Below are positions 1-64,000 of a DNA stretch of 64,000 bases, one piece after another (within the stretch, counting starts at the first letter, position 1; the number at the start of each line of letters is the position of its first letter). Both the position numbers and the translations under genes were made by a program. Below the pieces are notes generated by a model, which was given only the letters and a program-made list of their open reading frames with translations, searched no databases and was not told the DNA's origin. Source of the stretch: Lingula anatina (lineage: Eukaryota; Animalia; Brachiopoda); contig CM120644.1 of assembly GCA_051362555.1 (NCBI GenBank), forward strand, positions 8,502,954 through 8,566,953, in the 5' to 3' direction.

Positions 1-65
1 AAAAGACATACTTATTCTGATTTACAAAAAAGTAATCAAAGTATAAAAAAAAAAAAAAAAAACTG

Positions 66-187
66 CTCACAATATTTAGTAATACTGGTCATGAGCAGAA
101 TTAACTCATAATATATACCAAACCCACTCACAATATTTAGTAATACTGGTCATGAGCAGAATTAACTCATAATATATACCAAACCCA
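66..187. repeat. Perfect 61-bp tandem duplication
   Basis: ctcacaatatttagtaatactggtcatgagcagaattaactcataatatataccaaaccca occurs at 66-126 and again at 127-187. Confidence 0.95.
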
Positions 188-254
188 TTGTTAATAGTTT
201 GGTGCAAATACATGTAATTTGTGCCAGGAGTTAATGTGGTCAGATATACCTTTA

Positions 255-424
255 AAGGCTTGTTCACAACAGGATCAACCTAAAACCTGCTCTGCACTTA
301 ACTGCATCATCTGTCAGCCAATCAAGATGGGATCTACTACCATTTTTACCTGACCACCCTATGCTGTTAAATGATGCAGTTTAGGAACACAAGTTTTAAG
401 TTATTCCTTATGTGAATGCGCCTC
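255..424. mobile_element. Small degenerate MITE-like palindromic element
   Basis: Imperfect inverted ends (aggcttgttcaca / tgtgaatgcgcct) and an internal inverted pair aactgcatcat / atgatgcagtt. Boundaries approximate. Confidence 0.4.
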
Positions 425-3241
425 AAACCTAGCTATCAGACTAGCCCTATACCACCCATGCAGCATGGAGCAAAAGCTCTCAGTAAAATGACATTTCAAG
501 AGTATATAAGCCCCTTACCCTTAATAGCCACCAAATTGTAAGGTTTATAGATAGTAGTTATATTTGATAGATGCGTTCCCATTTATTGAAACTGACTCTG
601 GATTTACCTAATGAGCACGCTCATTCTGCAGAAAAATTGATTGTACAATAAGAATGTCCTTGATACAAGATTTAAAAAATTCCATCTCAATACAAGTAAG
701 AAGCTTTGCCAAGCTTATCTTACTCTATTGGAAAATGAAAAATGTTTGCCACGGTGAAACCGAGTTGTTAGTTTAAGCAAAGTATAATCCAGTTTTCTAT
801 GGATAAATGTGGATTTCTGTCACAAGAGATATAACCATAACTTATCAAGTGAAAGGGTGACTAAAAATACATCCTTGTACAGGTTTCATAATAAAATAAG
901 AAATTTCCAAATTATAACAAAAAACAGTTTGTGTCCTGTAAGCAAAAAACACAGTGGTCAACACTTACACAGAGCCCAAAATAAAATTTCAAAATGTCAG
1001 ACAAAACCAAGCCGAAGGTGGCCATCTCTTTAACGAAATTTAAACCCAGAGCCTGAATCAAAAGCTACACATGTAACAGATATGACAAACCTGTACATTC
1101 TGAAGCATATAATCATTAACAAATCATATCACTAACATTGTCTTTGTACCGCTTAAAAATCAGCACTCAATATTGTTAAGTCACCCCCCCAAAAATTTTT
1201 CAATATTGTCAGCAAACTTATTATATTATATTTTAAATCACATTGAGTCTAGGAGTAAAGTGACCAAAGAGAACACTATATATGAGAAGAAACAGCAGCG
1301 TGCTTCAAAAGCATGGCAATACACGAACCAATGGTCCATTTCTGCTTTCAAATTGGTATACCTTGTAAATCTTTTATCAACACTTTCACATTGCCTGTTG
1401 TAGTCAAAGTAAAATAAAAGCCTCAGTCAGTAGTTGTCCATGCAAGACAAGACCAATAAACCAGTGAGATTTGGAACCACTTTATTATTTTTTTTCCTTT
1501 TTTTTTCAAATCATCCCTACATTTAGTGTAAGATGCATTTTCGAATGCCTCTTCATTTCATGTTAAGTTCATGAAAAGTACAAATCGGGGGGGGGGGGGG
1601 GGGGGGGGGGGGAGAGACTTTATGGCTAGTAATTTAAGTGTGTACAGGCCTGTTATCATGAAGCAAAACTCAATTATACTTTTGACATCTTTTTATCCTG
1701 TATTCTAGAGTGCATTAATTCATGTTTTTAGTACAAAAGGTTACATGGGTGAAAAATAAGTATCACTAAGAGAAATAACATGTGTGAGGCCAAAGTTCAT
1801 ATCCCATGCCTGATGTCATTTTTTGACATCAAATAAAATTTTCTTTTTCTATCAATTTTAGATTTTAAAACTGCCAAAACAGTGCTTTTGCTTAAAACTG
1901 TGCTTTTGTCAATAACATTTAATAAGAGGTTACACTGGGATGAGGGCATGTCTCAAATAGTGCTCAAGGTGCTCCAAGGTGTTGTTGTGATTCCAAATCC
2001 ACAGGGTTTGCATGGCCTGATAGAGAAGGCACAATTCAACAAGGCAAGGCTAGGTTCTAAAATATTGCAGACATGAACAGTATTGGAAGCTGCCTTCATA
2101 AAGACAAAGCCACCACTTGGAAGCTGCCTACATTGAGGCAAAGCCACCACAATCTGCCATGTTTACAGAAATATAATACTTAAAGACTATTGATCTACAT
2201 AATCTATCAAAAGTGATATTTATCAATTTAACTTTTAAACAGTAAATCTAATACATAAAAAGGTTTGCACAACTGCAAATGGTTTATCACCTTAAACACA
2301 GAAGGTTGAGATTTTGTGTAAGATGAAGTTACAGTTTTCTAAAACATAAAATAAATTATAAAACTGGCATACTACTTTCATAATATCGGTTCCCAATGAA
2401 AAAGGAACAAAGGCTTAGCCTCACCTTTTTGTGTTCTCATATCAAATACTTTCTCTCCCCCCAGCAAAAAACTGTACAGATTATACATCAACTCAAACAT
2501 GTCCCACAAATGCAAGACAAAGGGCACCAATTAATACAGGGGAACCCAAAAAGACACAAACCATACAGCACAGTTTCCCCAAACCCATTTTTACATACAG
2601 TTGTGGAGAAGATGCAATAGCTGCCACAAGTTCTGAATCGTCCAGATGAAGGCTCAAGTCTATTGCAGACATGAAATTTTGGAAGAAAGTTCCCCTTTGA
2701 CGACAATGAGACAAACACAAAACATATGCCTCAGGCCTAGCAAGCCAGAGCAGAGAATTGTCTGTTTACACAGTATAAAATGTTTAAAAGAAAACTCTAG
2801 CAGGATTTCTACTAGATAAAGAACTTGAGGATTGCTTTGAACAGAAGATGGGGAAAAAAGGCTCTTTCAAGGTAACTGTGTGAAAAATCTGGCAAGCAAA
2901 ATTGACGTGCTGTTTTTTCTATCAAGATATCAATGAGTCCCAAATTTCTCACTAATAGAGACCCTGCTAATTCATATCTATTTTGGAATTCCAAATGATT
3001 CTTTTCAAAAACTGGTTAAAACAAACTGCCAACAACTCAAAACATCCAGATAGCCAAATTTAGATTGAAATTTTGCAAAGATAAAGTATACCAGAAATTT
3101 TCATAAGGCGTCACTCTTAAAAACTTTGTGTTTGGTAGGCCTGATTATACAGAAAAAACTGAGCAGGGTACCAAAACCGAATCCTTTTTCACAAAATCAT
3201 AAAGAAAGAATAATCTACAGAAAGAAAACATTCTTGATTAC

Positions 3242-3280
3242 CTAAGAACAACTGTATTTAGACTACTTTGCCAAAACGGA
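3242..3280 (-). CDS. Candidate alternative 39-nt exon in the kinesin tail (phase 2-2 cassette or alternative terminal exon)
   Basis: Acceptor tttgtcttctttccttttag and donor AG|gtaatc. In frame after exon 20 it reads SPFWQSSLNTVVL; read-through of the donor gives AGG TAA (R-stop). Confidence 0.6.
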
Positions 3281-3648
3281 CTAAAAGGAAAGAAGACAAA
3301 ATCTAACAAGCCTGAGCCAAAGAACCAAAAAAGTGTAAGACAGATGCAGTTGTTTGAAAACAGACAAAAAACTATCAACAAACTGTAAAGTAACATCTTC
3401 TCGCGGGGGTAAATAGATATCTTAAGTTTTCAAAGAGTCACTAAAATATTGATAAACAGATTGTGTGAAAAAAATCAAACTTCCCATCAATTTACTTACT
3501 CAAATTCAAGAGTTAAACTCCCACGAATTTCTGCTAATTTACAGAGGGATCACATACATAAAAAGACGATTACTCAATACAAAGACAACCGAACACAAAC
3601 ACAGGGCAGAACAACAGAACAACTCCCCACTCCCTGCCATATACCCAC

Positions 3649-6600
3649 CTCTTCCTATCTCTCATAGCACCCTCCTTCGCATCTTTTAGCGCACTCTCCA
3701 GCGCCTTGACGCGGTCCATGGTGGCACGCAGCCTCTTTTCCAGCTTGGGCAGCTCGCACCTCAAATCAGCATTGTCACGCACAAGCTATAAAGGAGGACA
3801 GTATTATGTTAAATTATGAAATAATCTCGAATGTCTTTTTCCAGACAAACTTTGCATAAAACTTGATTATTGGAATGAACTGAAGATGTCTAATGCTCTT
3901 ACTTATACCCTCAAGAGAATTTCTAAGATGCACATGTAACTATTGTTCCATTCACACAATGGACATCAAAACAGTGACCACTACTTAGTTTGTAAGTTGT
4001 GTGGTGACTTGAGCGCCAGCATAATGTCTTCATCTATGCTAATATAAACACGTCTACTTGATCTAGATTGTTTTCAGGGAATGAAATCTGTCTCTGATAC
4101 CTACCTGTTTGTGTACTTTGGTGAGCTGATCTAGATTGTTTTCTAGGAATGAAATCTTCTGTCTCTGAGCAGCACTGCTGGTGGCATCTTCTTCCTCATC
4201 CAAACCCTGAAGATAACAAAGATTACATCATGATAACTCACAAACATAGATAAAATACAGCATTTGCCCCGTAGTCATTAAATAAAATAATTTTGTCAGC
4301 TATGTTATGCACCTAAAGTTTCTGTAATAGACACATGTGAGGCACTGAAATATTTAAGGTTAGCTCTTGTAAGAAGAAAAAAGAGAGGTAAATTTGAATT
4401 TCTGAACTCCATAATGAAAAATGCAGCCATGCCCGCTCTTGGAGAAAAATCTTTTAGTTAAACATCTTAGTTCACACTGAGAGAGGAAACAGAATAGAGA
4501 CTGACAACTCAAAGGTAATCTCATTTCCACAATATCACAACATACAAACACATCCCCAGACATCCCAGAACACAACTTACAGCATCTTTGACTTTCTTGA
4601 CTCTGGCCTGCAGGTCCTGGACAAACAGTTTCCTCAGGTTGTGGAGGGTCTGGAGCTCTTTGGCTACAGTCTCCTCCAGACCCTTGAGGTCCTGCTTGGC
4701 TTGCTCCCTCTTCTCCAGCTGTAGGGAGACCTCGCTGAGCTTGGTGGCCTTCTCAGCCTCCTCTGCCTTCAGCTTGTCATGGTCGGCTTGGAGCTGGTCG
4801 TGGGCCAGGCTCAACTTTTGGTTCACCCTGGAAGTGAATGGTGGTTTTAGTTATCCACACAGAGTAACAGCATGATCTTTTATGTTTATCTTTTATAATT
4901 ATATCAAAATGTTAGGTCACAAGAATAATGTGAATGTTTAAGTTTTGGCATAGCTTATTTGGAGCTGGATTTGTAAAAGTACATTCTCTGGTTCACTAGA
5001 TATTAGACAGTGACTGAATAATGTCATGATATAATGACTGTGGACAACCGTGGTATCTGCGAGAAGGGTATGAAAAAAAAAACAGAAGTAAATTTGACAA
5101 ATAAATAGAACTCAATTATACGAAATGCAAACCACGTACTCTTTCAGTTGCTCTATCTGGTTCTGTTTCTCTGCAATCTCATCTCTGAGTGCGTTCAGCT
5201 GTTTCTGGTGGGCCTCCCTGTGGCTTTCCATCTGCTTCTCCAGGGCTGTCTTCATGTCATTGGCAGACTTGGCTTCCTCTGCCTTCACATTGTACACTTG
5301 CTCTGAAATGATGATAACATCAATGTTACTGGTGCTGAAATTATTAGGGGGTTTGAGCAGCAGGTTGTAAAAGCTGGGGTTGGGGGTGGGGGTGGGAACA
5401 GAATCAAGTAGGGTGTGAGTGCACCCCCCACCCCATACCCCATTTGAGAGGTTACAAAACTGGGAAAGAATTCATGTCTTTTAAAGTCCTGCTTATTGTA
5501 ATCTTTAGTAGTATAAGTTCCTCTTTAACACATGGCTCAGGGTGTTTTAATATCCCACCTTGGGCCTTAAGCTTAGCACACTCCTCCTCTAACCCATCCA
5601 CAGACTCCTCCAACTGTCTCTTCTTCTTTTCTGTCTCTTTAAGGTTCTCTGTCAGGGACTTGATCTTAGCTTCATTCTGGAGGATAAAGTGCAACAATGA
5701 AAATTTTTTGTTAAACTCATGATATTTCTCACTCATGCCCTTGGCAGAGAAAAACACTTTCAGGAAATCATTTGTATTTAGAGAGTTATGGATTGAATGA
5801 CCAACAAACTATTTGTTAAACTATGTTTAAAGCTTGGGAAAGTTTAAACAAAGACATCTGTGATATGCTACCACAGGACCCTACACTATCTGTACTGAGC
5901 TGGACCATGCAATTCTTAATGGGAAAATACTTACACTCTGTGTCAGAATCTTCATCTCAGACAACTCCTTCTCGTAGGCGTTAATCTTGTCGTTACTGCT
6001 GGTCTGGGACTGCTCCAGTGTCTGGGTGCGTGTGCAGAGGGTCTTCACCTCTGACTTCATCTTGTTGATGTACAGCCGTGCCACCGTAAACTCTTCCTCG
6101 ATTTTCTCACTCTGACCTATGCTAGGCTTCTAAGAGAAAATCAGACTTTGCAGCAAAACAATAACATCTAGAAAAACCTTGCAAGAGGTTTTATTGCCTT
6201 TTCTTCAAAAATAGCCTATTTAAATAGAAGGCAAAGTTTTCCATCAAGATACTTGATATCATGCCTATTTCATTACACAGTTTAAAAGTAATCAAAAACA
6301 CATAACTTGAATATTTTCTTTTCTATATGTTGACTTATGTAATACAATTATTTAACAATTCAATATCTGCATTAACTTGAAACCGAATATGTAGATCAAG
6401 ACTTCATCTGTTAGACTTCAACACACTAACAAACAATATTTGTTACAGAAGATATATTTTCACACATGCGATATTCCTAAATACTTACAGCAATGTCCCC
6501 AGCGCTGCCCCCAATAACGCCACCTATCTCACTGAGGTCGCGCAGCAGGCTGATCATCATCTCTGACGTCCTCTTCTTTTGGTGGAGGCTGGAATCCTTG

Positions 6601-9600
6601 ATTTGGTGTAGTTCAGCCTGGGTGTTGTTCAGAAGGTTCTGAAAATATTCGGAGGAAATTGCATGAATGAGATGTTCATTACAAATCTGTAATAAACCCA
6701 TCAATCAATCCATCTTCTGTCAATGTCTAGTTAATGTGAGTCAAACAACAGGAGTAGTAATAAATTAATAAATTATATAGCAATAATCTTCACGAGAAAC
6801 TTTTTTTTTTACAAAGTAATTCCGTCTTTGCATTAATTTTCAAACTCAACCTTGATGGAACACTACACAATAGGTAACTTAACTCTACCTACACTTTTTA
6901 TTACACTCAGTTGTAAAACCTGGCCATTTGTCTCTTCTGTCTATTAAATGACTCCCTTATTTTATCCCTGTTTTTATTTAATTATAGTGCATGTGCCCAT
7001 TTTGTACTTACACTCTTTGAATTCAGTTCATCTGTCAGCTGTTCATTCTCCTTGTTCTTGTTGTCAACCTCCTGTGATTTCTGGTCGTAGTTCATCGCCA
7101 GCTCCTCCAGGGCCTGCAGCACCTCCTTCACCTCCTCCTTAGCGCTGTCGTTCTCGCCTTGAATGCGTGCCATCTCCTGCTGCAGCACGTCGTAGTCGCG
7201 GCGCGTAGCAGCAATCAGTTCTTCTTGCTCCATCATCTGTTCCTTGAGGCGCTCCACCAGGGTGGCCTGGTTTGCGATCTCATCTTCCTATGAAGGTCAG
7301 AGGTCAGAGTACGTTAAAAGGTCAGAGGTCAAAATACAAAGAAAGGTCAGGGGTCAAAACAAAATTCAGCTAACTTAAAATGATATCTGGTACATCAATT
7401 TCTTTACAACTAAAGCATGTGGAACAAAAGCCTGTCCAGGACCAAATATCTCTGTGACACGAATATTCTATGCCATGAAAATGTGCTTTTTGAGGTGTCT
7501 GGGAAATCCATTACATGCAAACTGTACTTCTCTTACTGGGATCTTCGTCTCAATTTATTCTTAAAATTTTATCTCTGTGAAAGGCAACAAACCGTATTGT
7601 ACATGCAAAATTAGACAAACTATTGGATCTCTATTCTTGTTATTTATGAACTTTTGAACTTTGAAAAGAATCATACTGGGACATCAGCCAAAAAAAAAAA
7701 AAAAAAAGACCTTATCCTGGAGTTCCTTGTACTGCTTCTCCTTCTCCTCCTCAAACATTCTTCTCTCGTCATCACTGAGGGTCCCCTTGCCACTAGAGGG
7801 CAGCAATGAGGGCAGCGAGGCTGTACTGCTGGTCATACTCTCCATCATGACGTCTGTGATGTCCTTAGGGTTCAACTGGTCCTCCTTGGGGACAGCCTCG
7901 CCTAGAATTTGACAGGTTTTTCTATCTAAATTTTCCAAGTTCCTAGCTTAACTTTACAAATGTTATGAAGTAATTATTTTTCTAAATGATTTGTACATAA
8001 TGCTACTAGAGAGCAAAGGCAGCAAACCTGAATTATGTTCAAATGAAGATTTAACCCTTAACTCATAAATTATGAATTACTGAACCTGGTGGTTTGGTGA
8101 CACATTTCATTCAGTTTCAGTTGATCAAGTAGCTAACACAACTGCTTGGTTAATTCTTTCTAATTTATTTTGATCCAGTTGTGAACATGCCTCAGTCTTT
8201 CCCATTCTTACCATTCCTCCACCTGTTGAGTTCACTCTCCAGTTTCTGCAGCTGTCCTCTCAGCCTGCCACTCTTCTCTTTCTCCTTCTCATACCTCCTC
8301 TTCCACTCCTCAGCCGTCAGCTCCTCATTCACCATCACTGTATTCTTGATTGTCTTGGCTCTGATGGCATAGAAAAAACAACACTTATACATCACTTGCC
8401 AAAGTAAAGGTATGATTTGATTTAGATTTAAAAATCAACAGGAAAATTGAACTCTTTAGTAAAAACAAATTATAGTATTGTGAATTTTCTTCAGTTTACT
8501 CTTTTACAGAAACATATAACATAACTACCTTTGTCCAAACTTGACCAATGTTTTGATTTCAAATAAGTCATTTATGAAGAAAAAAATATCAAGATCAACC
8601 TCCAGAAAGGAATAACTACATCAAACATGCAGCATTATCTAAACATAACAGCAGATTTTTCTCTGAAAATACAACACACACCCCACAGAAAAGAAGAATA
8701 AGTAATAGATAGTAAACACACACCTCTGTCCAAACATGAGGGTTGATTTGGTCTCAGACTCATTGTAAGAGGCGGGAGAGCAGCAAATGATCATGGTGGT
8801 CCTGGCGTTACCTCCCAAACTCTCCTGCAGAATCCTGGTCAGCTTGCTGTCTCTGTAGGGAACGTGGGTTTTCTGAAATGCGGAAAAAGTGTGTGTAGTG
8901 TTGTGTAAGAAGGTTACTACGAATGGAACCACCGGATCGAGCATTCACAAACTAGCATTTTAGCCAGGAAAGTACATGGGAAAATGACAGTACAAAAAAA
9001 AGTGTCAATTTGTACAATATACATTATACTTTTGAAATGAAATATGAAAAATAAGATAACATGATTATAGTTGACCCCATGCTTTGAAGGTCACTTAAAT
9101 TGTACTTCACAATTTTTAAATAGTTGTTCAAGATGACAATCAGGCTCAGATATTGTGAGCAGGATGCAGTGCTCCTCAAAAATAAAGACTATAATAATAA
9201 GCTGTAATGGTACTTACATTTCCATCTGCCAGAGCTGATATGACATTTCCTAAAGCTGACAGAGATTTATTGATGTTCTTCGCCTCATCCAGAGTGGTAC
9301 CCTCACAGCCCGTCTTACTGACCTAGAAGACATTTAAGTTAAAGGAATCCAATGGTCACAAACACAGATTCTGCTATTTTTAACACTTTCTTCTTCAAAT
9401 CAACCACATTGCTCTTATCAGAATCTTATCAAAACTATCAATAGACATCCTCTACTATGGCTAAGTAAAAGGGTTTATTTATTTATTTATTTTTGTTAAA
9501 TCTATCATGGGTAAAGTCAGAAATCTGAAATTTGGCAACAAGATTCTCCCATCTGGAAATAACAAAAGGTCTGTATGCCATACCTTCTCACTACCAGCTA

Positions 9601-12600
9601 AATCCACAAGGTACAGTTTGCCGCTCAGTTTTTTCTGTGTCTCCAAGTTCTCTTGCCTCACTTGAATCAGGAACACACTGTGACTACGAGAGCTGTGCTC
9701 ATTCATGTCTGGAAACAAAACAAGGTATCATTTACCAACTAAGACAAATTTATTCAACAGGTAAAATGTATGGTTAACAGAGGCTCAACTGATGCTAGGC
9801 ATTTCTTGGCATGGTCTTAAAATGTAAATTCCTGATAACGTGCAACTTACTTAAAAATTAAGTATGTTATTGTTATGCCTCTTCACTACTTCTTCCAACC
9901 TTTTAGAAATATTAAAATAATTCTATTCTACCCACTGAAAAGTTATAACCTCTAAGTAAAACAAAACCAGTCTTATGGACATGTCCAACATCCGCCGTAC
10001 GTGCTTACAGGCTGTCTGCAAACTTGAAATTTCGTAAGAAAGACTTGAGTGGGACATGAAATTCTGCGCAAAATTTGTACGCAAACAGCCTAAAAGAGCC
10101 CGTACGGCCGGTTGTGACCGAGGCTTAACTTCACAAAGACAGCAAAGATGTACTTACTTGTGACTGCCACATGTCTGTTGGCCTTGCCTTCATCTATCAC
10201 TTCAAACACCTCCTCTGGGCTGGACACGAACCTCTCTGTGGAACCCTAGCACACACAGAGCACAGGGGGATTAAAACATGCACACATACAAGTTTAAAAA
10301 GAGGCCACGGCTTAAATGAAGGTCTTCAAGACGTGGGGCTTAAATTAAAAGATGACGTTAAAAATAAACAAAGGTTCACTAATTTGTTGTGTAACAACAT
10401 TGAAATATCATACAAAAAATAAACCATTTAATTCAATAAATATTTATTTAAAAATGAAAAATAATGATTTGTGATATTCCTTTTTACCTCATATGATCAT
10501 AAATGCTACATATTACCATATGGTGTATTGAGCTTTAATTTTATAAAATCTTTTGCATTACTGCATTCCCAAAATTAACAGTAACTCCTTCAATCTGAAC
10601 TGGATTTTTAATCTTTTTTTAATATATAAGAAAGGTTGACATACATCGGTACAGATAAGCAAAGATCAAAACTTATTGAACTTTGTGAAACATTCTGTAT
10701 TCATTATTAGTATTCTTTTTTTTTATTTGTATTCATTAGTAAAGAGTGCCAATCATCTACATAAAACATGGGGACAACATGTCTAACTACCATGCCAAAC
10801 TAGAACACACAAGGTAAGTTGGTTATTTTTTTCTGACCAAAGGTATGCTACAGAAGGACTAAACTCTTGGTGTGCACAGGACAGTTATGAGGCAAAGTTA
10901 ATCGTTTTGAAGCAGTTAGAACAAATATTTGGTTAGTTATCAAGATTATGGTTACTTTTCATTTGCATTCCTTTCACTTTAAGCTTTAAGTCAGTACAAA
11001 CTCACTCCCTTTATCTCAAATTTTCTTATCACACCTGCCCTCCATATTAAACATAAATTGTTAGTGAAAATCTACACACAACATCTAACCCAAGATGGAT
11101 GTCTACCCATAACCCCCTAAAAGTTTAGGCAAACAAAAATATACATCTATTTTGAATTACTACCCCAACCCACACTGTCATTCAACCTAAACTGTCCTGT
11201 GGCTATTTGGATATATTACCAAAACTAAAGATGTCATAATAGTCTTAAACCAACAGAAATATTACTAAACGCATATCAAGACATATAAATAGTTCTCACC
11301 CACTTTAAAATGTTATTCAAACCCAAAATGCCCAAACAAAATAGTTACTCACCCACTCTGATGTATAACCCAAACCCACATTGTTAAACAAACAAAATGG
11401 CCACTCACCCACTTTGACCTATTATCCAAACCCATAATGTCCAACAACCAAAATTGTCCCTCACCCACTTGGTATTACTTATAAAACCCACCTTCACGTA
11501 GGGCACTCTGTTTTTGTCTTCATGCACTGACAAGTTGCTTTTGGTAACTACATACAAAGGACAAAGGTTAACTAGCAGTACACACAGACTAAATCATTCC
11601 TCCTAACTACAAAACACTATCATTTTCTGGGTTCACCATAGCATAATATTTGTACTAATCACTCAGCAGAGAAAAATTAGTGAAATCAAATTCTGGAGTG
11701 AAATATTGGTTCATTTTTTTTAAGCCACGATAAATCATCTTTAAAATTTGGTAAAGTTTTTTATGCTAGGATGAGCCAAGGGTATGGCTTCGTGCAGTTA
11801 GTGAGACTTTTCATAAGAGGAGTGTGGGTGGTGTACAAGACTGCAAACAAAAAGTTCATTTGGATAGTGTACAAGACTGGAAACAGAAAGTTAATTTATG
11901 TCTTCAAAACTGGCCATTTGGAAAAAGTGTATTCTTTTATTTTTTCAGTGTAAAATTCCAAAGTATTTTATTATTATGATAATTTCAAAAATATGAGTTT
12001 AAAAGCTCAAAAGTAGCGATCTCTTGTAGCACACAATATGACACCACTCCTCTGAAGACAATGCCATCACTATGGGATGAATGATCAAAGAATGAGTCCT
12101 GATTACACCTTACATATAATGTACATGTGGTTTGAATCCAGGCTCACACTGTTTAGCAATATGTACAGACCCATAGCGCATTTTCTTCCATTAAATCAAT
12201 TTCTTCAATTTTGTTGTAAGATACTTCATCTTTAAACACAAACCAAACTGCTGTGAACCACAATCAAACCTGGATTGAGCCACAATCCATAAAGTGTAAA
12301 CAGGGTCAGGATGGTAGGGAAAGGATAAAATCATTATGATGCTGATTGTGATGATGGTAAGGGGCTATACAGATAGAAGTGGTTGAAATAACAACATCAC
12401 ACAGGAATCACAACAGCTATACACAGGGCAGGCTGCAGGGAGCTCAGTGAGAGCCTGGCCTGGCATCTACCTTCACATAGGGAATACGGTTCTTGTCTTC
12501 ATGGACTGACAGGTTGGTTTTGGTGACTGGTGAAAACATGAACAAATATGTAGTTAATATCAGTGGTTCAATAATATTATTATTATTTACACAATCCCTG

Positions 12601-13529
12601 AAAATGACCATATTTTCTCAAACAACCTGGAAATAAATAATTTAAAGTAAAGATATTGTGCAATATCAATATTCAGACACAAATGATAAAATGTTTCTTT
12701 GACACTGAAAAGTTAATAAGAGATAACAACAAAATTAACAATAATTGCCATGAGAAAGATGTACTGGCAACAAATAATAGGATCTTACAAGTACAAGTTG
12801 AAAACTTCATAGAATCAATGAAATATAATTACATAAAGCTAAAACAAAACTTAGATTTGGAAAATGTTCAATAAAAGAAATGTACATACACAGATTAAAA
12901 TTACTCATGAATAACTAGCATGCAAACAATGGTAAACAGTTTTAATATTACTTAAGCTCACGTTCTTGGCAAATCTGGTTTAAATTATCTTCAAATTCAT
13001 ATTCTAAGCTCAAACTCCAAGTATTCCACAAAAATGAAATATCTCAACTAATTTTTCACCATCTGATCAATGACCTGCTGAAAAATTAGTCTATTTTATT
13101 TATTTATTTTTCAAAGTTTCTAGTAAATTAAAATGGCACTGAGCTCATGCTCCTGTGAATTCTCTCTTCAACAAGTGAAAAAAATAGACCAGTAATCAAA
13201 CAAGCACTGCGGTAAAGATTGGCACATAAACTAGTAAAATCTGTCTTTGAATTTTGAGATTTCTACATATCAGCCAGGATGCTCCTCAAGTGGCAGTGGT
13301 GGCGGTGGCGGTGGACAGCTGACACAACACAGAGAGTACGAGACACAGCAATCACAGCAAGAATTGGGCAGGTGCTCTTAGATCATGGTGAAGCATTGTG
13401 GTGGTCATCAAGCAGCATTTTTGGAAAGTGAAAGATTTAGTAAACATAAAACACAGACTGCAAATTGTTGTCACCTCAAGTAGATCCACCATTCAACATT
13501 GTTCCATTCCTGATGAAAAGTGTGTGTGT

Positions 13530-13565
<36 letters not shown>

Positions 13566-14574
13566 GTGCATGCATCTATAAGGACGTTTTGCCATGATAG
13601 ATGATGAGGAAGATTTAAATAGAAGGGTAAGGCCAATGTAAATTATGACAATCATCTACTGTCCAAAATCTCCCCACCCCAGCAAAACTTCCTAATATTT
13701 TCATTCATGAAAAAGATAAGCGGGGGGGGGGGGGGGGGGGGGGGGGGGGGTCGGGGGGTCTTGCACTTCATATCAACTCTCTTAGACCAAACTGGTTTTG
13801 AAACGTGGCAAAAGTTTCCAAATAGGATAAAGAAGGGTTACATAAGGAAAAAAAAAACTTCTGCTAGTAAATTCTCCAACACAGTAACCAGGTATCCATA
13901 CTGGAATAGACACATAACCTATGCTATGTGATATAACTCAGGATATTGGTATATAGAAATGATTCATAAATAGGTTTACATCTTTCCTGATTCCTTCAGT
14001 AGAACATGTGTGTTGGATTAACATTTACCTGCCCTGTTTTCATTAATCTCTACCTGTGTGTTACCTGTATCAGTCATAAGGAATGGAACACTACATGGTG
14101 GATGCTAGCAAGGCTGTGTTTGTGTGGGAGATGTAGAGTTTACTATATACAGGATAACAAAATCTGAATAAGCCCAGGTTTCCACTTATTCCACATATTA
14201 TTTTTTTTGTATTTCAATCTACTAACTTCTCACTTTCCTACTTGACCCTTGATAAAAAGGCATGGACATAATTGTAAATACATCTCTCATTTCTTTCAGA
14301 GAGACTGGAGTGTAAAACATTGTCCGAGTTTACTGCACTACAAGTCCCTCTGAATAAAATGAGGCATTCATGAATTCAGAATAAAGTCCCACAAGTCCAT
14401 ACCTTTAAAATGTAGGAAGTGATAGAGTTAGAACAAATATACCATGAAATTAAGGAATCTCTTGAATATGTGCATAAGACCAAGATGTACTGGGTGTATT
14501 CAGATTATCAAAAAACACCAAGAACAGCAGTGATCATAAAATAAAGTTCAGCAATGATCTGTTCAATCAAATAT

Positions 14575-14606
<32 letters not shown>

Positions 14607-17600
14607 TGAGAAAAAATAACATCAGCTGCTGTTGGTGTAATTCAGTTGGCAAACTAACTAAATCAACCACATTCAAACAACATGGGGTGAAAACAATTTG
14701 CAGGCCATGTGTCAGACTTACTATCTAGCAAATCCCTAATCTTGTCCATGTAGATTTCAAAGTAGGAAACCTGAAAAAGAAGACAAATTGCAAGTGAAAG
14801 TTTATAAAACATCTCATGAACTGTGTGTGAGAGTGTGTGTGTGCGTGCGTGCCTGCATGTGGGCTAATCATCTTCAAAAATGAGAATATTATACAATATA
14901 TTGATAACTTATGTTCATATTGGCAAATTTTCACCCAATAACAATAATTTTACACAGTTGACTAAAGATACAGGAAATCATCTGAACTTGTATTGCTAAT
15001 GTATCATTTGTTGGTGATTTACTCATTTAGCTAACACAAAAAGTAGACAAGTGCACTCCCAGGCAAAGTTTTCAAGTTTAATAGATGTGATATATGATAA
15101 CAATGGACAACTGACAACACTGTTAACAGTACTGATAAGGGGCAGAAAATATAACATATATATATATATCAATTACCTGATATATGCTTAGATAAAAGCA
15201 TGTTTAATAATGAAATCAAAACCACATTTTTTAAAAATGCTTGTCAGTGAGGGAATAATACTTAGTCTGTTTTTTTCCTTTTTTTCATCTCATATTGCTG
15301 TATTTTGTAACTTGTAGAAAAAAAAATATCCAAACATTTTTTTTTTTACAAAATGATAAATTTTATTCCTAATCAAACATATAACAGATATCTCCAATCT
15401 TCATTTCCTTTTATTTTCAAAGCATAACAGATCCCAAATCCTGATGCAGCTCTTAGAATTCACAGAAGGGAAAAATCGATACACAATATTCCCTAGGTTA
15501 ATTCAATTATCACTGGGACTAAAAGAACATCACGGAACATCTGTAAGGCAGATTCAAATGTGAAAGAAAAGGCATCAACCAGTTTATAACCACATTTCAG
15601 CTACTTTGACATAACCTGGGATTTCTCAAAACTGCTAAATAAACTAAATTAATACATATCTGCTATACAAATATGACTTTTTAAAAGTGAATTAATACCA
15701 GGCTCACATACTCGTTAATGTGATGTCAATTTGCAGAGTGACATCCACTAGGGACTCATGTATTTATATGAATATATGTGTTAACCATACTCTAGTAATG
15801 GCATAAAAACCACAATGTTGTCATAGTGCTCAACAAATTGATTGCTGTTATGATTATGAATGATCTTCCATAAACGGCAGTGCATAATGATCATACATCA
15901 CAACACTGAGGAAAAGATGTCGCAAGAAAAAAAAAACAACTATTTCTTTTCAATATCATTTTATCCTTTGGCCAGCAATCAATTACAAACAGGTGATCTA
16001 TCGGCACTATAATACTCCTGAACTTCATGGTCCTACTAAATAAATGAGATATTTATTATGGAAACTAAAAAAGTGAACAATGAATCAGATGTGACACTGA
16101 ATATTTACTCAGCACTCTCATCATTTTGGTTGATACTTTGGGGATAATTATTGACAGACCCTTTTCAGGTTTCTGCCCAAGATGCATATTAATAAGTGCT
16201 CAGCCAAAAAACTGACATATTTAGACAAAAGGTGTTCACTATTTTTAAAATAATCTTCCGTCTTAGTGACTTTAATGTATTATTTTTATATCTTTAATCA
16301 TATCAAACTATAGATTCAACTAAATATCTTGTACGACCAAAAAAAAAAAATAAATAAATAATAAATAAATAAATAAATAAATAAAAGGAATTTTATTTCA
16401 ATTAACAATCTTCTGGTATTAAATCGGGCATTTTAAGCAGTCCAAAGCTCTTGGTATGCTCTCTTATTGCATTATCCAAGATGGCATCCAGCTGTCAGTC
16501 GAGACTACTGTGGTGACTCATATATAGCGATCAGAGTCTGCCATTCCTGCACAGCACTTCTACTTAGTCCTATCCAAAGAATGGCAGACATGGTATTGAT
16601 TTTCTCTCTGTTTTCACCGAGATGATCTGGAAGGGTTATTCATATCTGCTGATAGCAGCTAGTTTCCAACAATGAACATTGTTTGACTACCAACTGGTAC
16701 AGGCAGCTATGTAAAGAATTTGCATATAGACAACTTTAACAAATGCTCTTATGTAGGCCTTTTCTCTGAAGACTTTCAGGCAAAAATTAAAGAATTCTGG
16801 GAAAAAAAAGGGTTAGAAATAAAACGTTTTTTATGTTCTTTTTTTTTTTGAAAAAAAAAAAATCATTTTTTTCCAGCCACATGATATAACTCAACTAACC
16901 TAACAGCAGTCTAGACATAACTTGGTAATTCCATCTATAAATATCTGGAAGATGCCAAAACACATGTTATATACTAAAGGCAAAAGTCTTTGAGCAGTTG
17001 CAACACAGTATACCTCCAGTAATGCAGAATCAATGTGTTCTCTTAGCTTTAACTATTAAATTATGGCTGTATTCATTTAGAACAAAAGTAATGGTCAATA
17101 AAATGTCTCTTATGCAAGAATGTTCTATTGTTATGATAAGTATAAGATGCCATTTGTAACACATTTGAAGACATAACAAATCACTGAAATCTCTTTCCCG
17201 CCCTACCCCCCCCCCCCCCCATTCCCCCAAACCACCATTCTGTATCATTCAAGCAAAGACCCCTATAATCATGTTGTCATTTCTCTAATACATCTAGTAA
17301 ATTTCAAGCAAACAAACAAGTGTATTTTTTCCATCCACCAGCCCATATAATTCCAAGGTTGTTTAACTGCCCATGTATTGATTTGGGTCAGAACATCACA
17401 TTATGTCTTCAGGTTGAAACTGTCACCAAGTTTGTTCATACACATCATGTTTCTTTTAGAGTGTTCAAGTTTAAGTTTGTGTTTACTAGAGTTAAAAGCC
17501 AATACATGGAACAATTTTTGGGTAATGTTTTTGGATCCTTTCCTTTGTGCCCAATTTTGAATATGTTGTTTTCATAATATTTATCAAATAAAAAATGAAT

Positions 17601-19313
17601 ATAAGGGCATTTTGATAATTCAAATTCTTGCCTTCAAAACTTTTATTTATAACATAGCTTTCCCATATGAAAATCCCATAGGCAGGATCTTGAATTTACA
17701 TGGATTGTCTTTTTGTTCCTTTTTTCTTTAAATTTATGAATGTTTTAAAATACTAATGAAGTGTTCACTTATTAAACTTGGCACATTCAAATCAATAACA
17801 AAAACCACCACATTCTGATACAATCTCCTGCTCCTCTCTGGTTTTAACCAGTCAAATCAAACAGATAACACATCCATCTCCAGGCTAAACCAAAACAAGC
17901 TTACATAAAAGATAAGGTTAAACATGATAGAAAACACCATCCCCTCCTGGCATTCCACATTCCCAGTCATACATTGTAAAAATCAATATACTTTCCCCTA
18001 TCTCTTATTTACAGTTACATTAGAACTGTACTAGGGCTATCTGGTTTAGTTCTCTGACTCTGACTGTACACTATCACACTATATATATATATACCCCGCA
18101 GTAAGTGAAGTGTGACTTGCTTATTACCATAAAGCACATCTGACTAGTTTTAAGAAAACCTCATTATCAATATTGATTACGTGCCAGTGGATGTAGGAAA
18201 GAAATGGCTGCAGTGGATTTGTTGAGAATTTCTCCAGTTGATTTTATGCTGAATATTCCATGTAGCACAATGTAAACAAGAAGATTCATTTGATCATCTA
18301 TTTTGTTCAAGCATAATGGTTTACATATATTATAGGGGTAAAATTCAATGCAATGCTTGCCATTTGACATGAACATTTAAAATGCTTCAAGTAGGAACAG
18401 GTACTTATATTTACTAGTACAGTGGTTTACTGCCACATAATTTAATTGGAAAACAGCACAGTACGTGCACATGCATATGTGCTTGTAAAAAGCACAGGCA
18501 AGTACAAGCTATTGTTTGACTCTTCAATTCATCTGGTAAAATGTGTCCTCATCAATACAAGCACAAGGCAACCAGATAGCACTTTGAATATAATATTGTT
18601 GGTCAGATGGCCATTTAGGCTAAATGACCTGGTAAATGACCACTGTGGCCAAGTTAATGTGTTTTTGAGTGGAAGGCTATCCCAAGGCAATTAACCTTTG
18701 CTGGCAGTAGCAGCCACCCATCCAGATAGGCCCACAGCAAATCATGTTATATAGAGGTAAAGCCATGTCCTGCTTCATTTGATGCCTTGCCTGAAGTTCT
18801 TTTTTTTTTGATGTACATCAACTTGTAAAAAAAAATTCATTTTTTTTTTTTTTGAAGGGTGGGGCTGGGAGTGAAGTTGGACATTTACCAATGACTCTGC
18901 ACTAAACAACATTCCCTTAGATTTTCATTTTTCACTTTACATTTGGTATCTATCCCAACATTAGGAAAAATTCCAAATTTATGCTTTCAACAAATTAATT
19001 GTTGGAGTGGTCTTAATGTGATGGCTGTCTGTGTGTCAACTTTTTTTTTCTAAGAAGTTTAAATGCACCAGAAGAAAAAAATCAACCTAATGGGTATGAT
19101 CCAAAAAACAAAAGAACGATAAATTCAAAAAAGTATTTAAAAATCCTTGTTGAGCTCAGGAAAATAGGAGACATCAGTTAGTTAAAATCAAAACATGATT
19201 CAAGTGTTTACCATTTAGTTTCCATAAATCACACCTATCCCAGAAAAGAAAAGGAAAACTACAATCTGTTTTTGTCTTTAAATTGAAGACTTGCTTCCCC
19301 ACCCAAATAAGTA

Positions 19314-19350
<37 letters not shown>

Positions 19351-20083
19351 ATATAATGCCCCTATATTTTTTCTCTACCAAAAAAAAAGTGGTGTTAAAA
19401 CTTTTGAAGTCCCATTTTATTTAGCAGTTCAACAAGTCGTACTAAAAACCATTGTGGGGCAGGTTCAGTCAACCTTAGTAAACTTCACACCCACCTAAAC
19501 AGGTTTTAATACACTCCTTGCCTCCCTCACCTTGTAAAAATATACAAAAGTAAACACCTTTTGTTCTTTTCTTTCAATACAAAGGGTTTGGCATATACGT
19601 CAAAAACCTTTTCTCTTTATTGCGGTTATTATTATTTTTTTTCATGCAAGGTGTGAAGAGTCAACTGGAAAAGCAGTCAGTCAAGTTCTCCAAAAACACA
19701 TTTACTTTTGGTTCAGGAAGGCATTTGCTCTTTCCCTTTGTTCGTAATCTACGGGTCAAACCTATCCCACGGGTGAGGGGGTGTAAAACTACACAGACGA
19801 CAGACCGTGTGGAAGCCAGGGGAAAAAAATTTGTCTGCACTATTTGCACCATTTCATCTTAGCCCCAGCTGCTTTAATCTTCTTGTTTTGACCATCAGTC
19901 AGGGGTAATCTGGAGTGATCAAATCACCTCAACAGTCCATTAGGTTCAAAGGAGTACTTGTTCTGCAGTTTGGAATAGAACTTACAATTTTTATCAATCT
20001 GGCTCAGTTTATATTCCACACACCAGGATATAGTGTCCTATATGTCAAAACTATTTCAATTCAAACCTCACTACTTGTGCAAG

Positions 20084-20126
<43 letters not shown>

Positions 20127-22048
20127 TGTTTTAATTTGAAAGCCATCTCCCATAAAAAACAATCTGGTTATCCAATTATATCATAATCAGATATAGCTAA
20201 AATATTATTTCTCTTCCTAAATCATTTTAGTTGACAGCATGGCTCTCGGCAGTATACATCAGTGCCAACTCTACATAACACCTCTGTATGTACTATATAT
20301 ATATGCACCAGAAATATGTTTCAAGGCAAGGCGGTCTGCACTCTTGTACAACCTGAAGGAAACAACTATGACACATATGGCCACCTAATATTACTTAAGG
20401 CATTACTCGGTGTCAATTTTTCCTTTTCAAAAATGACGAAAATCAAGGCAAAATTGCAGAAGAAAATCAACAAACCAAAAGGATATAGGCACTGAAAGAA
20501 GCTATAGGCAGTTCTTATAAGGACAAACAGTAACATATATCTAAGGTACTGGGAGCAAATGCCAAAGTGTTTTAGGTAAAGGCAAAATTGCTGAAATCTC
20601 CAAAATATTTCTTCACCCTTCTGCCTGAAAAGCTAGGTATGTCACTGATAATATTTTAGAAAAGCAGAATTTTCTGCTATCAGCAATTTCATATGTCTTT
20701 CTTTCTTCTTTTTTTTTTTTACCTTGATATGAAATTCTAAGTTTTCATCCATCTGATAGATGTACTGGAAAATGTCAGAGATAATTCTTGGAATGATGCC
20801 CTGTTTTGTGGTGTCCCCAAGCACACCCTGAAAACAGAGGAAAACACCACGTTAATTAAGTCAGTTCTTTTCTTTTTTCTTACTTTTTACTAAAAGGAGA
20901 TCTAAACAAGAGACACACATTTAAGTATGGCCTGGTCAATTTGTTCAAAGACAAACCAGTATGTTGGTAGAAAGACCAGTCCATTACAGTACATATGCCA
21001 TCAAATTAATGTCATTATCATCTCTGTGTATTACTTATTTCTTTCAGATATATATATTTCAACCATACGTAAATAGTACTTCTATCCACATATTATTTCT
21101 TACCTCCATAGTGTGTGTCTTGCCACTAGATGTCTGTCCATAGGCAAATATTGTTCCATTGTAACCACCAAGAACATCTAAAATATAAATGATTCAATAA
21201 TAATAATAATAACAGAATAAGCAATACCATGTAAACATTTGTATTCATTCTACATTGTGTATGTATGTTTTTGGTGTTTTAAGCTACCTATGCAGGCAGA
21301 TTGGAGGTGTTCTTTAAAACAAAAACAAATTGTTTTTTGGTGTGCGATGTTTGAAAATCCACTTTTTATGCACACAGAAAAAGTGGATTTATCGGTTAGT
21401 CATCTTTATTCTTATTATTTATTAATGTGACTGCTCTAAAACGGAAACAAAAATCTGGGCACATTCAGTGTTACAGTAACAGTCTGCAAACCCAATATCT
21501 TTTAATAAGTTAACAGATTTCTTAGCATTTCAAAATATGTTCTTCTTATCTACACGATTTATAACTATCTCCACAAAATCAACACAGCACCCCTGCCCAC
21601 TCCAGTAAATAATAAATAGCTTGAACATGGCTCATTTCTTCACCTATGTCTATATTTACCACATACCATCTGCCAGCACAGACACATACAGCACCTTGCA
21701 GGTATCTGCTGGATATATGTAGTATACCTGTATCATAGACATTCTGTTAGCTCACAATTATTTGGCCTATGCACAGGCACTTGTGTACCTGGACAGTCAG
21801 CATATAATGATATTAGTGCATTCAGTTATACATCTAGGTATAAGTATAGCTTGGGCATAGAGAATGTAAATCTTTGACACTTTTATTGGCGTTAATTTAT
21901 TTTACACCAAATGACTACTAGTAATAAAATCACAAATTCCAATAAAATATCCAAACCTTTCTTTGAACCAAACAAAATACTATTTACAGCTACAGTAAAA
22001 TTGTTTTGGCATCTGGTGAAAATTCCACAAGACAGTCTGACACAAACT

Positions 22049-22132
<84 letters not shown>

Positions 22133-25100
22133 CTGTGCTACATGTTCTCAGTTATACTAGTACTGGGATATGCTACTTATGTGGTATTTGATATGAGAAG
22201 AGATACCTGCCCCATACTATCCACAAAGCTTTCACAGAGTATGATATATAGGTGGATACTAGTAGGGGGTAACATGCCGTGACTGATATTAGTTCTGCAG
22301 TGTGATCAAGGTCAACAAGATTAAGGTGCCAGTCAAATCCAGGATTTCACTATCTCTGGGTAAGGGAGGGAGCCGAGGGGGGTGATTATCGGACTTATCT
22401 CTTTTCGTTTACCAAATAAATTATGCATTAGCCATCATAACTTCAAAATGAATATCAGATGATTAAAGGTCAAGCCTGGATTCTCTTTTGAACTCTACTT
22501 TTAAACAATAGAAAACAAGGAGATACAACAGATGATATATGAATCCCTTTTAATAGTAATCTTATGCTAAACCTCAAGGAAAAGGGAACAAAATGCTGCA
22601 AGGCTTTGAAAGTCATCAAAACAGACATACTCAAGAAAATATAGCAGCCATGTCTCGAGCAAATTTCAAGTTAGAGTTGGAAAAAGTCTCTACTGAAATG
22701 AGATCATGCAAGGCTATCATCAATGGACTCTCAGTGCCTCAAGGAGCAACAACTTTCCAATGGAGGCCTGAGTGTCTTCATGTGACCATTGTCTTCACAC
22801 CCGAGCCTCAGAGCGAACTGGAAACCAGCCTCTCAGAAGCATACTGACAATAGAAATACAAGGCTGGTTTACAGTCCATTCTGAATGCACAGCTAAGAAG
22901 CGCAAGCACAGAGAGACCCAGGTTTTGTATCTATTCACTAACCAGTTGCAGCATTGATTTTTTCCTGATCTTTCTCCTGCTCTCTTGCTATTATTTGTCT
23001 GCTGCATGTGGTTTGGGGTTTACTCAGTAAATGGGTTTTTTCCCCATCCATCTCCTAACTGGGTATTGCCTTAGATTTTTTTTTTTCATAAGTCTTAGAG
23101 ATAGGAAATTAGGTTTGGGGGGGGGGGGGGGGGATCCCAACTGCAATTTTAACCATCATAATGTATGTCCTTTACATCCTGATTTGTGACAGGATGTTTT
23201 GTAAAATGGGAAAAGGTGGATGATTTATGAGGTATTATAGATGCATGCTGTTTGCATACCTGAGAAAAAGAGGAAAACTGAATTCCCTCCTTCTCTCTAC
23301 AATATTCTGAGAAAACTCACATCTGTGCACACACCAAATTGCTAAATCACTGCAAATTTTTATTTAAATTTTTCTGCCTGGGTAAGTTTGCTATCAGTGT
23401 AACTTGCCTTACAGGCCTTAATTTTGTAAGAAATATTACAACTGAAGCTACCCAGGGTTGTGCAAGCTGATCTTCATCAACCAACAATTTCTCAATCAAA
23501 AGTCAAATATTTTCCAGAATTTCCATTTTGAAAAGTACACTTTTATTCCTGGTATTTCCAGTCTTAGAGGGAGCCCTGGGGAATGCATCAGAACCAAGAC
23601 ACCTATACCCTACAGCACTTCCTCTGATGTGATAACTGCTATTGTAGTGGACTACCAATTTATGTCATTTTGTGACATAACAAATGACACTGTCCGTAAT
23701 GCAGTGAACCACAACTTTCCTCATTACTGAGGGGGAAATGGGTCTTTTCTCAGTGTTGAGGCACCACATACAAAAACATCTGTCATTAGGTTCCCTTTTT
23801 CTTAAGAACCTGATTACCTTAGTTAACTGTATAAGAGATCACATTGATGCCAATCAAATATTATATATACTAGTGCTAGTAAAGAAAAAGTCCATCATGA
23901 TCATCTCATTAACATGATCAATACTGTTTTCTTTATGCTCACTTAAAGAGTTCTCCTCTCAGTGCTAATTGGTCCACTGGTAAAGTCCACAGACCCATAT
24001 TGCACATCATGTCATCACAGCTGTTTACTAGTACTTACTTAGAATCACCAGGAATAAGCCAGGAGAGGGTATCGGACCATTACTCATCGATGCTTAGAAC
24101 TGTAGGTTAAAACCTTAAAATACTTGGTATTAACTGACAAAAACAAGACAAGCTATTTAATACACTTCACAATACTGATTTTATTATGATTTGGTCAAAA
24201 AGGAAAGATAAAACAACATTGTCCTGCATAAAAAAGTACAACAGTGATTTCAACAAAATCAACATAACTTATCCAGAGTGACTAGGCATTATTCACTGGC
24301 TATACACAGAGCAAAGAATGAGATGAGGCTATACTCTCTGAACCTGGTTGAGTTACTAGTAAGCCTGTCCACTGACAAGAAGAATTCAAGCACATCCAAC
24401 TGTTAAAGCAGTTAAGCACCTATTTTTTTATCTTTGAGTCAAATGAACGTAATGTCTAATGATTGTAACCAAAAAGAATTATTTATTTTCATACTTCCAC
24501 TACCATAGTATTAGTCAAGCCAGCAAATTTTCCACAACAGATAAAAAGTCTAGTACCCCAATGAGTAAAGGTCTCCAGTCTCCAGATGATCAAACTACCA
24601 TTTCTGCACTACAGAATAGGACATGAAATAGCTTTTACAGTTATCATTTAAACAGACTAAGAGGCTGTTCATATCTGATTCAACTTTAACCCTGAAAGCA
24701 GTTTTAATATAAAGTTAATGGTCTGATTGATTTACTTGTAACTACTTCTGCTTTAAAGATGCCTTTGTTGTACCTATGGGTTTTGGCAGTTGGGCCACTT
24801 TAGGCTGAAGTTAAAACTTGATATGCAAAGACCTAATACTATTAGCTTGAAACTAGATCAAGTTAAACACAGTGTACTGTTTACTATGAAATCCTTTTTA
24901 ACTAAAAAAAGAGAAATGTTTATCTTAAGCACTTGTATAATATATGACACTGGTACTAGTACATGATTTGTAGTTAACTTATTTAAAAACTCCATAAACA
25001 AAATAATCCACTCTTTCAAATAACCATTTCCGTAGGCCTCATCAATCAAAATCCAGACAGGTTTATTCAGGTATAACCTAATTGCCAACAAACCTGAAAC

Positions 25101-26692
25101 GCACAAGACAATATGTCTGATACAGCTTAGTCATCAGAGATCACCAGTGAAGTGCCAAAAAATTTCTGGCTGCTGACCTCAATGATGAACACAAGGTCAA
25201 ATAACTCAACATAAACTTCATTAAGCCTATCCCCAATGTTGAGATTTATGCATGAAGCAAGGAAGGTTAATGATCAATAATCTTTCCTCTTTCTTTTTTG
25301 AATAGGAAAATGAACTACATTCAACAAAGTCTACTTGATGCTATGTCAGTGTTATTAAGTCTGTACCTCTGATTTTAAGTTCCACTAGGCAAGCCTCCCC
25401 CCCCCCCCCCTTATATTCTGAACAGTCATCTACAATTCTCTCAGTTGAATAGGAGACTGGTTTAAGGGACCAGTTAAATGATCCCACTTATGATTCAAGT
25501 CTGTTGCTGCAGATAAATCTAATATATTCCTTTTTAGTTGGTTTTTACAATTGTCTTTTTGTAATGTCAGATAAATAACTTAATGTTATTTAATAAATTG
25601 GCGTATTGAACGAGTATGTTTATGTTAGTGCATATGCATGGATATAAATACAGCTGTAAGTAAATCTGAGAATAACCAGATTTTCAAGAAAAAAAATACG
25701 AAAAACACTTTCACAAATACTAAAAATTTAAAACAAACTAAATACTTACCAGCAACAATGGGCTTTGCTGCTACCTCATACACAGACTCTTGTGTAATAT
25801 TTGGTTTTAACACCTTATCAAACATAAACAACTTGCCCTAAAATGAAAACATGGCCATCATGAAAATGCAGCTGCCCTAGGCAGTGGTATCTCAAATTAA
25901 TTAAAAAGTTGAGTAAAGATACATTTGGATCATTCTGGTGAGAAAAATTATTTTGACAAAATGCTGGATAATTTTACAAAAATAAAAAATTAACCAGTCT
26001 GCAGAGAAATTTTGTGAAAAATAGTCTTTAAGTTTAATTTTAGATTTTTTCATCAAATTGGAAGATGCTCAGCATTTGGCTACATTCTACTGATGTCTTG
26101 TTATTGGATTAACATTATGAAAAATATTTGTCAACAGCTCAAAATATATCGAATGCTGAAGTCTAATTCAAAATCAATCCGATAAAATATCATTTATTAC
26201 ACATATTATTACAATGCAAATGCTGAAATGTAAGTCACAAGATAATAAATTTCACCAATTTTGAAAGCTGTACAAACGCAAACTAATTTTATGATAGAAA
26301 AAATCTGCCAGTAGATATGTATCATTCTATGTAACTTAATTATGAAAAGGGGAAAAAAGACAACTGTCTGATGTAAAGCTGCCACAAATAAAAGTTGATC
26401 TATGGAAAATGTGTCCTGCCAACAGCATAAACATTACTTTCTGAATCATTTCTGCAGTGATTACCAATGCCCATTTGTTCATAACATCTCAGTCAGATTC
26501 TCTAGGGAACAGTATCGATTGCGCATTATTATAAACGCGTACTTATGTATGATGAGAAAGAGAGATACTTACGCCCAACGTGACCGAGTCATCAGACGGA
26601 AATTTTGCGATGAATTTGCTCCCAGCCCTCTCTTCTATCTCATTCAAGGGCCGAATACGGCATATAACCTTGATGTTGCACTCGTCTGCCAT
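3649..26692 (-). CDS. Khc: Kinesin-1 heavy chain (KIF5/Khc orthologue), multi-exon, 3' end incomplete in window
   Basis: GT-AG exons in transcript order: 26573-26692, 25750-25837, 21104-21177, 20723-20827, 14722-14770, (12471-12526 or 11492-11547), 10158-10245, 9584-9708, 9218-9322, 8724-8872, 8212-8360, 7711-7901, 7012-7287, 6489-6638, 5935-6129, 5559-5676, 5140-5302, 4581-4827, 4105-4206, 3649-3785. Phases join into one frame of 895 codons plus 2 nt. Motifs: [16 protein letters not shown]-loop GQTSSGKT, switch I NEHSSRSH, switch [64 protein letters not shown]. The YQxEVDRIKEAV/IAK tail exons were not found in 1-3648. Confidence 0.97.
9990..10128. mobile_element. Palindromic MITE remnant (PIF/Harbinger-like end) in kinesin intron 7
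   Basis: Nested inverted arms ccgtacg..aggctgt / acagcct..cgtacgg, ending in ggttgtgaccgaggcttaa. It is a CpG-rich island in an AT-rich intron. Confidence 0.5.
11290..11470 (-). repeat. Degenerate 53-56 bp minisatellite carrying splice-donor-like AGTGG|GTGAG in each unit
   Basis: Core ctcacccact starts at 11295, 11348, 11404 and 11460, immediately downstream of the exon 6b donor. Confidence 0.8.
11492..11547 (-). CDS. Khc: Kinesin heavy chain exon 6b (mutually exclusive variant)
   Basis: tag|TTACCAAAAGC...TACGTGAAG|gtgggt, 56 nt, encodes (I)[18 protein letters not shown]. Confidence 0.92.
12471..12526 (-). CDS. Khc: Kinesin heavy chain exon 6a (mutually exclusive variant)
   Basis: cag|TCACCAAAACC...TATGTGAAG|gtagat, 56 nt, encodes (I)[18 protein letters not shown]. 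Confidence 0.92.
22053..22110. repeat. (TA)n microsatellite
   Basis: Uninterrupted TA run. Other simple repeats: (TG)n near 13520-13562, 20086-20129 and 59920-59950; (CA)n near 57716-57755; (TA)n near 45311-45377 and 45433-45499; poly-G near 1587-1612, 13722-13749 and 14576-14605. Confidence 0.95.
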
Positions 26693-27231
26693 TTTAGCAG
26701 TCCTTGGCAAAAAATAAATAAATTATGAAATGATATGTGAATTATTAAAATGCTGTCAGCGCTGGTTTTCGATCACTTGAATCTGCTCTCCGTCATCGCA
26801 AATATCCGACCGGTAAAATGTTTCCTTTTTCGGTATTCCTCCTGTAGTATTGTACCGGTAAAGTATCCTTCAGATGGCAAGAGAAGAGCTTTGCTTGCCT
26901 TGTGTTAATGGAAGCAGTGGTTTTCACTCAAAGTCCTGAGTAAAATCTACAATAATCCACAGTTATAAGGTCTACTGTGAACCACTGACTTCCATATTTA
27001 CTCTAAAGTGGGGCATGCTGGGAAAAATGACGTCATGTCTGCATACTATTAACCTTTTCGTTTGCTATTTCAGATGGTTTACTCGTTTTTACTCAAATTA
27101 TACTCCATTGATTCGATTATTTTTATTAGTTAACGTCTAAATTTTGATGAAATCAAATTCTTTATCAAAGAGGTGTAAAATATCACGTGATTAGCCAGAC
27201 ATCACATGACTGTGTAGTTCAAAATGGCGGC
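26693..27231. promoter_or_regulatory. Bidirectional promoter shared by kinesin heavy chain and GLB1
   Basis: 531 bp between divergent ATGs (26692 and 27224). ZNF143/Staf-like site TTCCCAGCATGCCC on the minus strand (27011-27024), CRE TGACGTCA (27028-27035), E-boxes TCACGTGA (27183-27190) and TCACATGAC (27202-27210), and YY1-like CAAAATGGCGGC over the GLB1 ATG. Confidence 0.75.
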
Positions 27232-28955
27232 GCTAGGTTCGTGTTTTCAACTTGTCGGATTTCTTTACGTTTTAATATTAACATTTTCAATGCAGCAGGG
27301 TGTGAGTATTATTCCATACCATAACTTAATATTTTGGATAGCTTATTAATTTTTTATTCCTTGCCTGGGGCCAATTGCACTCTGAATGCAAAAAAACAGA
27401 GCATCGAAGGACTTGCTTATGAACGAAGCACCGAGCGGGCACTGACACTAGGACAGTGACAGTTGTGTAGGATGCTTGCATTATTCCCAATTAAACGTTG
27501 TACATAGCTGTTGGCATCCGCTGTCATAAGCTACGATTATCTGTCCCGGAAAAATAATGAAGAGTGGGCATATTTGGTCTCGAGTAAGGTTGAAGGCGTT
27601 CCTAGTTAAGATAGGTATATCAGAAAAATTTTCAAACTGATCAGAAAATTAAAATACTTATATCATCTGAAAGGTAATGCAAAAACCGGATGAAATCATT
27701 TGGAATTTTTTAAATATTCCTACAAGCAACAAAGATATTGAAGTTTTTTAACTGCAAAAATCCACCAAAAGTGTCCACACTTCTCAGCTCAAAACCTGTG
27801 CCCACTGACCAGCAGTGATCACTCAGGCGCAGCAGAGCACCCTGTGTGTCTTTTGTGTGCTCAGCCTATTGTCTGGCTCACATAGCCTGTGACTAATCAG
27901 GGCAAAGCTATTTCCCTGTGGTAATTTTCACATCATGTAATATTGCGGATTAAATTAACTATACTTCGCAACCTTCAAATTTCATGATTTTTCTACATAA
28001 TATAGCAAATTTCATAAACTTTGCTGGATATAAATTTCAAAAAGATGATACCAGCACTTACCTGAAATTTTTTATCATTTTGTAGAGGCAAAGCTTAAAA
28101 CAAGCAGAACCGAAACTTGTCAAAGAATGCAACATGGGAAAATCACGTGACCGGATTTTACTCTTTGATTTACAACTTATTTAGTTAATGGCTTGTATTA
28201 GTTTTTTTACGCGGCGCTAAAAGAGAGATTTAAAAAAGGGGTTCCATAGGCGAACTGTCAGCAGGCCGACTTCAGTTTTACACTTCACTGCCCGTGGACA
28301 GTTACGACTGTAGCGCCCCTAGCGGATTGTGATCTACCTAGTTAAGACTAGTATTTGTTTGTTTATTTACATTATTATTATGATTATTACCGGTATTTTC
28401 ATTCTCCAACTTTTAGCCGTCTGTATGGTTGAGTTTCAGTTCTCTCCAAATGGTTGATGCCCAGAAATGCTTGAGTCATGACAGTAGCAAGAAACTCTGT
28501 TTGCTTAACCAAGGAGTTATAACTCCTTGGCTTAACATACCAGTACTGTACATGTAGATGCAAGCTGTAAAGCATGTTTATAAACGTAATTTTAATGTTT
28601 TTTTTTTTTACTTCATGCAGTTATCAATTCATAAACCCATTCACCTATTGGTATGTATCCTTTTGACACCAGGTAGCTGCAGCAAGAAGTTTTACCATAG
28701 ACTATGACAAGAACACATTCCTCAAGGATGGACAGCCATTTCAATACGTATCAGGCAGTATTCACTATAGCCGTGTGCCTTACTACTACTGGCAGGACAG
28801 ACTACAGAAGATGTATGCAGGGGGACTTAATGCCATTCAGACGTAAGAATATAATATAACTGTACTTTATTTATTTATTCATTCATTCATTTATTTATTT
28901 AGATTTTTCTTGGTCATTGATTGTGTTGACCATAGCACCTGCTTTCTTTTCTCTC

Positions 28956-28986
<31 letters not shown>

Positions 28987-31900
28987 ATTGTTACCCCATT
29001 TTTTGATAAAATTTTGATAAAACTAGAATTTAACAACTGCAGCTGAAAATGCAGCAGCATGAAATCTAGTTAAGAGCAATTCATGTGATATCTCTAAGCC
29101 TCTTATGCAAAGATAACTACATGCATTATGGTTGTAAATTTTGTTAAAATGGTATGAAGGAGATTCTTGTTGCATTTATTAAGAAAGTTAGGCCATAAAC
29201 AAGTTCATAAGTTGATCAATGTGACAAATAATTAACTTCACGGTACTAGTATTTCTTATAGTATGTATTCATAAACTTTGGTCACTTGCTAAAATAAATA
29301 GCATATTCTATTAATTTTATTCTTTTAATGGCAGATGCACTCAGTGGTTTTAAATATTTTTTAAAAATAATTTTTCAGCTATGTCACCTGGAACACACAT
29401 AACCAGGAACCTGGTGTGTTTGACTTCACTGGTCAGAATGACATAGAGCACTTCCTCAAGCTGGCCAATGATGTGGGTCTGGCAGTAATACTCAGGCTTG
29501 GACCTTATGTGTGCGGGGAATGGGAATACGTGAGTATGTCTATGATACAAGCTGGTTTTTTATGAGATTTAAACTGCAATCTTGTTTGGTTTTAGGGCAT
29601 TTGTTTTATGTTGAATAAGGAATTTGTATTTGATTTAACTGGAAAAGTCTACCAAAGAAGTGATGTCACCAAACTGAGGGTTGGACCTTGTGTTAAGGAG
29701 GAATTTATGCAAGCTGCATTCTTATAGAATAGTAAAATATACTTACCTAACACATTTACACATTTCTCACAGAGAAACAAACAATTTTATATATGGATTC
29801 TGTTTAGTCCCTCCATTGACCTTTTGTTGGTAGTATATACATCAAGTTACAACTTCATGTTGATTAAGTCATCTGTTCTCAACTCTAACAATGACTATTT
29901 CATTGGTTCGATAAATCAGTGCTGAAGTGCTGACTGTTTCTTGAAATTGTGTATTTCATTTTCAAATTTGTCAGGGTGGTTTTCCAGCATGGATCATCAG
30001 GAAGAATGCCTCCATTATAACAAGAAGTAGTGACCCTGGTAAGCAGATTACTCTAGTGAGTTGCTGGAATAAGGTGTATAAAGAGTGCCACCAAATAATG
30101 CTGATTTTAGAGTATATTTATTCATCTTGCCTTTTTGCTTTCTCATACATTTTTCATAGCACAATTAAAAGTATTTTTTTTTATTTTTAAATGCATGTAT
30201 GATGTATAGTGGAAGTACTTTGAATGAGTTAAAGAACAAATGAATTAAACTGTTCGTGTATTAAATAATAAAATGGCAGTGCCTTAAACTTTAAACTAAA
30301 ATGTTAATTGATTTTCAGCCAAATGTTGCAGGCTTCACCATTCTTGACATTAAATATTACTTATCTTTACAATACCCAGGTTTTATAGCTCCTGTTGACC
30401 AGTGGCTGAGTGTTTTATTGCCCAGAATTAAACCACTGCTGTATGCTAATGGTGGACCAATCATCATGGTGCAGGTGGGTCATGTGACACTGAGGCCGTG
30501 TTCACACCAGCATAAAGTTAGATCAGTATTAAATAAATTTTATTTATTTATTTATTTATTTCTTTAATACCAAACAACTTGGTCATAAGGATGTCCGTTT
30601 AAGTTCAGGCCTTTAATGTTTAAATCCCACAGTGGTAATTCTAGTAGTAATACATTCTTGATTAAAGCAATGTCATGGGTTTTGCTTGGTGACTGATGTT
30701 AAAAGACATGACATAGCATAAATTTGGTTCAAATAAACTGTGCATAATCATGACCAGCAATTTAATTGTAAATACTTGTTTTGGTCATATACAGCAGCAT
30801 GTTATGCAAAAGAGACATAATTTTGTGTCACTAAAAATAAGTTACTAGTATAGTAGCAAATTATGATAGTAGTCCTATAAATCAGTTTACAGTCACATGT
30901 GGCCTGGAGATGTCCATATGACCTCTTATAAGTGCTATAATTTTTGCCAATAATGCCATCTATTATTAACAGCGTGAACCTTCACAATTAGGTTGAGAAT
31001 GAATATGGCAGCTATTTTGCCTGTGATTACGACTACCTGAGATATTTGCGTGAAAAAGTGCTCAAGTATCTTGGGAATGATGTGGTGCTATTCACAACGG
31101 ATGGAGATGGTGAGGGTTATCTCAAGTGTGGAACTTTGGAGAGTCTCTATTCCACTGTGGACTTTGGACCAGGTGAATTAAGGTTTATTAATTGATTCTT
31201 GGAAACTAAATGATGAATTCAATGGTTCTTATGATTAGATCAAATTATACATATTTTTATCTCAGTATGTGGATTTTCAAATTTAACCATACTGTTTTAC
31301 AGAGCATTTTTATTTATCTTATAAAAAAGATTCAGATTTTTTTCTGACAGATTATTAAAATTATTAGTTAAAAAAACTTAAGGAATTCACATTTAATTAT
31401 ATAAACCTTTTGAGTGATTTTAAAGAAACTAAGTGTCCTGTATTTTAATCAGACACAGTGTATATTTAAGATAAAGCACATACGAAATTCAGTGTAAGAA
31501 TGAGATAGCTACTCAATTAGAAAAAAGTATTCTGCTGTTGAATGCAACAGATTATAATAAGCTTAAATTACCAGAAGCATTGTGCATTAGTTAAAAAGTA
31601 CTTTAAGTGTTTTTTCAAGAAAAATCATTATTCTTAAAAAATTGTTGAGTGATATTCAAATCTTTAACCAGTCTTAGTTGCATGTTTTAATTGTTTTATT
31701 TTACCCAGGGTTTAATGTTTCCAATGTGTTTGCACCCATGCGAAAGTGGGAACCGAAAGGACCTTTGGTGAGTTAATTTACAAATACTACACGTACCACC
31801 TGTATTTTAACTTCCCCTAACATAAGGTTAAATATTGATTTTAAGTAATGCAGGGGAATTTAAGGTACTACACCATTTTGTTTCATTATAAGGACCCTCC

Positions 31901-33833
31901 GCACTCACATATACCTGCCACCACCGTGTGTTTAAATGTGAAATATTTACTTAACCAACTGATAACTATTCACTTTAGTAATATGAATGTAATATATCTT
32001 CTTTTCTCATGGATTTTTTTTTAATCTTCCCCTTTGGCACTATTTAATTGTAAAAAGGGAACTGTTACAGGAAATAACTCCTTTTAAAAGTTTATCAAAT
32101 GATTATTTGTGCTACTATTACAGTTACTTCTGTTTTCAGGTATGTTTTTATTCACAATTCACTTTTTTATGTAATTTCTGAACATTTAACGATTTAGTAG
32201 GATGATGGCTAGGGCTATCAACATTGATAGACACCCTCTGCTACAGGCATTTTTCATTCACAATCTGTGTTTTCCAGGTAAATTCAGAGAAACATACTGG
32301 CCAGATGGATACCTAGGGCTAGCCACACTGCTGTTCACTCTATACTAGATATATGCTCTTCAATCTGTACTTTTTTCCAGGTGAATTCCGAGTACTACAC
32401 AGGCTGGCTGGACCACTGGGGTTCCCCACACTCACACACTCCCTCTGCCACAGTGACCCAGTATCTGGATGACTTGCTGGGGTATGGGGCCAACGTGAAC
32501 ATGTAAGTAGGACCTACATAGGGGTGGAATGTTATAGGGATACGGTAATTTTCTTTGTTTAGAATGTGGGTTTTGGTACAGAAAGATCCAAAATTAAGGA
32601 AGTATAGAGATGGGGCGGTGTTGTTCTCCTTTGTTTTTATTATTATTTTTTAAATATTGATGTATTTATTTAGTTTTGGTTCTCTCATCTCATACCTCCA
32701 TAAACCAAGTCATAATTATGAAATAAGTTTAACTGATGTTTTTACTTAACAAACAAAATGAGAAAATTACCCAAATATACTGATAATAATTATCTGACTT
32801 AACCAGTATGAATTTTCAAATGAGTATGATTACAACAGACTAGTAAAGTCTTGTGTTTTTGTCCAGGTACATGTATGAAGGTGGCACAAACTTTGGTTTT
32901 ATGAATGGTAAGCCTTTTGATTTACATAATTACCTCCACCAAGAAGGTTGTTTCCACCCCTGTTTGTCTGTCTGTCTGTCTGTCTGTTTGTCATCAACAT
33001 AACTCGAAAAGTTATGGACCAATTTTGATGAAATTTTCAGGGTAGGTCGGAAATGGGTTAAGTGATTAGTTTTTAGAAGTGATTAGTTTTTGGTGGTGAT
33101 CCGGATCAATAATCAATCAATAATCAATAATAACCAAAAATCGCTGCCTTGGCGGAGGTCTGTGCTCTTGGAGTGCTTTTCTAGTCTTTAATATAGAATG
33201 CTTACATAGTTGTCAAGGTTGACTGACTTCCATATTAGGTGACATGCTTAAAAGTTAGAGTTAATATATTTAACCCAATATACATAATAACAGAAAACAC
33301 ATTTTAAAGAAAATAGTCAAGATAGTGCTTTATCATTCATTTTTCAGGTGTAAATTACCCAAGCTTTTCCCCAGTACCTACAAGTTATGACTATGATTCC
33401 CCTCTGACTGAGGCAGGTGACATTACAGAGAAATACATGGACATCAGGGCTGTTATTGCTAAGGTAGTCTATACTTTGCCATGTCCCCCATTCTGTCTTA
33501 TTTAGACCAGAAATAGAGCATTTAATTTACTGACTTGATTGTTTGTGTTAGTCAGCATTTCACTTCTTGTAAAAGCAGTGTGGTGAAGCTTTGAGTAAAG
33601 CATTTCAAAGCAATATTGTTTTGCTACTAATATACTTGCATTTATAAAACGGCAATACCATTACAATTGTCAGAATGTTTATTAAAGAAACAAACAGAAT
33701 TAGGAATGGTTACTGTTTATCTTAAGTAGGGTTAAAAGTGTAGGTTTAAGTCTACTGAGTATTTTTTAATTTGTTTTACATTTGTGGTGACACCTTAACA
33801 TATAAATAGAAATGTGTACAAAGTGACAACATT

Positions 33834-33868
<35 letters not shown>

Positions 33869-36800
33869 TTTTTGACAAGAAAATGAACAAATTTTCCTAT
33901 CCATTGCTGGATATAAGGTCTAACTCGTATGTTACAGCATATGAAGGTACCCCAAGTCCCCATCCCCCCTAACACACCTAAGTATGCCTATGGAAGAGTG
34001 AACATGATGCTGGTAAGACCAGAAATTGCCATAATAATTGAAGCCAGAAAAGTCTAATAAAATATCAGTTTAAATAGTCTACAGTTACCATTTATGTCTA
34101 TGACAATGACAGACAGGTTGTAAAATGTCAGTGCATTTCTTACATGGAATTTTATCTTCAAAAGTATCTTTTAAATTGGAGAAACCTGTCAATTTTTTCT
34201 TTTGTTTATTCAAGTTTTGTGCTTCTGTAACTTCTGTTTTCAGATGTCCACTGTTCCTAATCTATTGGACAAGCTGACCCACCATGGCCCTTTTGTCACT
34301 AGGTACCCTCTTACCATGGAACAAGTCTACCAGGTGGGTTACTCATCACCTCTTTGATAACTAATTGGTGTTCTTTAATTCTTAGATGATTTAATTTAAG
34401 TAACACTGCCGAGTGATTTTATCATAGCTATGTCCTAAGATATTAGTTTCTAATTCAACAACTTGGGGCTTGACACTTACTTTTTTTTTCTCTTTTTTCT
34501 CCAATGGCCTTCAGGCCAGTCAAGTCTGGTAAATATTACAAGTCTTTGAGTTACTTTGTGCATTAGATTGTATTTGCCTTTCATGACAGTAACCCCTGTA
34601 ATTCACTGGCCTAAGATTGGTTTTCAGTGGTCCTGGGTTAGCGGGATACCTATTATGTTGAGCCCTGCAACTTACTGTGGTTGTTTAAGAGTAATGATGG
34701 TACTATATCAGAACTATTGTTTTATATTTTACAAACAAACATGGTTCTTTTCCAGAACTATGGTTTCATATACTATCGTCATGTGGTGAAGTTAGACTGG
34801 CACAATGCAGTGCTGGATGTCTCTGCAGTACGAGACAGGGGATATGTTTTGATTAACAGTGTAAGTTATTAATGATTTTCAAGTTTTCTGTATGATTATT
34901 GTAAAGAAGAGATGAGAACTATATTGAAAAAAATCATAAAGAGACAAGGCAGCAAAGCTGTCAAATGTACAGACAAAAAGCAGACAATAACAATGCACAA
35001 AACAGGCTACTGTCAATTCTGATGCAAAAGTACATTATGCTTAACTGCAAATTCAACATCAAATTTTAATTATGCTCAACAGGTAATACCAATGTAAGTG
35101 AAATGTGTAACAAGCGTAAGGCTTCAGGCCCATGGGAGTTTAAGTTCACACTTTGAAAATGCCAGAATGAGAAAAATGAAAATTTCACATAAAACTGCTT
35201 AAATTCAATAATAAATGATAACCCATTTGAGCTGGCTTTCTAATTTGAACTGCATGCCAATCCTACAAATCATACTTGTAAGTTGAAAATAATAATAAGT
35301 AACACAGTTTTCTTTTCATAATGTTTGTAGTAGCAGTGCAAAAAGATTTTTGTCAATTTTGATGTAACACTACATAATAAATTACAGAATAATTATCACC
35401 AATTTTTGACTATTGACTATAAATAGCATGGACATGTAGAAAATTTGATTACCATTTGGCTTCATGTCCATGGGAGCTTCGAGTCCCACAATGAATATAC
35501 CAACATGATAAAAATGAATATTTCACTAAAATGTATAACTTCCAGAAAAAGAAGCCAATTAGACTGCTTTTCCAACTCAGGCTGCATTTTAGTCCTTTGT
35601 TTCTTTTTTGAAAGTTTGACAATCATAAGTAACATGGTTTTCCCATAATGGTCATCATGGCAGCAGCACCCAAAATTGTTTTTTCTTCTATTTTAATGCA
35701 ATATTACATAATGCTTAACAGCATAATGACCATCAGTTTTTAATAATAAAAGATCCGTATCGTGGATTTCCAGAAAATGTGATTAGCATGGGTCTTCAAG
35801 CTCGTGGAGGTTCTAAGTCACACCTTGAAAATGCCAATATGTGAAAAATTAAATTTTCACAAAAAACTGATTAACTGCCAAAAAAATTTACCAAATAGTC
35901 TGCATTGCCCACTGAAGCTTTATTTAAGTCCCATGTTTCTTCCTGTAAGTTTGAGAACAGAAAGTGACATGGTTTTCCTTAAATGGTCATCATGGGAGCA
36001 GTGTCCAAAATAGGGGTGTCTTCAAATTTTGATGCACTATTACATAATGTTTAACAGGATAATTACCATCAATTTTTAATAATAAAATATTAGTATCATG
36101 GATATTCAGAAAATGTTCCTAGCAAAGGTCTTTAGGCCAAAGGAACTTCAAAGTCACACCTTGAAAATGCCAAAATGTAGACAAGACAGCACTGTCCTGA
36201 AATGTGTTTTTTTCCATTTTTAACACTTTTTTAACATATAACAAAATTAACAATTTACTGCTATTTATATATGATCAACTAAGAAAATTGATGAGATGGG
36301 AAAAATATCAATAGAACAGTGTTTAATGTCCAATTTCCTCCATTCTGAGTTTCTGAACATAGTGAATGAATGAATCTGACAAACTGCAATGATATGAGTT
36401 TATTTCCATTTTTGAAACACTATTATACAATACATGATAACAAGTTTACCATCATTTTTACATAATTAACTAACAATGTTGTAAAGATGCAGGAAATGTC
36501 AAACAAACACTTTTACGAATCTTATTAGTTAAATAATGAGACTGTTAACATGCCTAAGAATTGAATCTGAGGAAATGTTTAAAAACAGCATAACTTATAA
36601 AATAATGGCCCGATTATGCTGATTTTCGAACTTGACCTACGTTTTAGTAAGATTGATTACTCCTGTGAGTTTCATGACAACAGGTCTATCAGTTTTCCTT
36701 GAAATGTGTTAACAGTGTTGCACATATGCTGAAAAGTGAAAAAAACAGCATAACTACTAAAATAGTGGCCCGATCATGCCGATTTTCGAACTTGATCTGC

Positions 36801-39293
36801 GTTTTAGTAAGATTAATTACTCCTGTGAGTTTCATGACAACAGGCCTATCGGTTTTCCTTGAAATGTGTTAACAGTGTTGCATATATGCTAAAAAGTGAA
36901 AACACAGCATAAATACTACAATAATTGCCCAAACATGCTGATTTTCGAACTTGACCTGCGTTTTATGAATATTCATCAGCTCTGTAAATATAAAGCCAAA
37001 AAGTAAAACTGTCTTCCACTTATTGTGTTAACGATGAAAGTGCACGGCGACGGCGACGGCGACAGGGACGGCGACAGGGACGGCGACGGCGACGACAGAC
37101 GCAGGTGATGGCAATATGTACAGACACATCTGTGTCTGTGCATAATAATATAGTGAAAAAAGGGGGATTTATTTTTTACTAATCTTTATTTCAAAACCGC
37201 TTGTTTTAGTACAGCTTCAGACTAAACAATACCACATCAAACCTAATCAGCATTTTATTCAGAAAACAAATATTCTTGAGACCAAGGTCGTATATATATC
37301 AGCTATTCTTAAACTTTTTCTAAAACACAGTGACTAGGTACAACATAAGTACAAATATTGCTTTTATAAGTGTTCTTATTAGATATATGATATGAAGGTA
37401 ATAATAATGACAGTTTAATGTCCCAGGTACCTCAAGGTGTGGTCATCAGGGAGTCCAGCCAGACTAAACTGACCATCACAGCCCTGACTGGCCAGTATCT
37501 GGACATCCTGGTGGAAAACCAGGGGAGGATTAACTATGGGTCAGGCATCAACAATAACACCAAGGTACAAGATGGAGGATTAAAACCATAGAATTTGGAG
37601 GGAAATCTGTAAATTTTTACTTTATTTGGGAACAGCTGGACATTAACAGTAACAATAAGTTACCAAAGTGAGATTACCCCCCCCCCCAAAAAAAAAAAAA
37701 AAAAAAAAAACTCAGCAATTTAAGGAACATTGTAATACAAAAATTACTCTGAGGTAACAAATTAGAGAGTTTGTAAGTATTGGCAATTTTCAAAGTTTTA
37801 CAGTATTTTGAATTTGTACTATTTAATTGGGTTTAAGAAAATTTTTATCTTATTGATGTTATTCAATAACATGTTTAAGTTACACGAAACTATTTTTAAT
37901 CCAGATATTGTTAGAAACTACATGACATTAATCCTGCAGATTTCAATATAAGTTGCACTATACAGTGAAATCTCATTTTGTTCATTTGAAAATTCAAATG
38001 AAAGTGATTGATTCAGAAGTTCAGTATGTATTTTTTGGTTTGATAATGTGTACAGGTTGTTGAATTTAAACCAATATAACAGTTGTTCATGTTCAATTTC
38101 AGGGTCTGATTGCTAATGTTACTATAAATGGACTCATCCTGAAAGATTGGTTTATATATCCACTGAATGTGTCAGAAAAGGTGCTTAATAACCTGGACTC
38201 AGCAGTCCAGTCCAAACAAAGGTAGTGCATAGAAATCTTTCCGTTGATCTATCTCAAGGTTGTCAAAACTTTTGATTGATAGTGATAGGGATTGTTTATT
38301 GTTGGAGTAGAAAAAGTGTCAATTTTAAGTAATTCAGTGACAGTTACACCTCATCTTTTAATTTTCATTGAACTTTCTTTGAATTATGAAACTTGAACAT
38401 TTCCATATTATGAAAGTTACTAGTCTTATAGACTAAGTACTGTAGCAAAACTTTGTTTACTCTGCAAATTCCTAGTCATTAAAAAGATTAGAAAGTTTTT
38501 TTAATGAGAGGAGATTGGGATTCTATAATGGTTAAATATGATAAAGATGTAATTGTGATTGTAGTGATCTTTATTTATTTATTTATTTATTTATTTGTTT
38601 ATTTATTTATTTATTATCAGTTCTCCTCCCAAGTATTCTGGTGTCAGCCAGTACATTACTCCTTCCTTATTTGTGGGCCAGATCCAGATGCCCAACAAAA
38701 CTGGGTTCCCACAGGATACATACCTCAGGACTGATGGCTGGTTTAAAGTAAGTGAAATAACTTCAGTTGTATAGTCAAGCCAATCTCCTGTCACTTTACT
38801 CTGCAACAGAGGCCCTTTTATGTGTAGCTGTTACAAAATCAGTTGAAGGTCCTTCCTTCAACAAATTTAATTGTGACTGGTAATACAAATAGAAGGGCTT
38901 CTGGCAGAGAGTGCCTTCGGACTAATAAGTCTCTCAGACTGCCAGTTAGCAATCTCATTGCTGTCTTGACGCATTCTCATGATGAAACTTTTTTTCTTTC
39001 AGGGCCAGGCCTATGTCAATGGGTTTAACCTGGGGCGGTACTGGCCCAGTGCAGGCCCCCAGCTGACTCTCTATGTCCCCAAGGGGGCCCTCAGGCCCTA
39101 CCCCGCCACTAACACACTGGTGCTCCTAGAGCTGGAATATGCTCCATGTAGCCAGACACGAAATGAGATTGAGGTGGACTACTGCTTTGTGGAGTTTGTG
39201 ACCACACCTGTTATCAATGCCACTACTGTTAGTCTGGAGAGGAGGGAGGAATGGAATAGGGCTGGGGGATTTAATTGGCATGATCAGCATTAA
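27224..39293 (+). CDS. GLB1: Lysosomal beta-galactosidase (GH35), 17 exons, 673 aa
   Basis: Exons 27224-27301, 28673-28842, 29379-29529, 29975-30038, 30380-30474, 30992-31172, 31709-31767, 32381-32502, 32867-32907, 33348-33463, 33938-34012, 34244-34333, 34756-34860, 37427-37564, 38103-38221, 38621-38747, 39003-39293 (2022 nt, open frame). Signal peptide, [24 protein letters not shown] (acid/base Glu), [13 protein letters not shown] (nucleophile Glu), [36 protein letters not shown]. Confidence 0.96.
27612..28340. mobile_element. Non-autonomous DNA transposon in GLB1 intron 1
   Basis: Terminal inverted repeats TAGGTATATCA / TGATCTACCTA, flanked by the direct repeat GTTAAGA (27605-27611 and 28341-28347). 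Confidence 0.7.
32929..33185 (+). mobile_element. Non-autonomous Helentron-like element (HINE/DINE-1 type)
   Basis: Subterminal inverted repeats acctccaccaag (32932-32943) / cttggcggaggt (33148-33159), a (GTCT)n microsatellite near the 5' end, a gatccggatc core, and a short 3' hairpin followed by ttttctagt. Confidence 0.75.
35630..36180. repeat. Two diverged tandem copies with ~336-bp period in GLB1 intron 13
   Basis: acatggttttcc..aatggtcatcatgg..aagtcacaccttgaaaatgccaa starts at ~35632 and again at ~35967; a third fragment lies near 35142. Confidence 0.7.
36170..37147 (-). mobile_element. Helentron/pearl-like element carrying a ~160-bp satellite array
   Basis: Units with 159-160 bp period (cagcataa at 36586, 36746, 36905), then a (GACGGC)n tract at 37045-37100 and a terminal hairpin tatgtacagacac-atct-gtgtctgtgcata at 37115-37144. 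The left boundary is uncertain. Confidence 0.65.
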
Positions 39294-41159
39294 AAGGGGT
39301 GGTGGTGGGTGATTGTGATTTTATATATTCGGGTACAGGTGCTACCAGTTGAATTGACTTATCTTTTTTAAAAAATTATTAGTGGTGTTTTTTTATAGAT
39401 TCAGAGTTAGGGACAACGATGGTGAAGTGTCTGGCAATATATCTAACTTTTTTTGATGTGATTTTTTTATAAATTTTATGAATTGCTGTTCACATCTCTA
39501 TTTCTTATACTTCCACATAGTTATGTATTTATGTGCAATTTGATTGTTATCTTATGCAGCCGAATGACATTCTATGTGATTGGTTTGAAAAATTTGGAAA
39601 TTGATTAAAACAGCTTCATATCAAATGTGAGATTATCTGCACCATCGATAACTCACATATGCGCATGCGCGCGCACACACACTCACACACATTGATATCT
39701 AGATAAATTTACATTATCCATGAATCACATTTATATGTCTTTTAACATATATTTTTTTCTGTTAGGAAATTTCATACAGATCATTATATAATAGCATTCT
39801 TAAATATTTTCATAGTTGTCTTTTCAAATTACATATCATCTTTATGCCTGTCTTAAGCTGCTCTGACTATATGAAATCCAGAATCATTTGAATTCAATCC
39901 CAAAAGTATGAAGGCAGTAGTAGTAGTTGTAATTGATAGAATTTCCTAGATGAAATTATTGTTAAAATGTGCATTCACTTGATCAAACATTCCAATTGAT
40001 TATTAAATGTTTCTCTAGCGAAGTTGCATATTAGGTTTCAGATATTGTGACTGATTAGGACTATAGTGTATGATTGCAATATTTGTTTTGAATGAGATTT
40101 AGGTTTAAATATATAAATGTAATAATATATATATATTGTGAGATCAAGTGAGTGATGAATGATAGCAAGAAAAGTTAATGGCCAGTTAAACATAAGGAAA
40201 CTTGTTAGTATACATATTTTAAAGAGACTGGTATAAGATAGTTAAGATAGTGATAGGAGTCTCTCAACTGAGAATCTGAAAACACAATCAAAATTTGTTT
40301 CTCCAGAGTGCTAGTCCATCAAACAGTATGTCAACAAAACATTTTATACAGAAAAGTGTTCATTTTATGCAGAAAAGTTCTTTGTTGCTCTGGGTCAAAC
40401 CCACATGTGATATGCCTACGAAGTCTTCTTTATATTTTTGAATACCTCATTGTTATGTCCGTATGAGTTTGTCTCATCTGTGTTCTTTGAGAAAACGTGC
40501 TGGCACTGTATTGTTTTGTGATATTGTATTTGTTACTTCATATTACAACAAGGTCCTTTGGAATCCTCTTGGGGTTCTCATTAGTTGAGGGATGTTCTAG
40601 TTGTGGACAATGTTTGTGTACATTACTGGATTTACAAAGGTACTGCTTGTTTGCTTGCTTATTTCATTTTGACTAGTCCAATAGTGCCTCACTCACTTCA
40701 AGGAGCCTTCCTGGTTATGTGGAAGGTTACACTTCAAGTCAGTTAAATTATGCTATTTGAATTTTTTACAGCAATAAACATTGATTAATTAGCGACAGAG
40801 TAAAATTCTGCTAGAAATAAGTATGTTAACGTCTTTGTGAATAAAAAGTTGTTTACACATAAATAACACATTATCACGTTTCATTTCTCATTTCCGTTTT
40901 GTTACAGTGAATTATCACTTCTCGTTATAATTATCAAGGCACATTTGGCTGTACTTACAATATATTAAGCACGCAATTCGGCTCGAATCTGATACCAGCT
41001 ACACAATTATCAGATTTTGTCAAGAACCAAACCCTAACCAAACCCTACAGACAACCCTTTAACCGTCGGAAACCACATATTCCATTACTCAATTGTATCT
41101 GGTAAAAGTTATATTATAGAAATTACTTGTCAAGGTATGCTTTCGTAACTGTCAATTCA

Positions 41160-42253
41160 CCCAGATTAAATAGCAGTAATTTTCTTCAATCAACACCTGA
41201 TGTTGGAATTGATAACCTCCGCTGTTTTGTTTGTCTGTCAGGCATGTCTAGGATATCTTCATCTTTTGTATCTTTACGCAGCTAAAAATCTTCTTTGAGC
41301 GACTTCTGTAGCATGATACAGAAAAACAATCTTGTTTCTTGTCATGAATTCACTATCAGATGTCGTCTGATTGAGTATGTCATTTATTCTGGACATTTTT
41401 TTTTCTGGGAACAACACACCGGGCAGAGGTGTGCAGAAAATTATGCAAAGAAACATCTGCGAAAATCTAATGAAAAGACTATCTGTGGCTCTGGTAGCGA
41501 ATACGTGTAACTTAATTCAAAAGCATTTTAATTGATTATCTCTGTTGTTTCAGCTTGTATTTGAAGAGAAAGGCCTTCAGAAACGATGTCAGTTAGGTTC
41601 TCAAAGCATCCAGTAATAAGTGGTTCCTTACAACTAAGAAGCTCATTTTCTACTCATCTATACCGAAATCCTCGGGAAAACCCGCTAACGTTATTCCGTT
41701 CATCATATTTAGTCTAATTGATATTCACGTACCCGTATAGTATTGTTTTGGTCAAAAGAGTGCACGCCTTTCTTTATTCCAAGTGTAACGCTGAATTCCC
41801 GCATAAACTTTTCTTTTCCGTTAAGTCTAAACTGGCATCATATGGATAGAAAATGAGATTCCCTTTGTTAATAAACTCGACATGCCTGTGCCTATCAAAT
41901 CATGTACGTATTTGTGTGAAAAAGGTCCATTACACGACAGCATGTATCACAAAACGTGGGAGGTCATTCCCAGCAAGTCTGGCAGCATGTTCGAGTCGAT
42001 TTCAACAGAGACATAAAGGCACAGTTGGTCCCTTTTCAATTGCTTCATCTGGCTCATTCAAAATGAAGGGAACAATGGACAGTTCATATTTCAAGTTATT
42101 TGATTTCTCACGACAATTAGCCTCTTGAATAAGAATGTCTCTGTATTAAATGACTTCTCGACCCTTAGCCAACAAATTAAGAAGTTTTTTTTATAGTCAT
42201 CAGGTGCGTCTGTCGTCTCTGTCGACTTCTTCATAATTGCTTACAGGGACCAT
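41160..42253 (-). pseudogene. Possible decayed coding sequence of unknown family
   Basis: Minus strand gives protein-like runs broken by stops, e.g. KLLNLLAKGREVI*YRDILIQEANCREKSNNLKYELSIVPFILNEPDEAIEKGP and ELLSCKEPLITGCFENLTDIVSEGLSLQIQAE. No motif recognised. Confidence 0.3.
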
Positions 42254-42673
42254 TTTTCTAAAGCTTTTTTTTTTTTTGCAAATCTGCATTTAGAGGAAAA
42301 ACTATTTGATTTAAAGTCTGCAAACTAACAGGACTGATGTATATAACGAAAATAGGCCTGACATATCTTCAGTTAAGTGAATGGCGAATGGTGACAAAAC
42401 AGTCATACTAGAATATTCAGATTTCTGCAAGAGGTGTGATAAAATGTCAATTCTGCCAATATACATGTACTGTGTAGTGTTTGAAGCTCAGTATTTGCAT
42501 ATAAAAAATAACTTTTAGTTAAAGGTTTTTCAAAACGTCAACCTTCTTCTTGTCACCAACCATAGCAATCATGCTGCTTTACGTTTTTTAAGCTAATCCT
42601 GCTGACATCTATTGTCGTCTATATGAATGAGTCAGAAGTAGATTACATAATTGTCGATTAAACCCAATAAATA

Positions 42674-43180
42674 TGTTATAGTGACAATAATGAAGGTCTG
42701 AAACTTTCGAACGTTTATTCACCGACTCTCTTGTACATGCAAATTCACAAGTATTTACACTCTATTTCTCCATACTGATCATGAATTCACTTGTTTTATT
42801 TCTATAGTCCTTGCGTGATTACAAGGAATTCTTCATTCTCACCATGCAACATTTCCTCATTACGTAATTTATTAGAGACTTGTTTTCAATTAAAATATTG
42901 TTTGAATTACTCATGCTTGATCCATATCCATCCTTAGTTTGCATGTGTTAAACGCGTGTCAGGAACTTGCAAATCTATTGAGAAATTAACAAATTAAATC
43001 GAACTATATGCAACTTTGACAAGTTCCATCTTTTTCTACCACGAAATCAATTTCTACACTTGTTGACCTTAAAGAAATTTAACTAACGCTCAATTACTCC
43101 CTATTCTTTTACTCATCTGATGCCATTTTAATAATCATCTGTATTTGGTGAAAGCGTAAGCCATTTACATGTACTTTACA
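42674..43180 (-). mobile_element. Solo LTR related to the LTR at 61447-61912
   Basis: Minus-strand termini TGTAAAG...TATAACA. 42970-43067 aligns without gaps to 61717-61814 at 71/98 identities (hand count). A degenerate TATA (42752) and AATAAA (42714) have the same 38-nt spacing as in the other copy. Flanked by ATAAATA on both sides. Confidence 0.8.
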
Positions 43181-43449
43181 ATAAATATATAACATGTAGT
43201 CCGTAGAATGTTTTGTGCGGAATTTTATTGACCAGTATATGCTAGCATTTTACTATGTTAAATAGCTTCTAACTTCTTAAATAGCATTACAAAACTTGCG
43301 AAGTGCAGTTTTACCTGTATGTTGCTGACTTTTATCGCACATGTCCATAAAAACGGAGATGAAATATCAGGCGGAACACCTGGTAGGAGTTTAATTCCAA
43401 ACTGGGCATCCACAGTCTTAACTGGAAAGTTATTTCTGTGCTTTTTTTT

Positions 43450-44490
43450 TCATTTTTGAAACCCAAGCAAACGCTTTAATCTTTGTCGGAATAATGAACC
43501 GCATAGTCCGTAAACGAAAAAATTAACTGACGAGTTCAGACTTGCTAGAAGAAACCCAGTGGGTGTTGTCCAGCTTTCAATGACTGCAATGATCTCAAAC
43601 TGTCCGGCCATATGATCCATGACAGCCAAAACAAGGAATATAAGAGTAACAGGTAACACAGCTAATATATAAAATGTCATCAGTAACATTACCGTTTTTA
43701 TTATCTGCCTGAAATTATCATTTTTTGAATTGTTCATTGTCAGTCGAATTTCAGCTTGCCTCCTCAAGGACTGAATAAGCTTCACGTATAGAAAAAGCAT
43801 GAACCCATTTGGTAAAATGTTGAAAATGAGAGGAAACGCCTTGCGGTAAACAAGTTCATGGCTGTTGGTCCATTCCTTTAAACGAACATCCAGGCAGAAG
43901 TCACCCGAGCTGTATCCACAAGGAAGAAATCCAACAATTTCAGTGTCAAAAAACTTCGGAAATTGATACATTGTGATCATGGTTAATAACACGTACGTCC
44001 TCCATCTCCATTTTGACACCTTTCGAAACTCAATGCTTTTTACAGGTTTGTCAATTGCGAGATAACGATCGAATGCTACAAAAACTAGCAGAAAAACGGA
44101 AGAAAGTCTTGCAATTAGCATGATTGGCCAAATATAAACGGTGATCGGCTGCATTGCGACAAAGTACCAGTCAATCCACCCTGAATACACATGCAAAGCA
44201 GGTAAATGAACGATAAATATCGCCGTGATTAAATATATATTATCCGTGATTGCTATCCAGGATAGTAAATAATCAGCCGATACATTTGCTCTCTCCTTAA
44301 AGAATACAAGGAAAGACAGGGTGTTGCAAATCATTCCAATCAGACCAACGGCCAATGATGCGAATCCTAGAACAACGACGGTGTACAAGTTTAAGGCCGT
44401 TCGATGATTGGTGGTGCCATTGACTAGCGTACTGTTCAATGAAAATGCCGTGAAATTCAATTCATCTTTATCGTCAATGAAAGTTGCCAT
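43450..44490 (-). CDS. Intronless class A GPCR (FMRFamide/sex-peptide-receptor-like, possibly chemosensory), 346 aa
   Basis: Seven hydrophobic segments, N-terminal glycosylation sequons, GMICN (TM1), IAITDN (TM2), AFDRYLAI (TM3), YQFPKFF, NSSVNFFVY (TM7), FRQRL helix 8. Confidence 0.92.
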   Translation of the reverse strand: MATFIDDKDELNFTAFSLNSTLVNGTTNHRTALNLYTVVVLGFASLAVGLIGMICNTLSFLVFFKERANVSADYLLSWIAITDNIYLITAIFIVHLPALHVYSGWIDWYFVAMQPITVYIWPIMLIARLSSVFLLVFVAFDRYLAIDKPVKSIEFRKVSKWRWRTYVLLTMITMYQFPKFFDTEIVGFLPCGYSSGDFCLDVRLKEWTNSHELVYRKAFPLIFNILPNGFMLFLYVKLIQSLRRQAEIRLTMNNSKNDNFRQIIKTVMLLMTFYILAVLPVTLIFLVLAVMDHMAGQFEIIAVIESWTTPTGFLLASLNSSVNFFVYGLCGSLFRQRLKRLLGFQK

Positions 44491-44560
44491 TTTGTTTAAA
44501 TAGGAAATAAGACGTGAAGCAAACCTGTCTTAACAATAATTGTACTTATGAAGCTGAGCC

Positions 44561-44596
44561 TTTATATCATGCGATTTGCCCACCGTCTTAACCAAT
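44561..44596 (-). promoter_or_regulatory. Candidate TATA and CCAAT boxes of the GPCR gene
   Basis: TATAAA on the minus strand at 44561-44566, 70 nt upstream of the ATG, and CCAAT at 44592-44596. Confidence 0.45.
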
Positions 44597-44666
44597 CAGA
44601 GACCAGAATAGCAGATACTGTCACAGCTACTAGGATTCCGCCTTGCAATTGAACAAAGCACAGTAC

Positions 44667-45013
44667 TTAAAGGGAGAACAACTCTTCGTATGAAATCTAT
44701 ATTTTACAATAAATACATTGTAAACAACTCATAGAAATATAATGTATTCTATTTTACCACAAAAACGGCAGTTATAGCAATAGATCTGAAATCTGTGCTT
44801 TCCATCCGACCACATGACCTCAATAGATGGCTATACTCTGTAACACTCTCTTAAGAGATTATTACGTAAATACAAACTTTTCAGAAAAAAAAACAGGGTC
44901 TTACTTTGAATGTAGAAATGGATTCATTAACCATTGGTAAATATGGGAAAATTGCCGTTTACCCCAGGTAAATTCATTTTTTTGGCCAAAATGAACAGTT
45001 GTTATCCCCTTAA
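44667..45013. mobile_element. Kolobok-like MITE with TTAA target duplication
   Basis: TTAA-AGGGAGAACAACT ... AGTTGTTATCCCC-TTAA (TIR 11/13 match). Confidence 0.65.
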
Positions 45014-45295
45014 GTGAAAGAGACTTTCGGAGAAAATGAAAGGAAGAATCCCTGCCTACTACACTTGATAAATGACAGCTTTGTCAACTAGGTGACACAA
45101 AATTTACTCGGCCCTTTACGAAACTTGCAATTGATCTCGAAGAAAAGCATAAAACAGTTAAAATATTTTATTTTATTTTATCTGTATTGTTACTGGTCAA
45201 ACCTTGCTCAATCCTTACGTCAATGCATGGATGGAGCATGTCATTGGAAGTTTAAGCGCTCGATGGTGAGCCGTGCGTGCCTGCTATATCATAGC

Positions 45296-45379
<84 letters not shown>

Positions 45380-45468
45380 CTGTCGATTTGGCCGGCTTAA
45401 ATGTCTGTCACGCCTAGTAAAGCTGTTTGGGTATATATATATCTCATATATATATCATATATATATAT

Positions 45469-45498
<30 letters not shown>

Positions 45499-45499
<1 letters not shown>

Positions 45500-45701
45500 C
45501 ATATGTTTAAATGGGGAACTATAGAGTCAATGATCAAATACTAATAGTCCCTCGATATATATGTTTTGATTTATTGTCGTGAAATATATGAAATGCTTTT
45601 CGACAAGTGGACAAAACGTTGCATTGATACCGTTTAGCCTCTAAATGCACCAGATTGGCAATTTGCTTGTTAATATAAACCAATAAATAAATAAATAAAT
45701 A
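45499..45701 (+). repeat. ~200-bp direct repeat, copy 1, upstream of the C1q gene
   Basis: Identical by eye to 47821-48023 (offset 2322). The ORF track gives the same peptide at both places. Confidence 0.95.
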
Positions 45702-45995
45702 TATATATATATATAATGATTGGCCAAGGTTTGAGGGGATATTACAGATTACAGTAATTACAGTGATAAATTTAGGGACGTACGAGAACAAGAAATAAAT
45801 CAACTATTATATCATTACTGTATCATTAATTCAACATTTAGAAATAATTTCCTGATTGACAATAACAATTTTCAATTATAAGCGATTGCATAGAGAATTG
45901 AGAATCACCGGCACAACCCGGATTTTTCTAAAAAACACCGATCATAAAAGTCCTTGAGCTCTTAGACTGGGTTCCCATACATAGATCGATCCATC

Positions 45996-46190
45996 TGGAT
46001 CGATCTTACTCCCTGGGGAGTCTCACTAAATTGCTGTCAACTAACCGGCTTAAATGTCTGCCACGCCTACCGCATCAGCTAGGGGGTAAAGATAATTACC
46101 CCCTAACAGCTTTTCTCGGCGTGACAGACATTTAAGCCGGCCAAGTTGACAGCAATTTAGTGAGACTCCCCAGGGAGATAGATCGATCCA
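45996..46190. mobile_element. Foldback (long palindromic) MITE, PIF/Harbinger-like
   Basis: Arms of ~95 bp, e.g. ctccctggggagtctcactaaattgctgtcaact / agttgacagcaatttagtgagactccccagggag, centred near 46093. A partial arm copy lies at 45376-45430 and a possibly related end near 52760-52830. Confidence 0.8.
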
Positions 46191-46789
46191 AATATCTGTT
46201 GGAATGGTCCCTTAGTCGCTTCATTAAATGCTCCTGGCTCAGAGCTGTCACTGACAAGTCAGGTTGATCTGAGGCACTGTGAGGTTTGTACTCGAAGCTA
46301 CAAGTACAGGGTATGTATTATATAACAAAGGGTAGAAGTGTGTGCGTATTATGAGAACCCAATGGGGTCCATGTATGAGGAGGGGGTTGATTTTTATTTC
46401 GTTGAGAAATGAAGAATTGACCGTTTTAAACTGTGCATATGTAGTTTGTGGTGTGTTTGCATTAGGGTCAGAATATTTTTAGATCAAGTTTGTGAATATT
46501 GTATCACGTTAAAGTCAAGGGTCAGAAAAGACATGATCTTGCTAAACTTATTCTCTTCTTTTTGGATACAAAATGGAAAACTAGATGATTACATTCGTTC
46601 GATTTTACATCAATCTTATTCATTCTGCAAATGTCTCACGGTTTTGAATTGAAATAAGGACAATTTGGGGATTTATGATTATAAGATAGCATTGAAATGA
46701 GCACATGCTTGGTTTTGAAGAAAACAAAAATTAAAATGTAAATAAACTCAATCACCTGAGGTAATTCTTCTATTGCAGACAACTATAAA

Positions 46790-47603
46790 ATGAGCTCAAG
46801 CGCCGTGTTAGTTGTACTGCTGGTGGCAATGCTGGAAGTGTGTGCGTGCTCTGGTATGTACTACAAGGTTTTGTCACTTTAAATTGTGTAAATCATTAAA
46901 ACTCTGTTTTAAATAATTACAATTTTAGTTTAGTAACAATTTTTATGCAAAGCGGACAAACTGTAATGGTGACAGAAGAGCAGATGAAACTGCAGCACTG
47001 AAGCATTGGTAACGAAGGCCCTATCGGCTATAATAGATTGTAAACTAACATGTAGGCCTACAGCAGTTTTTGTTTATGTACTAAAATTCTGAAATAATAT
47101 TATGCAGGTTTAGTTGATTCCAATCTCCATTTCCTCTAATACTAGATTTACAGAGATGCACTGCAGCCTACAAACTAGTAGCGTTCTCGGCAGGGAGATC
47201 AAACGATCTTGACCAGACGGGGAAAGGGAACGCTGTGGTTGTCTACGACACCGTCTTTCTGAACGATGGCAACGGTTATAATAAAGACACGGGGAAATTC
47301 AATTCACCGACCTCAGGGGTCTACGTCTTCCATTACCATAGTCTCAGCCAAAACAACAAGCCCGTATTTGTCAGATTGAACCACAATGGCCAAATAAAGA
47401 ATACTGGGTACGGTAAACCTTCTACGGGGTTTGCGACAGGCAGTAATACTATTGCTTTGCGGCTGGCAGAGGGAGACGAGGTGTGGATTGATTTAGTTGG
47501 CGGCAACGCCCTTCACAACCATCCTGGGGAGTTCCACAGCACGTTCACCGGTTACCAGCTCTATCCAGACAACAGCAGCATTAACACCGTGGCTTTCCAT
47601 TGA
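46790..47603 (+). CDS. Secreted globular-head C1q-domain protein (no collagen), 173 aa
   Basis: Exon 46790-46853 (signal peptide MSSSAVLVVLLVAMLEVCACS) joined to exon 47146-47603. gC1q motifs VAFSA, YDTVFLNDGNGYNKDTGKFNSPTSGVYVF, GSNTIALRLAEGDEVWI, STFTGYQL. Likely 5' UTR intron 46311-46778. Confidence 0.92.
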
Positions 47604-47820
47604 CGACCTAACATTTTGATGGAAGAGTCGGAGGTATTCCTCTTCGATATTGTTAACATCAAATATATGATACACGCTGTTTTGCTAACATACATGGTTT
47701 TAACAATTGAACAATCTTTGTAATTTTGGTAGTAATGAGCTACATGTAGATTTACTTCCTTGATACTCCGGAAAATAAATTCAGACACTTTAATTTAGAT
47801 ACATTTCGTTGCAGTTGTTG

Positions 47821-48005
47821 TCATATGTTTAAATGGGGAACTATAGAGTCAATGATCAAATACTAATAGTCCCTCGATATATATGTTTTGATTTATTGTC
47901 GTGAAATATATGAAATGCTTTTCGACAAGTGGACAAAACGTTGCATTGATACCGTTTAGCCTCTAAATGCACCAGATTGGCAATTTGCTTGTTAATATAA
48001 ACCAA

Positions 48006-48023
<18 letters not shown>
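47821..48023 (+). repeat. ~200-bp direct repeat, copy 2, downstream of the C1q gene
   Basis: Identical by eye to 45499-45701. Confidence 0.95.
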
Positions 48024-48040
<17 letters not shown>

Positions 48041-48612
48041 ATGTTCTTGTCAAATATACTGAAAGGCGGCGCTACAGAAATAATTCAAAGAAGCAATATT
48101 AATTATCTGAATAATATTTTTTTAGGTTGGTTTATTGCTTCGATATACTTCCAACAAACGTAGTATCATAACATGGCGTTTCCGAAAAAAAAACATCAGA
48201 CGAGAACGGTTATGTGCAGAATCATAAAGGGTCCTGTAACAGTGACACAACACACACACATACACACACACACACAGGAACACCCGGCACACCGCTGCTG
48301 GAAACTAAAATTGATAATTGATAATTTTGATATCAACCTGACTGTGATGTACTGTATATAGATAACTTTATCAAACAATACATCACTAAGTTATTAGCTT
48401 GCGCCATGGCCTTGGTATATCATTATAGGGTTGGGGCGTTCTGGCTATGTCCTCATTATTGACAAAATAAACTGATTGTAGACAAATTTGAAGCAGTATA
48501 GATAACCTATAAAATGATATATAAAGCGTACGCAACGGTTTTGGCAGCACTACAGCGGGGCAGCCGGCATGTAGGCGCGGGGCACTGTGCCCACTCTGGG
48601 CGCTAATCTACT

Positions 48613-50811
48613 ATGGTAATGGCTTCGAAAGAGATGTACAACGTCTTCAGTGAGAACTTTTTAACATGTCATGTGTGTTTTGAAGAATATAAAGACCCGA
48701 GAGTGCTTCCCTGTTACCACACGTTCTGCCTGGAATGCATTGCTGACCATGCAGCCAAGAATGGTGTCCAGAACAAGTTCTCCTGTCCCTTGTGTCGCCA
48801 AGAGGCCCCCGTACCTCCAGGTGGGTTAGCAACTCTCGTGAAAAACTTCTTCCTTACAAAAGTAACAGACTTCATGAAAGATCTGAAAACCCCAGAGGGG
48901 AGACTTTGTGAGTATTGTAAGCATAAAGAGGCCATTTTGCTGTGCCAAGGTTGTCCCAAAACTAACCAATTGTGCGCTACATGCCGTGAATTGCATGACA
49001 GCATTCCGGCATTAAATGGACATCACTTTGTACCTTTATCACAATTCGATTTCTCAGTTAACCCATCTAACATCCGTGAACAATTACGTCACGTATTAGA
49101 TAAAGCTCAATACTGCGACAAACACGACGGCGAGTTGCTAACATTATATTGTGAAGAGGATGACACCGTGGCATGCAGAGATTGTATTTTAGAAACTCAC
49201 AGTAAACATGACTTTAAAAAAATTGGAGATGTGGTGAAGGGTCAACGGGAGTTAATACAAGAAAAACTGAGATGTCTCCCAAGTGCAAAGCCGTCTCATT
49301 ATGAAATTGCAGAGAAAGCCATTGTACGAACGGAAGAGAGGCTGACAGAAAATCAGTCAAACGTACTTAGTTTGGTGGATTCTCAAAAATTAGCTATGAC
49401 GAAGGAGATAATGGAAAACAGTGAAACCATTGAAAGAGAACTAAGCACTTATTACCAACAAGTAGAGAAAGACGTACGTCGACAGATCGACGAGTATTTA
49501 ACAAGTATGAAACACCATTTGGAAACGTACCAAACAAAAGTACTGTCAGATTATATCGAAATGCAGAAAGTTATAGATGACAAAAGCAACGAAATAACGG
49601 CCGAAGTTATGGCACTCACCTCCACGCAGTTGAAGACTTTAGAAGCTGAAAAGGACAAGCAAGAAATTGACAAGATTTCCATCCAGAGCATTCGTGAATT
49701 CGCCCAGCAGCTCACAACCAACGGATCTGCCATCGAGGTCATGACCCACTCTAAAAAACTCCAAGCTAGAATCCAGGAGTTGCAGACAGTAGAACCAGTC
49801 TTTGATACCAAGATCACCGACGTAACATTAACACCAGGTCTAACAGAAATGGACCGTGTGCTACAGTTTCCTAAAATCCCTGAACCAAAACCGCTGTCCA
49901 TCAAAACAGGGTCCATCACGGCCAAAACATACCGCGGTCCCTTGGATGCATGTTTTGGAAGTTTGAAACAAGAGGTAGCGCACTGTCCCGAGCTGATGTG
50001 TTTTCAGAAGGCAACATGGTTTGGCACTCCAGAGCGGAAATTTTGTTTTAATATTAAGGGCTGGCCACTGTGGGACATCCAGTGTACAGATGACGGGTGT
50101 ATTTTAGTTGGACATAGTGATGCAGTGTCAGTTTTCTCCAGTGCAGGTAAATGTAAGCGTAAAATCAGTATAGAGGGAGGCGGAAGGCGTATCGCTATAA
50201 TCAGTAACGATACATTCGTGGTCATATGCCGTGATGAATGCTGTAGACTGTATTCAACATCAGGCCATGTTACCCGGTGTTTTGGTCAGGGTGATATGTC
50301 TTACCCCTGGGGAGTCACTGTGGACCGTACAGAGGGTAAGGTGTACGTGTGTGATTGTGGTGCACAGTGCATCTGTGTGTACGACATGACATCTTTTCAT
50401 CTTGTTAACAGAATTGCTATCCCAATGTGCAGTAAAGACACACTGCGCTGTGCATACCACCACGGCATCAATGCAATCATAGTCAGCGACCGCTTGGCCC
50501 ACTGTGTGTATGCAGTGACACCCCAGGGTGACGTCATGTTTCAATACGGAGCACGAGGTCAGAGTGGAAGTGGAGACGGACAACTGAGTTATCCACGAGG
50601 AGTGTGCGTAGATAAATTTGGACAAATGTTTATAGCTGACCGTGATAATGACAGGGTGGTTGTCCTTGGTCTAGACGGAAAATTTTTACGTAACATTTTG
50701 ACAAAAAGCGACAACACTGAGCTGCCTTTGTCCGTCTCTATCGCCAGTAACGGGGAGCTTGTTGTTGGATCCGCCAGAGGAAAAGTATCCACGTATAAGT
50801 ACATCGCTTAG
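48613..50811 (+). CDS. Intronless TRIM-NHL E3 ligase-like protein (TRIM2/3/56/71-like), 732 aa
   Basis: RING CHVC..LPCYHTFCLEC..CPLC, B-box1 CEYC..CQGC..CATC..H..H, B-box2 CDKH..YCEED..CRDC..H, long coiled coil, NHL repeats (PWGVTVD, GSGDGQLSYPRGVCVD..IADRDNDRV). Confidence 0.93.
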   Translation: MVMASKEMYNVFSENFLTCHVCFEEYKDPRVLPCYHTFCLECIADHAAKNGVQNKFSCPLCRQEAPVPPGGLATLVKNFFLTKVTDFMKDLKTPEGRLCEYCKHKEAILLCQGCPKTNQLCATCRELHDSIPALNGHHFVPLSQFDFSVNPSNIREQLRHVLDKAQYCDKHDGELLTLYCEEDDTVACRDCILETHSKHDFKKIGDVVKGQRELIQEKLRCLPSAKPSHYEIAEKAIVRTEERLTENQSNVLSLVDSQKLAMTKEIMENSETIERELSTYYQQVEKDVRRQIDEYLTSMKHHLETYQTKVLSDYIEMQKVIDDKSNEITAEVMALTSTQLKTLEAEKDKQEIDKISIQSIREFAQQLTTNGSAIEVMTHSKKLQARIQELQTVEPVFDTKITDVTLTPGLTEMDRVLQFPKIPEPKPLSIKTGSITAKTYRGPLDACFGSLKQEVAHCPELMCFQKATWFGTPERKFCFNIKGWPLWDIQCTDDGCILVGHSDAVSVFSSAGKCKRKISIEGGGRRIAIISNDTFVVICRDECCRLYSTSGHVTRCFGQGDMSYPWGVTVDRTEGKVYVCDCGAQCICVYDMTSFHLVNRIAIPMCSKDTLRCAYHHGINAIIVSDRLAHCVYAVTPQGDVMFQYGARGQSGSGDGQLSYPRGVCVDKFGQMFIADRDNDRVVVLGLDGKFLRNILTKSDNTELPLSVSIASNGELVVGSARGKVSTYKYIA

Positions 50812-51243
50812 CAATGATATATATATATGTATATATCGCTAACAGATGGCCTTGTCGCCAGGCGTCATTTTAAGTATCTGGAAGTACTGTACAATGCTTA
50901 CAATGTAAAACTCCTAATTGCTGCATATAAAGTCACCAAAATTGCTGCAGATATTTAAAATGGCACAAAGAACAATAGGATACCAGGTATTCTGTTAAGA
51001 TCTTTAAACCGATGTAAGACAAGATGTCTTATTTTCGGAGGTACAGTGACAATTGGTGTAATTTAAGGTAATTAGTGAAAGAAAAATCTCAGAAAAATCG
51101 ATGGCATCCTTTTTAACTACAGTTCTTATTAGCCATTGATTTTTTTCTGATACTAGTTCATGTAATCGAGAAAACCAAGAAATCTAAAATAGCACTCATC
51201 ATCAACCTGCTGATATGACATTATCAGCAAAATGTGAGTGCTT

Positions 51244-52439
51244 CAGGGCCGTAGCCTCCAGGGGGAGGGGGGAGGAGGGGGGGCAGCTGCCCCCCCCTGG
51301 GATTTGAGGTGCAAAAAAAAAATAATAATAATCGCAAAGGTAAAAAAAATAATTGCAAAGTTGGTATCAATTCTGTGAGAAAATGCATTCATGGCCAGTG
51401 CACTAGACAATGATTCAACAATCTGTTTACAAAGGTGTACTGTTTTTAGCCAACTCAGTTCATGCCAAAAAGCTCACCCTCCCTTAGGGAGTTATCCCCC
51501 AGGCTGTTATCAAGTTATTGTTTACCCTGACTGTTTGCCCAACAAAGCTGGGAGGGCTTTTTGAGCCTGCAGAGAACAGGTTGTAAGGCCCTTATCAGTA
51601 TGTGGGATCAGTTTACATGGTGTTTAGCCTGGACATGATGTAAACTGACCCCACAGCCTGAGTCGGCCTGTGCACAATAACAACAATGTGTATGTGTTCA
51701 CAGCAATGCAACTATTAGATAACTTCAGAAAAGCACAGACTAGACTGAATGGAATCCAGGATTATTTCTTGATCTTTTAGAGTACAGATTATCTTTATTT
51801 TGTTGATGATGACGGCTCCATCGAGAAAAAGATCGAGTTCCCAACAGTCAATGTTACACTTTGTCACCAAAAAAGTTAGGTGAGACATTATTTATATACA
51901 TGTGCCAGTACTCCAGAGATCTATAAATTTTGTAAACTAATGAACTACATTGTAATCTTGAAAAATTTATTTGAACTGTAAAATTTATCTGCTCTTTTTG
52001 AGCGTATGAATTATTTGGAATAATTTTACATGTAGGTAGATACAGAGATGGGTCCAGGGGATCCTTATCCCCCCTTTTTTGTCCGAAATTACCTTTTTGT
52101 ACTGTTTTTGAAAATTTGCCAATTTTGGGGTTAGACGCCTCCTTAATGTGCGGATCGACCTTTCCGGGTGTCATTCAAGCGCTATAGAACTCTCAAAAGA
52201 ATGAGAAAATGACTGTACTTATGGCAAAATGAACCCACAATTTCTGACTTCTGATTGATCAATAAATAACAGTTAAAATGCACCAGAATGCAGTATTATA
52301 CATACAGTTTTAAAAAATTTTCCACACTGTGGGAGGGGGACACCCCCTACCAAACCTTCCCCCCTCGGGGGCTTCGCCCCTCGTGTCCGCTTACTGCCCC
52401 CCCCCCCCCCCCTGGCATTTTGCTCAGGCTACGGCCCTG
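51244..52439. mobile_element. Non-autonomous hAT-like DNA transposon (~1.2 kb)
   Basis: Perfect 14-bp TIR CAGGGCCGTAGCCT / AGGCTACGGCCCTG with G/C-run subtermini. The target duplication is only partial (gtgctt / ctgctt). Confidence 0.75.
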
Positions 52440-53011
52440 CTGCTTTATCTGAAGAAAAATGAAAAATGACCCGATTTTTAAATATAATATTGTGCAAGGT
52501 CCATCTTCTGCATTGCATACCTTGGTGTTAGTTCAAGCATGGAGGTGTACATGTGCTTTCATGGTTCAAGACTTCTGTGTGCGATATTTTGTCTAGTTAT
52601 ATAATTGGTATAGAATACGATGGTATTTGCTGTGTGATAAAACTACATACTGACCTCCCTCCTTGATATCTCTTTACTGAGGTCAGCAAAACAACAGATA
52701 TTGGCCTCGGCTTAAGTCGATAATTGTATTATATTCCGTCGTATCTACTCCAGGCGGAATTTAAGGGTTCGTTCCCAAATGAAACTATCGGTCTACGTAG
52801 ATCGATGCAACTCCGCCGGGACTCTCGCTGAATGCAATCTGTTTAAGAGATTAACCCGCTTCTTCTCGTTTCCAACATACTCACATTGTCATCAGATTTT
52901 CTGTATTCTACCCATAGCCGCTCTGATCCTTAAGTTTTAGCACGAAAATATTCAGATGGTGATTACAATAATCAGCAATAAAAACGCTTTGATGTCTTTT
53001 TAGTTTTGTCG

Positions 53012-53051
<40 letters not shown>

Positions 53052-53990
53052 TGTTACTCTTTCACTGTCCTGTTGCAGAATGAACTCGAGTACGATGACA
53101 AAAGTATTTAGGTTTAAATATTTTATTCAAATTTGTTCAAGCATAGTATGCATGTGCTGAATAAAATTTATCTAATCTTGTGGCCCTTTTGTTGGTACTA
53201 TAAAACACTTAAAAAGATGAATCAAGCAGATGCGTCTTAAAATGCAGAATTTACGTAACTGATTTGTCCCCACCAAAATATATTTCATGTCTTTTATTTA
53301 TTTATTTTACTGGATTAGCTACTGGTATAAAGAAGCAACAAAGAAAGGTGTCTCACATATTCACCAAATGCAAAGAAAGGTCGAAGGAATATGATAAGAG
53401 ATTAGAATAAACAAACCACTTCAGTATATCAATAAAATTAAACTCGCAAAGTCAATTATTTCATTACCATTTCATATTCTTACTTATGCTGTACTCAAAG
53501 GCATGTAAGTTACTGTGCATTGCATATGTACACTCGTTTGAATTATTTTCCTAGCCAATATGAGCAACAGATATTAGCAGACGATCATTACAGCACCTGG
53601 CGGGAAGTTAAACCTGCACAAACACGTCGACTTAGGATGTTTGACAATGAAAATGCTGGCATGCATGAAATACGATTTTTTTTAACAAAAACTTATTAAT
53701 ACACACTGTATGATGAGCACACACACTCTGTTTTACTTTCTTGAATATTAATTGCTGTATAAAAGTACTAATTAATTGTTCGGCATGATATAACTCCGAA
53801 TGAAAAGCATTTTCTTTTGCTCAGATTCAGTCTCTTAATAATGAACAATAGACAATTCTAATAAAGTTCACTAATAAAGTGATTTCTGTGCATATAAACG
53901 TGTAGAACAACACCAACCTATGCATTCAGTACAAAAAGATAAGGAATGAAATTAAATAGATTTCTTTTTAAATTTATAAAAGACGGCGAT

Positions 53991-56900
53991 TTAACTGACA
54001 ACTTCGTACTGGTTCGTCTCGTAGTCTGGAGGAGGAATGTACACCGGTGAGCCCCGTCTATTGTCGCGTAAGCCTCGATCCTCTTTCCAAGAATTTACCG
54101 CCCCCGGTGTATCCTCTGGCGAGTGGTCGTACATACGGTTGTTGAACTGTGCTGCGAACAACCTGTCGTCCCTCCATAATTGTGAGGGCGGCCTTAGGGC
54201 TGAGCGTGGTGGGAGAGGTCGCGGGTATTCAGCAGTCCGAGGAGAATGGGAACTGACTGACGCTTGCTTGCTACAACCGAAAATAGGAAAGTTTGGCGTA
54301 GTCAAACGACATTTTATGGCGACAACAATCTCCAGAGCTTATTTATTCCTTGTTGCCTTCTTTCTTGCTTTGAATGAGACTATAAAAGTTTGTGGTACAC
54401 TGAGATAGAGCATACATAAAAGAACATTGCGTGAATACGTTACCCTTCAACTGCACTTCTAATACATTCATCTATTTATTTATTTATTCCCTCTCATTGT
54501 TTAAAATTGATTTTCAAATTGGCGCAGGTCACTGAGATATCCGCTGCCTTTACTACGTCATCGGTAACAGTGAAAAATTATGTTGTTCCAATGAATACGT
54601 TTTGTAAGCGTTTCTTGTAAAACAAGAACCATGTGGGAGCAGTGCCTTTGACCGCTTACGCGTGTGAAAAATTACACCCCCATTACAAGGAAATCCAATC
54701 TCGAATATGAAAACCACCCGTGGTCGATGAATTCAATATCGATTATCTTAACATTGTGAAGGACATATTCGTGCTGATTACCTTTTCAATCGCTGTATTT
54801 TTCTACGGTGGACACAACAAAAGATGCCAAATCCAAAGACGGCAACAATAAAGGCAAGAGAACCCAGCACGGCACCTATTATCCATATAGTCGGGGGCTG
54901 AAGGACACCTGGCGGCGAGGTTATTTTGATCTTGCATACTGAGTAGTCAAAGATGAATAATTTCAAAATATTGAACATAATTAAAGCAGTCAATTGAACG
55001 TTTAATCAAAACTGGGCATTTTTGGTTTTTAAACCCACAGAACCAATTAATATTCTTAAAAATCACATGCTTAAAACACATTTTAAAAACATTTAAAAAC
55101 AGATTAAGAAAATCTAAGCAAAGAGGAAAATTTGTGACACGAATTGTGACAAGAATTGTGCCTATAAGTAAACACGTCTTCAATATTGTTTTAATCACCT
55201 TCGAACGCGGAAATCAAAGCAGAAATTCGTTAACCAACTCTAAAATATTTTCAATATACCTTCCGTCGCGGTCCACTGATGAACGCTGGCATTAGGATAG
55301 CACACTTTGCCACTGTTCTTTGGATCCAGCTGACATAAAGCGTAGCACGTGCCGTCAATGAGACAGAAATCATGCTGAAAATGATGTAATATGGAGAGAT
55401 ATAGAAGTTTGCTGCTCAGGGTAGACTGGCTAACTCCTCACGACTGAAATGCACTGAAGGCGTGCGGGGCATCTGACACGTCAAAATAATGTTTTTTAAA
55501 AAATTTTAAAAATTAAAAAAAAAAATGCATTTGACTTTGTCAGACTGTGGAGTACGGGGACGTTTCCCCCCAATGTCAAAATGTGCACCCAAAAATGGAG
55601 TCACATTTGACATTTTTTAATTGTCGGGTAATCTATACCTACCTGTGTATGATTTGCAACGTCATTGCTTGCAATATACCATCTTGTGTATAAGACATAG
55701 GTATTTAAATGACGTATCATTCTTTCATCGTAATATCAACGAGTTAGTAAAGTATACTGTATATACAATGAAACATATAGGAAATGTGTATATATTATTT
55801 AAGTAAAGAAAAATTTCCATTACCTTCACTGACCAGCCATTATCATTGTCAGTTGCAGAACAAAACTGGCAGAAAGAACCCGGGTTGGTTTCACCGTCGT
55901 TGTAACACTGCGTGTCTATACTGCATGTAATTGGCTATATATGACGCAAAATAAATAAAACGACGATAGTCATCTGTCTTTCATGCATGGGCTTCATAAA
56001 TGGGTATTGCAAAATTGTTTTTTAGATAAAACAGCACATTATTTTACATTTTTGCAAATGAATTATACTGTTTTAATTTATCATTGTGTTAAATCGTTGT
56101 ATAAAAGTACTTTTTTACGATTAGAAATATATGTGCCTCCTACAATGGACTGCCTCTACGATGAAACAGAGACAAACGAAGATACCACCAAGGAATCGCA
56201 TACAGTAGTTGCAAAGTAAACTGAAGTAGACTACAACAAAAAGGTTATTGAAAATACGAGGTGCAAGTCTCATCCATCTACGCTTGCAAACCAAGGCTCC
56301 AATTTGGAATTCTGCAGAATTCTTGCACGTTTGCGCTTCCCGTGTTCATGACTTTGAATTATCACTTGAATAAAAAAAAGATCGCTTATAAGTACTTTTG
56401 GCAAGAACCTACTTTGCGGAACCAAGTGGAGTTGCTGTAGGTGGTGTTGCAGGTGCGACATCTATCGTCGACATTTTCCTCCCCGTCGGCGTAACAACTA
56501 CAGTCGATGGTGCATGCATCGCTCTGCAAGATACAGACGGCAGATTTGAATTCTTAATTCAGTACATATTTATCAGAACAGTTGAAAGATTTATGTCTGC
56601 TACGTAACATGCAATTAAATGAAAGCATATACAGTGTACATATCAAAATATATACATTAAAAATCGCAAAATATGAGATGACCTGCATCTTTGAAATTGG
56701 ACAAATAGACTTGCCTAAGACTTTAATTTATGTCTTAATTATCATGGAGCTATATGCTGTGCTCTGCGTGCACAAAGATGTTCAGCGCACTGTATACACG
56801 ACTTAGGCCTACCTTCAACCGGCAGCTGTTTGGGTCATTATTTCTACAAGAGACACACTTGTCATCAAAGGTTATCAGGTATGTAGCATTGCTAAACTGT

Positions 56901-57713
56901 GCTTTGTTGTTGCTGACGCTTATGCCATAACGGTAGATTGGAGGTCCAGTACACTCAGCGCTACGTTTATGGTGCCTTGGTCTAGGAAGAGGGCAGATAA
57001 CTTCTTGAAAGTGAACGAATTCTGCAGCCATGAGTTCCACGTTTGCCGCGCTACTCTGAGGCTTTCCTGCCGTCACCTGAGAGGGATATAAGATTAAGAT
57101 ACGTTCTTACTCTGTTTGTTACTGAATTCAAAGTATAAGCTGACAAGTCCTTTTTACGTGTAATTTCTCTCACCTTCAACTTCTTTCCTCATCAAGAATA
57201 ATAAATTAATAAATTAACTCCATTTTTTTGTATATTTTGTTATTATAATTGCATAATAAAGATGTATTGAAAATAAATGGTTCAGTTAGAGTTTGAAATA
57301 TTAAGGATGTTTGTTTATATCGATGTTGCTCATTGTCCTCATTTTATCATTAATAGACTATATGCATGTCATATATTTGTATTTGAACAATATTTCTGAT
57401 CCAACTAAGACATTGTCATTCTCAACATCACCTCCTGAATTTCCACTTTACATGTTAAGTTTTTATTGTCGAGGAAGGTGCCACCGTAGACGGGTGACCT
57501 TGCACATGGCCTTGACCTAGTTTTACACAGACCGTCGCCCGGGAGGTAATAAATGGTTGGCACGGCGGATGTATCAATAGAACAATCTGCGCCAGCAAAC
57601 GTGTCGTCGCAGCTACACGTGCCTGTAATGAAGATCAAGATATTAATTAACATATTAAAGGCACAGTGCCATAAAGTAATTTCTCTCTTTTTTCTTCAAT
57701 TGTTAATTTTTTG

Positions 57714-57758
<45 letters not shown>

Positions 57759-59917
57759 CGGACCGTTGATGCATTGGCCATTTCCACTGCATTCATTTGG
57801 ACATTGCACTGCCTCCATTTCCTCGGGAAGGGAAACTTTACCAGTCTCGTTGTTAGTCACCCAAATTGATGAGTTTTTCTCTAGTTCTCCTAGACATGAA
57901 CTCTTAATAGCCTGAAGTGCTGCAGGTGCCCATTCAGTGCTACCAGTTAGCTAGATATAAAAGGTAATCGGTATATGTATGTTGTGAACTTAAAAAAAAA
58001 CTGGTTAATTTTTGTTTTGAATGTACATTATGAGCAGTTAAAGGTATTAGATACACTTCGCCTCTTGTATATTTTGTATACTTCAAATTCCAAATGGTAC
58101 TGAATTCATTGTAGAAAGAACAAAAACACATGCAGAAAATTAAACCATGTCTGAAATAAGAGAAGCAACCAAAAGATATACGTTATTCCAATGCAACATG
58201 TACGGATTTTCGTGCAAGCACTCTCGTGTCTGTTGTGTGTGTACGAATGAACATATATAGGCTTACATATATGTCTTCTATGCAGCCTTTGATGGGATCC
58301 TCCGTGTTGGCACCAGGTACCGACTTGCAGGACTTGCCAGTGCTTGTGTTGGCCATGAAGGTTTCACAAAACTGAGCTGCGGTGGCATTTGTCCAGTTAT
58401 TCTTCCACGATGGTTCCTATGCAAAAGCAATTTGCAATAATGATTTTTGTATAGTTTGAAAGGTGAAGATATTCACTGCAATATTTGAACATTGTCCAAA
58501 AAGATGGATATTGTGCGTACACCTGTAGAGATTTGTGGGAAAAATGCTTATCCTCTATAAAATTGCAACAAGCTCTGTGTAAAAAACAAGACCTTTCATG
58601 CTGTCTTGTTCTAAAAACTAATCTTCTGCGTGTCATCTCTAAATAGTATGTACGATTTCCTATATGCGGGGACATATGAAAAGGGACAAATAACACTTAA
58701 ATATTTCACCATCACAGATGCATTTGAATTGTTCTGTGGATCAAAACAGAAAGATAATTTACTCATGCAAATGCATGGCGTGCAAACACCCATTGCTGTA
58801 ACAAATCTAACATTTACCGGCACTGTATGATAAATGTCGTATTCAAAAACCCGAGTTTCCAAAACATCATCATTGCCTTGACCGGATTCTTCGGCGGCCC
58901 TACGGCGCCGACATTTCTGATGCTCTCTAGAGGAGAAGTTGTCATCTCCTGGACACTTGACAATATTTTCTGCGTAACCACACTGCACGATCGAATTGGC
59001 GTCATTGGTTTCTGCAGAACATCGGCAATAGTTAGACCGTGATGTTGACCGCTTTGAGAATTGTAGCTGGGAGGCAGGAGGTCCGTTATAGATTGAATAC
59101 TGCGGCTGAACCCTAAATGTATAAAATAGCAAGGTGTGGATTCGATTCAGGGCTCCGCACCCTGAGCCTCAGAGATAACTTGGCACTAACCTCTTCACTA
59201 TAGCCTTCATCGTGTCAAATTACCTCTGACCACATTCGATTGCCCGCGCCGCCTGCAAATCAAATTTAAAGCCCGCCCTCAATGACTCATTGAACGTTCT
59301 AGCCAATGAACGCGAACGAGTCAAAGCGCGCTTTGTTCAAATCCGGACCAATCAAAGATAAGGCTGAATATCAGGGACTTGCCGTAACCTGTGGGCAGCA
59401 CGCAAAATACATCATCCCTCAGTAGATAATGATGCAGGGCCTCAAACTGCTCTGGTTTCAATTCCGATATACTCATAATTTGCAAAGAATCAAGAGATAA
59501 CTTAACACATTCTTTTACGTAGTCACTTAGTAGACGCCATGCTTTCTTTTGTGTACGGTTATGCAGACGCAACGAAATACAAGTTTCTCATTGGACATAA
59601 TTCTGGATTTTCAACCAATCAGCGTTTTCACTTTGGTGAAAAATTTTGAAACATGGATTCGATTGGCTTATATAAACTAAGTCAAACTATTTTCGTCAGA
59701 GGTAACTTGACACGATGAAGATAGGCTATAGTGAAGAGGTAAGTGTCAAGTTCAACGAAGCTCAGGGTGGGGCTCCGTTAACTTGAAAGCATCGCGAATT
59801 GCGAATCACCTTTCATTTCGGGGCTATTAGGGCCTGTATAGTAAGTTATGGAATAGAGACGCTGGCACTCGGTCGCAATTCGCGATGCTTTCGAGTTACG
59901 GAGCCCAGGTGTTCTGC

Positions 59918-59956
<39 letters not shown>

Positions 59957-61104
59957 TTCAAGCCATGGTCTTTTTAGCAAACGTGTTTTAATAAATAACA
60001 ATCAAGAAAATCATAAAAAAAATATATATATATTGACAATACCTCCAGGACATTGCAAAATCCTTTGGATTACGAGAAACGGGTTCAGTACGTCCGTCTC
60101 TAGTCAGGAAGTCGTCGCTCTTGTCATGGTTTAGGGTTCCACACAATCCAACTGTTCTGTTAAAATCCTTAGCTCCAGGATGAATCTGAACATTCATGAA
60201 GTCGTCGTGTCCATATCGATAGACCATTATGTCAACATAGCCTCCAGTGGGTAAGTAAACCTTGAAAATAATATTTCAGTGAGAAGTTCCTAACAATCTG
60301 TCTGGACAATTATGAGATTTTTAAAGAAATGTACTCTTTTGTCTCTACTGCTCAGTTAATCATTATAAAATCAGCATATCTATTTGTTAATATGACATTG
60401 ATGTTTGTGTCTCTGGCTTATAAGTTCATTGAAAAAATAATGATTGTTTCAGACTTTTTCAAAGAAGCTAATAATGTAAAAAATTCACTGAAAAGTGAAA
60501 TTTCGATTTAACTGATACCATCCAATGATTGGACTTGTTCAACATAGGCAACAATACCTTAAAATGCTTTCCACCGTTTAAAGACTCCACCCTCAGTTGC
60601 CCGTCCTCGCACCCAACGAGTCCAACTCGCATTGGTCTCTTGGCTGTGATTTGCTCCAGTCCCGTGCCAGGTTTACATGTGTCCACTATGAAGACGTCTC
60701 CCCCGGACATCACGCCCACAGCACAATTACAGTATGCGTAGCCGCCATTGCAAGGTTTGAAAAAAGCATGTACCTAAAACATTACAATTTGAAGAAGAAA
60801 TCAACGGTTCGTGCTACGTTTTTCATGAAGGATCTAAGAGGAGATATTATCGCACGAGAACTCTTTTAATTTGTGTCCATTTTATACCTTTGAATGAAAC
60901 CCTGATTCTGCCAGAGCCTTTTTGGGATGTTCTAATACTTCAAAGTATTAACACAAATTCAAAGAAAGAGTTTTAAAATACGACATGTGGAGTTTGACAA
61001 ATGACAGAATTGGTGAATGAAAACAAACATAATATTTTACCTGAACTGGTAATGTGGTATGTTTATACAAAACAAATTCACCTCCGTACTGGCATTCGTA
61101 GTTG
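53991..61104 (-). CDS. VWD- and EGF-domain type I membrane protein (VWDE-like), 5' exons outside window
   Basis: Exons 61041-61104, 60558-60773, 60043-60260, 58818-59112, 58267-58416, 57764-57950, 57432-57622, 56813-57076, 56413-56523, 55824-55934, 55260-55374, 54782-54938 (or 54908), 53991-54270 join in frame. VWD motifs [97 protein letters not shown]; tail with PPPDY. Confidence 0.88.
59158..59769 (-). mobile_element. DNA transposon derivative with ~70-bp TIRs, 8-bp TSD and a RecQ-like helicase fragment
   Basis: TIRs at 59158-59230 and 59695-59769 (caccctgag..cctcttcactatagcct..gtgtcaa.ttacctctgac). TSD GGGCTCCG at 59150-59157 and 59770-59777. ORF 59321-59572 contains LKPEQFEAL...DVFCVLPTGYGKSLIF (SF2 Q motif plus Walker A). 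Confidence 0.8.
59770..59906. mobile_element. Short MITE interrupted at its left end by the helicase-bearing element
   Basis: Inverted arms gggctccgttaacttgaaagcatcgcgaattgcga / tcgcaattcgcgatgctttcgagttacggagccc. Confidence 0.75.
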
Positions 61105-61446
61105 CTATAATGTCAAAAATATATTTGAACAGATTATTGATACAATATGGATATATTGTTTCAACATGGATCTATAAATTAATAATAAAAGCATCGTGGA
61201 GACCTTGATTTGTGTGCGAGTGAGGGAGTAGTTGTGTTGTAATTTATCTAATCATACTTAAGAATTTTTTAAAACATTCAATATTGATGCCATGACCAGG
61301 TGTATGTACATAAATGCATATCTCCGTATACAGAAAATGTTGCGTTTGCCTGCGTTAATAAAATTGTGACAATAAATTTAATTTAATATGGGTAAGTGTA
61401 TGTTTGCAAGCAAAGCAAGCAAATGCTTTTGGTAGGCTATAAGACC

Positions 61447-61912
61447 TGTTATTATAGTGACAACAACGACGATCTGGAGCTTCAGATATTTATTCCCCAC
61501 ACTCAATTTTTCACAGAATCTACAAGTATTTATATTCTATTTTCCATTCTCATATTTCCCATTCTCATATTACAAAACTCTATTCAATATTTCCTAATTT
61601 AGTAATTTAAATGAAACTTGTTTATGATTTAAAATATTTAAAATATTTTCCGAATTACTCATTTTGGATCCTGTCCAATTCAAGTATACATGAGTTCTAC
61701 ACGTGTTAAACACGCGCAAATCGATAGAAAAATTAACCAATCGGATCCAACTATTTCGGACTCTGAAACGTTCCACCCTTTCCATCTTCGAGAACAGTCT
61801 CTACACTCGTTGACACTTTAAGAAATTTACTTTGTACTCGATAACTTTCTACACATTTGATTCTGTTTTAATTGTTTTGTAATTGCCGAAAGTGTATGTC
61901 ATTTGCTTTACA
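61447..61912 (-). repeat. 3' LTR (466 bp)
   Basis: Starts TGTAAAG just after the PPT and ends ATAACA. TATAAATA at 61527-61534 and AATAAA at 61489-61494. Both boundaries coincide with the limits of similarity to the solo copy at 42674-43180. Confidence 0.8.
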
Positions 61913-61980
61913 ACATACACCCCTTCTTCAAAAGAATTCGTCCTCGAATTCTAAAACTTTACAACATACGCCCCTTTTTC
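61913..61980 (-). other. Doubled polypurine tract with an intervening hairpin
   Basis: GAAAAAGGGGCGTATGTTGTAAAG and GAAGAAGGGGTGTATGTTGTAAAG, 51 nt apart, separated by AGAATTCG-AGGA-CGAATTCT (61933-61952). Confidence 0.75.
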
Positions 61981-62091
61981 ATTTTTTTTAAAGCAAAACT
62001 AAATAATATCAAATTTGTAAATTAACAAAACTAACCATGCTATCGTAATGTAGTAAAAGATCCCTTACAAAAACAATCTATGCTGCATGCA

Positions 62092-62649
62092 TTAATGTTC
62101 AATGTATTTACAAATAGGACAATGTGCCACTGTACTGATAGTAAGATCAGAACAAATTCCATTCCTTGTAAATTTAAGAGCAAGTCGTCGAAATCGAGTA
62201 TACGTCATTTCTCGATCATCATTCATCAATAATTCATGATAATGCTTAACAGGAATATTCAAACGTCGCAATAATAGTACAGTAACTACAACTAACTTAG
62301 TAACACTCCATGCATAATATAAAGATTGAATAATACATTTACCAAAATCTAATGGTATTTGATGCAACATGTATATCATGTAATCTTCAGATATCATCAA
62401 ATAATGAGCACAGCCAATTAACTTCATAAAGTCCAACTTCTCGTCTAGGTTATTAAACCTTCCACAAAATGCAAACAAAATTGATTCATTTATCAAATCA
62501 GATGAAAACTTAATCTGAAAATTCGGTTCTCTTTGTTGTTTGAAGTATAATTCATTTATATATACAGAATGTTTACGGAAGTTCTCGAAAAGCTTAAATG
62601 ACAAAGTTACAATTCTGTCATCAATGTAAATGTGATGTACAAGTTTCAT
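62092..62649 (-). CDS. Accessory ORF with a divergent BTB/POZ-like domain, 185 aa from the ATG at 62649
   Basis: HSVYINELY...ESILFAFCGRF...FMKLIGCAHYLMISE follows the BTB pattern S-x-YF / ll-x-F-x-Y-x-G / LL-x-aA-x-yL-x-i. C-terminal HCPIC. Preceded by a polypyrimidine tract and CAG acceptor (62656-62658). Confidence 0.65.
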   Translation of the reverse strand: MKLVHHIYIDDRIVTLSFKLFENFRKHSVYINELYFKQQREPNFQIKFSSDLINESILFAFCGRFNNLDEKLDFMKLIGCAHYLMISEDYMIYMLHQIPLDFGKCIIQSLYYAWSVTKLVVVTVLLLRRLNIPVKHYHELLMNDDREMTYTRFRRLALKFTRNGICSDLTISTVAHCPICKYIEH

Positions 62650-63159
62650 CAGTTTCTGCAAAATCAAATAGAAAATAAGAAAAATGATAATAGACATATT
62701 TACAAAATCATAATTGTTAAAAAAAAAAAACTCTAAGTACAACCATTAATATTCATAACATAGTAAAGTAAGTACAATACAGCATGCAAATAATAATGAT
62801 CATGATTAACACAAAAAATCCTAATTATATATAAGTGATATGTAATAGATTTTATAAAAGCGCAAATAATCGTATTACATTATTCATAAAATAGTATATA
62901 GTGATTAAAACAAATTCAATTTTTGTTAAAACTCATCGAGTTAATTCTGTGCGTCTCGCACACTCTCAATAATAATAATACATAGATCAGTTTCTTCAAT
63001 CATTGGAGTAACAGTGAGAAAAACTCAATCATAAAGTCATTAAAATGCTGTGATAGTACACACACCCTCTTACACCAAAAGTCCGCTCGCAAAGATCAAT
63101 GCACTTAGTAAATACTAGACACATGTAGCAAGTCAAGTCAAATTTAACTTGGACAAAGA

Positions 63160-64000
63160 TTAATCTGCATTGTGATCAAATGGCTCAAACTGAATATAGA
63201 AAAGTGCATTAGCATGTTTAATGCGCAAAAATGCATAATATTCACTCTTGAGTAATTTTCTGAGTTTAAAAGCTGTGACCATAGACAATGGGATAGCTCG
63301 TTCCAAAGTGATGATTTCGTTAGTTATAAGGTTTGTAATTTGCAGACCATGCCAATCTATTGTTAGGTGTGGACTGTAGGTACCTTCAACCTTTAAAATA
63401 TCAAAGTACGATTCATGACTTTGAAAAACCCAGTACTTTGGACATAATGACAGTTTTCTGATAGGAACCGAAATACATTGTTCATTGTTGGAAATCTCTA
63501 AAACCAGAGCATTTCTCTTAGACTTAAAGAATGTTCTCCTAATATGTCCCACAAGGAAAATCAAGAAGATAATGGTAATTACAATTTGCATTATTAAAAT
63601 AGGAAATGTCATTGAATCCGTGATAATCAGTACCTTCGGCTCATTACTATTTGTTTTTGTTGTGGAATCTAGTAACCAATACGGCATAGTAGGAACTATA
63701 TCGTTTCCACGTGCCTTCTTCAGCAAAGCCACTATAATTGCCAATTGCCTGACCTTGATTCCTAGGCAAATTATTATCACGAGCAATAAGCCCGACAACC
63801 CTATTGAAATCCAAACCAGTATTTGAGAAAAATCATCTGTAGAAAATATTTCGTCTGCTAGAATAGCATCTGCCATAGAAGAATAGATTTGCTCCTGACT
63901 TTTTGCTGCTTGAGCCATTTTTTGTAAGCTCAAATGATCAACTGAATCTTTCGCAAGGAAATGGGAAAAATTATGTTGAAATAATTGAAGAACATTCGAT
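63160..64000 (-). CDS. C-terminal part of an env-like multi-membrane protein, open to the window edge
   Basis: Frame is open from 63999 (SNVLQLFQHNFSHFLAKDSVDHLSLQKMAQ...). Amphipathic helix, TM1 ILVWISIGLSGLLLVIIICLGI, signal-like LAIIVALLKKARG, S/T-rich spacer, TM2 FPILIMQIVITIIFLIFLV, and a ~130-aa beta-rich tail. It lies in the env position upstream of the PPT/LTR. Confidence 0.65.
   Translation of the reverse strand, partial: SNVLQLFQHNFSHFLAKDSVDHLSLQKMAQAAKSQEQIYSSMADAILADEIFSTDDFSQILVWISIGLSGLLLVIIICLGIKVRQLAIIVALLKKARGNDIVPTMPYWLLDSTTKTNSNEPKVLIITDSMTFPILIMQIVITIIFLIFLVGHIRRTFFKSKRNALVLEISNNEQCISVPIRKLSLCPKYWVFQSHESYFDILKVEGTYSPHLTIDWHGLQITNLITNEIITLERAIPLSMVTAFKLRKLLKSEYYAFLRIKHANALFYIQFEPFDHNAD

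What the first reader, a model, noticed from the sequence alone, without database searches (positions are those of the whole stretch)
61447..64000. Complex-retrovirus-like LTR element: env-like gene plus a spliced accessory BTB gene before the 3' LTR
Seen: on the minus strand an intact membrane-protein ORF runs in from the window edge, followed by a second intact AT-rich ORF, a hairpin, a PPT, and an LTR with TG..CA ends, TATA and AATAAA. The LTR is independently supported by a solo copy at 42674-43180. Known: env-bearing Ty3/Gypsy elements occur in invertebrates, while accessory genes between env and the 3' LTR expressed from spliced mRNA are typical of complex vertebrate retroviruses. Inference: this is an invertebrate endogenous retrovirus-like element with a complex genome. 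Its two visible ORFs are intact, so it may be recent.
Basis: partly seen in the sequence, partly recalled or inferred. Interest (0 to 1): 0.9.

Follow-up and report, generated by a model that had tools for sequence, protein, structure and literature searches.

The report
Retrovirus-like element with extra BTB-like gene
This is the tail end of a transcribed, multi-copy LTR jumping-gene family, likely from the brachiopod Lingula, that carries a likely envelope gene followed by a real fourth protein-coding frame predicted (weakly) to fold like a BTB protein-binding domain, which would give an invertebrate retrovirus-like element its own tool for handling host proteins.

Summary
The anatomy is real. 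On the minus strand: a 279-codon two-membrane-segment frame (ORF-A), a 217-codon frame (ORF-B), a doubled polypurine tract and an LTR, better placed at 61447-61915, with a 75%-identical solo LTR at 42674-43183. ORF-A is 88% identical to an uncharacterised Lingula anatina protein. RNA reads from sibling copies cover the LTR, ORF-B and the ORF-A tail, stop at the LTR end and pile up about 35 nt below the TATA box, so this is an expressed multi-copy LTR family, not a single-copy gene. ORF-B has one independent relative (36% over 112 aa). BTB is suggestive only: a low-confidence model ranks BTB/SKP1 entries first in Foldseek (32 of 33 listed PDB rows, best E 0.18), while Pfam and VIA-align do not confirm it. 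Splicing is not shown: 31 reads cross the acceptor unspliced where depth is about 35. The siblings lack the window copy's ATG and differ by a one-base indel there, so 'intact, recent' is unproven. Env class, gag-pol and the 5' LTR lie outside the window and were not seen. Env-bearing Ty3/gypsy elements are known in lophotrochozoans; I found no report of a BTB-like gene after env.

The parts
63160..64000 (-). ORF-A: C-terminal 279 aa of a likely envelope gene: end of ectodomain, membrane segment 1 (about aa 60-80), short loop, membrane segment 2 (about aa 132-152), about 125-aa tail
   Evidence: 88% identical (222/251) to P0005 = XP_013394663.1 Lingula anatina, which adds 96 aa upstream with 6 Cys; no family hit
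62936..63159 (-). Non-coding stretch after the ORF-A stop that sibling RNA still matches at 88% or more; holds the only GTRAG donor-like site between ORF-A and ORF-B (63073), preceded by a 17-codon frame from ATG 63124
   Evidence: no RNA joint at 63073; fold not above shuffles, z 0.70
62669..62935 (-). AT-rich spacer (19.5% GC), poorly conserved in siblings; intron-like
   Evidence: X18 depth falls to 0-1 in bins 62726-62939, with loose ends at 62668 and 62936
62656..62668 (-). Candidate splice acceptor (pyrimidine tract, then AG at 62657-62656), just before the part of ORF-B that matches P0001
   Evidence: sequence; 31 X18 reads cross it unspliced, depth about 35
62092..62745 (-). ORF-B: fourth, accessory-type frame (217 codons stop to stop; in-frame ATGs at 62697 and 62649); soluble after the acceptor; N-terminal about 100 aa predicted BTB-like; C-terminal helices and a His-Cys-x2-Cys end
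   Evidence: relative P0001 E 3.3e-6, 36% over 112 aa; fold; sibling RNA coverage
61957..61981 (-). Upstream duplicate of the purine tract plus the first LTR bases; matched by sibling RNA
   Evidence: 92% identity
61933..61952 (-). 8-bp hairpin between the two purine tracts; not above chance for its stretch
   Evidence: z 0.25
61920..61929 (-). Polypurine tract, 4 nt before the LTR
61447..61915 (-). 3' LTR, 469 bp, TG...CA ends
   Evidence: boundaries from RNA loose ends at 61916 and 61452, no RNA depth below 61442
61489..61534 (-). LTR promoter and poly(A) signal: TATA 61534-61527, initiator-like 61506-61500, RNA ends piling up at 61500/61498/61491, AATAAA 61494-61489
   Evidence: table 6 (16, 36 and 40 molecules in X18)
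61443..61446 (+). Predicted half of the target-site duplication if this family duplicates 4 bp
   Evidence: inferred from the solo LTR; other half outside the window
42674..43183 (-). Old solo LTR of a related family, 510 bp, 74.6% identical, flanked by a 4-bp repeat

Best explanation
This is the 3' end of a transcribed, multi-copy LTR retrotransposon family, likely an env-bearing Ty3/gypsy element (errantivirus) of the brachiopod Lingula, that carries after its likely envelope gene a fourth protein-coding frame predicted to hold a BTB-like domain, which would likely work as an adaptor that binds host proteins for the element. Shown: LTR with promoter and RNA ends below the TATA box, purine tract, solo relative, sibling copies in RNA, two real coding frames. 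Inferred: (1) gag-pol lies upstream and the element copies itself by reverse transcription, the purine tract priming the second strand (family knowledge; p about 0.85). (2) ORF-A is the membrane anchor and tail of an F-type envelope protein that would let particles pass between cells (p about 0.75). (3) ORF-B is a maintained accessory gene (p about 0.8) with a BTB-like N-terminus (p about 0.6). (4) Because it sits fourth and expressed siblings lack the ATG after the acceptor, it is likely translated from a minor spliced mRNA whose start codon comes from an upstream exon (p about 0.45). (5) It most likely recruits a cullin ubiquitin ligase, as poxvirus BTB adaptors do, to remove a host silencing or restriction factor (p about 0.3), or acts as a decoy partner of host BTB repressors (p about 0.2).
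For: LTR and solo relative. 1199 X18 reads, 1197 of them under 99% alike, cover the LTR, ORF-B and the ORF-A tail, with none below the LTR end. 5' ends pile up at 61491-61500, and 336 reads run on from the LTR end into one sequence that is not the window flank. In X15 all laid first mates, and in X16 those over ORF-B, lie on +, which in most stranded libraries means sense RNA. Paralogue P0005 is 88% identical, with an upstream Cys-rich, N-glycosylatable stretch. The eLife survey PMC13524379 lists 11 POL-ENV pol and 17 env regions in L. anatina, 'No intact copies', and F-type env in 29 of the 30 annelid, bivalve and nemertean rows shown. ORF-B length is above chance and it has a relative. Predicted order beta-beta-alpha-alpha-beta-alpha-alpha-alpha fits the BTB core (topology recalled). 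Foldseek: 32 of 33 listed PDB rows are BTB/POZ/SKP1 entries, about 8 distinct proteins; 27 of 50 BFVD rows are named BTB/POZ/SKP1/Kelch. Poxvirus BTB-Cul3 adaptors: search listing only, PMC6484134.
Against: gag, pol and the 5' LTR were not seen (no genome held; no related locus). No fusogen family matched ORF-A or P0005 in Pfam, NCBIfam or PDB. For ORF-B the model is poor (pLDDT 48.7), the best Foldseek E-values are 0.18 and 0.028, Pfam gave no BTB at E up to 10, and VIA-align gave BTB entries only Z 3.3-3.6, below unrelated helical repeats. No joint into the acceptor was listed, and 31 reads cross it unspliced at depth about 35. Synonymous excess is not significant: 6 of 13 shown sites against about 0.33 expected, p 0.23. 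The 30 letters shown beyond the LTR end do not open with the TGG of a tRNA primer site.
Confidence: 0.6

Rival explanations
1. The element and its env are real, but ORF-B is a captured or decaying passenger that is not expressed as protein and does nothing for the element.
For: No spliced mRNA seen; start codon not shared between the window copy and siblings; selection test not significant; the context of P0001/P0004 is unknown.
Against: The frame stays open over 217 codons at 28% GC. Sibling RNA matches the frame but not the spacer just upstream. Similarity to P0001 starts right after the acceptor.
Confidence: 0.17
2. ORF-B is a functional accessory gene but not a BTB protein, or it is made without splicing (internal promoter in the conserved stretch after env, or re-initiation on env mRNA), for example as a Rev/CERV-like RNA-export factor.
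For: BTB support is sub-threshold; most RNA crosses the acceptor unspliced; a non-canonical 419-nt skip 62584-63002 appears in 7 X18 reads; Cer1 CERV shows that RNA-export accessory genes exist in invertebrate LTR elements (PMC10309623).
Against: Two independent libraries rank BTB folds first. No RNA start cluster between ORF-A and ORF-B among the 6 of 7 rows shown (table 6).
Confidence: 0.15
3. The element is an LTR retrotransposon of another group (for example BEL/Pao), or ORF-A is a non-fusogenic membrane protein rather than an envelope.
For: RT not seen; no fusogen hit; PMC5408684 warns that membrane segments alone have misassigned ORF3s as env; two membrane segments plus a long tail is not the single-anchor layout described for F ectodomains in PMC13524379.
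Against: Cys-rich, glycosylatable stretch before the first membrane segment in P0005; pol-env neighbours already counted in L. anatina; a 4-bp target duplication fits errantiviruses (recalled).
Confidence: 0.12
4. The two frames are exons of a single-copy cellular gene and the LTR is incidental.
For: P0005 is annotated as an uncharacterised host protein; VWD/EGF exons lie on the same strand just downstream.
Against: RNA comes from several divergent copies and stops at the LTR end; ORF-A ends in a stop; the purine tract abuts the LTR; solo relative.
Confidence: 0.03

Closest known systems
Env-carrying Ty3/gypsy 'ancient errantiviruses' of annelids, molluscs and nemerteans (Chary & Hayashi, PMC13524379; abstract, sections 6 and 14, passages and supplement rows read)
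   Same: Invertebrate LTR element with an env-position membrane gene; L. anatina was screened and gave pol-env candidates but no intact copies; primer site 'none' in 9 of the 30 rows shown.
   Different: That survey describes gag-pol-env only; 'BTB', 'accessory' and 'splic' have 0 occurrences in its main text. Here a fourth frame follows env, and ORF-A has a second membrane segment and a long tail. pol was not seen here.
C. elegans Cer1 CERV (PMC10309623; abstract, one section and passages read)
   Same: Accessory, non-structural protein of an invertebrate LTR retrotransposon encoded near the 3' LTR; made from a spliced mRNA.
   Different: The CERV ORF sits where env would be and does not resemble env; here env-like and accessory frames coexist. 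'BTB' has 0 occurrences there. Splicing is shown for CERV and not here.
sORF1/sORF2 of Drosophila MDG1-group elements (PMC11952523; passages read) and non-env ORF3s of bdelloid LTR elements (PMC5408684; abstract and first part of Results read)
   Same: Extra genes carried by invertebrate Ty3/gypsy elements.
   Different: The sORFs lie upstream of gag in env-less elements and are unspliced; bdelloid ORF3s replace env and are esterases or exonucleases.
Poxvirus BTB-Kelch adaptors such as vaccinia A55, and giant-virus BTB proteins (search listing and start of abstracts only; BFVD rows)
   Same: A virus-borne BTB domain; the model of ORF-B ranks these folds first in BFVD.
   Different: Those are large DNA viruses. 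ORF-B has no Kelch or WD repeat, is about 190 aa, and its BTB status is sub-threshold.
Accessory genes of complex vertebrate retroviruses (lentivirus nef/vif, foamy virus bel/tas; recalled, from no call)
   Same: Position between env and the 3' LTR; hijacking of cullin ligases is a known accessory-gene strategy.
   Different: No sequence link found, host is an invertebrate, and neither Retroviridae membership nor spliced expression is shown.

Membership tests
LTR retrotransposon | LTR with TG...CA ends, promoter and poly(A) signal | tested here: met
   61447-61915; TATA, AATAAA, RNA starts 61491-61500
LTR retrotransposon | Polypurine tract just before the 3' LTR | tested here: met
   61929-61920, 4 nt before the LTR, doubled upstream
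LTR retrotransposon | Multiple copies, solo LTRs, target-site duplication | tested here: met
   solo LTR with 4-bp repeat; paralogue at 88%; divergent sibling RNA. The element's own duplication needs the far end.
LTR retrotransposon | Paired 5' LTR, gag and pol | not testable with these tools
   outside the window; no genome held; no related loci
LTR retrotransposon | tRNA primer-binding site after the 5' LTR | tested here: inconclusive
   336 reads run on past the LTR end without a TGG start in the 30 letters shown; whether they come from a 5' LTR is not certain
Ty3/gypsy errantivirus (Metaviridae) | pol order PR-RT-RH-IN and RT phylogeny within Ty3/gypsy | not testable with these tools
   pol not in the window
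Ty3/gypsy errantivirus (Metaviridae) | env of F type or gB type (signal peptide, furin site, fusion peptide, Cys pattern, anchor) | tested here: inconclusive
   anchor and Cys-rich stretch present; no Pfam/NCBIfam/PDB hit; N-terminal half missing; not folded
BTB/POZ domain | Sequence profile match | tested here: inconclusive
   no Pfam BTB at E up to 10 for ORF-B, P0001 or P0004; no PDB sequence match with the 3-row profile; a remote member would be missed
BTB/POZ domain | Core fold beta-beta-alpha-alpha-beta-alpha-alpha-alpha | tested here: inconclusive
   order matches; BTB entries rank first but E 0.18 and 0.028; VIA Z 3.3-3.6, rmsd 4.9-10.3, 114-140 aligned; model pLDDT 48.7
BTB/POZ domain | Binds cullin-3 or a partner BTB | not testable with these tools
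   no cullin sequence available to the session; needs a pull-down
Complex retrovirus-type genome | Extra gene between env and the 3' LTR | tested here: met
   ORF-B, provided ORF-A is env
Complex retrovirus-type genome | Accessory gene expressed from a spliced mRNA | tested here: inconclusive
   no joint into 62655; 31 reads unspliced at depth about 35; 59 of 72 loose ends not shown, so a minor form from a distant donor is not excluded
Retroviridae | RT/integrase phylogeny within Retroviridae | not testable with these tools
   pol not seen; an invertebrate host argues for Metaviridae (PMC13524379)

The most novel reading that the evidence does not exclude
A lophotrochozoan errantivirus lineage has a four-gene, complex-retrovirus-like genome: after an F-type envelope with an unusual two-membrane tail it encodes a spliced BTB adaptor, part of an undescribed family shared with other animals' elements (P0001/P0004), that hijacks a host cullin ligase or BTB repressor to defeat silencing. 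This would be an independent invention, in a retrotransposon, of the Vif/Vpx-type accessory strategy.
Probability: 0.2. Interest if true: 0.85.

Novelty: new variant of a known kind. Interest (0 to 1): 0.58.

Why it matters
Env-bearing Ty3/gypsy elements are now known across animals, but the survey of them describes gag-pol-env elements and did not look for other ORF arrangements. A maintained fourth gene after env shows that these invertebrate elements can carry accessory genes in the slot used by complex retroviruses. If the BTB reading holds, it points to a testable counter-defence (ubiquitin-ligase hijack or repressor decoy) in a little-studied phylum. It also gives a cheap screen: look between env and the 3' LTR of the 1,512 catalogued errantiviruses.

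Tried and rejected
No whole genome is held, so gag-pol, the 5' LTR and copy number could not be read. Locus searches found no relative: metagenome contigs with ORF-A and with the ORF-B alignment; viral contigs with ORF-A, P0001 and P0005. Protein search for longer ORF-A relatives: 0 of 3847 candidates (weak evidence by the tool's own note). Word-based search for ORF-B: 0 of 36. ESM Atlas gave no usable hit for ORF-B or the ORF-A tail. Two of the three HMMER hits for ORF-B (P0002, P0003) were rejected as short repeat-driven matches. Single-sequence fold of ORF-B: pLDDT 45.8, not searched. VIA-align over 48,161 chains listed no BTB entry in its top 50 (best Z 6.1, generic helical matches to residues 100-170). 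ORF-B(1-130) homodimer prediction: no answer, score 0.00, neither for nor against. No RNA holder was listed in the index; raw-read runs were laid instead (4 of the 9 RNA runs offered, 6-25% of each read). Hairpin and post-env RNA folds are not above shuffles. No Rfam match. Donor 63073 with the 17-codon frame from ATG 63124 would be in phase with ORF-B in the window copy, but no RNA joint supports it and sibling reads differ by one base just after the acceptor, so it was set aside. Synonymous test: 13 of the 15 shown ORF-B sites (the two upstream of the indel dropped; only 40 of 219 difference rows were displayed), inconclusive. Literature searches for a BTB ORF in LTR elements found nothing relevant (0 papers; 72: 4; 99: 2, listings only); searches found no description of this element. 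Alignments of PMC13524379 are figures or external files and could not be seen; they may bear on the env class.
Full report
Observation. ORF-A (63160-63999) is open for 279 codons from the window edge and has two hydrophobic peaks (KD19 2.82 and 2.94). ORF-B (62092-62745) is open for 217 codons at 28% GC; none of 2000 shuffles reached 180 codons (maximum 148). Below it lie a purine tract (61929-61920), duplicated with the first LTR bases at 61957-61981 (92%), and an LTR with TATAAATA (61534-61527) and AATAAA (61494-61489). The 8-bp hairpin at 61933-61952 exists, but its stretch folds no better than shuffles (z 0.25). The second LTR copy near 42.7-43.2 kb is real but old: 74.6% over 453 aligned bases, score 283 against a best of -39 in 50 shuffles.

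Boundaries. I place the LTR at 61447-61915. In run X18, 34 reads follow the LTR up to 61916 and then leave into unrelated sequence without a purine tract, as the flank of another copy would.

Host and copies. No genome is held. The one hit for ORF-A among 2194 candidates is P0005, labelled by its source as an uncharacterised Lingula anatina protein (XP_013394663.1), 88% identical over 251 residues. The host is therefore likely Lingula or a close relative. The neighbouring host genes are C1q, TRIM-NHL, a GPCR and VWD/EGF exons. P0005 adds 96 residues upstream with six cysteines; it has three N-glycosylation motifs before the first membrane segment. That pattern looks like the end of an F-type env ectodomain to me from recall, but no Pfam, NCBIfam or PDB entry matched either protein, and ORF-A was not folded.

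Expression. Four of the nine RNA runs offered were laid, 6-25% of each: 8, 52, 1199 and 30 reads. In X18 only 2 of 1199 reads are 99% or more alike (373 at 95-99, 634 at 90-95, 190 below 90), so the RNA comes from sibling copies or diverged alleles rather than from this sequence. Coverage spans the LTR, ORF-B, the stretch after ORF-A and patches of ORF-A, and is zero below the LTR end. Molecule ends pile up at 61500, 61498 and 61491 (16, 36, 40), about 35 nt below the TATA box. 336 reads run past the LTR end into a single sequence that is not the window's flank. This fits a 5' LTR driving an internal leader, although an LTR driving a host flank is not excluded, and the 30 letters shown do not begin with the TGG of a tRNA primer site. 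In PMC13524379's table, 9 of the 30 lophotrochozoan rows shown also have no primer site. First mates in X15, and in X16 over ORF-B, lie on + only, which in most stranded libraries means sense RNA; strandedness is not stated. These data rule out a single-copy cellular gene for practical purposes.

Is ORF-B a gene? An HMMER scan of 1.84 billion representatives gave three hits. P0002 and P0003 are short repeat-driven matches. P0001 (251 aa, E 3.3e-6) aligns at 36% over 112 residues, starting just after the candidate acceptor; it has one near-identical cluster mate, P0004, and both come from short unnamed contigs of unknown context. Sibling RNA matches the frame but not the 19.5%-GC spacer above it. 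Of 13 displayed differences inside the frame, 6 are synonymous against about a third expected (p 0.23), which is inconclusive; only 40 of 219 difference rows were displayed and two sites upstream of the indel were dropped.

Is it BTB? Pfam gave no BTB hit at E up to 10 for ORF-B, P0001 or P0004, and the three-row profile matched no PDB sequence. The AlphaFold model on that alignment is poor (pLDDT 48.7, pTM 0.33), but its first 98 residues run beta-beta-alpha-alpha-beta-alpha-alpha-alpha, the BTB core order as I recall it. Foldseek has no match at E 0.001, yet 32 of the 33 listed PDB rows are BTB/POZ/SKP1 entries (about 8 distinct proteins; best E 0.18), and 27 of 50 BFVD rows are named BTB/POZ/SKP1/Kelch (best E 0.028). 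VIA-align does not confirm this: BTB entries score Z 3.3-3.6, below generic helical repeats. I put BTB-like at about 0.6.

Is it spliced? A pyrimidine tract and AG end at 62656. The RNA shows no joint into it, and 31 X18 reads cross it unspliced where depth is about 35. Full-length and env mRNAs would be unspliced here in any case, and 59 of 72 loose ends were not displayed, so a minor form from a distant donor remains possible. Indirect support: all 35 X18 reads and 3 of 3 X16 reads at 62648 lack the ATG at 62649, and the X18 reads show a one-base gap at 62644 or 62646 (16 and 19 of 35). In those siblings neither ATG of the window copy (62697, 62649) can start the frame, so a start supplied by an upstream exon is the simplest route. 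The same facts mean that the window copy's ORF-B is not shown to be intact, and nothing here dates the insertion. The only donor-like site in the interval (63073), with a 17-codon frame above it, has no RNA support.

Mechanism. Most likely the element is an env-bearing Ty3/gypsy retrotransposon whose LTR drives a full-length RNA (shown for siblings: start cluster and run-on), with gag-pol upstream (inferred), an envelope for cell-to-cell passage (inferred), and ORF-B as a minor, likely spliced, soluble product (inferred). BTB domains are protein-binding modules (established knowledge), and poxviruses use BTB adaptors to subvert cullin-3 (listing and abstract start of PMC6484134). My committed guess is an adaptor that recruits a cullin ligase against a host silencing or restriction factor (about 0.3), with a decoy for host BTB repressors next (about 0.2). 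None of this is tested.

Comparison. PMC13524379 (abstract, sections 6 and 14, passages, supplement rows) shows env-bearing Ty3/gypsy elements across metazoans. It lists L. anatina with 11 pol and 17 env candidate regions and no intact copy, states that it did not search other ORF arrangements, and never uses 'BTB', 'accessory' or 'splic' in its main text. Accessory genes in invertebrate LTR elements are known: spliced CERV of Cer1, in the place of env (PMC10309623; abstract, one section, passages), sORF1/2 upstream of gag (PMC11952523; passages), and enzyme ORF3s in rotifers (PMC5408684; abstract and part of Results). PMC13121700 notes recent LTR expansions in L. anatina (passages). Three searches pairing BTB with LTR elements returned nothing relevant; the library lacks most subscription journals. 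An earlier, unchecked note of this scan (e1-7708284) reports another small frame after env in a different animal, and e1-8585436 an extra enzyme gene between pol and env; they are leads, not support.

Verdict. A real 3' end of an expressed LTR family with a real fourth frame after an env-like gene: a new variant of a known kind. The env class, the BTB fold, splicing and recency are each unproven. Interest 0.58; the fully novel reading (spliced BTB ligase adaptor in an errantivirus) has probability about 0.2 and would deserve 0.85.

Noticed in passing
window 53991-61112, minus strand: Exon-like frames of a VWD/EGF-type membrane gene (Pfam VWD E 1.8e-7 at 59991-60275, weak EGF at 57408-57695) run on the same strand just downstream of the LTR, so the element may sit in an intron or upstream of this host gene. 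No laid RNA read reached 60800-61441.
   Followed up: partly
window 61447-61452 (LTR end), run X18: 336 reads leave the LTR end into one sequence (agreement 0.99) with no TGG primer-site start: either the leader of a sibling with an unusual primer, or an LTR driving a host flank.
   Followed up: partly
window 61888-61997, runs X15 and X16: Other expressed subfamilies share the purine-tract region and the first 28 or so LTR bases, then diverge (loose ends at 61888): several LTR variants with one 3' end.
   Followed up: no
window 62584-63002: 7 X18 reads (5 starts) skip 419 nt with an AG at the acceptor side but no GT donor; a deletion copy or a non-canonical joint.
   Followed up: no
window 63163-63540 (ORF-A tail): After the second membrane segment ORF-A has an about 125-aa tail with no Pfam, PDB or Atlas match; an undescribed domain of these env-like proteins is possible. 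Not folded.
   Followed up: partly
window 48607-50811 (+), 47118-47603 (+), 43450-44529 (-): Host genes: a single-exon RING/B-box/NHL (TRIM-NHL) protein, a C1q-domain exon and a single-exon GPCR. The solo LTR lies about 270 bp downstream of the GPCR.
   Followed up: partly
window 59321-59587 (-): Weak DEAD-box helicase fragment (Pfam E 7.8e-4) among the VWD-gene exons, possibly a remnant of another mobile element.
   Followed up: no
window 35013-36178, 36573-37032, 45373-46193, 45499-45713/47821-48035: Tandem arrays, an inverted repeat of about 200 bp and a 215-bp direct repeat at 98.6% identity.
   Followed up: no

Follow-up and report, generated by a model that had tools for sequence, protein, structure and literature searches.

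The window analysed here, a stretch of 64 kb, is animal DNA, containing a TRIM-NHL gene, a rhodopsin-type receptor, a C1q domain and exons for a VWD domain. The TRIM-NHL gene is an intronless ORF of 734 codons with RING, B-box, coiled-coil and NHL regions (48607–50811, plus strand), possibly a retrocopy or a member of an expanded immune family. The receptor is encoded by a single-exon ORF (43450–44529, minus strand) and the C1q domain by an exon at 47118–47603 (plus strand). Tandem arrays with units of ~335 bases (3–4 copies) and 160 bases (3 copies) occupy 35106–37059. There is also a direct repeat of 215 bases with 99% identity (45499–45713 and 47821–48035, 2322 bases apart), near which lies an inverted pair (45373–45440 and 46092–46159), possibly a small young transposon. 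The accessory ORF that is the subject of this work sits at the end of the window, on the minus strand.

Read 5′ to 3′ on that strand, the order of features is the tail of an env-like ORF, a block of ~220 bases, an AT-rich spacer, the accessory ORF, a doubled purine tract and an LTR. The env-like ORF (63160–64000, minus strand) is open-ended, with 279 aa within the window, and encodes two hydrophobic segments (aa ~57–94 and ~123–158) followed by a soluble tail. Its label derives from its position and these two segments only, and it is presented as the putative 3′ end of an env-like gene. The tail matched no Pfam family above the cut-off and no longer homologue among 1675 candidates, and its protein (P0002) had zero matches in viral contigs and zero in metagenome contigs. 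The window stops at 64000, with the gag and pol of the element beyond it, and the class of the element is therefore one that we infer.

The block downstream of the env-like ORF (62940–63159, minus strand) is conserved among diverged copies of the element, as delimited by DNA and RNA depth and by loose ends at 62936/62940, and is deeper than the BTB ORF in the DNA runs. It holds the sole GTRAG donor-like site of 62660–64000, at 63073, together with a 32-codon ORF from an ATG at 63124 and a 20-codon ORF from an ATG at 63003. It may serve as a first exon, as an internal promoter or as an RNA element. The AT-rich stretch that follows (62669–62939, minus strand; 20% GC) is where diverged copies cease aligning, and RNA depth is 0 at 62700–62832; it is likely an intron or spacer.

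On the other side of the accessory ORF lie the doubled polypurine tract and the LTR start (61916–61980, minus strand). Two 10-base purine runs (61971–61980 and 61920–61929) are each followed by the same 10-mer (61966 and 61915), with a repeat spacing of 51 bases. In three of the four DNA runs, contig depth peaks at 61860–62001 and exceeds that elsewhere in the LTR; loose ends fall at 61997 and at 61888/61906, and this purine-tract block may be common to another, more abundant family. The 3′ LTR (61447–61915, minus strand) has the form TG...CA with AATAAA at 61489–61494. Its start is marked by many different flanks, while its end is placed from a collapse of depth below about 61434 and from the terminal bases TAACA ending at 61447. 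This arrangement, a polypurine tract leading into a TG...CA LTR that recurs at many places in the genome, is that of an LTR retroelement. In RNA run X18 only, many molecules start or stop at 61491–61500 and 336 reads exit the LTR at 61452 into other sequence, which is possibly a transcript begun or ended in an LTR copy at another locus.

A host exon encoding a VWD domain (PF00094, E 1.2e-7) was identified by Pfam at 60045–60275 (minus strand), and a second stretch of exons of the VWD gene lies at 60468–60773 (minus strand), downstream of the element and in the same orientation. The element is probably inserted in an intron of this host gene, on the same strand. Its acceptor, described below, and its LTR polyA signal could truncate the host gene; the depth of the VWD exons was 0 in four RNA runs.

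To follow the element through its copies, DNA contigs were aligned from 4 of the 11 listed runs (X1, X5, X6 and X10), which belong to four studies. Each run gave 295–344 aligned contigs, with identities from above 99% to below 90%. At 61915 the contigs diverge into unrelated flanks (agreement 0.49–0.54 in X1 and X6), and because they break there into many different flanks, this position was taken as the start of the LTR. The junction between LTR and flank (61223–61474) is present in DNA run X1 with no difference. Contigs cover the flank at 61150–61433 in X1 and X6 and leave it empty in X5 and X10. The haplotype that carries the insertion may be polymorphic, though a gap in contig coverage is no proof. 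The accessory ORF was covered by many contigs in all four DNA runs. Contigs from diverged copies, which were unaligned between about 62669 and 62939 in DNA and RNA alike, connect the ORF with the purine-tract region on one side and with the block above 62940 on the other, and since they link it to both neighbours, its position is a feature of the family in this species. The element is a multicopy LTR retroelement and the ORF is common to many of its copies. This bears out, on the 3′ side, the initial annotation of the locus, which had the ORF lying after an env-like ORF and before the 3′ LTR of a multicopy element, the supporting data being the purine tract, the LTR flanks and the repeat depth.

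That annotation had further expected the ORF to be intact in other copies, which held in part: it is present in 4/4 DNA runs, but many copies are frameshifted or deleted. A one-base loss at 62341 was found in 104 of 142 RNA reads of run X19. A deletion of 419 bases (62584–63002) that removes the start of the ORF was seen at low depth in RNA runs X18 and X19 and in DNA runs X1, X5 and X10, and is probably one old, widespread copy. The corresponding joint 62583–63003 (7 and 11 RNA reads) was considered as a splice and rejected, having non-canonical ends; it stands in DNA (X10, with related joints in X1 and X5), and because it is present in DNA contigs it represents a genomic deletion.

By ORF calling, the accessory ORF encodes 185 aa in this copy (P0001; 62092–62649, minus strand), with a copy-specific start and a stop-to-stop length of 217 aa. 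These 185 codons are open in DNA of 30% GC, and none of 1000 base shuffles of 61916–63160 reached 185 open codons (maximum 135). A rough test of selection was made on the 16 single-base differences listed within the ORF, which are a selected subset of more than 700 rows; six of the 16 were silent against a neutral expectation of 20–27% (p 0.08–0.25), an excess that is not significant.

Searches for relatives of the product gave a single homologue. P0001 matched 0 Pfam families, none of 74 candidates in a word-based search of 5.8 billion proteins, and only two rows among PDB sequences, both with E above 1. Using phmmer against 1.84 billion representatives, three matches were obtained, of which P0004 and P0005 were discarded for their repetitive multi-stretch alignments. 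The homologue, P0003, is a protein of 251 aa (E 3e-6), which is 36% identical over residues 7–113 and 33% identical over its whole length, and which likewise matched 0 Pfam families. A profile built from alignment A1 (see below) recovered only P0003 among 6645 candidates, with zero PDB sequences and zero metagenome contigs, and viral contigs gave zero matches for P0001 and zero for P0003.

The fold of the product was approached by structural modelling. A single-sequence model of P0001 (pLDDT 44) gave no BTB row in its fold searches, which were put aside as uninformative. A second model was based on alignment A1, consisting of P0001 with P0003 and P0006, and rests on two distinct sequences; its pLDDT is 82–92 over residues 1–60. 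The elements of this model are E4-9, E12-17, H18-26, H29-40, E46-48, H55-61, H73-83 and H88-97, an order that agrees with the BTB core topology as defined in PMC1257465. Codons 1 to ~99 (62353–62649, minus strand) are thus predicted, from the model, fold searches and ESM features, to encode a short-form BTB core (B1-B2-A1-A2-B3-A3-A4-A5), and the ~95-residue core of the SKP1/BTB/POZ fold is found in order in the model.

In a Foldseek search against the PDB the ten best rows were all BTB-containing chains, the best at E 0.025 and every E above 0.001. A search of viral folds was filled by mimivirus, cowpox and myxoma BTB proteins, with a mimivirus BTB/POZ protein as its top row (E 9.6e-4). Using VIA against 48,161 chains, 44 of the 50 best rows were BTB, POZ, T1, Skp1 or ElonginC chains, a count that includes Kv, Kelch13 and Skp1-complex rows as members of the SKP1/BTB/POZ fold. 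The top rows were NAC1 (Z 8.0, the best, with rmsd 3.4 and 91 residues aligned) and gigaxonin (rmsd 3.2, 89 aligned); no Z was above 8.1, and these values are middling. ESM features pointed to BTB clusters for P0001 (0.91) and for P0003 (22/30 matches, 0.92), to be read with the caveat that a third of shuffled proteins also receive ten agreeing families. The clusters nearest to P0003 were those of invertebrate 'BTB and MATH domain protein 36-like' proteins. Each of these lines is middling and it is their combined strength that counts; on this basis the product very probably has a BTB-type fold. The divergent BTB fold that had been proposed for residues 1 to ~100 is therefore supported by the homologue-based model, the fold searches and the ESM features, while the Pfam search that was to reveal it gave no match, neither P0001 nor P0003 reaching the gathering cut-off of PF00651.

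Residue 1 of the model aligns with residue 27–35 of the long-form NAC1, BCL6, PLZF and BACH chains, and for this reason the dimerising beta1/alpha1 of long-form domains is predicted to be absent. P0003 starts a few residues before B1, and an upstream exon could supply a beta1/alpha1 extension. Scores for the POZ, Cul3-adaptor, KCTD, T1 and Skp1 chains differ by no more than about 1 Z. The highest identities (18–21%, at Z 6.7–7.5) belong to Skp1 and KCTD15 rows. Over the Skp1 rows, residues 3–99 were aligned at Z 5.9–7.1 and 18–20% identity, the C-terminal helices of Skp1 falling outside the alignment.

Beyond the core, two helices are predicted for codons 100–129 (62263–62352, minus strand), at the place of the 3-box or of the Skp1 C-terminal helices. 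These helices (100–113 and 116–129), modelled with pLDDT below 50, align with KBTBD2, the SPOP BTB/3-box and KLHL22 to residue 133 or beyond. For the C-terminal half no substrate-binding family was matched in Pfam, and the fold searches barely reached past residue 133. The protein ends in a Cys/His tail (62095–62154, minus strand), and the cluster that had been noted there does exist, consisting of C166, H176, C177, C180 and H185; P0003 likewise ends in Cys/His clusters. This tail could be a metal-binding site, a candidate suggested by its residues in a part of the model where pLDDT is below 50. The predicted protein would comprise a BTB core without the elements for long-form dimerisation, followed by two helices, another helical part and the Cys/His tail.

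The initial annotation had derived this protein from a spliced RNA, and the pyrimidine tract and AG that it quoted as the acceptor are present in the sequence (62656–62676, minus strand; the alignment of expressed diverged copies reaches 62668). The AG ends at 62656, an exon would begin at 62655, and the ATG lies at 62649. This candidate splice acceptor has the most pyrimidines (15/20; next best 14) of the 43 YAG sites on the minus strand of 61916–64000, a lead of one base that is modest in AT-rich DNA. The hydrophobic N-terminus that follows from an ATG at 62697 had been read as a translated pyrimidine tract. This fits, since copies shorter by one base have it in another frame, a circumstance that led us to discard ATG 62697 as a signal-peptide start for the family.

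The start of the product at 62649 fared less well. In RNA reads the ATG base at 62648 differs in 35/35 reads of X18 and 56/56 of X19, and a one-base length difference at 62644–62647 is seen in both runs, carried at 62644–62646 by 35/35 X18 reads and 56/85 X19 reads. The same length difference is found in all four DNA runs, accounting in X1 for the whole depth at 62647 (382.3 + 198.3 of 580.6), and a high-depth X5 contig that carries it is otherwise separated from the window by two letters and a 4-base gap in the spacer. In the one-base-shorter frame there is a stop at 62710 and the next ATG is only at 62427 (codon 75). Only this copy has the ATG at 62649 in frame, and that ATG is a property of its sequence, being either a private allele or an assembly error. 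Because the common form has no in-frame ATG before codon 75, an upstream exon is needed for a whole BTB domain, and fusion to such an exon is likelier than a start at 62649.

RNA was taken from 4 of 9 runs, of each of which 6–26% was read; X18 and X19 are unstranded and come from one study. Aligned reads numbered 1199 for X18 and 1363 for X19; 2 and 5 of them reached ≥99%, and diverged copies supplied almost all the rest, while the stranded runs X12 and X15 gave 8 and 52 reads only. The junction at 62655 that had been foreseen is not among the three joints listed for these four runs, whose reads are mostly from diverged copies, and 31 (X18) and 43 (X19) reads cross the acceptor unspliced, aligning up to 62668. 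Such reads neither show nor refute splicing, because genomic and env RNAs and decayed copies would give them. A splice from the donor-like site at 63073 would bring ATG 63124 into frame (51 bases, phase 0) in this copy and not in shorter copies; zero reads showed it in the RNA runs examined. Of the proposed spliced mRNA, then, the acceptor is backed by reasoning from the common form that has no start codon before codon 75, but no splicing was seen.

The surface by which the protein might contact a cullin was compared with that of known adaptors. Cul3 adaptors carry a phi-x-E motif ahead of B3, with a large hydrophobic residue as phi. In KLHL3 this motif is M83-S84-E85, and A77E, M78V and E85A disrupt Cul3 binding (PMC3616122). 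At its inferred place in the accessory ORF, codons 39–41 encode Gln-Arg-Glu (62527–62535, minus strand), the register being derived from the KLHL3 spacing A77-M78-M83-E85 (PMC3616122) and from the position at the end of A2 and not from residue-level superposition. In this register Glu41, at the end of helix A2 before B3, would take the place of KLHL3 E85 and is kept in both P0001 and P0003. The phi place would be held by Gln39, also Gln in P0003 and hydrophobic in neither, and Glu33 of P0001 would fall at KLHL3 A77, where A77E abolishes Cul3 binding. In the poxvirus protein A55, a change at phi is tolerated better than in SPOP, and a change of the A77 equivalent to Glu kills binding (bioRxiv 10.1101/461806). 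Given Gln at phi and Glu at the A77 place, together with these A55 mutation data, binding of Cul3 in the canonical mode appears doubtful. The PxPN motif of Skp1, which lies at B3 (PMC1257465), is absent from P0001 and P0003. The step by which the protein was proposed to hijack Cullin-3 is without direct support and weakened, and the degradation of restriction factors by an accessory BTB protein is purely conjectural.

Among known systems, the accessory protein resembles vaccinia A55 (6i2m) as a virus-borne BTB fold, aligning with it at Z 6.4 over 91 residues. A55, a BTB-BACK-Kelch protein, keeps phi-x-D and dimerises (bioRxiv 10.1101/461806), whereas the accessory protein has Gln at phi. It also differs from poxvirus and mimivirus BTB proteins, the BTB-only and BTB-WD40 kinds included, in having no Kelch, WD40 or long-form N-terminus and in being borne by an LTR retroelement. 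With the Cul3 adaptors KLHL3, KLHL11, SPOP, KBTBD2 and gigaxonin it would share the BTB core, helices at the place of the 3-box and Glu at the inferred phi-x-E, but identity in structural alignments is 4–14%, phi is Gln, Glu stands at the KLHL3 A77 place, and alpha1/beta1 and a known substrate domain are missing. Its predicted core-only start (model residue 3 corresponding to Skp1 residue 2) would be like that of Skp1, the Cul1 adaptor, and of ElonginC, KCTD and Kv T1 domains, and Skp1 also has C-terminal helices; unlike Skp1, it has no PxPN and no Pfam Skp1 match, and ESM points to PF00651 clusters.

Complex retroviruses characteristically carry accessory genes 3′ of env, and the rv-cyclin gene of walleye dermal sarcoma virus occupies such a position. 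It is comparable as an accessory gene whose product has a host-type fold less than 20% identical to that of the host and whose RNA is multiply spliced (PMC3185748), but it encodes a cyclin fold, belongs to a vertebrate retrovirus and has a function proven by experiment. CERV of Cer1 in C. elegans is another extra gene of an LTR element, spliced and with a Cys-rich loop, but its exons are shared with gag (PMC10309623). The ORF3s of rotifer LTR elements (DEDDy, GDSL) are captured host-type folds too, but they take the place of env and do not lie 3′ of it (PMC5408684). The word BTB is absent from the available text of PMC10309623 and PMC5408684. Likewise BTB, POZ and ORF4 do not occur in the available text and seven supplement files of a survey of env-bearing Ty3/gypsy elements (PMC13524379; cells to 400 characters, and the sequences themselves could hide one). 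No BTB-fold gene of an LTR retroelement was found in the literature searched; an annotation of one in subscription journals or repeat databases is possible.

From these data we propose, at a probability of roughly 0.4, that the ORF is a short-form BTB-fold gene of the LTR family, likely spliced, whose product acts as an adaptor or decoy of a host cullin. The ORF stands before the 3′ LTR in copies from >99% to <90% identical and has one 36%-identical homologue. The gene would derive from an ancient capture of a host BTB gene, and a short upstream exon would be spliced onto the acceptor at 62656. The protein would contact a cullin through the A2-B3 loop and the following helices, the partner being Cul3, or Cul1 in the manner of Skp1, and its C-terminal half would recruit a target, unless the protein merely titrates the cullin. 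The full chain of events, in which a stripped-down BTB/Skp1-like adaptor is translated from a spliced subgenomic RNA, seizes or blocks a host cullin through a non-canonical loop and so disarms an anti-transposon defence, is a tentative proposal and on balance unlikely to hold in every part.

It is also possible, though again rather unlikely, that the protein is a regulator independent of cullins, whose BTB core self-associates or binds host BTBs and whose Cys/His tail binds nucleic acid or a partner. It would act on transcription of the element or on RNA export, in the manner of CERV of Cer1 or of rv-cyclin. The Cul3 motif being only half kept fits with this, as does the tie within about 1 Z between Cul3 adaptors and the NAC1, BCL6 and BACH2 POZ, KCTD15 and Kv T1 domains. 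T1 domains that consist of the core only form oligomers (PMC1257465), and regulation is a frequent role of spliced accessory genes in LTR elements and retroviruses (PMC10309623, PMC3185748). However, the model lacks beta1/alpha1 for dimerisation unless these are added by an upstream exon, Glu41 is conserved across 33% identity, and no nucleic-acid-binding fold is predicted.

Two further readings are each improbable. The ORF might be a mere passenger, a captured and decaying BTB fragment copied with the element to no benefit, and the silent fraction not clearly above neutral, the frequent frameshifts and deletions, the zero spliced reads in the RNA runs examined and the zero relatives in viral or metagenome contigs would all suit this. 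Against it, the ORF aligns across copies less than 90% identical where the adjacent spacer does not, its 185-codon frame in DNA of 30% GC is matched by none of 1000 shuffles, its full-length homologue has the same motifs and Cys/His tail, and it is too far from host BTBs for a recent capture. Alternatively, translation might start at an ATG of the ORF itself (62649 or 62697) and need no splicing, the RNA being a read-through product or initiated internally, with the AG incidental or a splice trap for the host VWD gene. The reads that cross the AG, with no listed joint there, agree with such expression, as do the one-base lead of the tract over other YAG sites and the sense orientation of the element in the VWD gene; yet in the common form each of the two ATGs is either missing or out of frame, and full-length and env RNAs are expected to cross the AG unspliced anyway. 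The crossing reads, moreover, derive nearly all from diverged copies, and since the VWD exons have no depth in the four RNA runs, trapping would be invisible there.

The picture is of an LTR element with an accessory gene whose fold was probably taken from a host long ago. Fold and family status are well supported, and the proposed function is a candidate one. Counter-defence through cullins and ubiquitin is known in large DNA viruses and lentiviruses. If the accessory protein does engage a cullin, counter-defence directed at the ubiquitin system would extend from these viruses to retrotransposons, and the target of the protein would identify a restriction pathway of a marine-type invertebrate host. 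It would then be the retrotransposon counterpart of poxvirus A55 and of the lentiviral proteins that hijack cullins. Even if no cullin is engaged, the accessory gene would indicate that such elements conceal deeply diverged host folds that are missed by Pfam.
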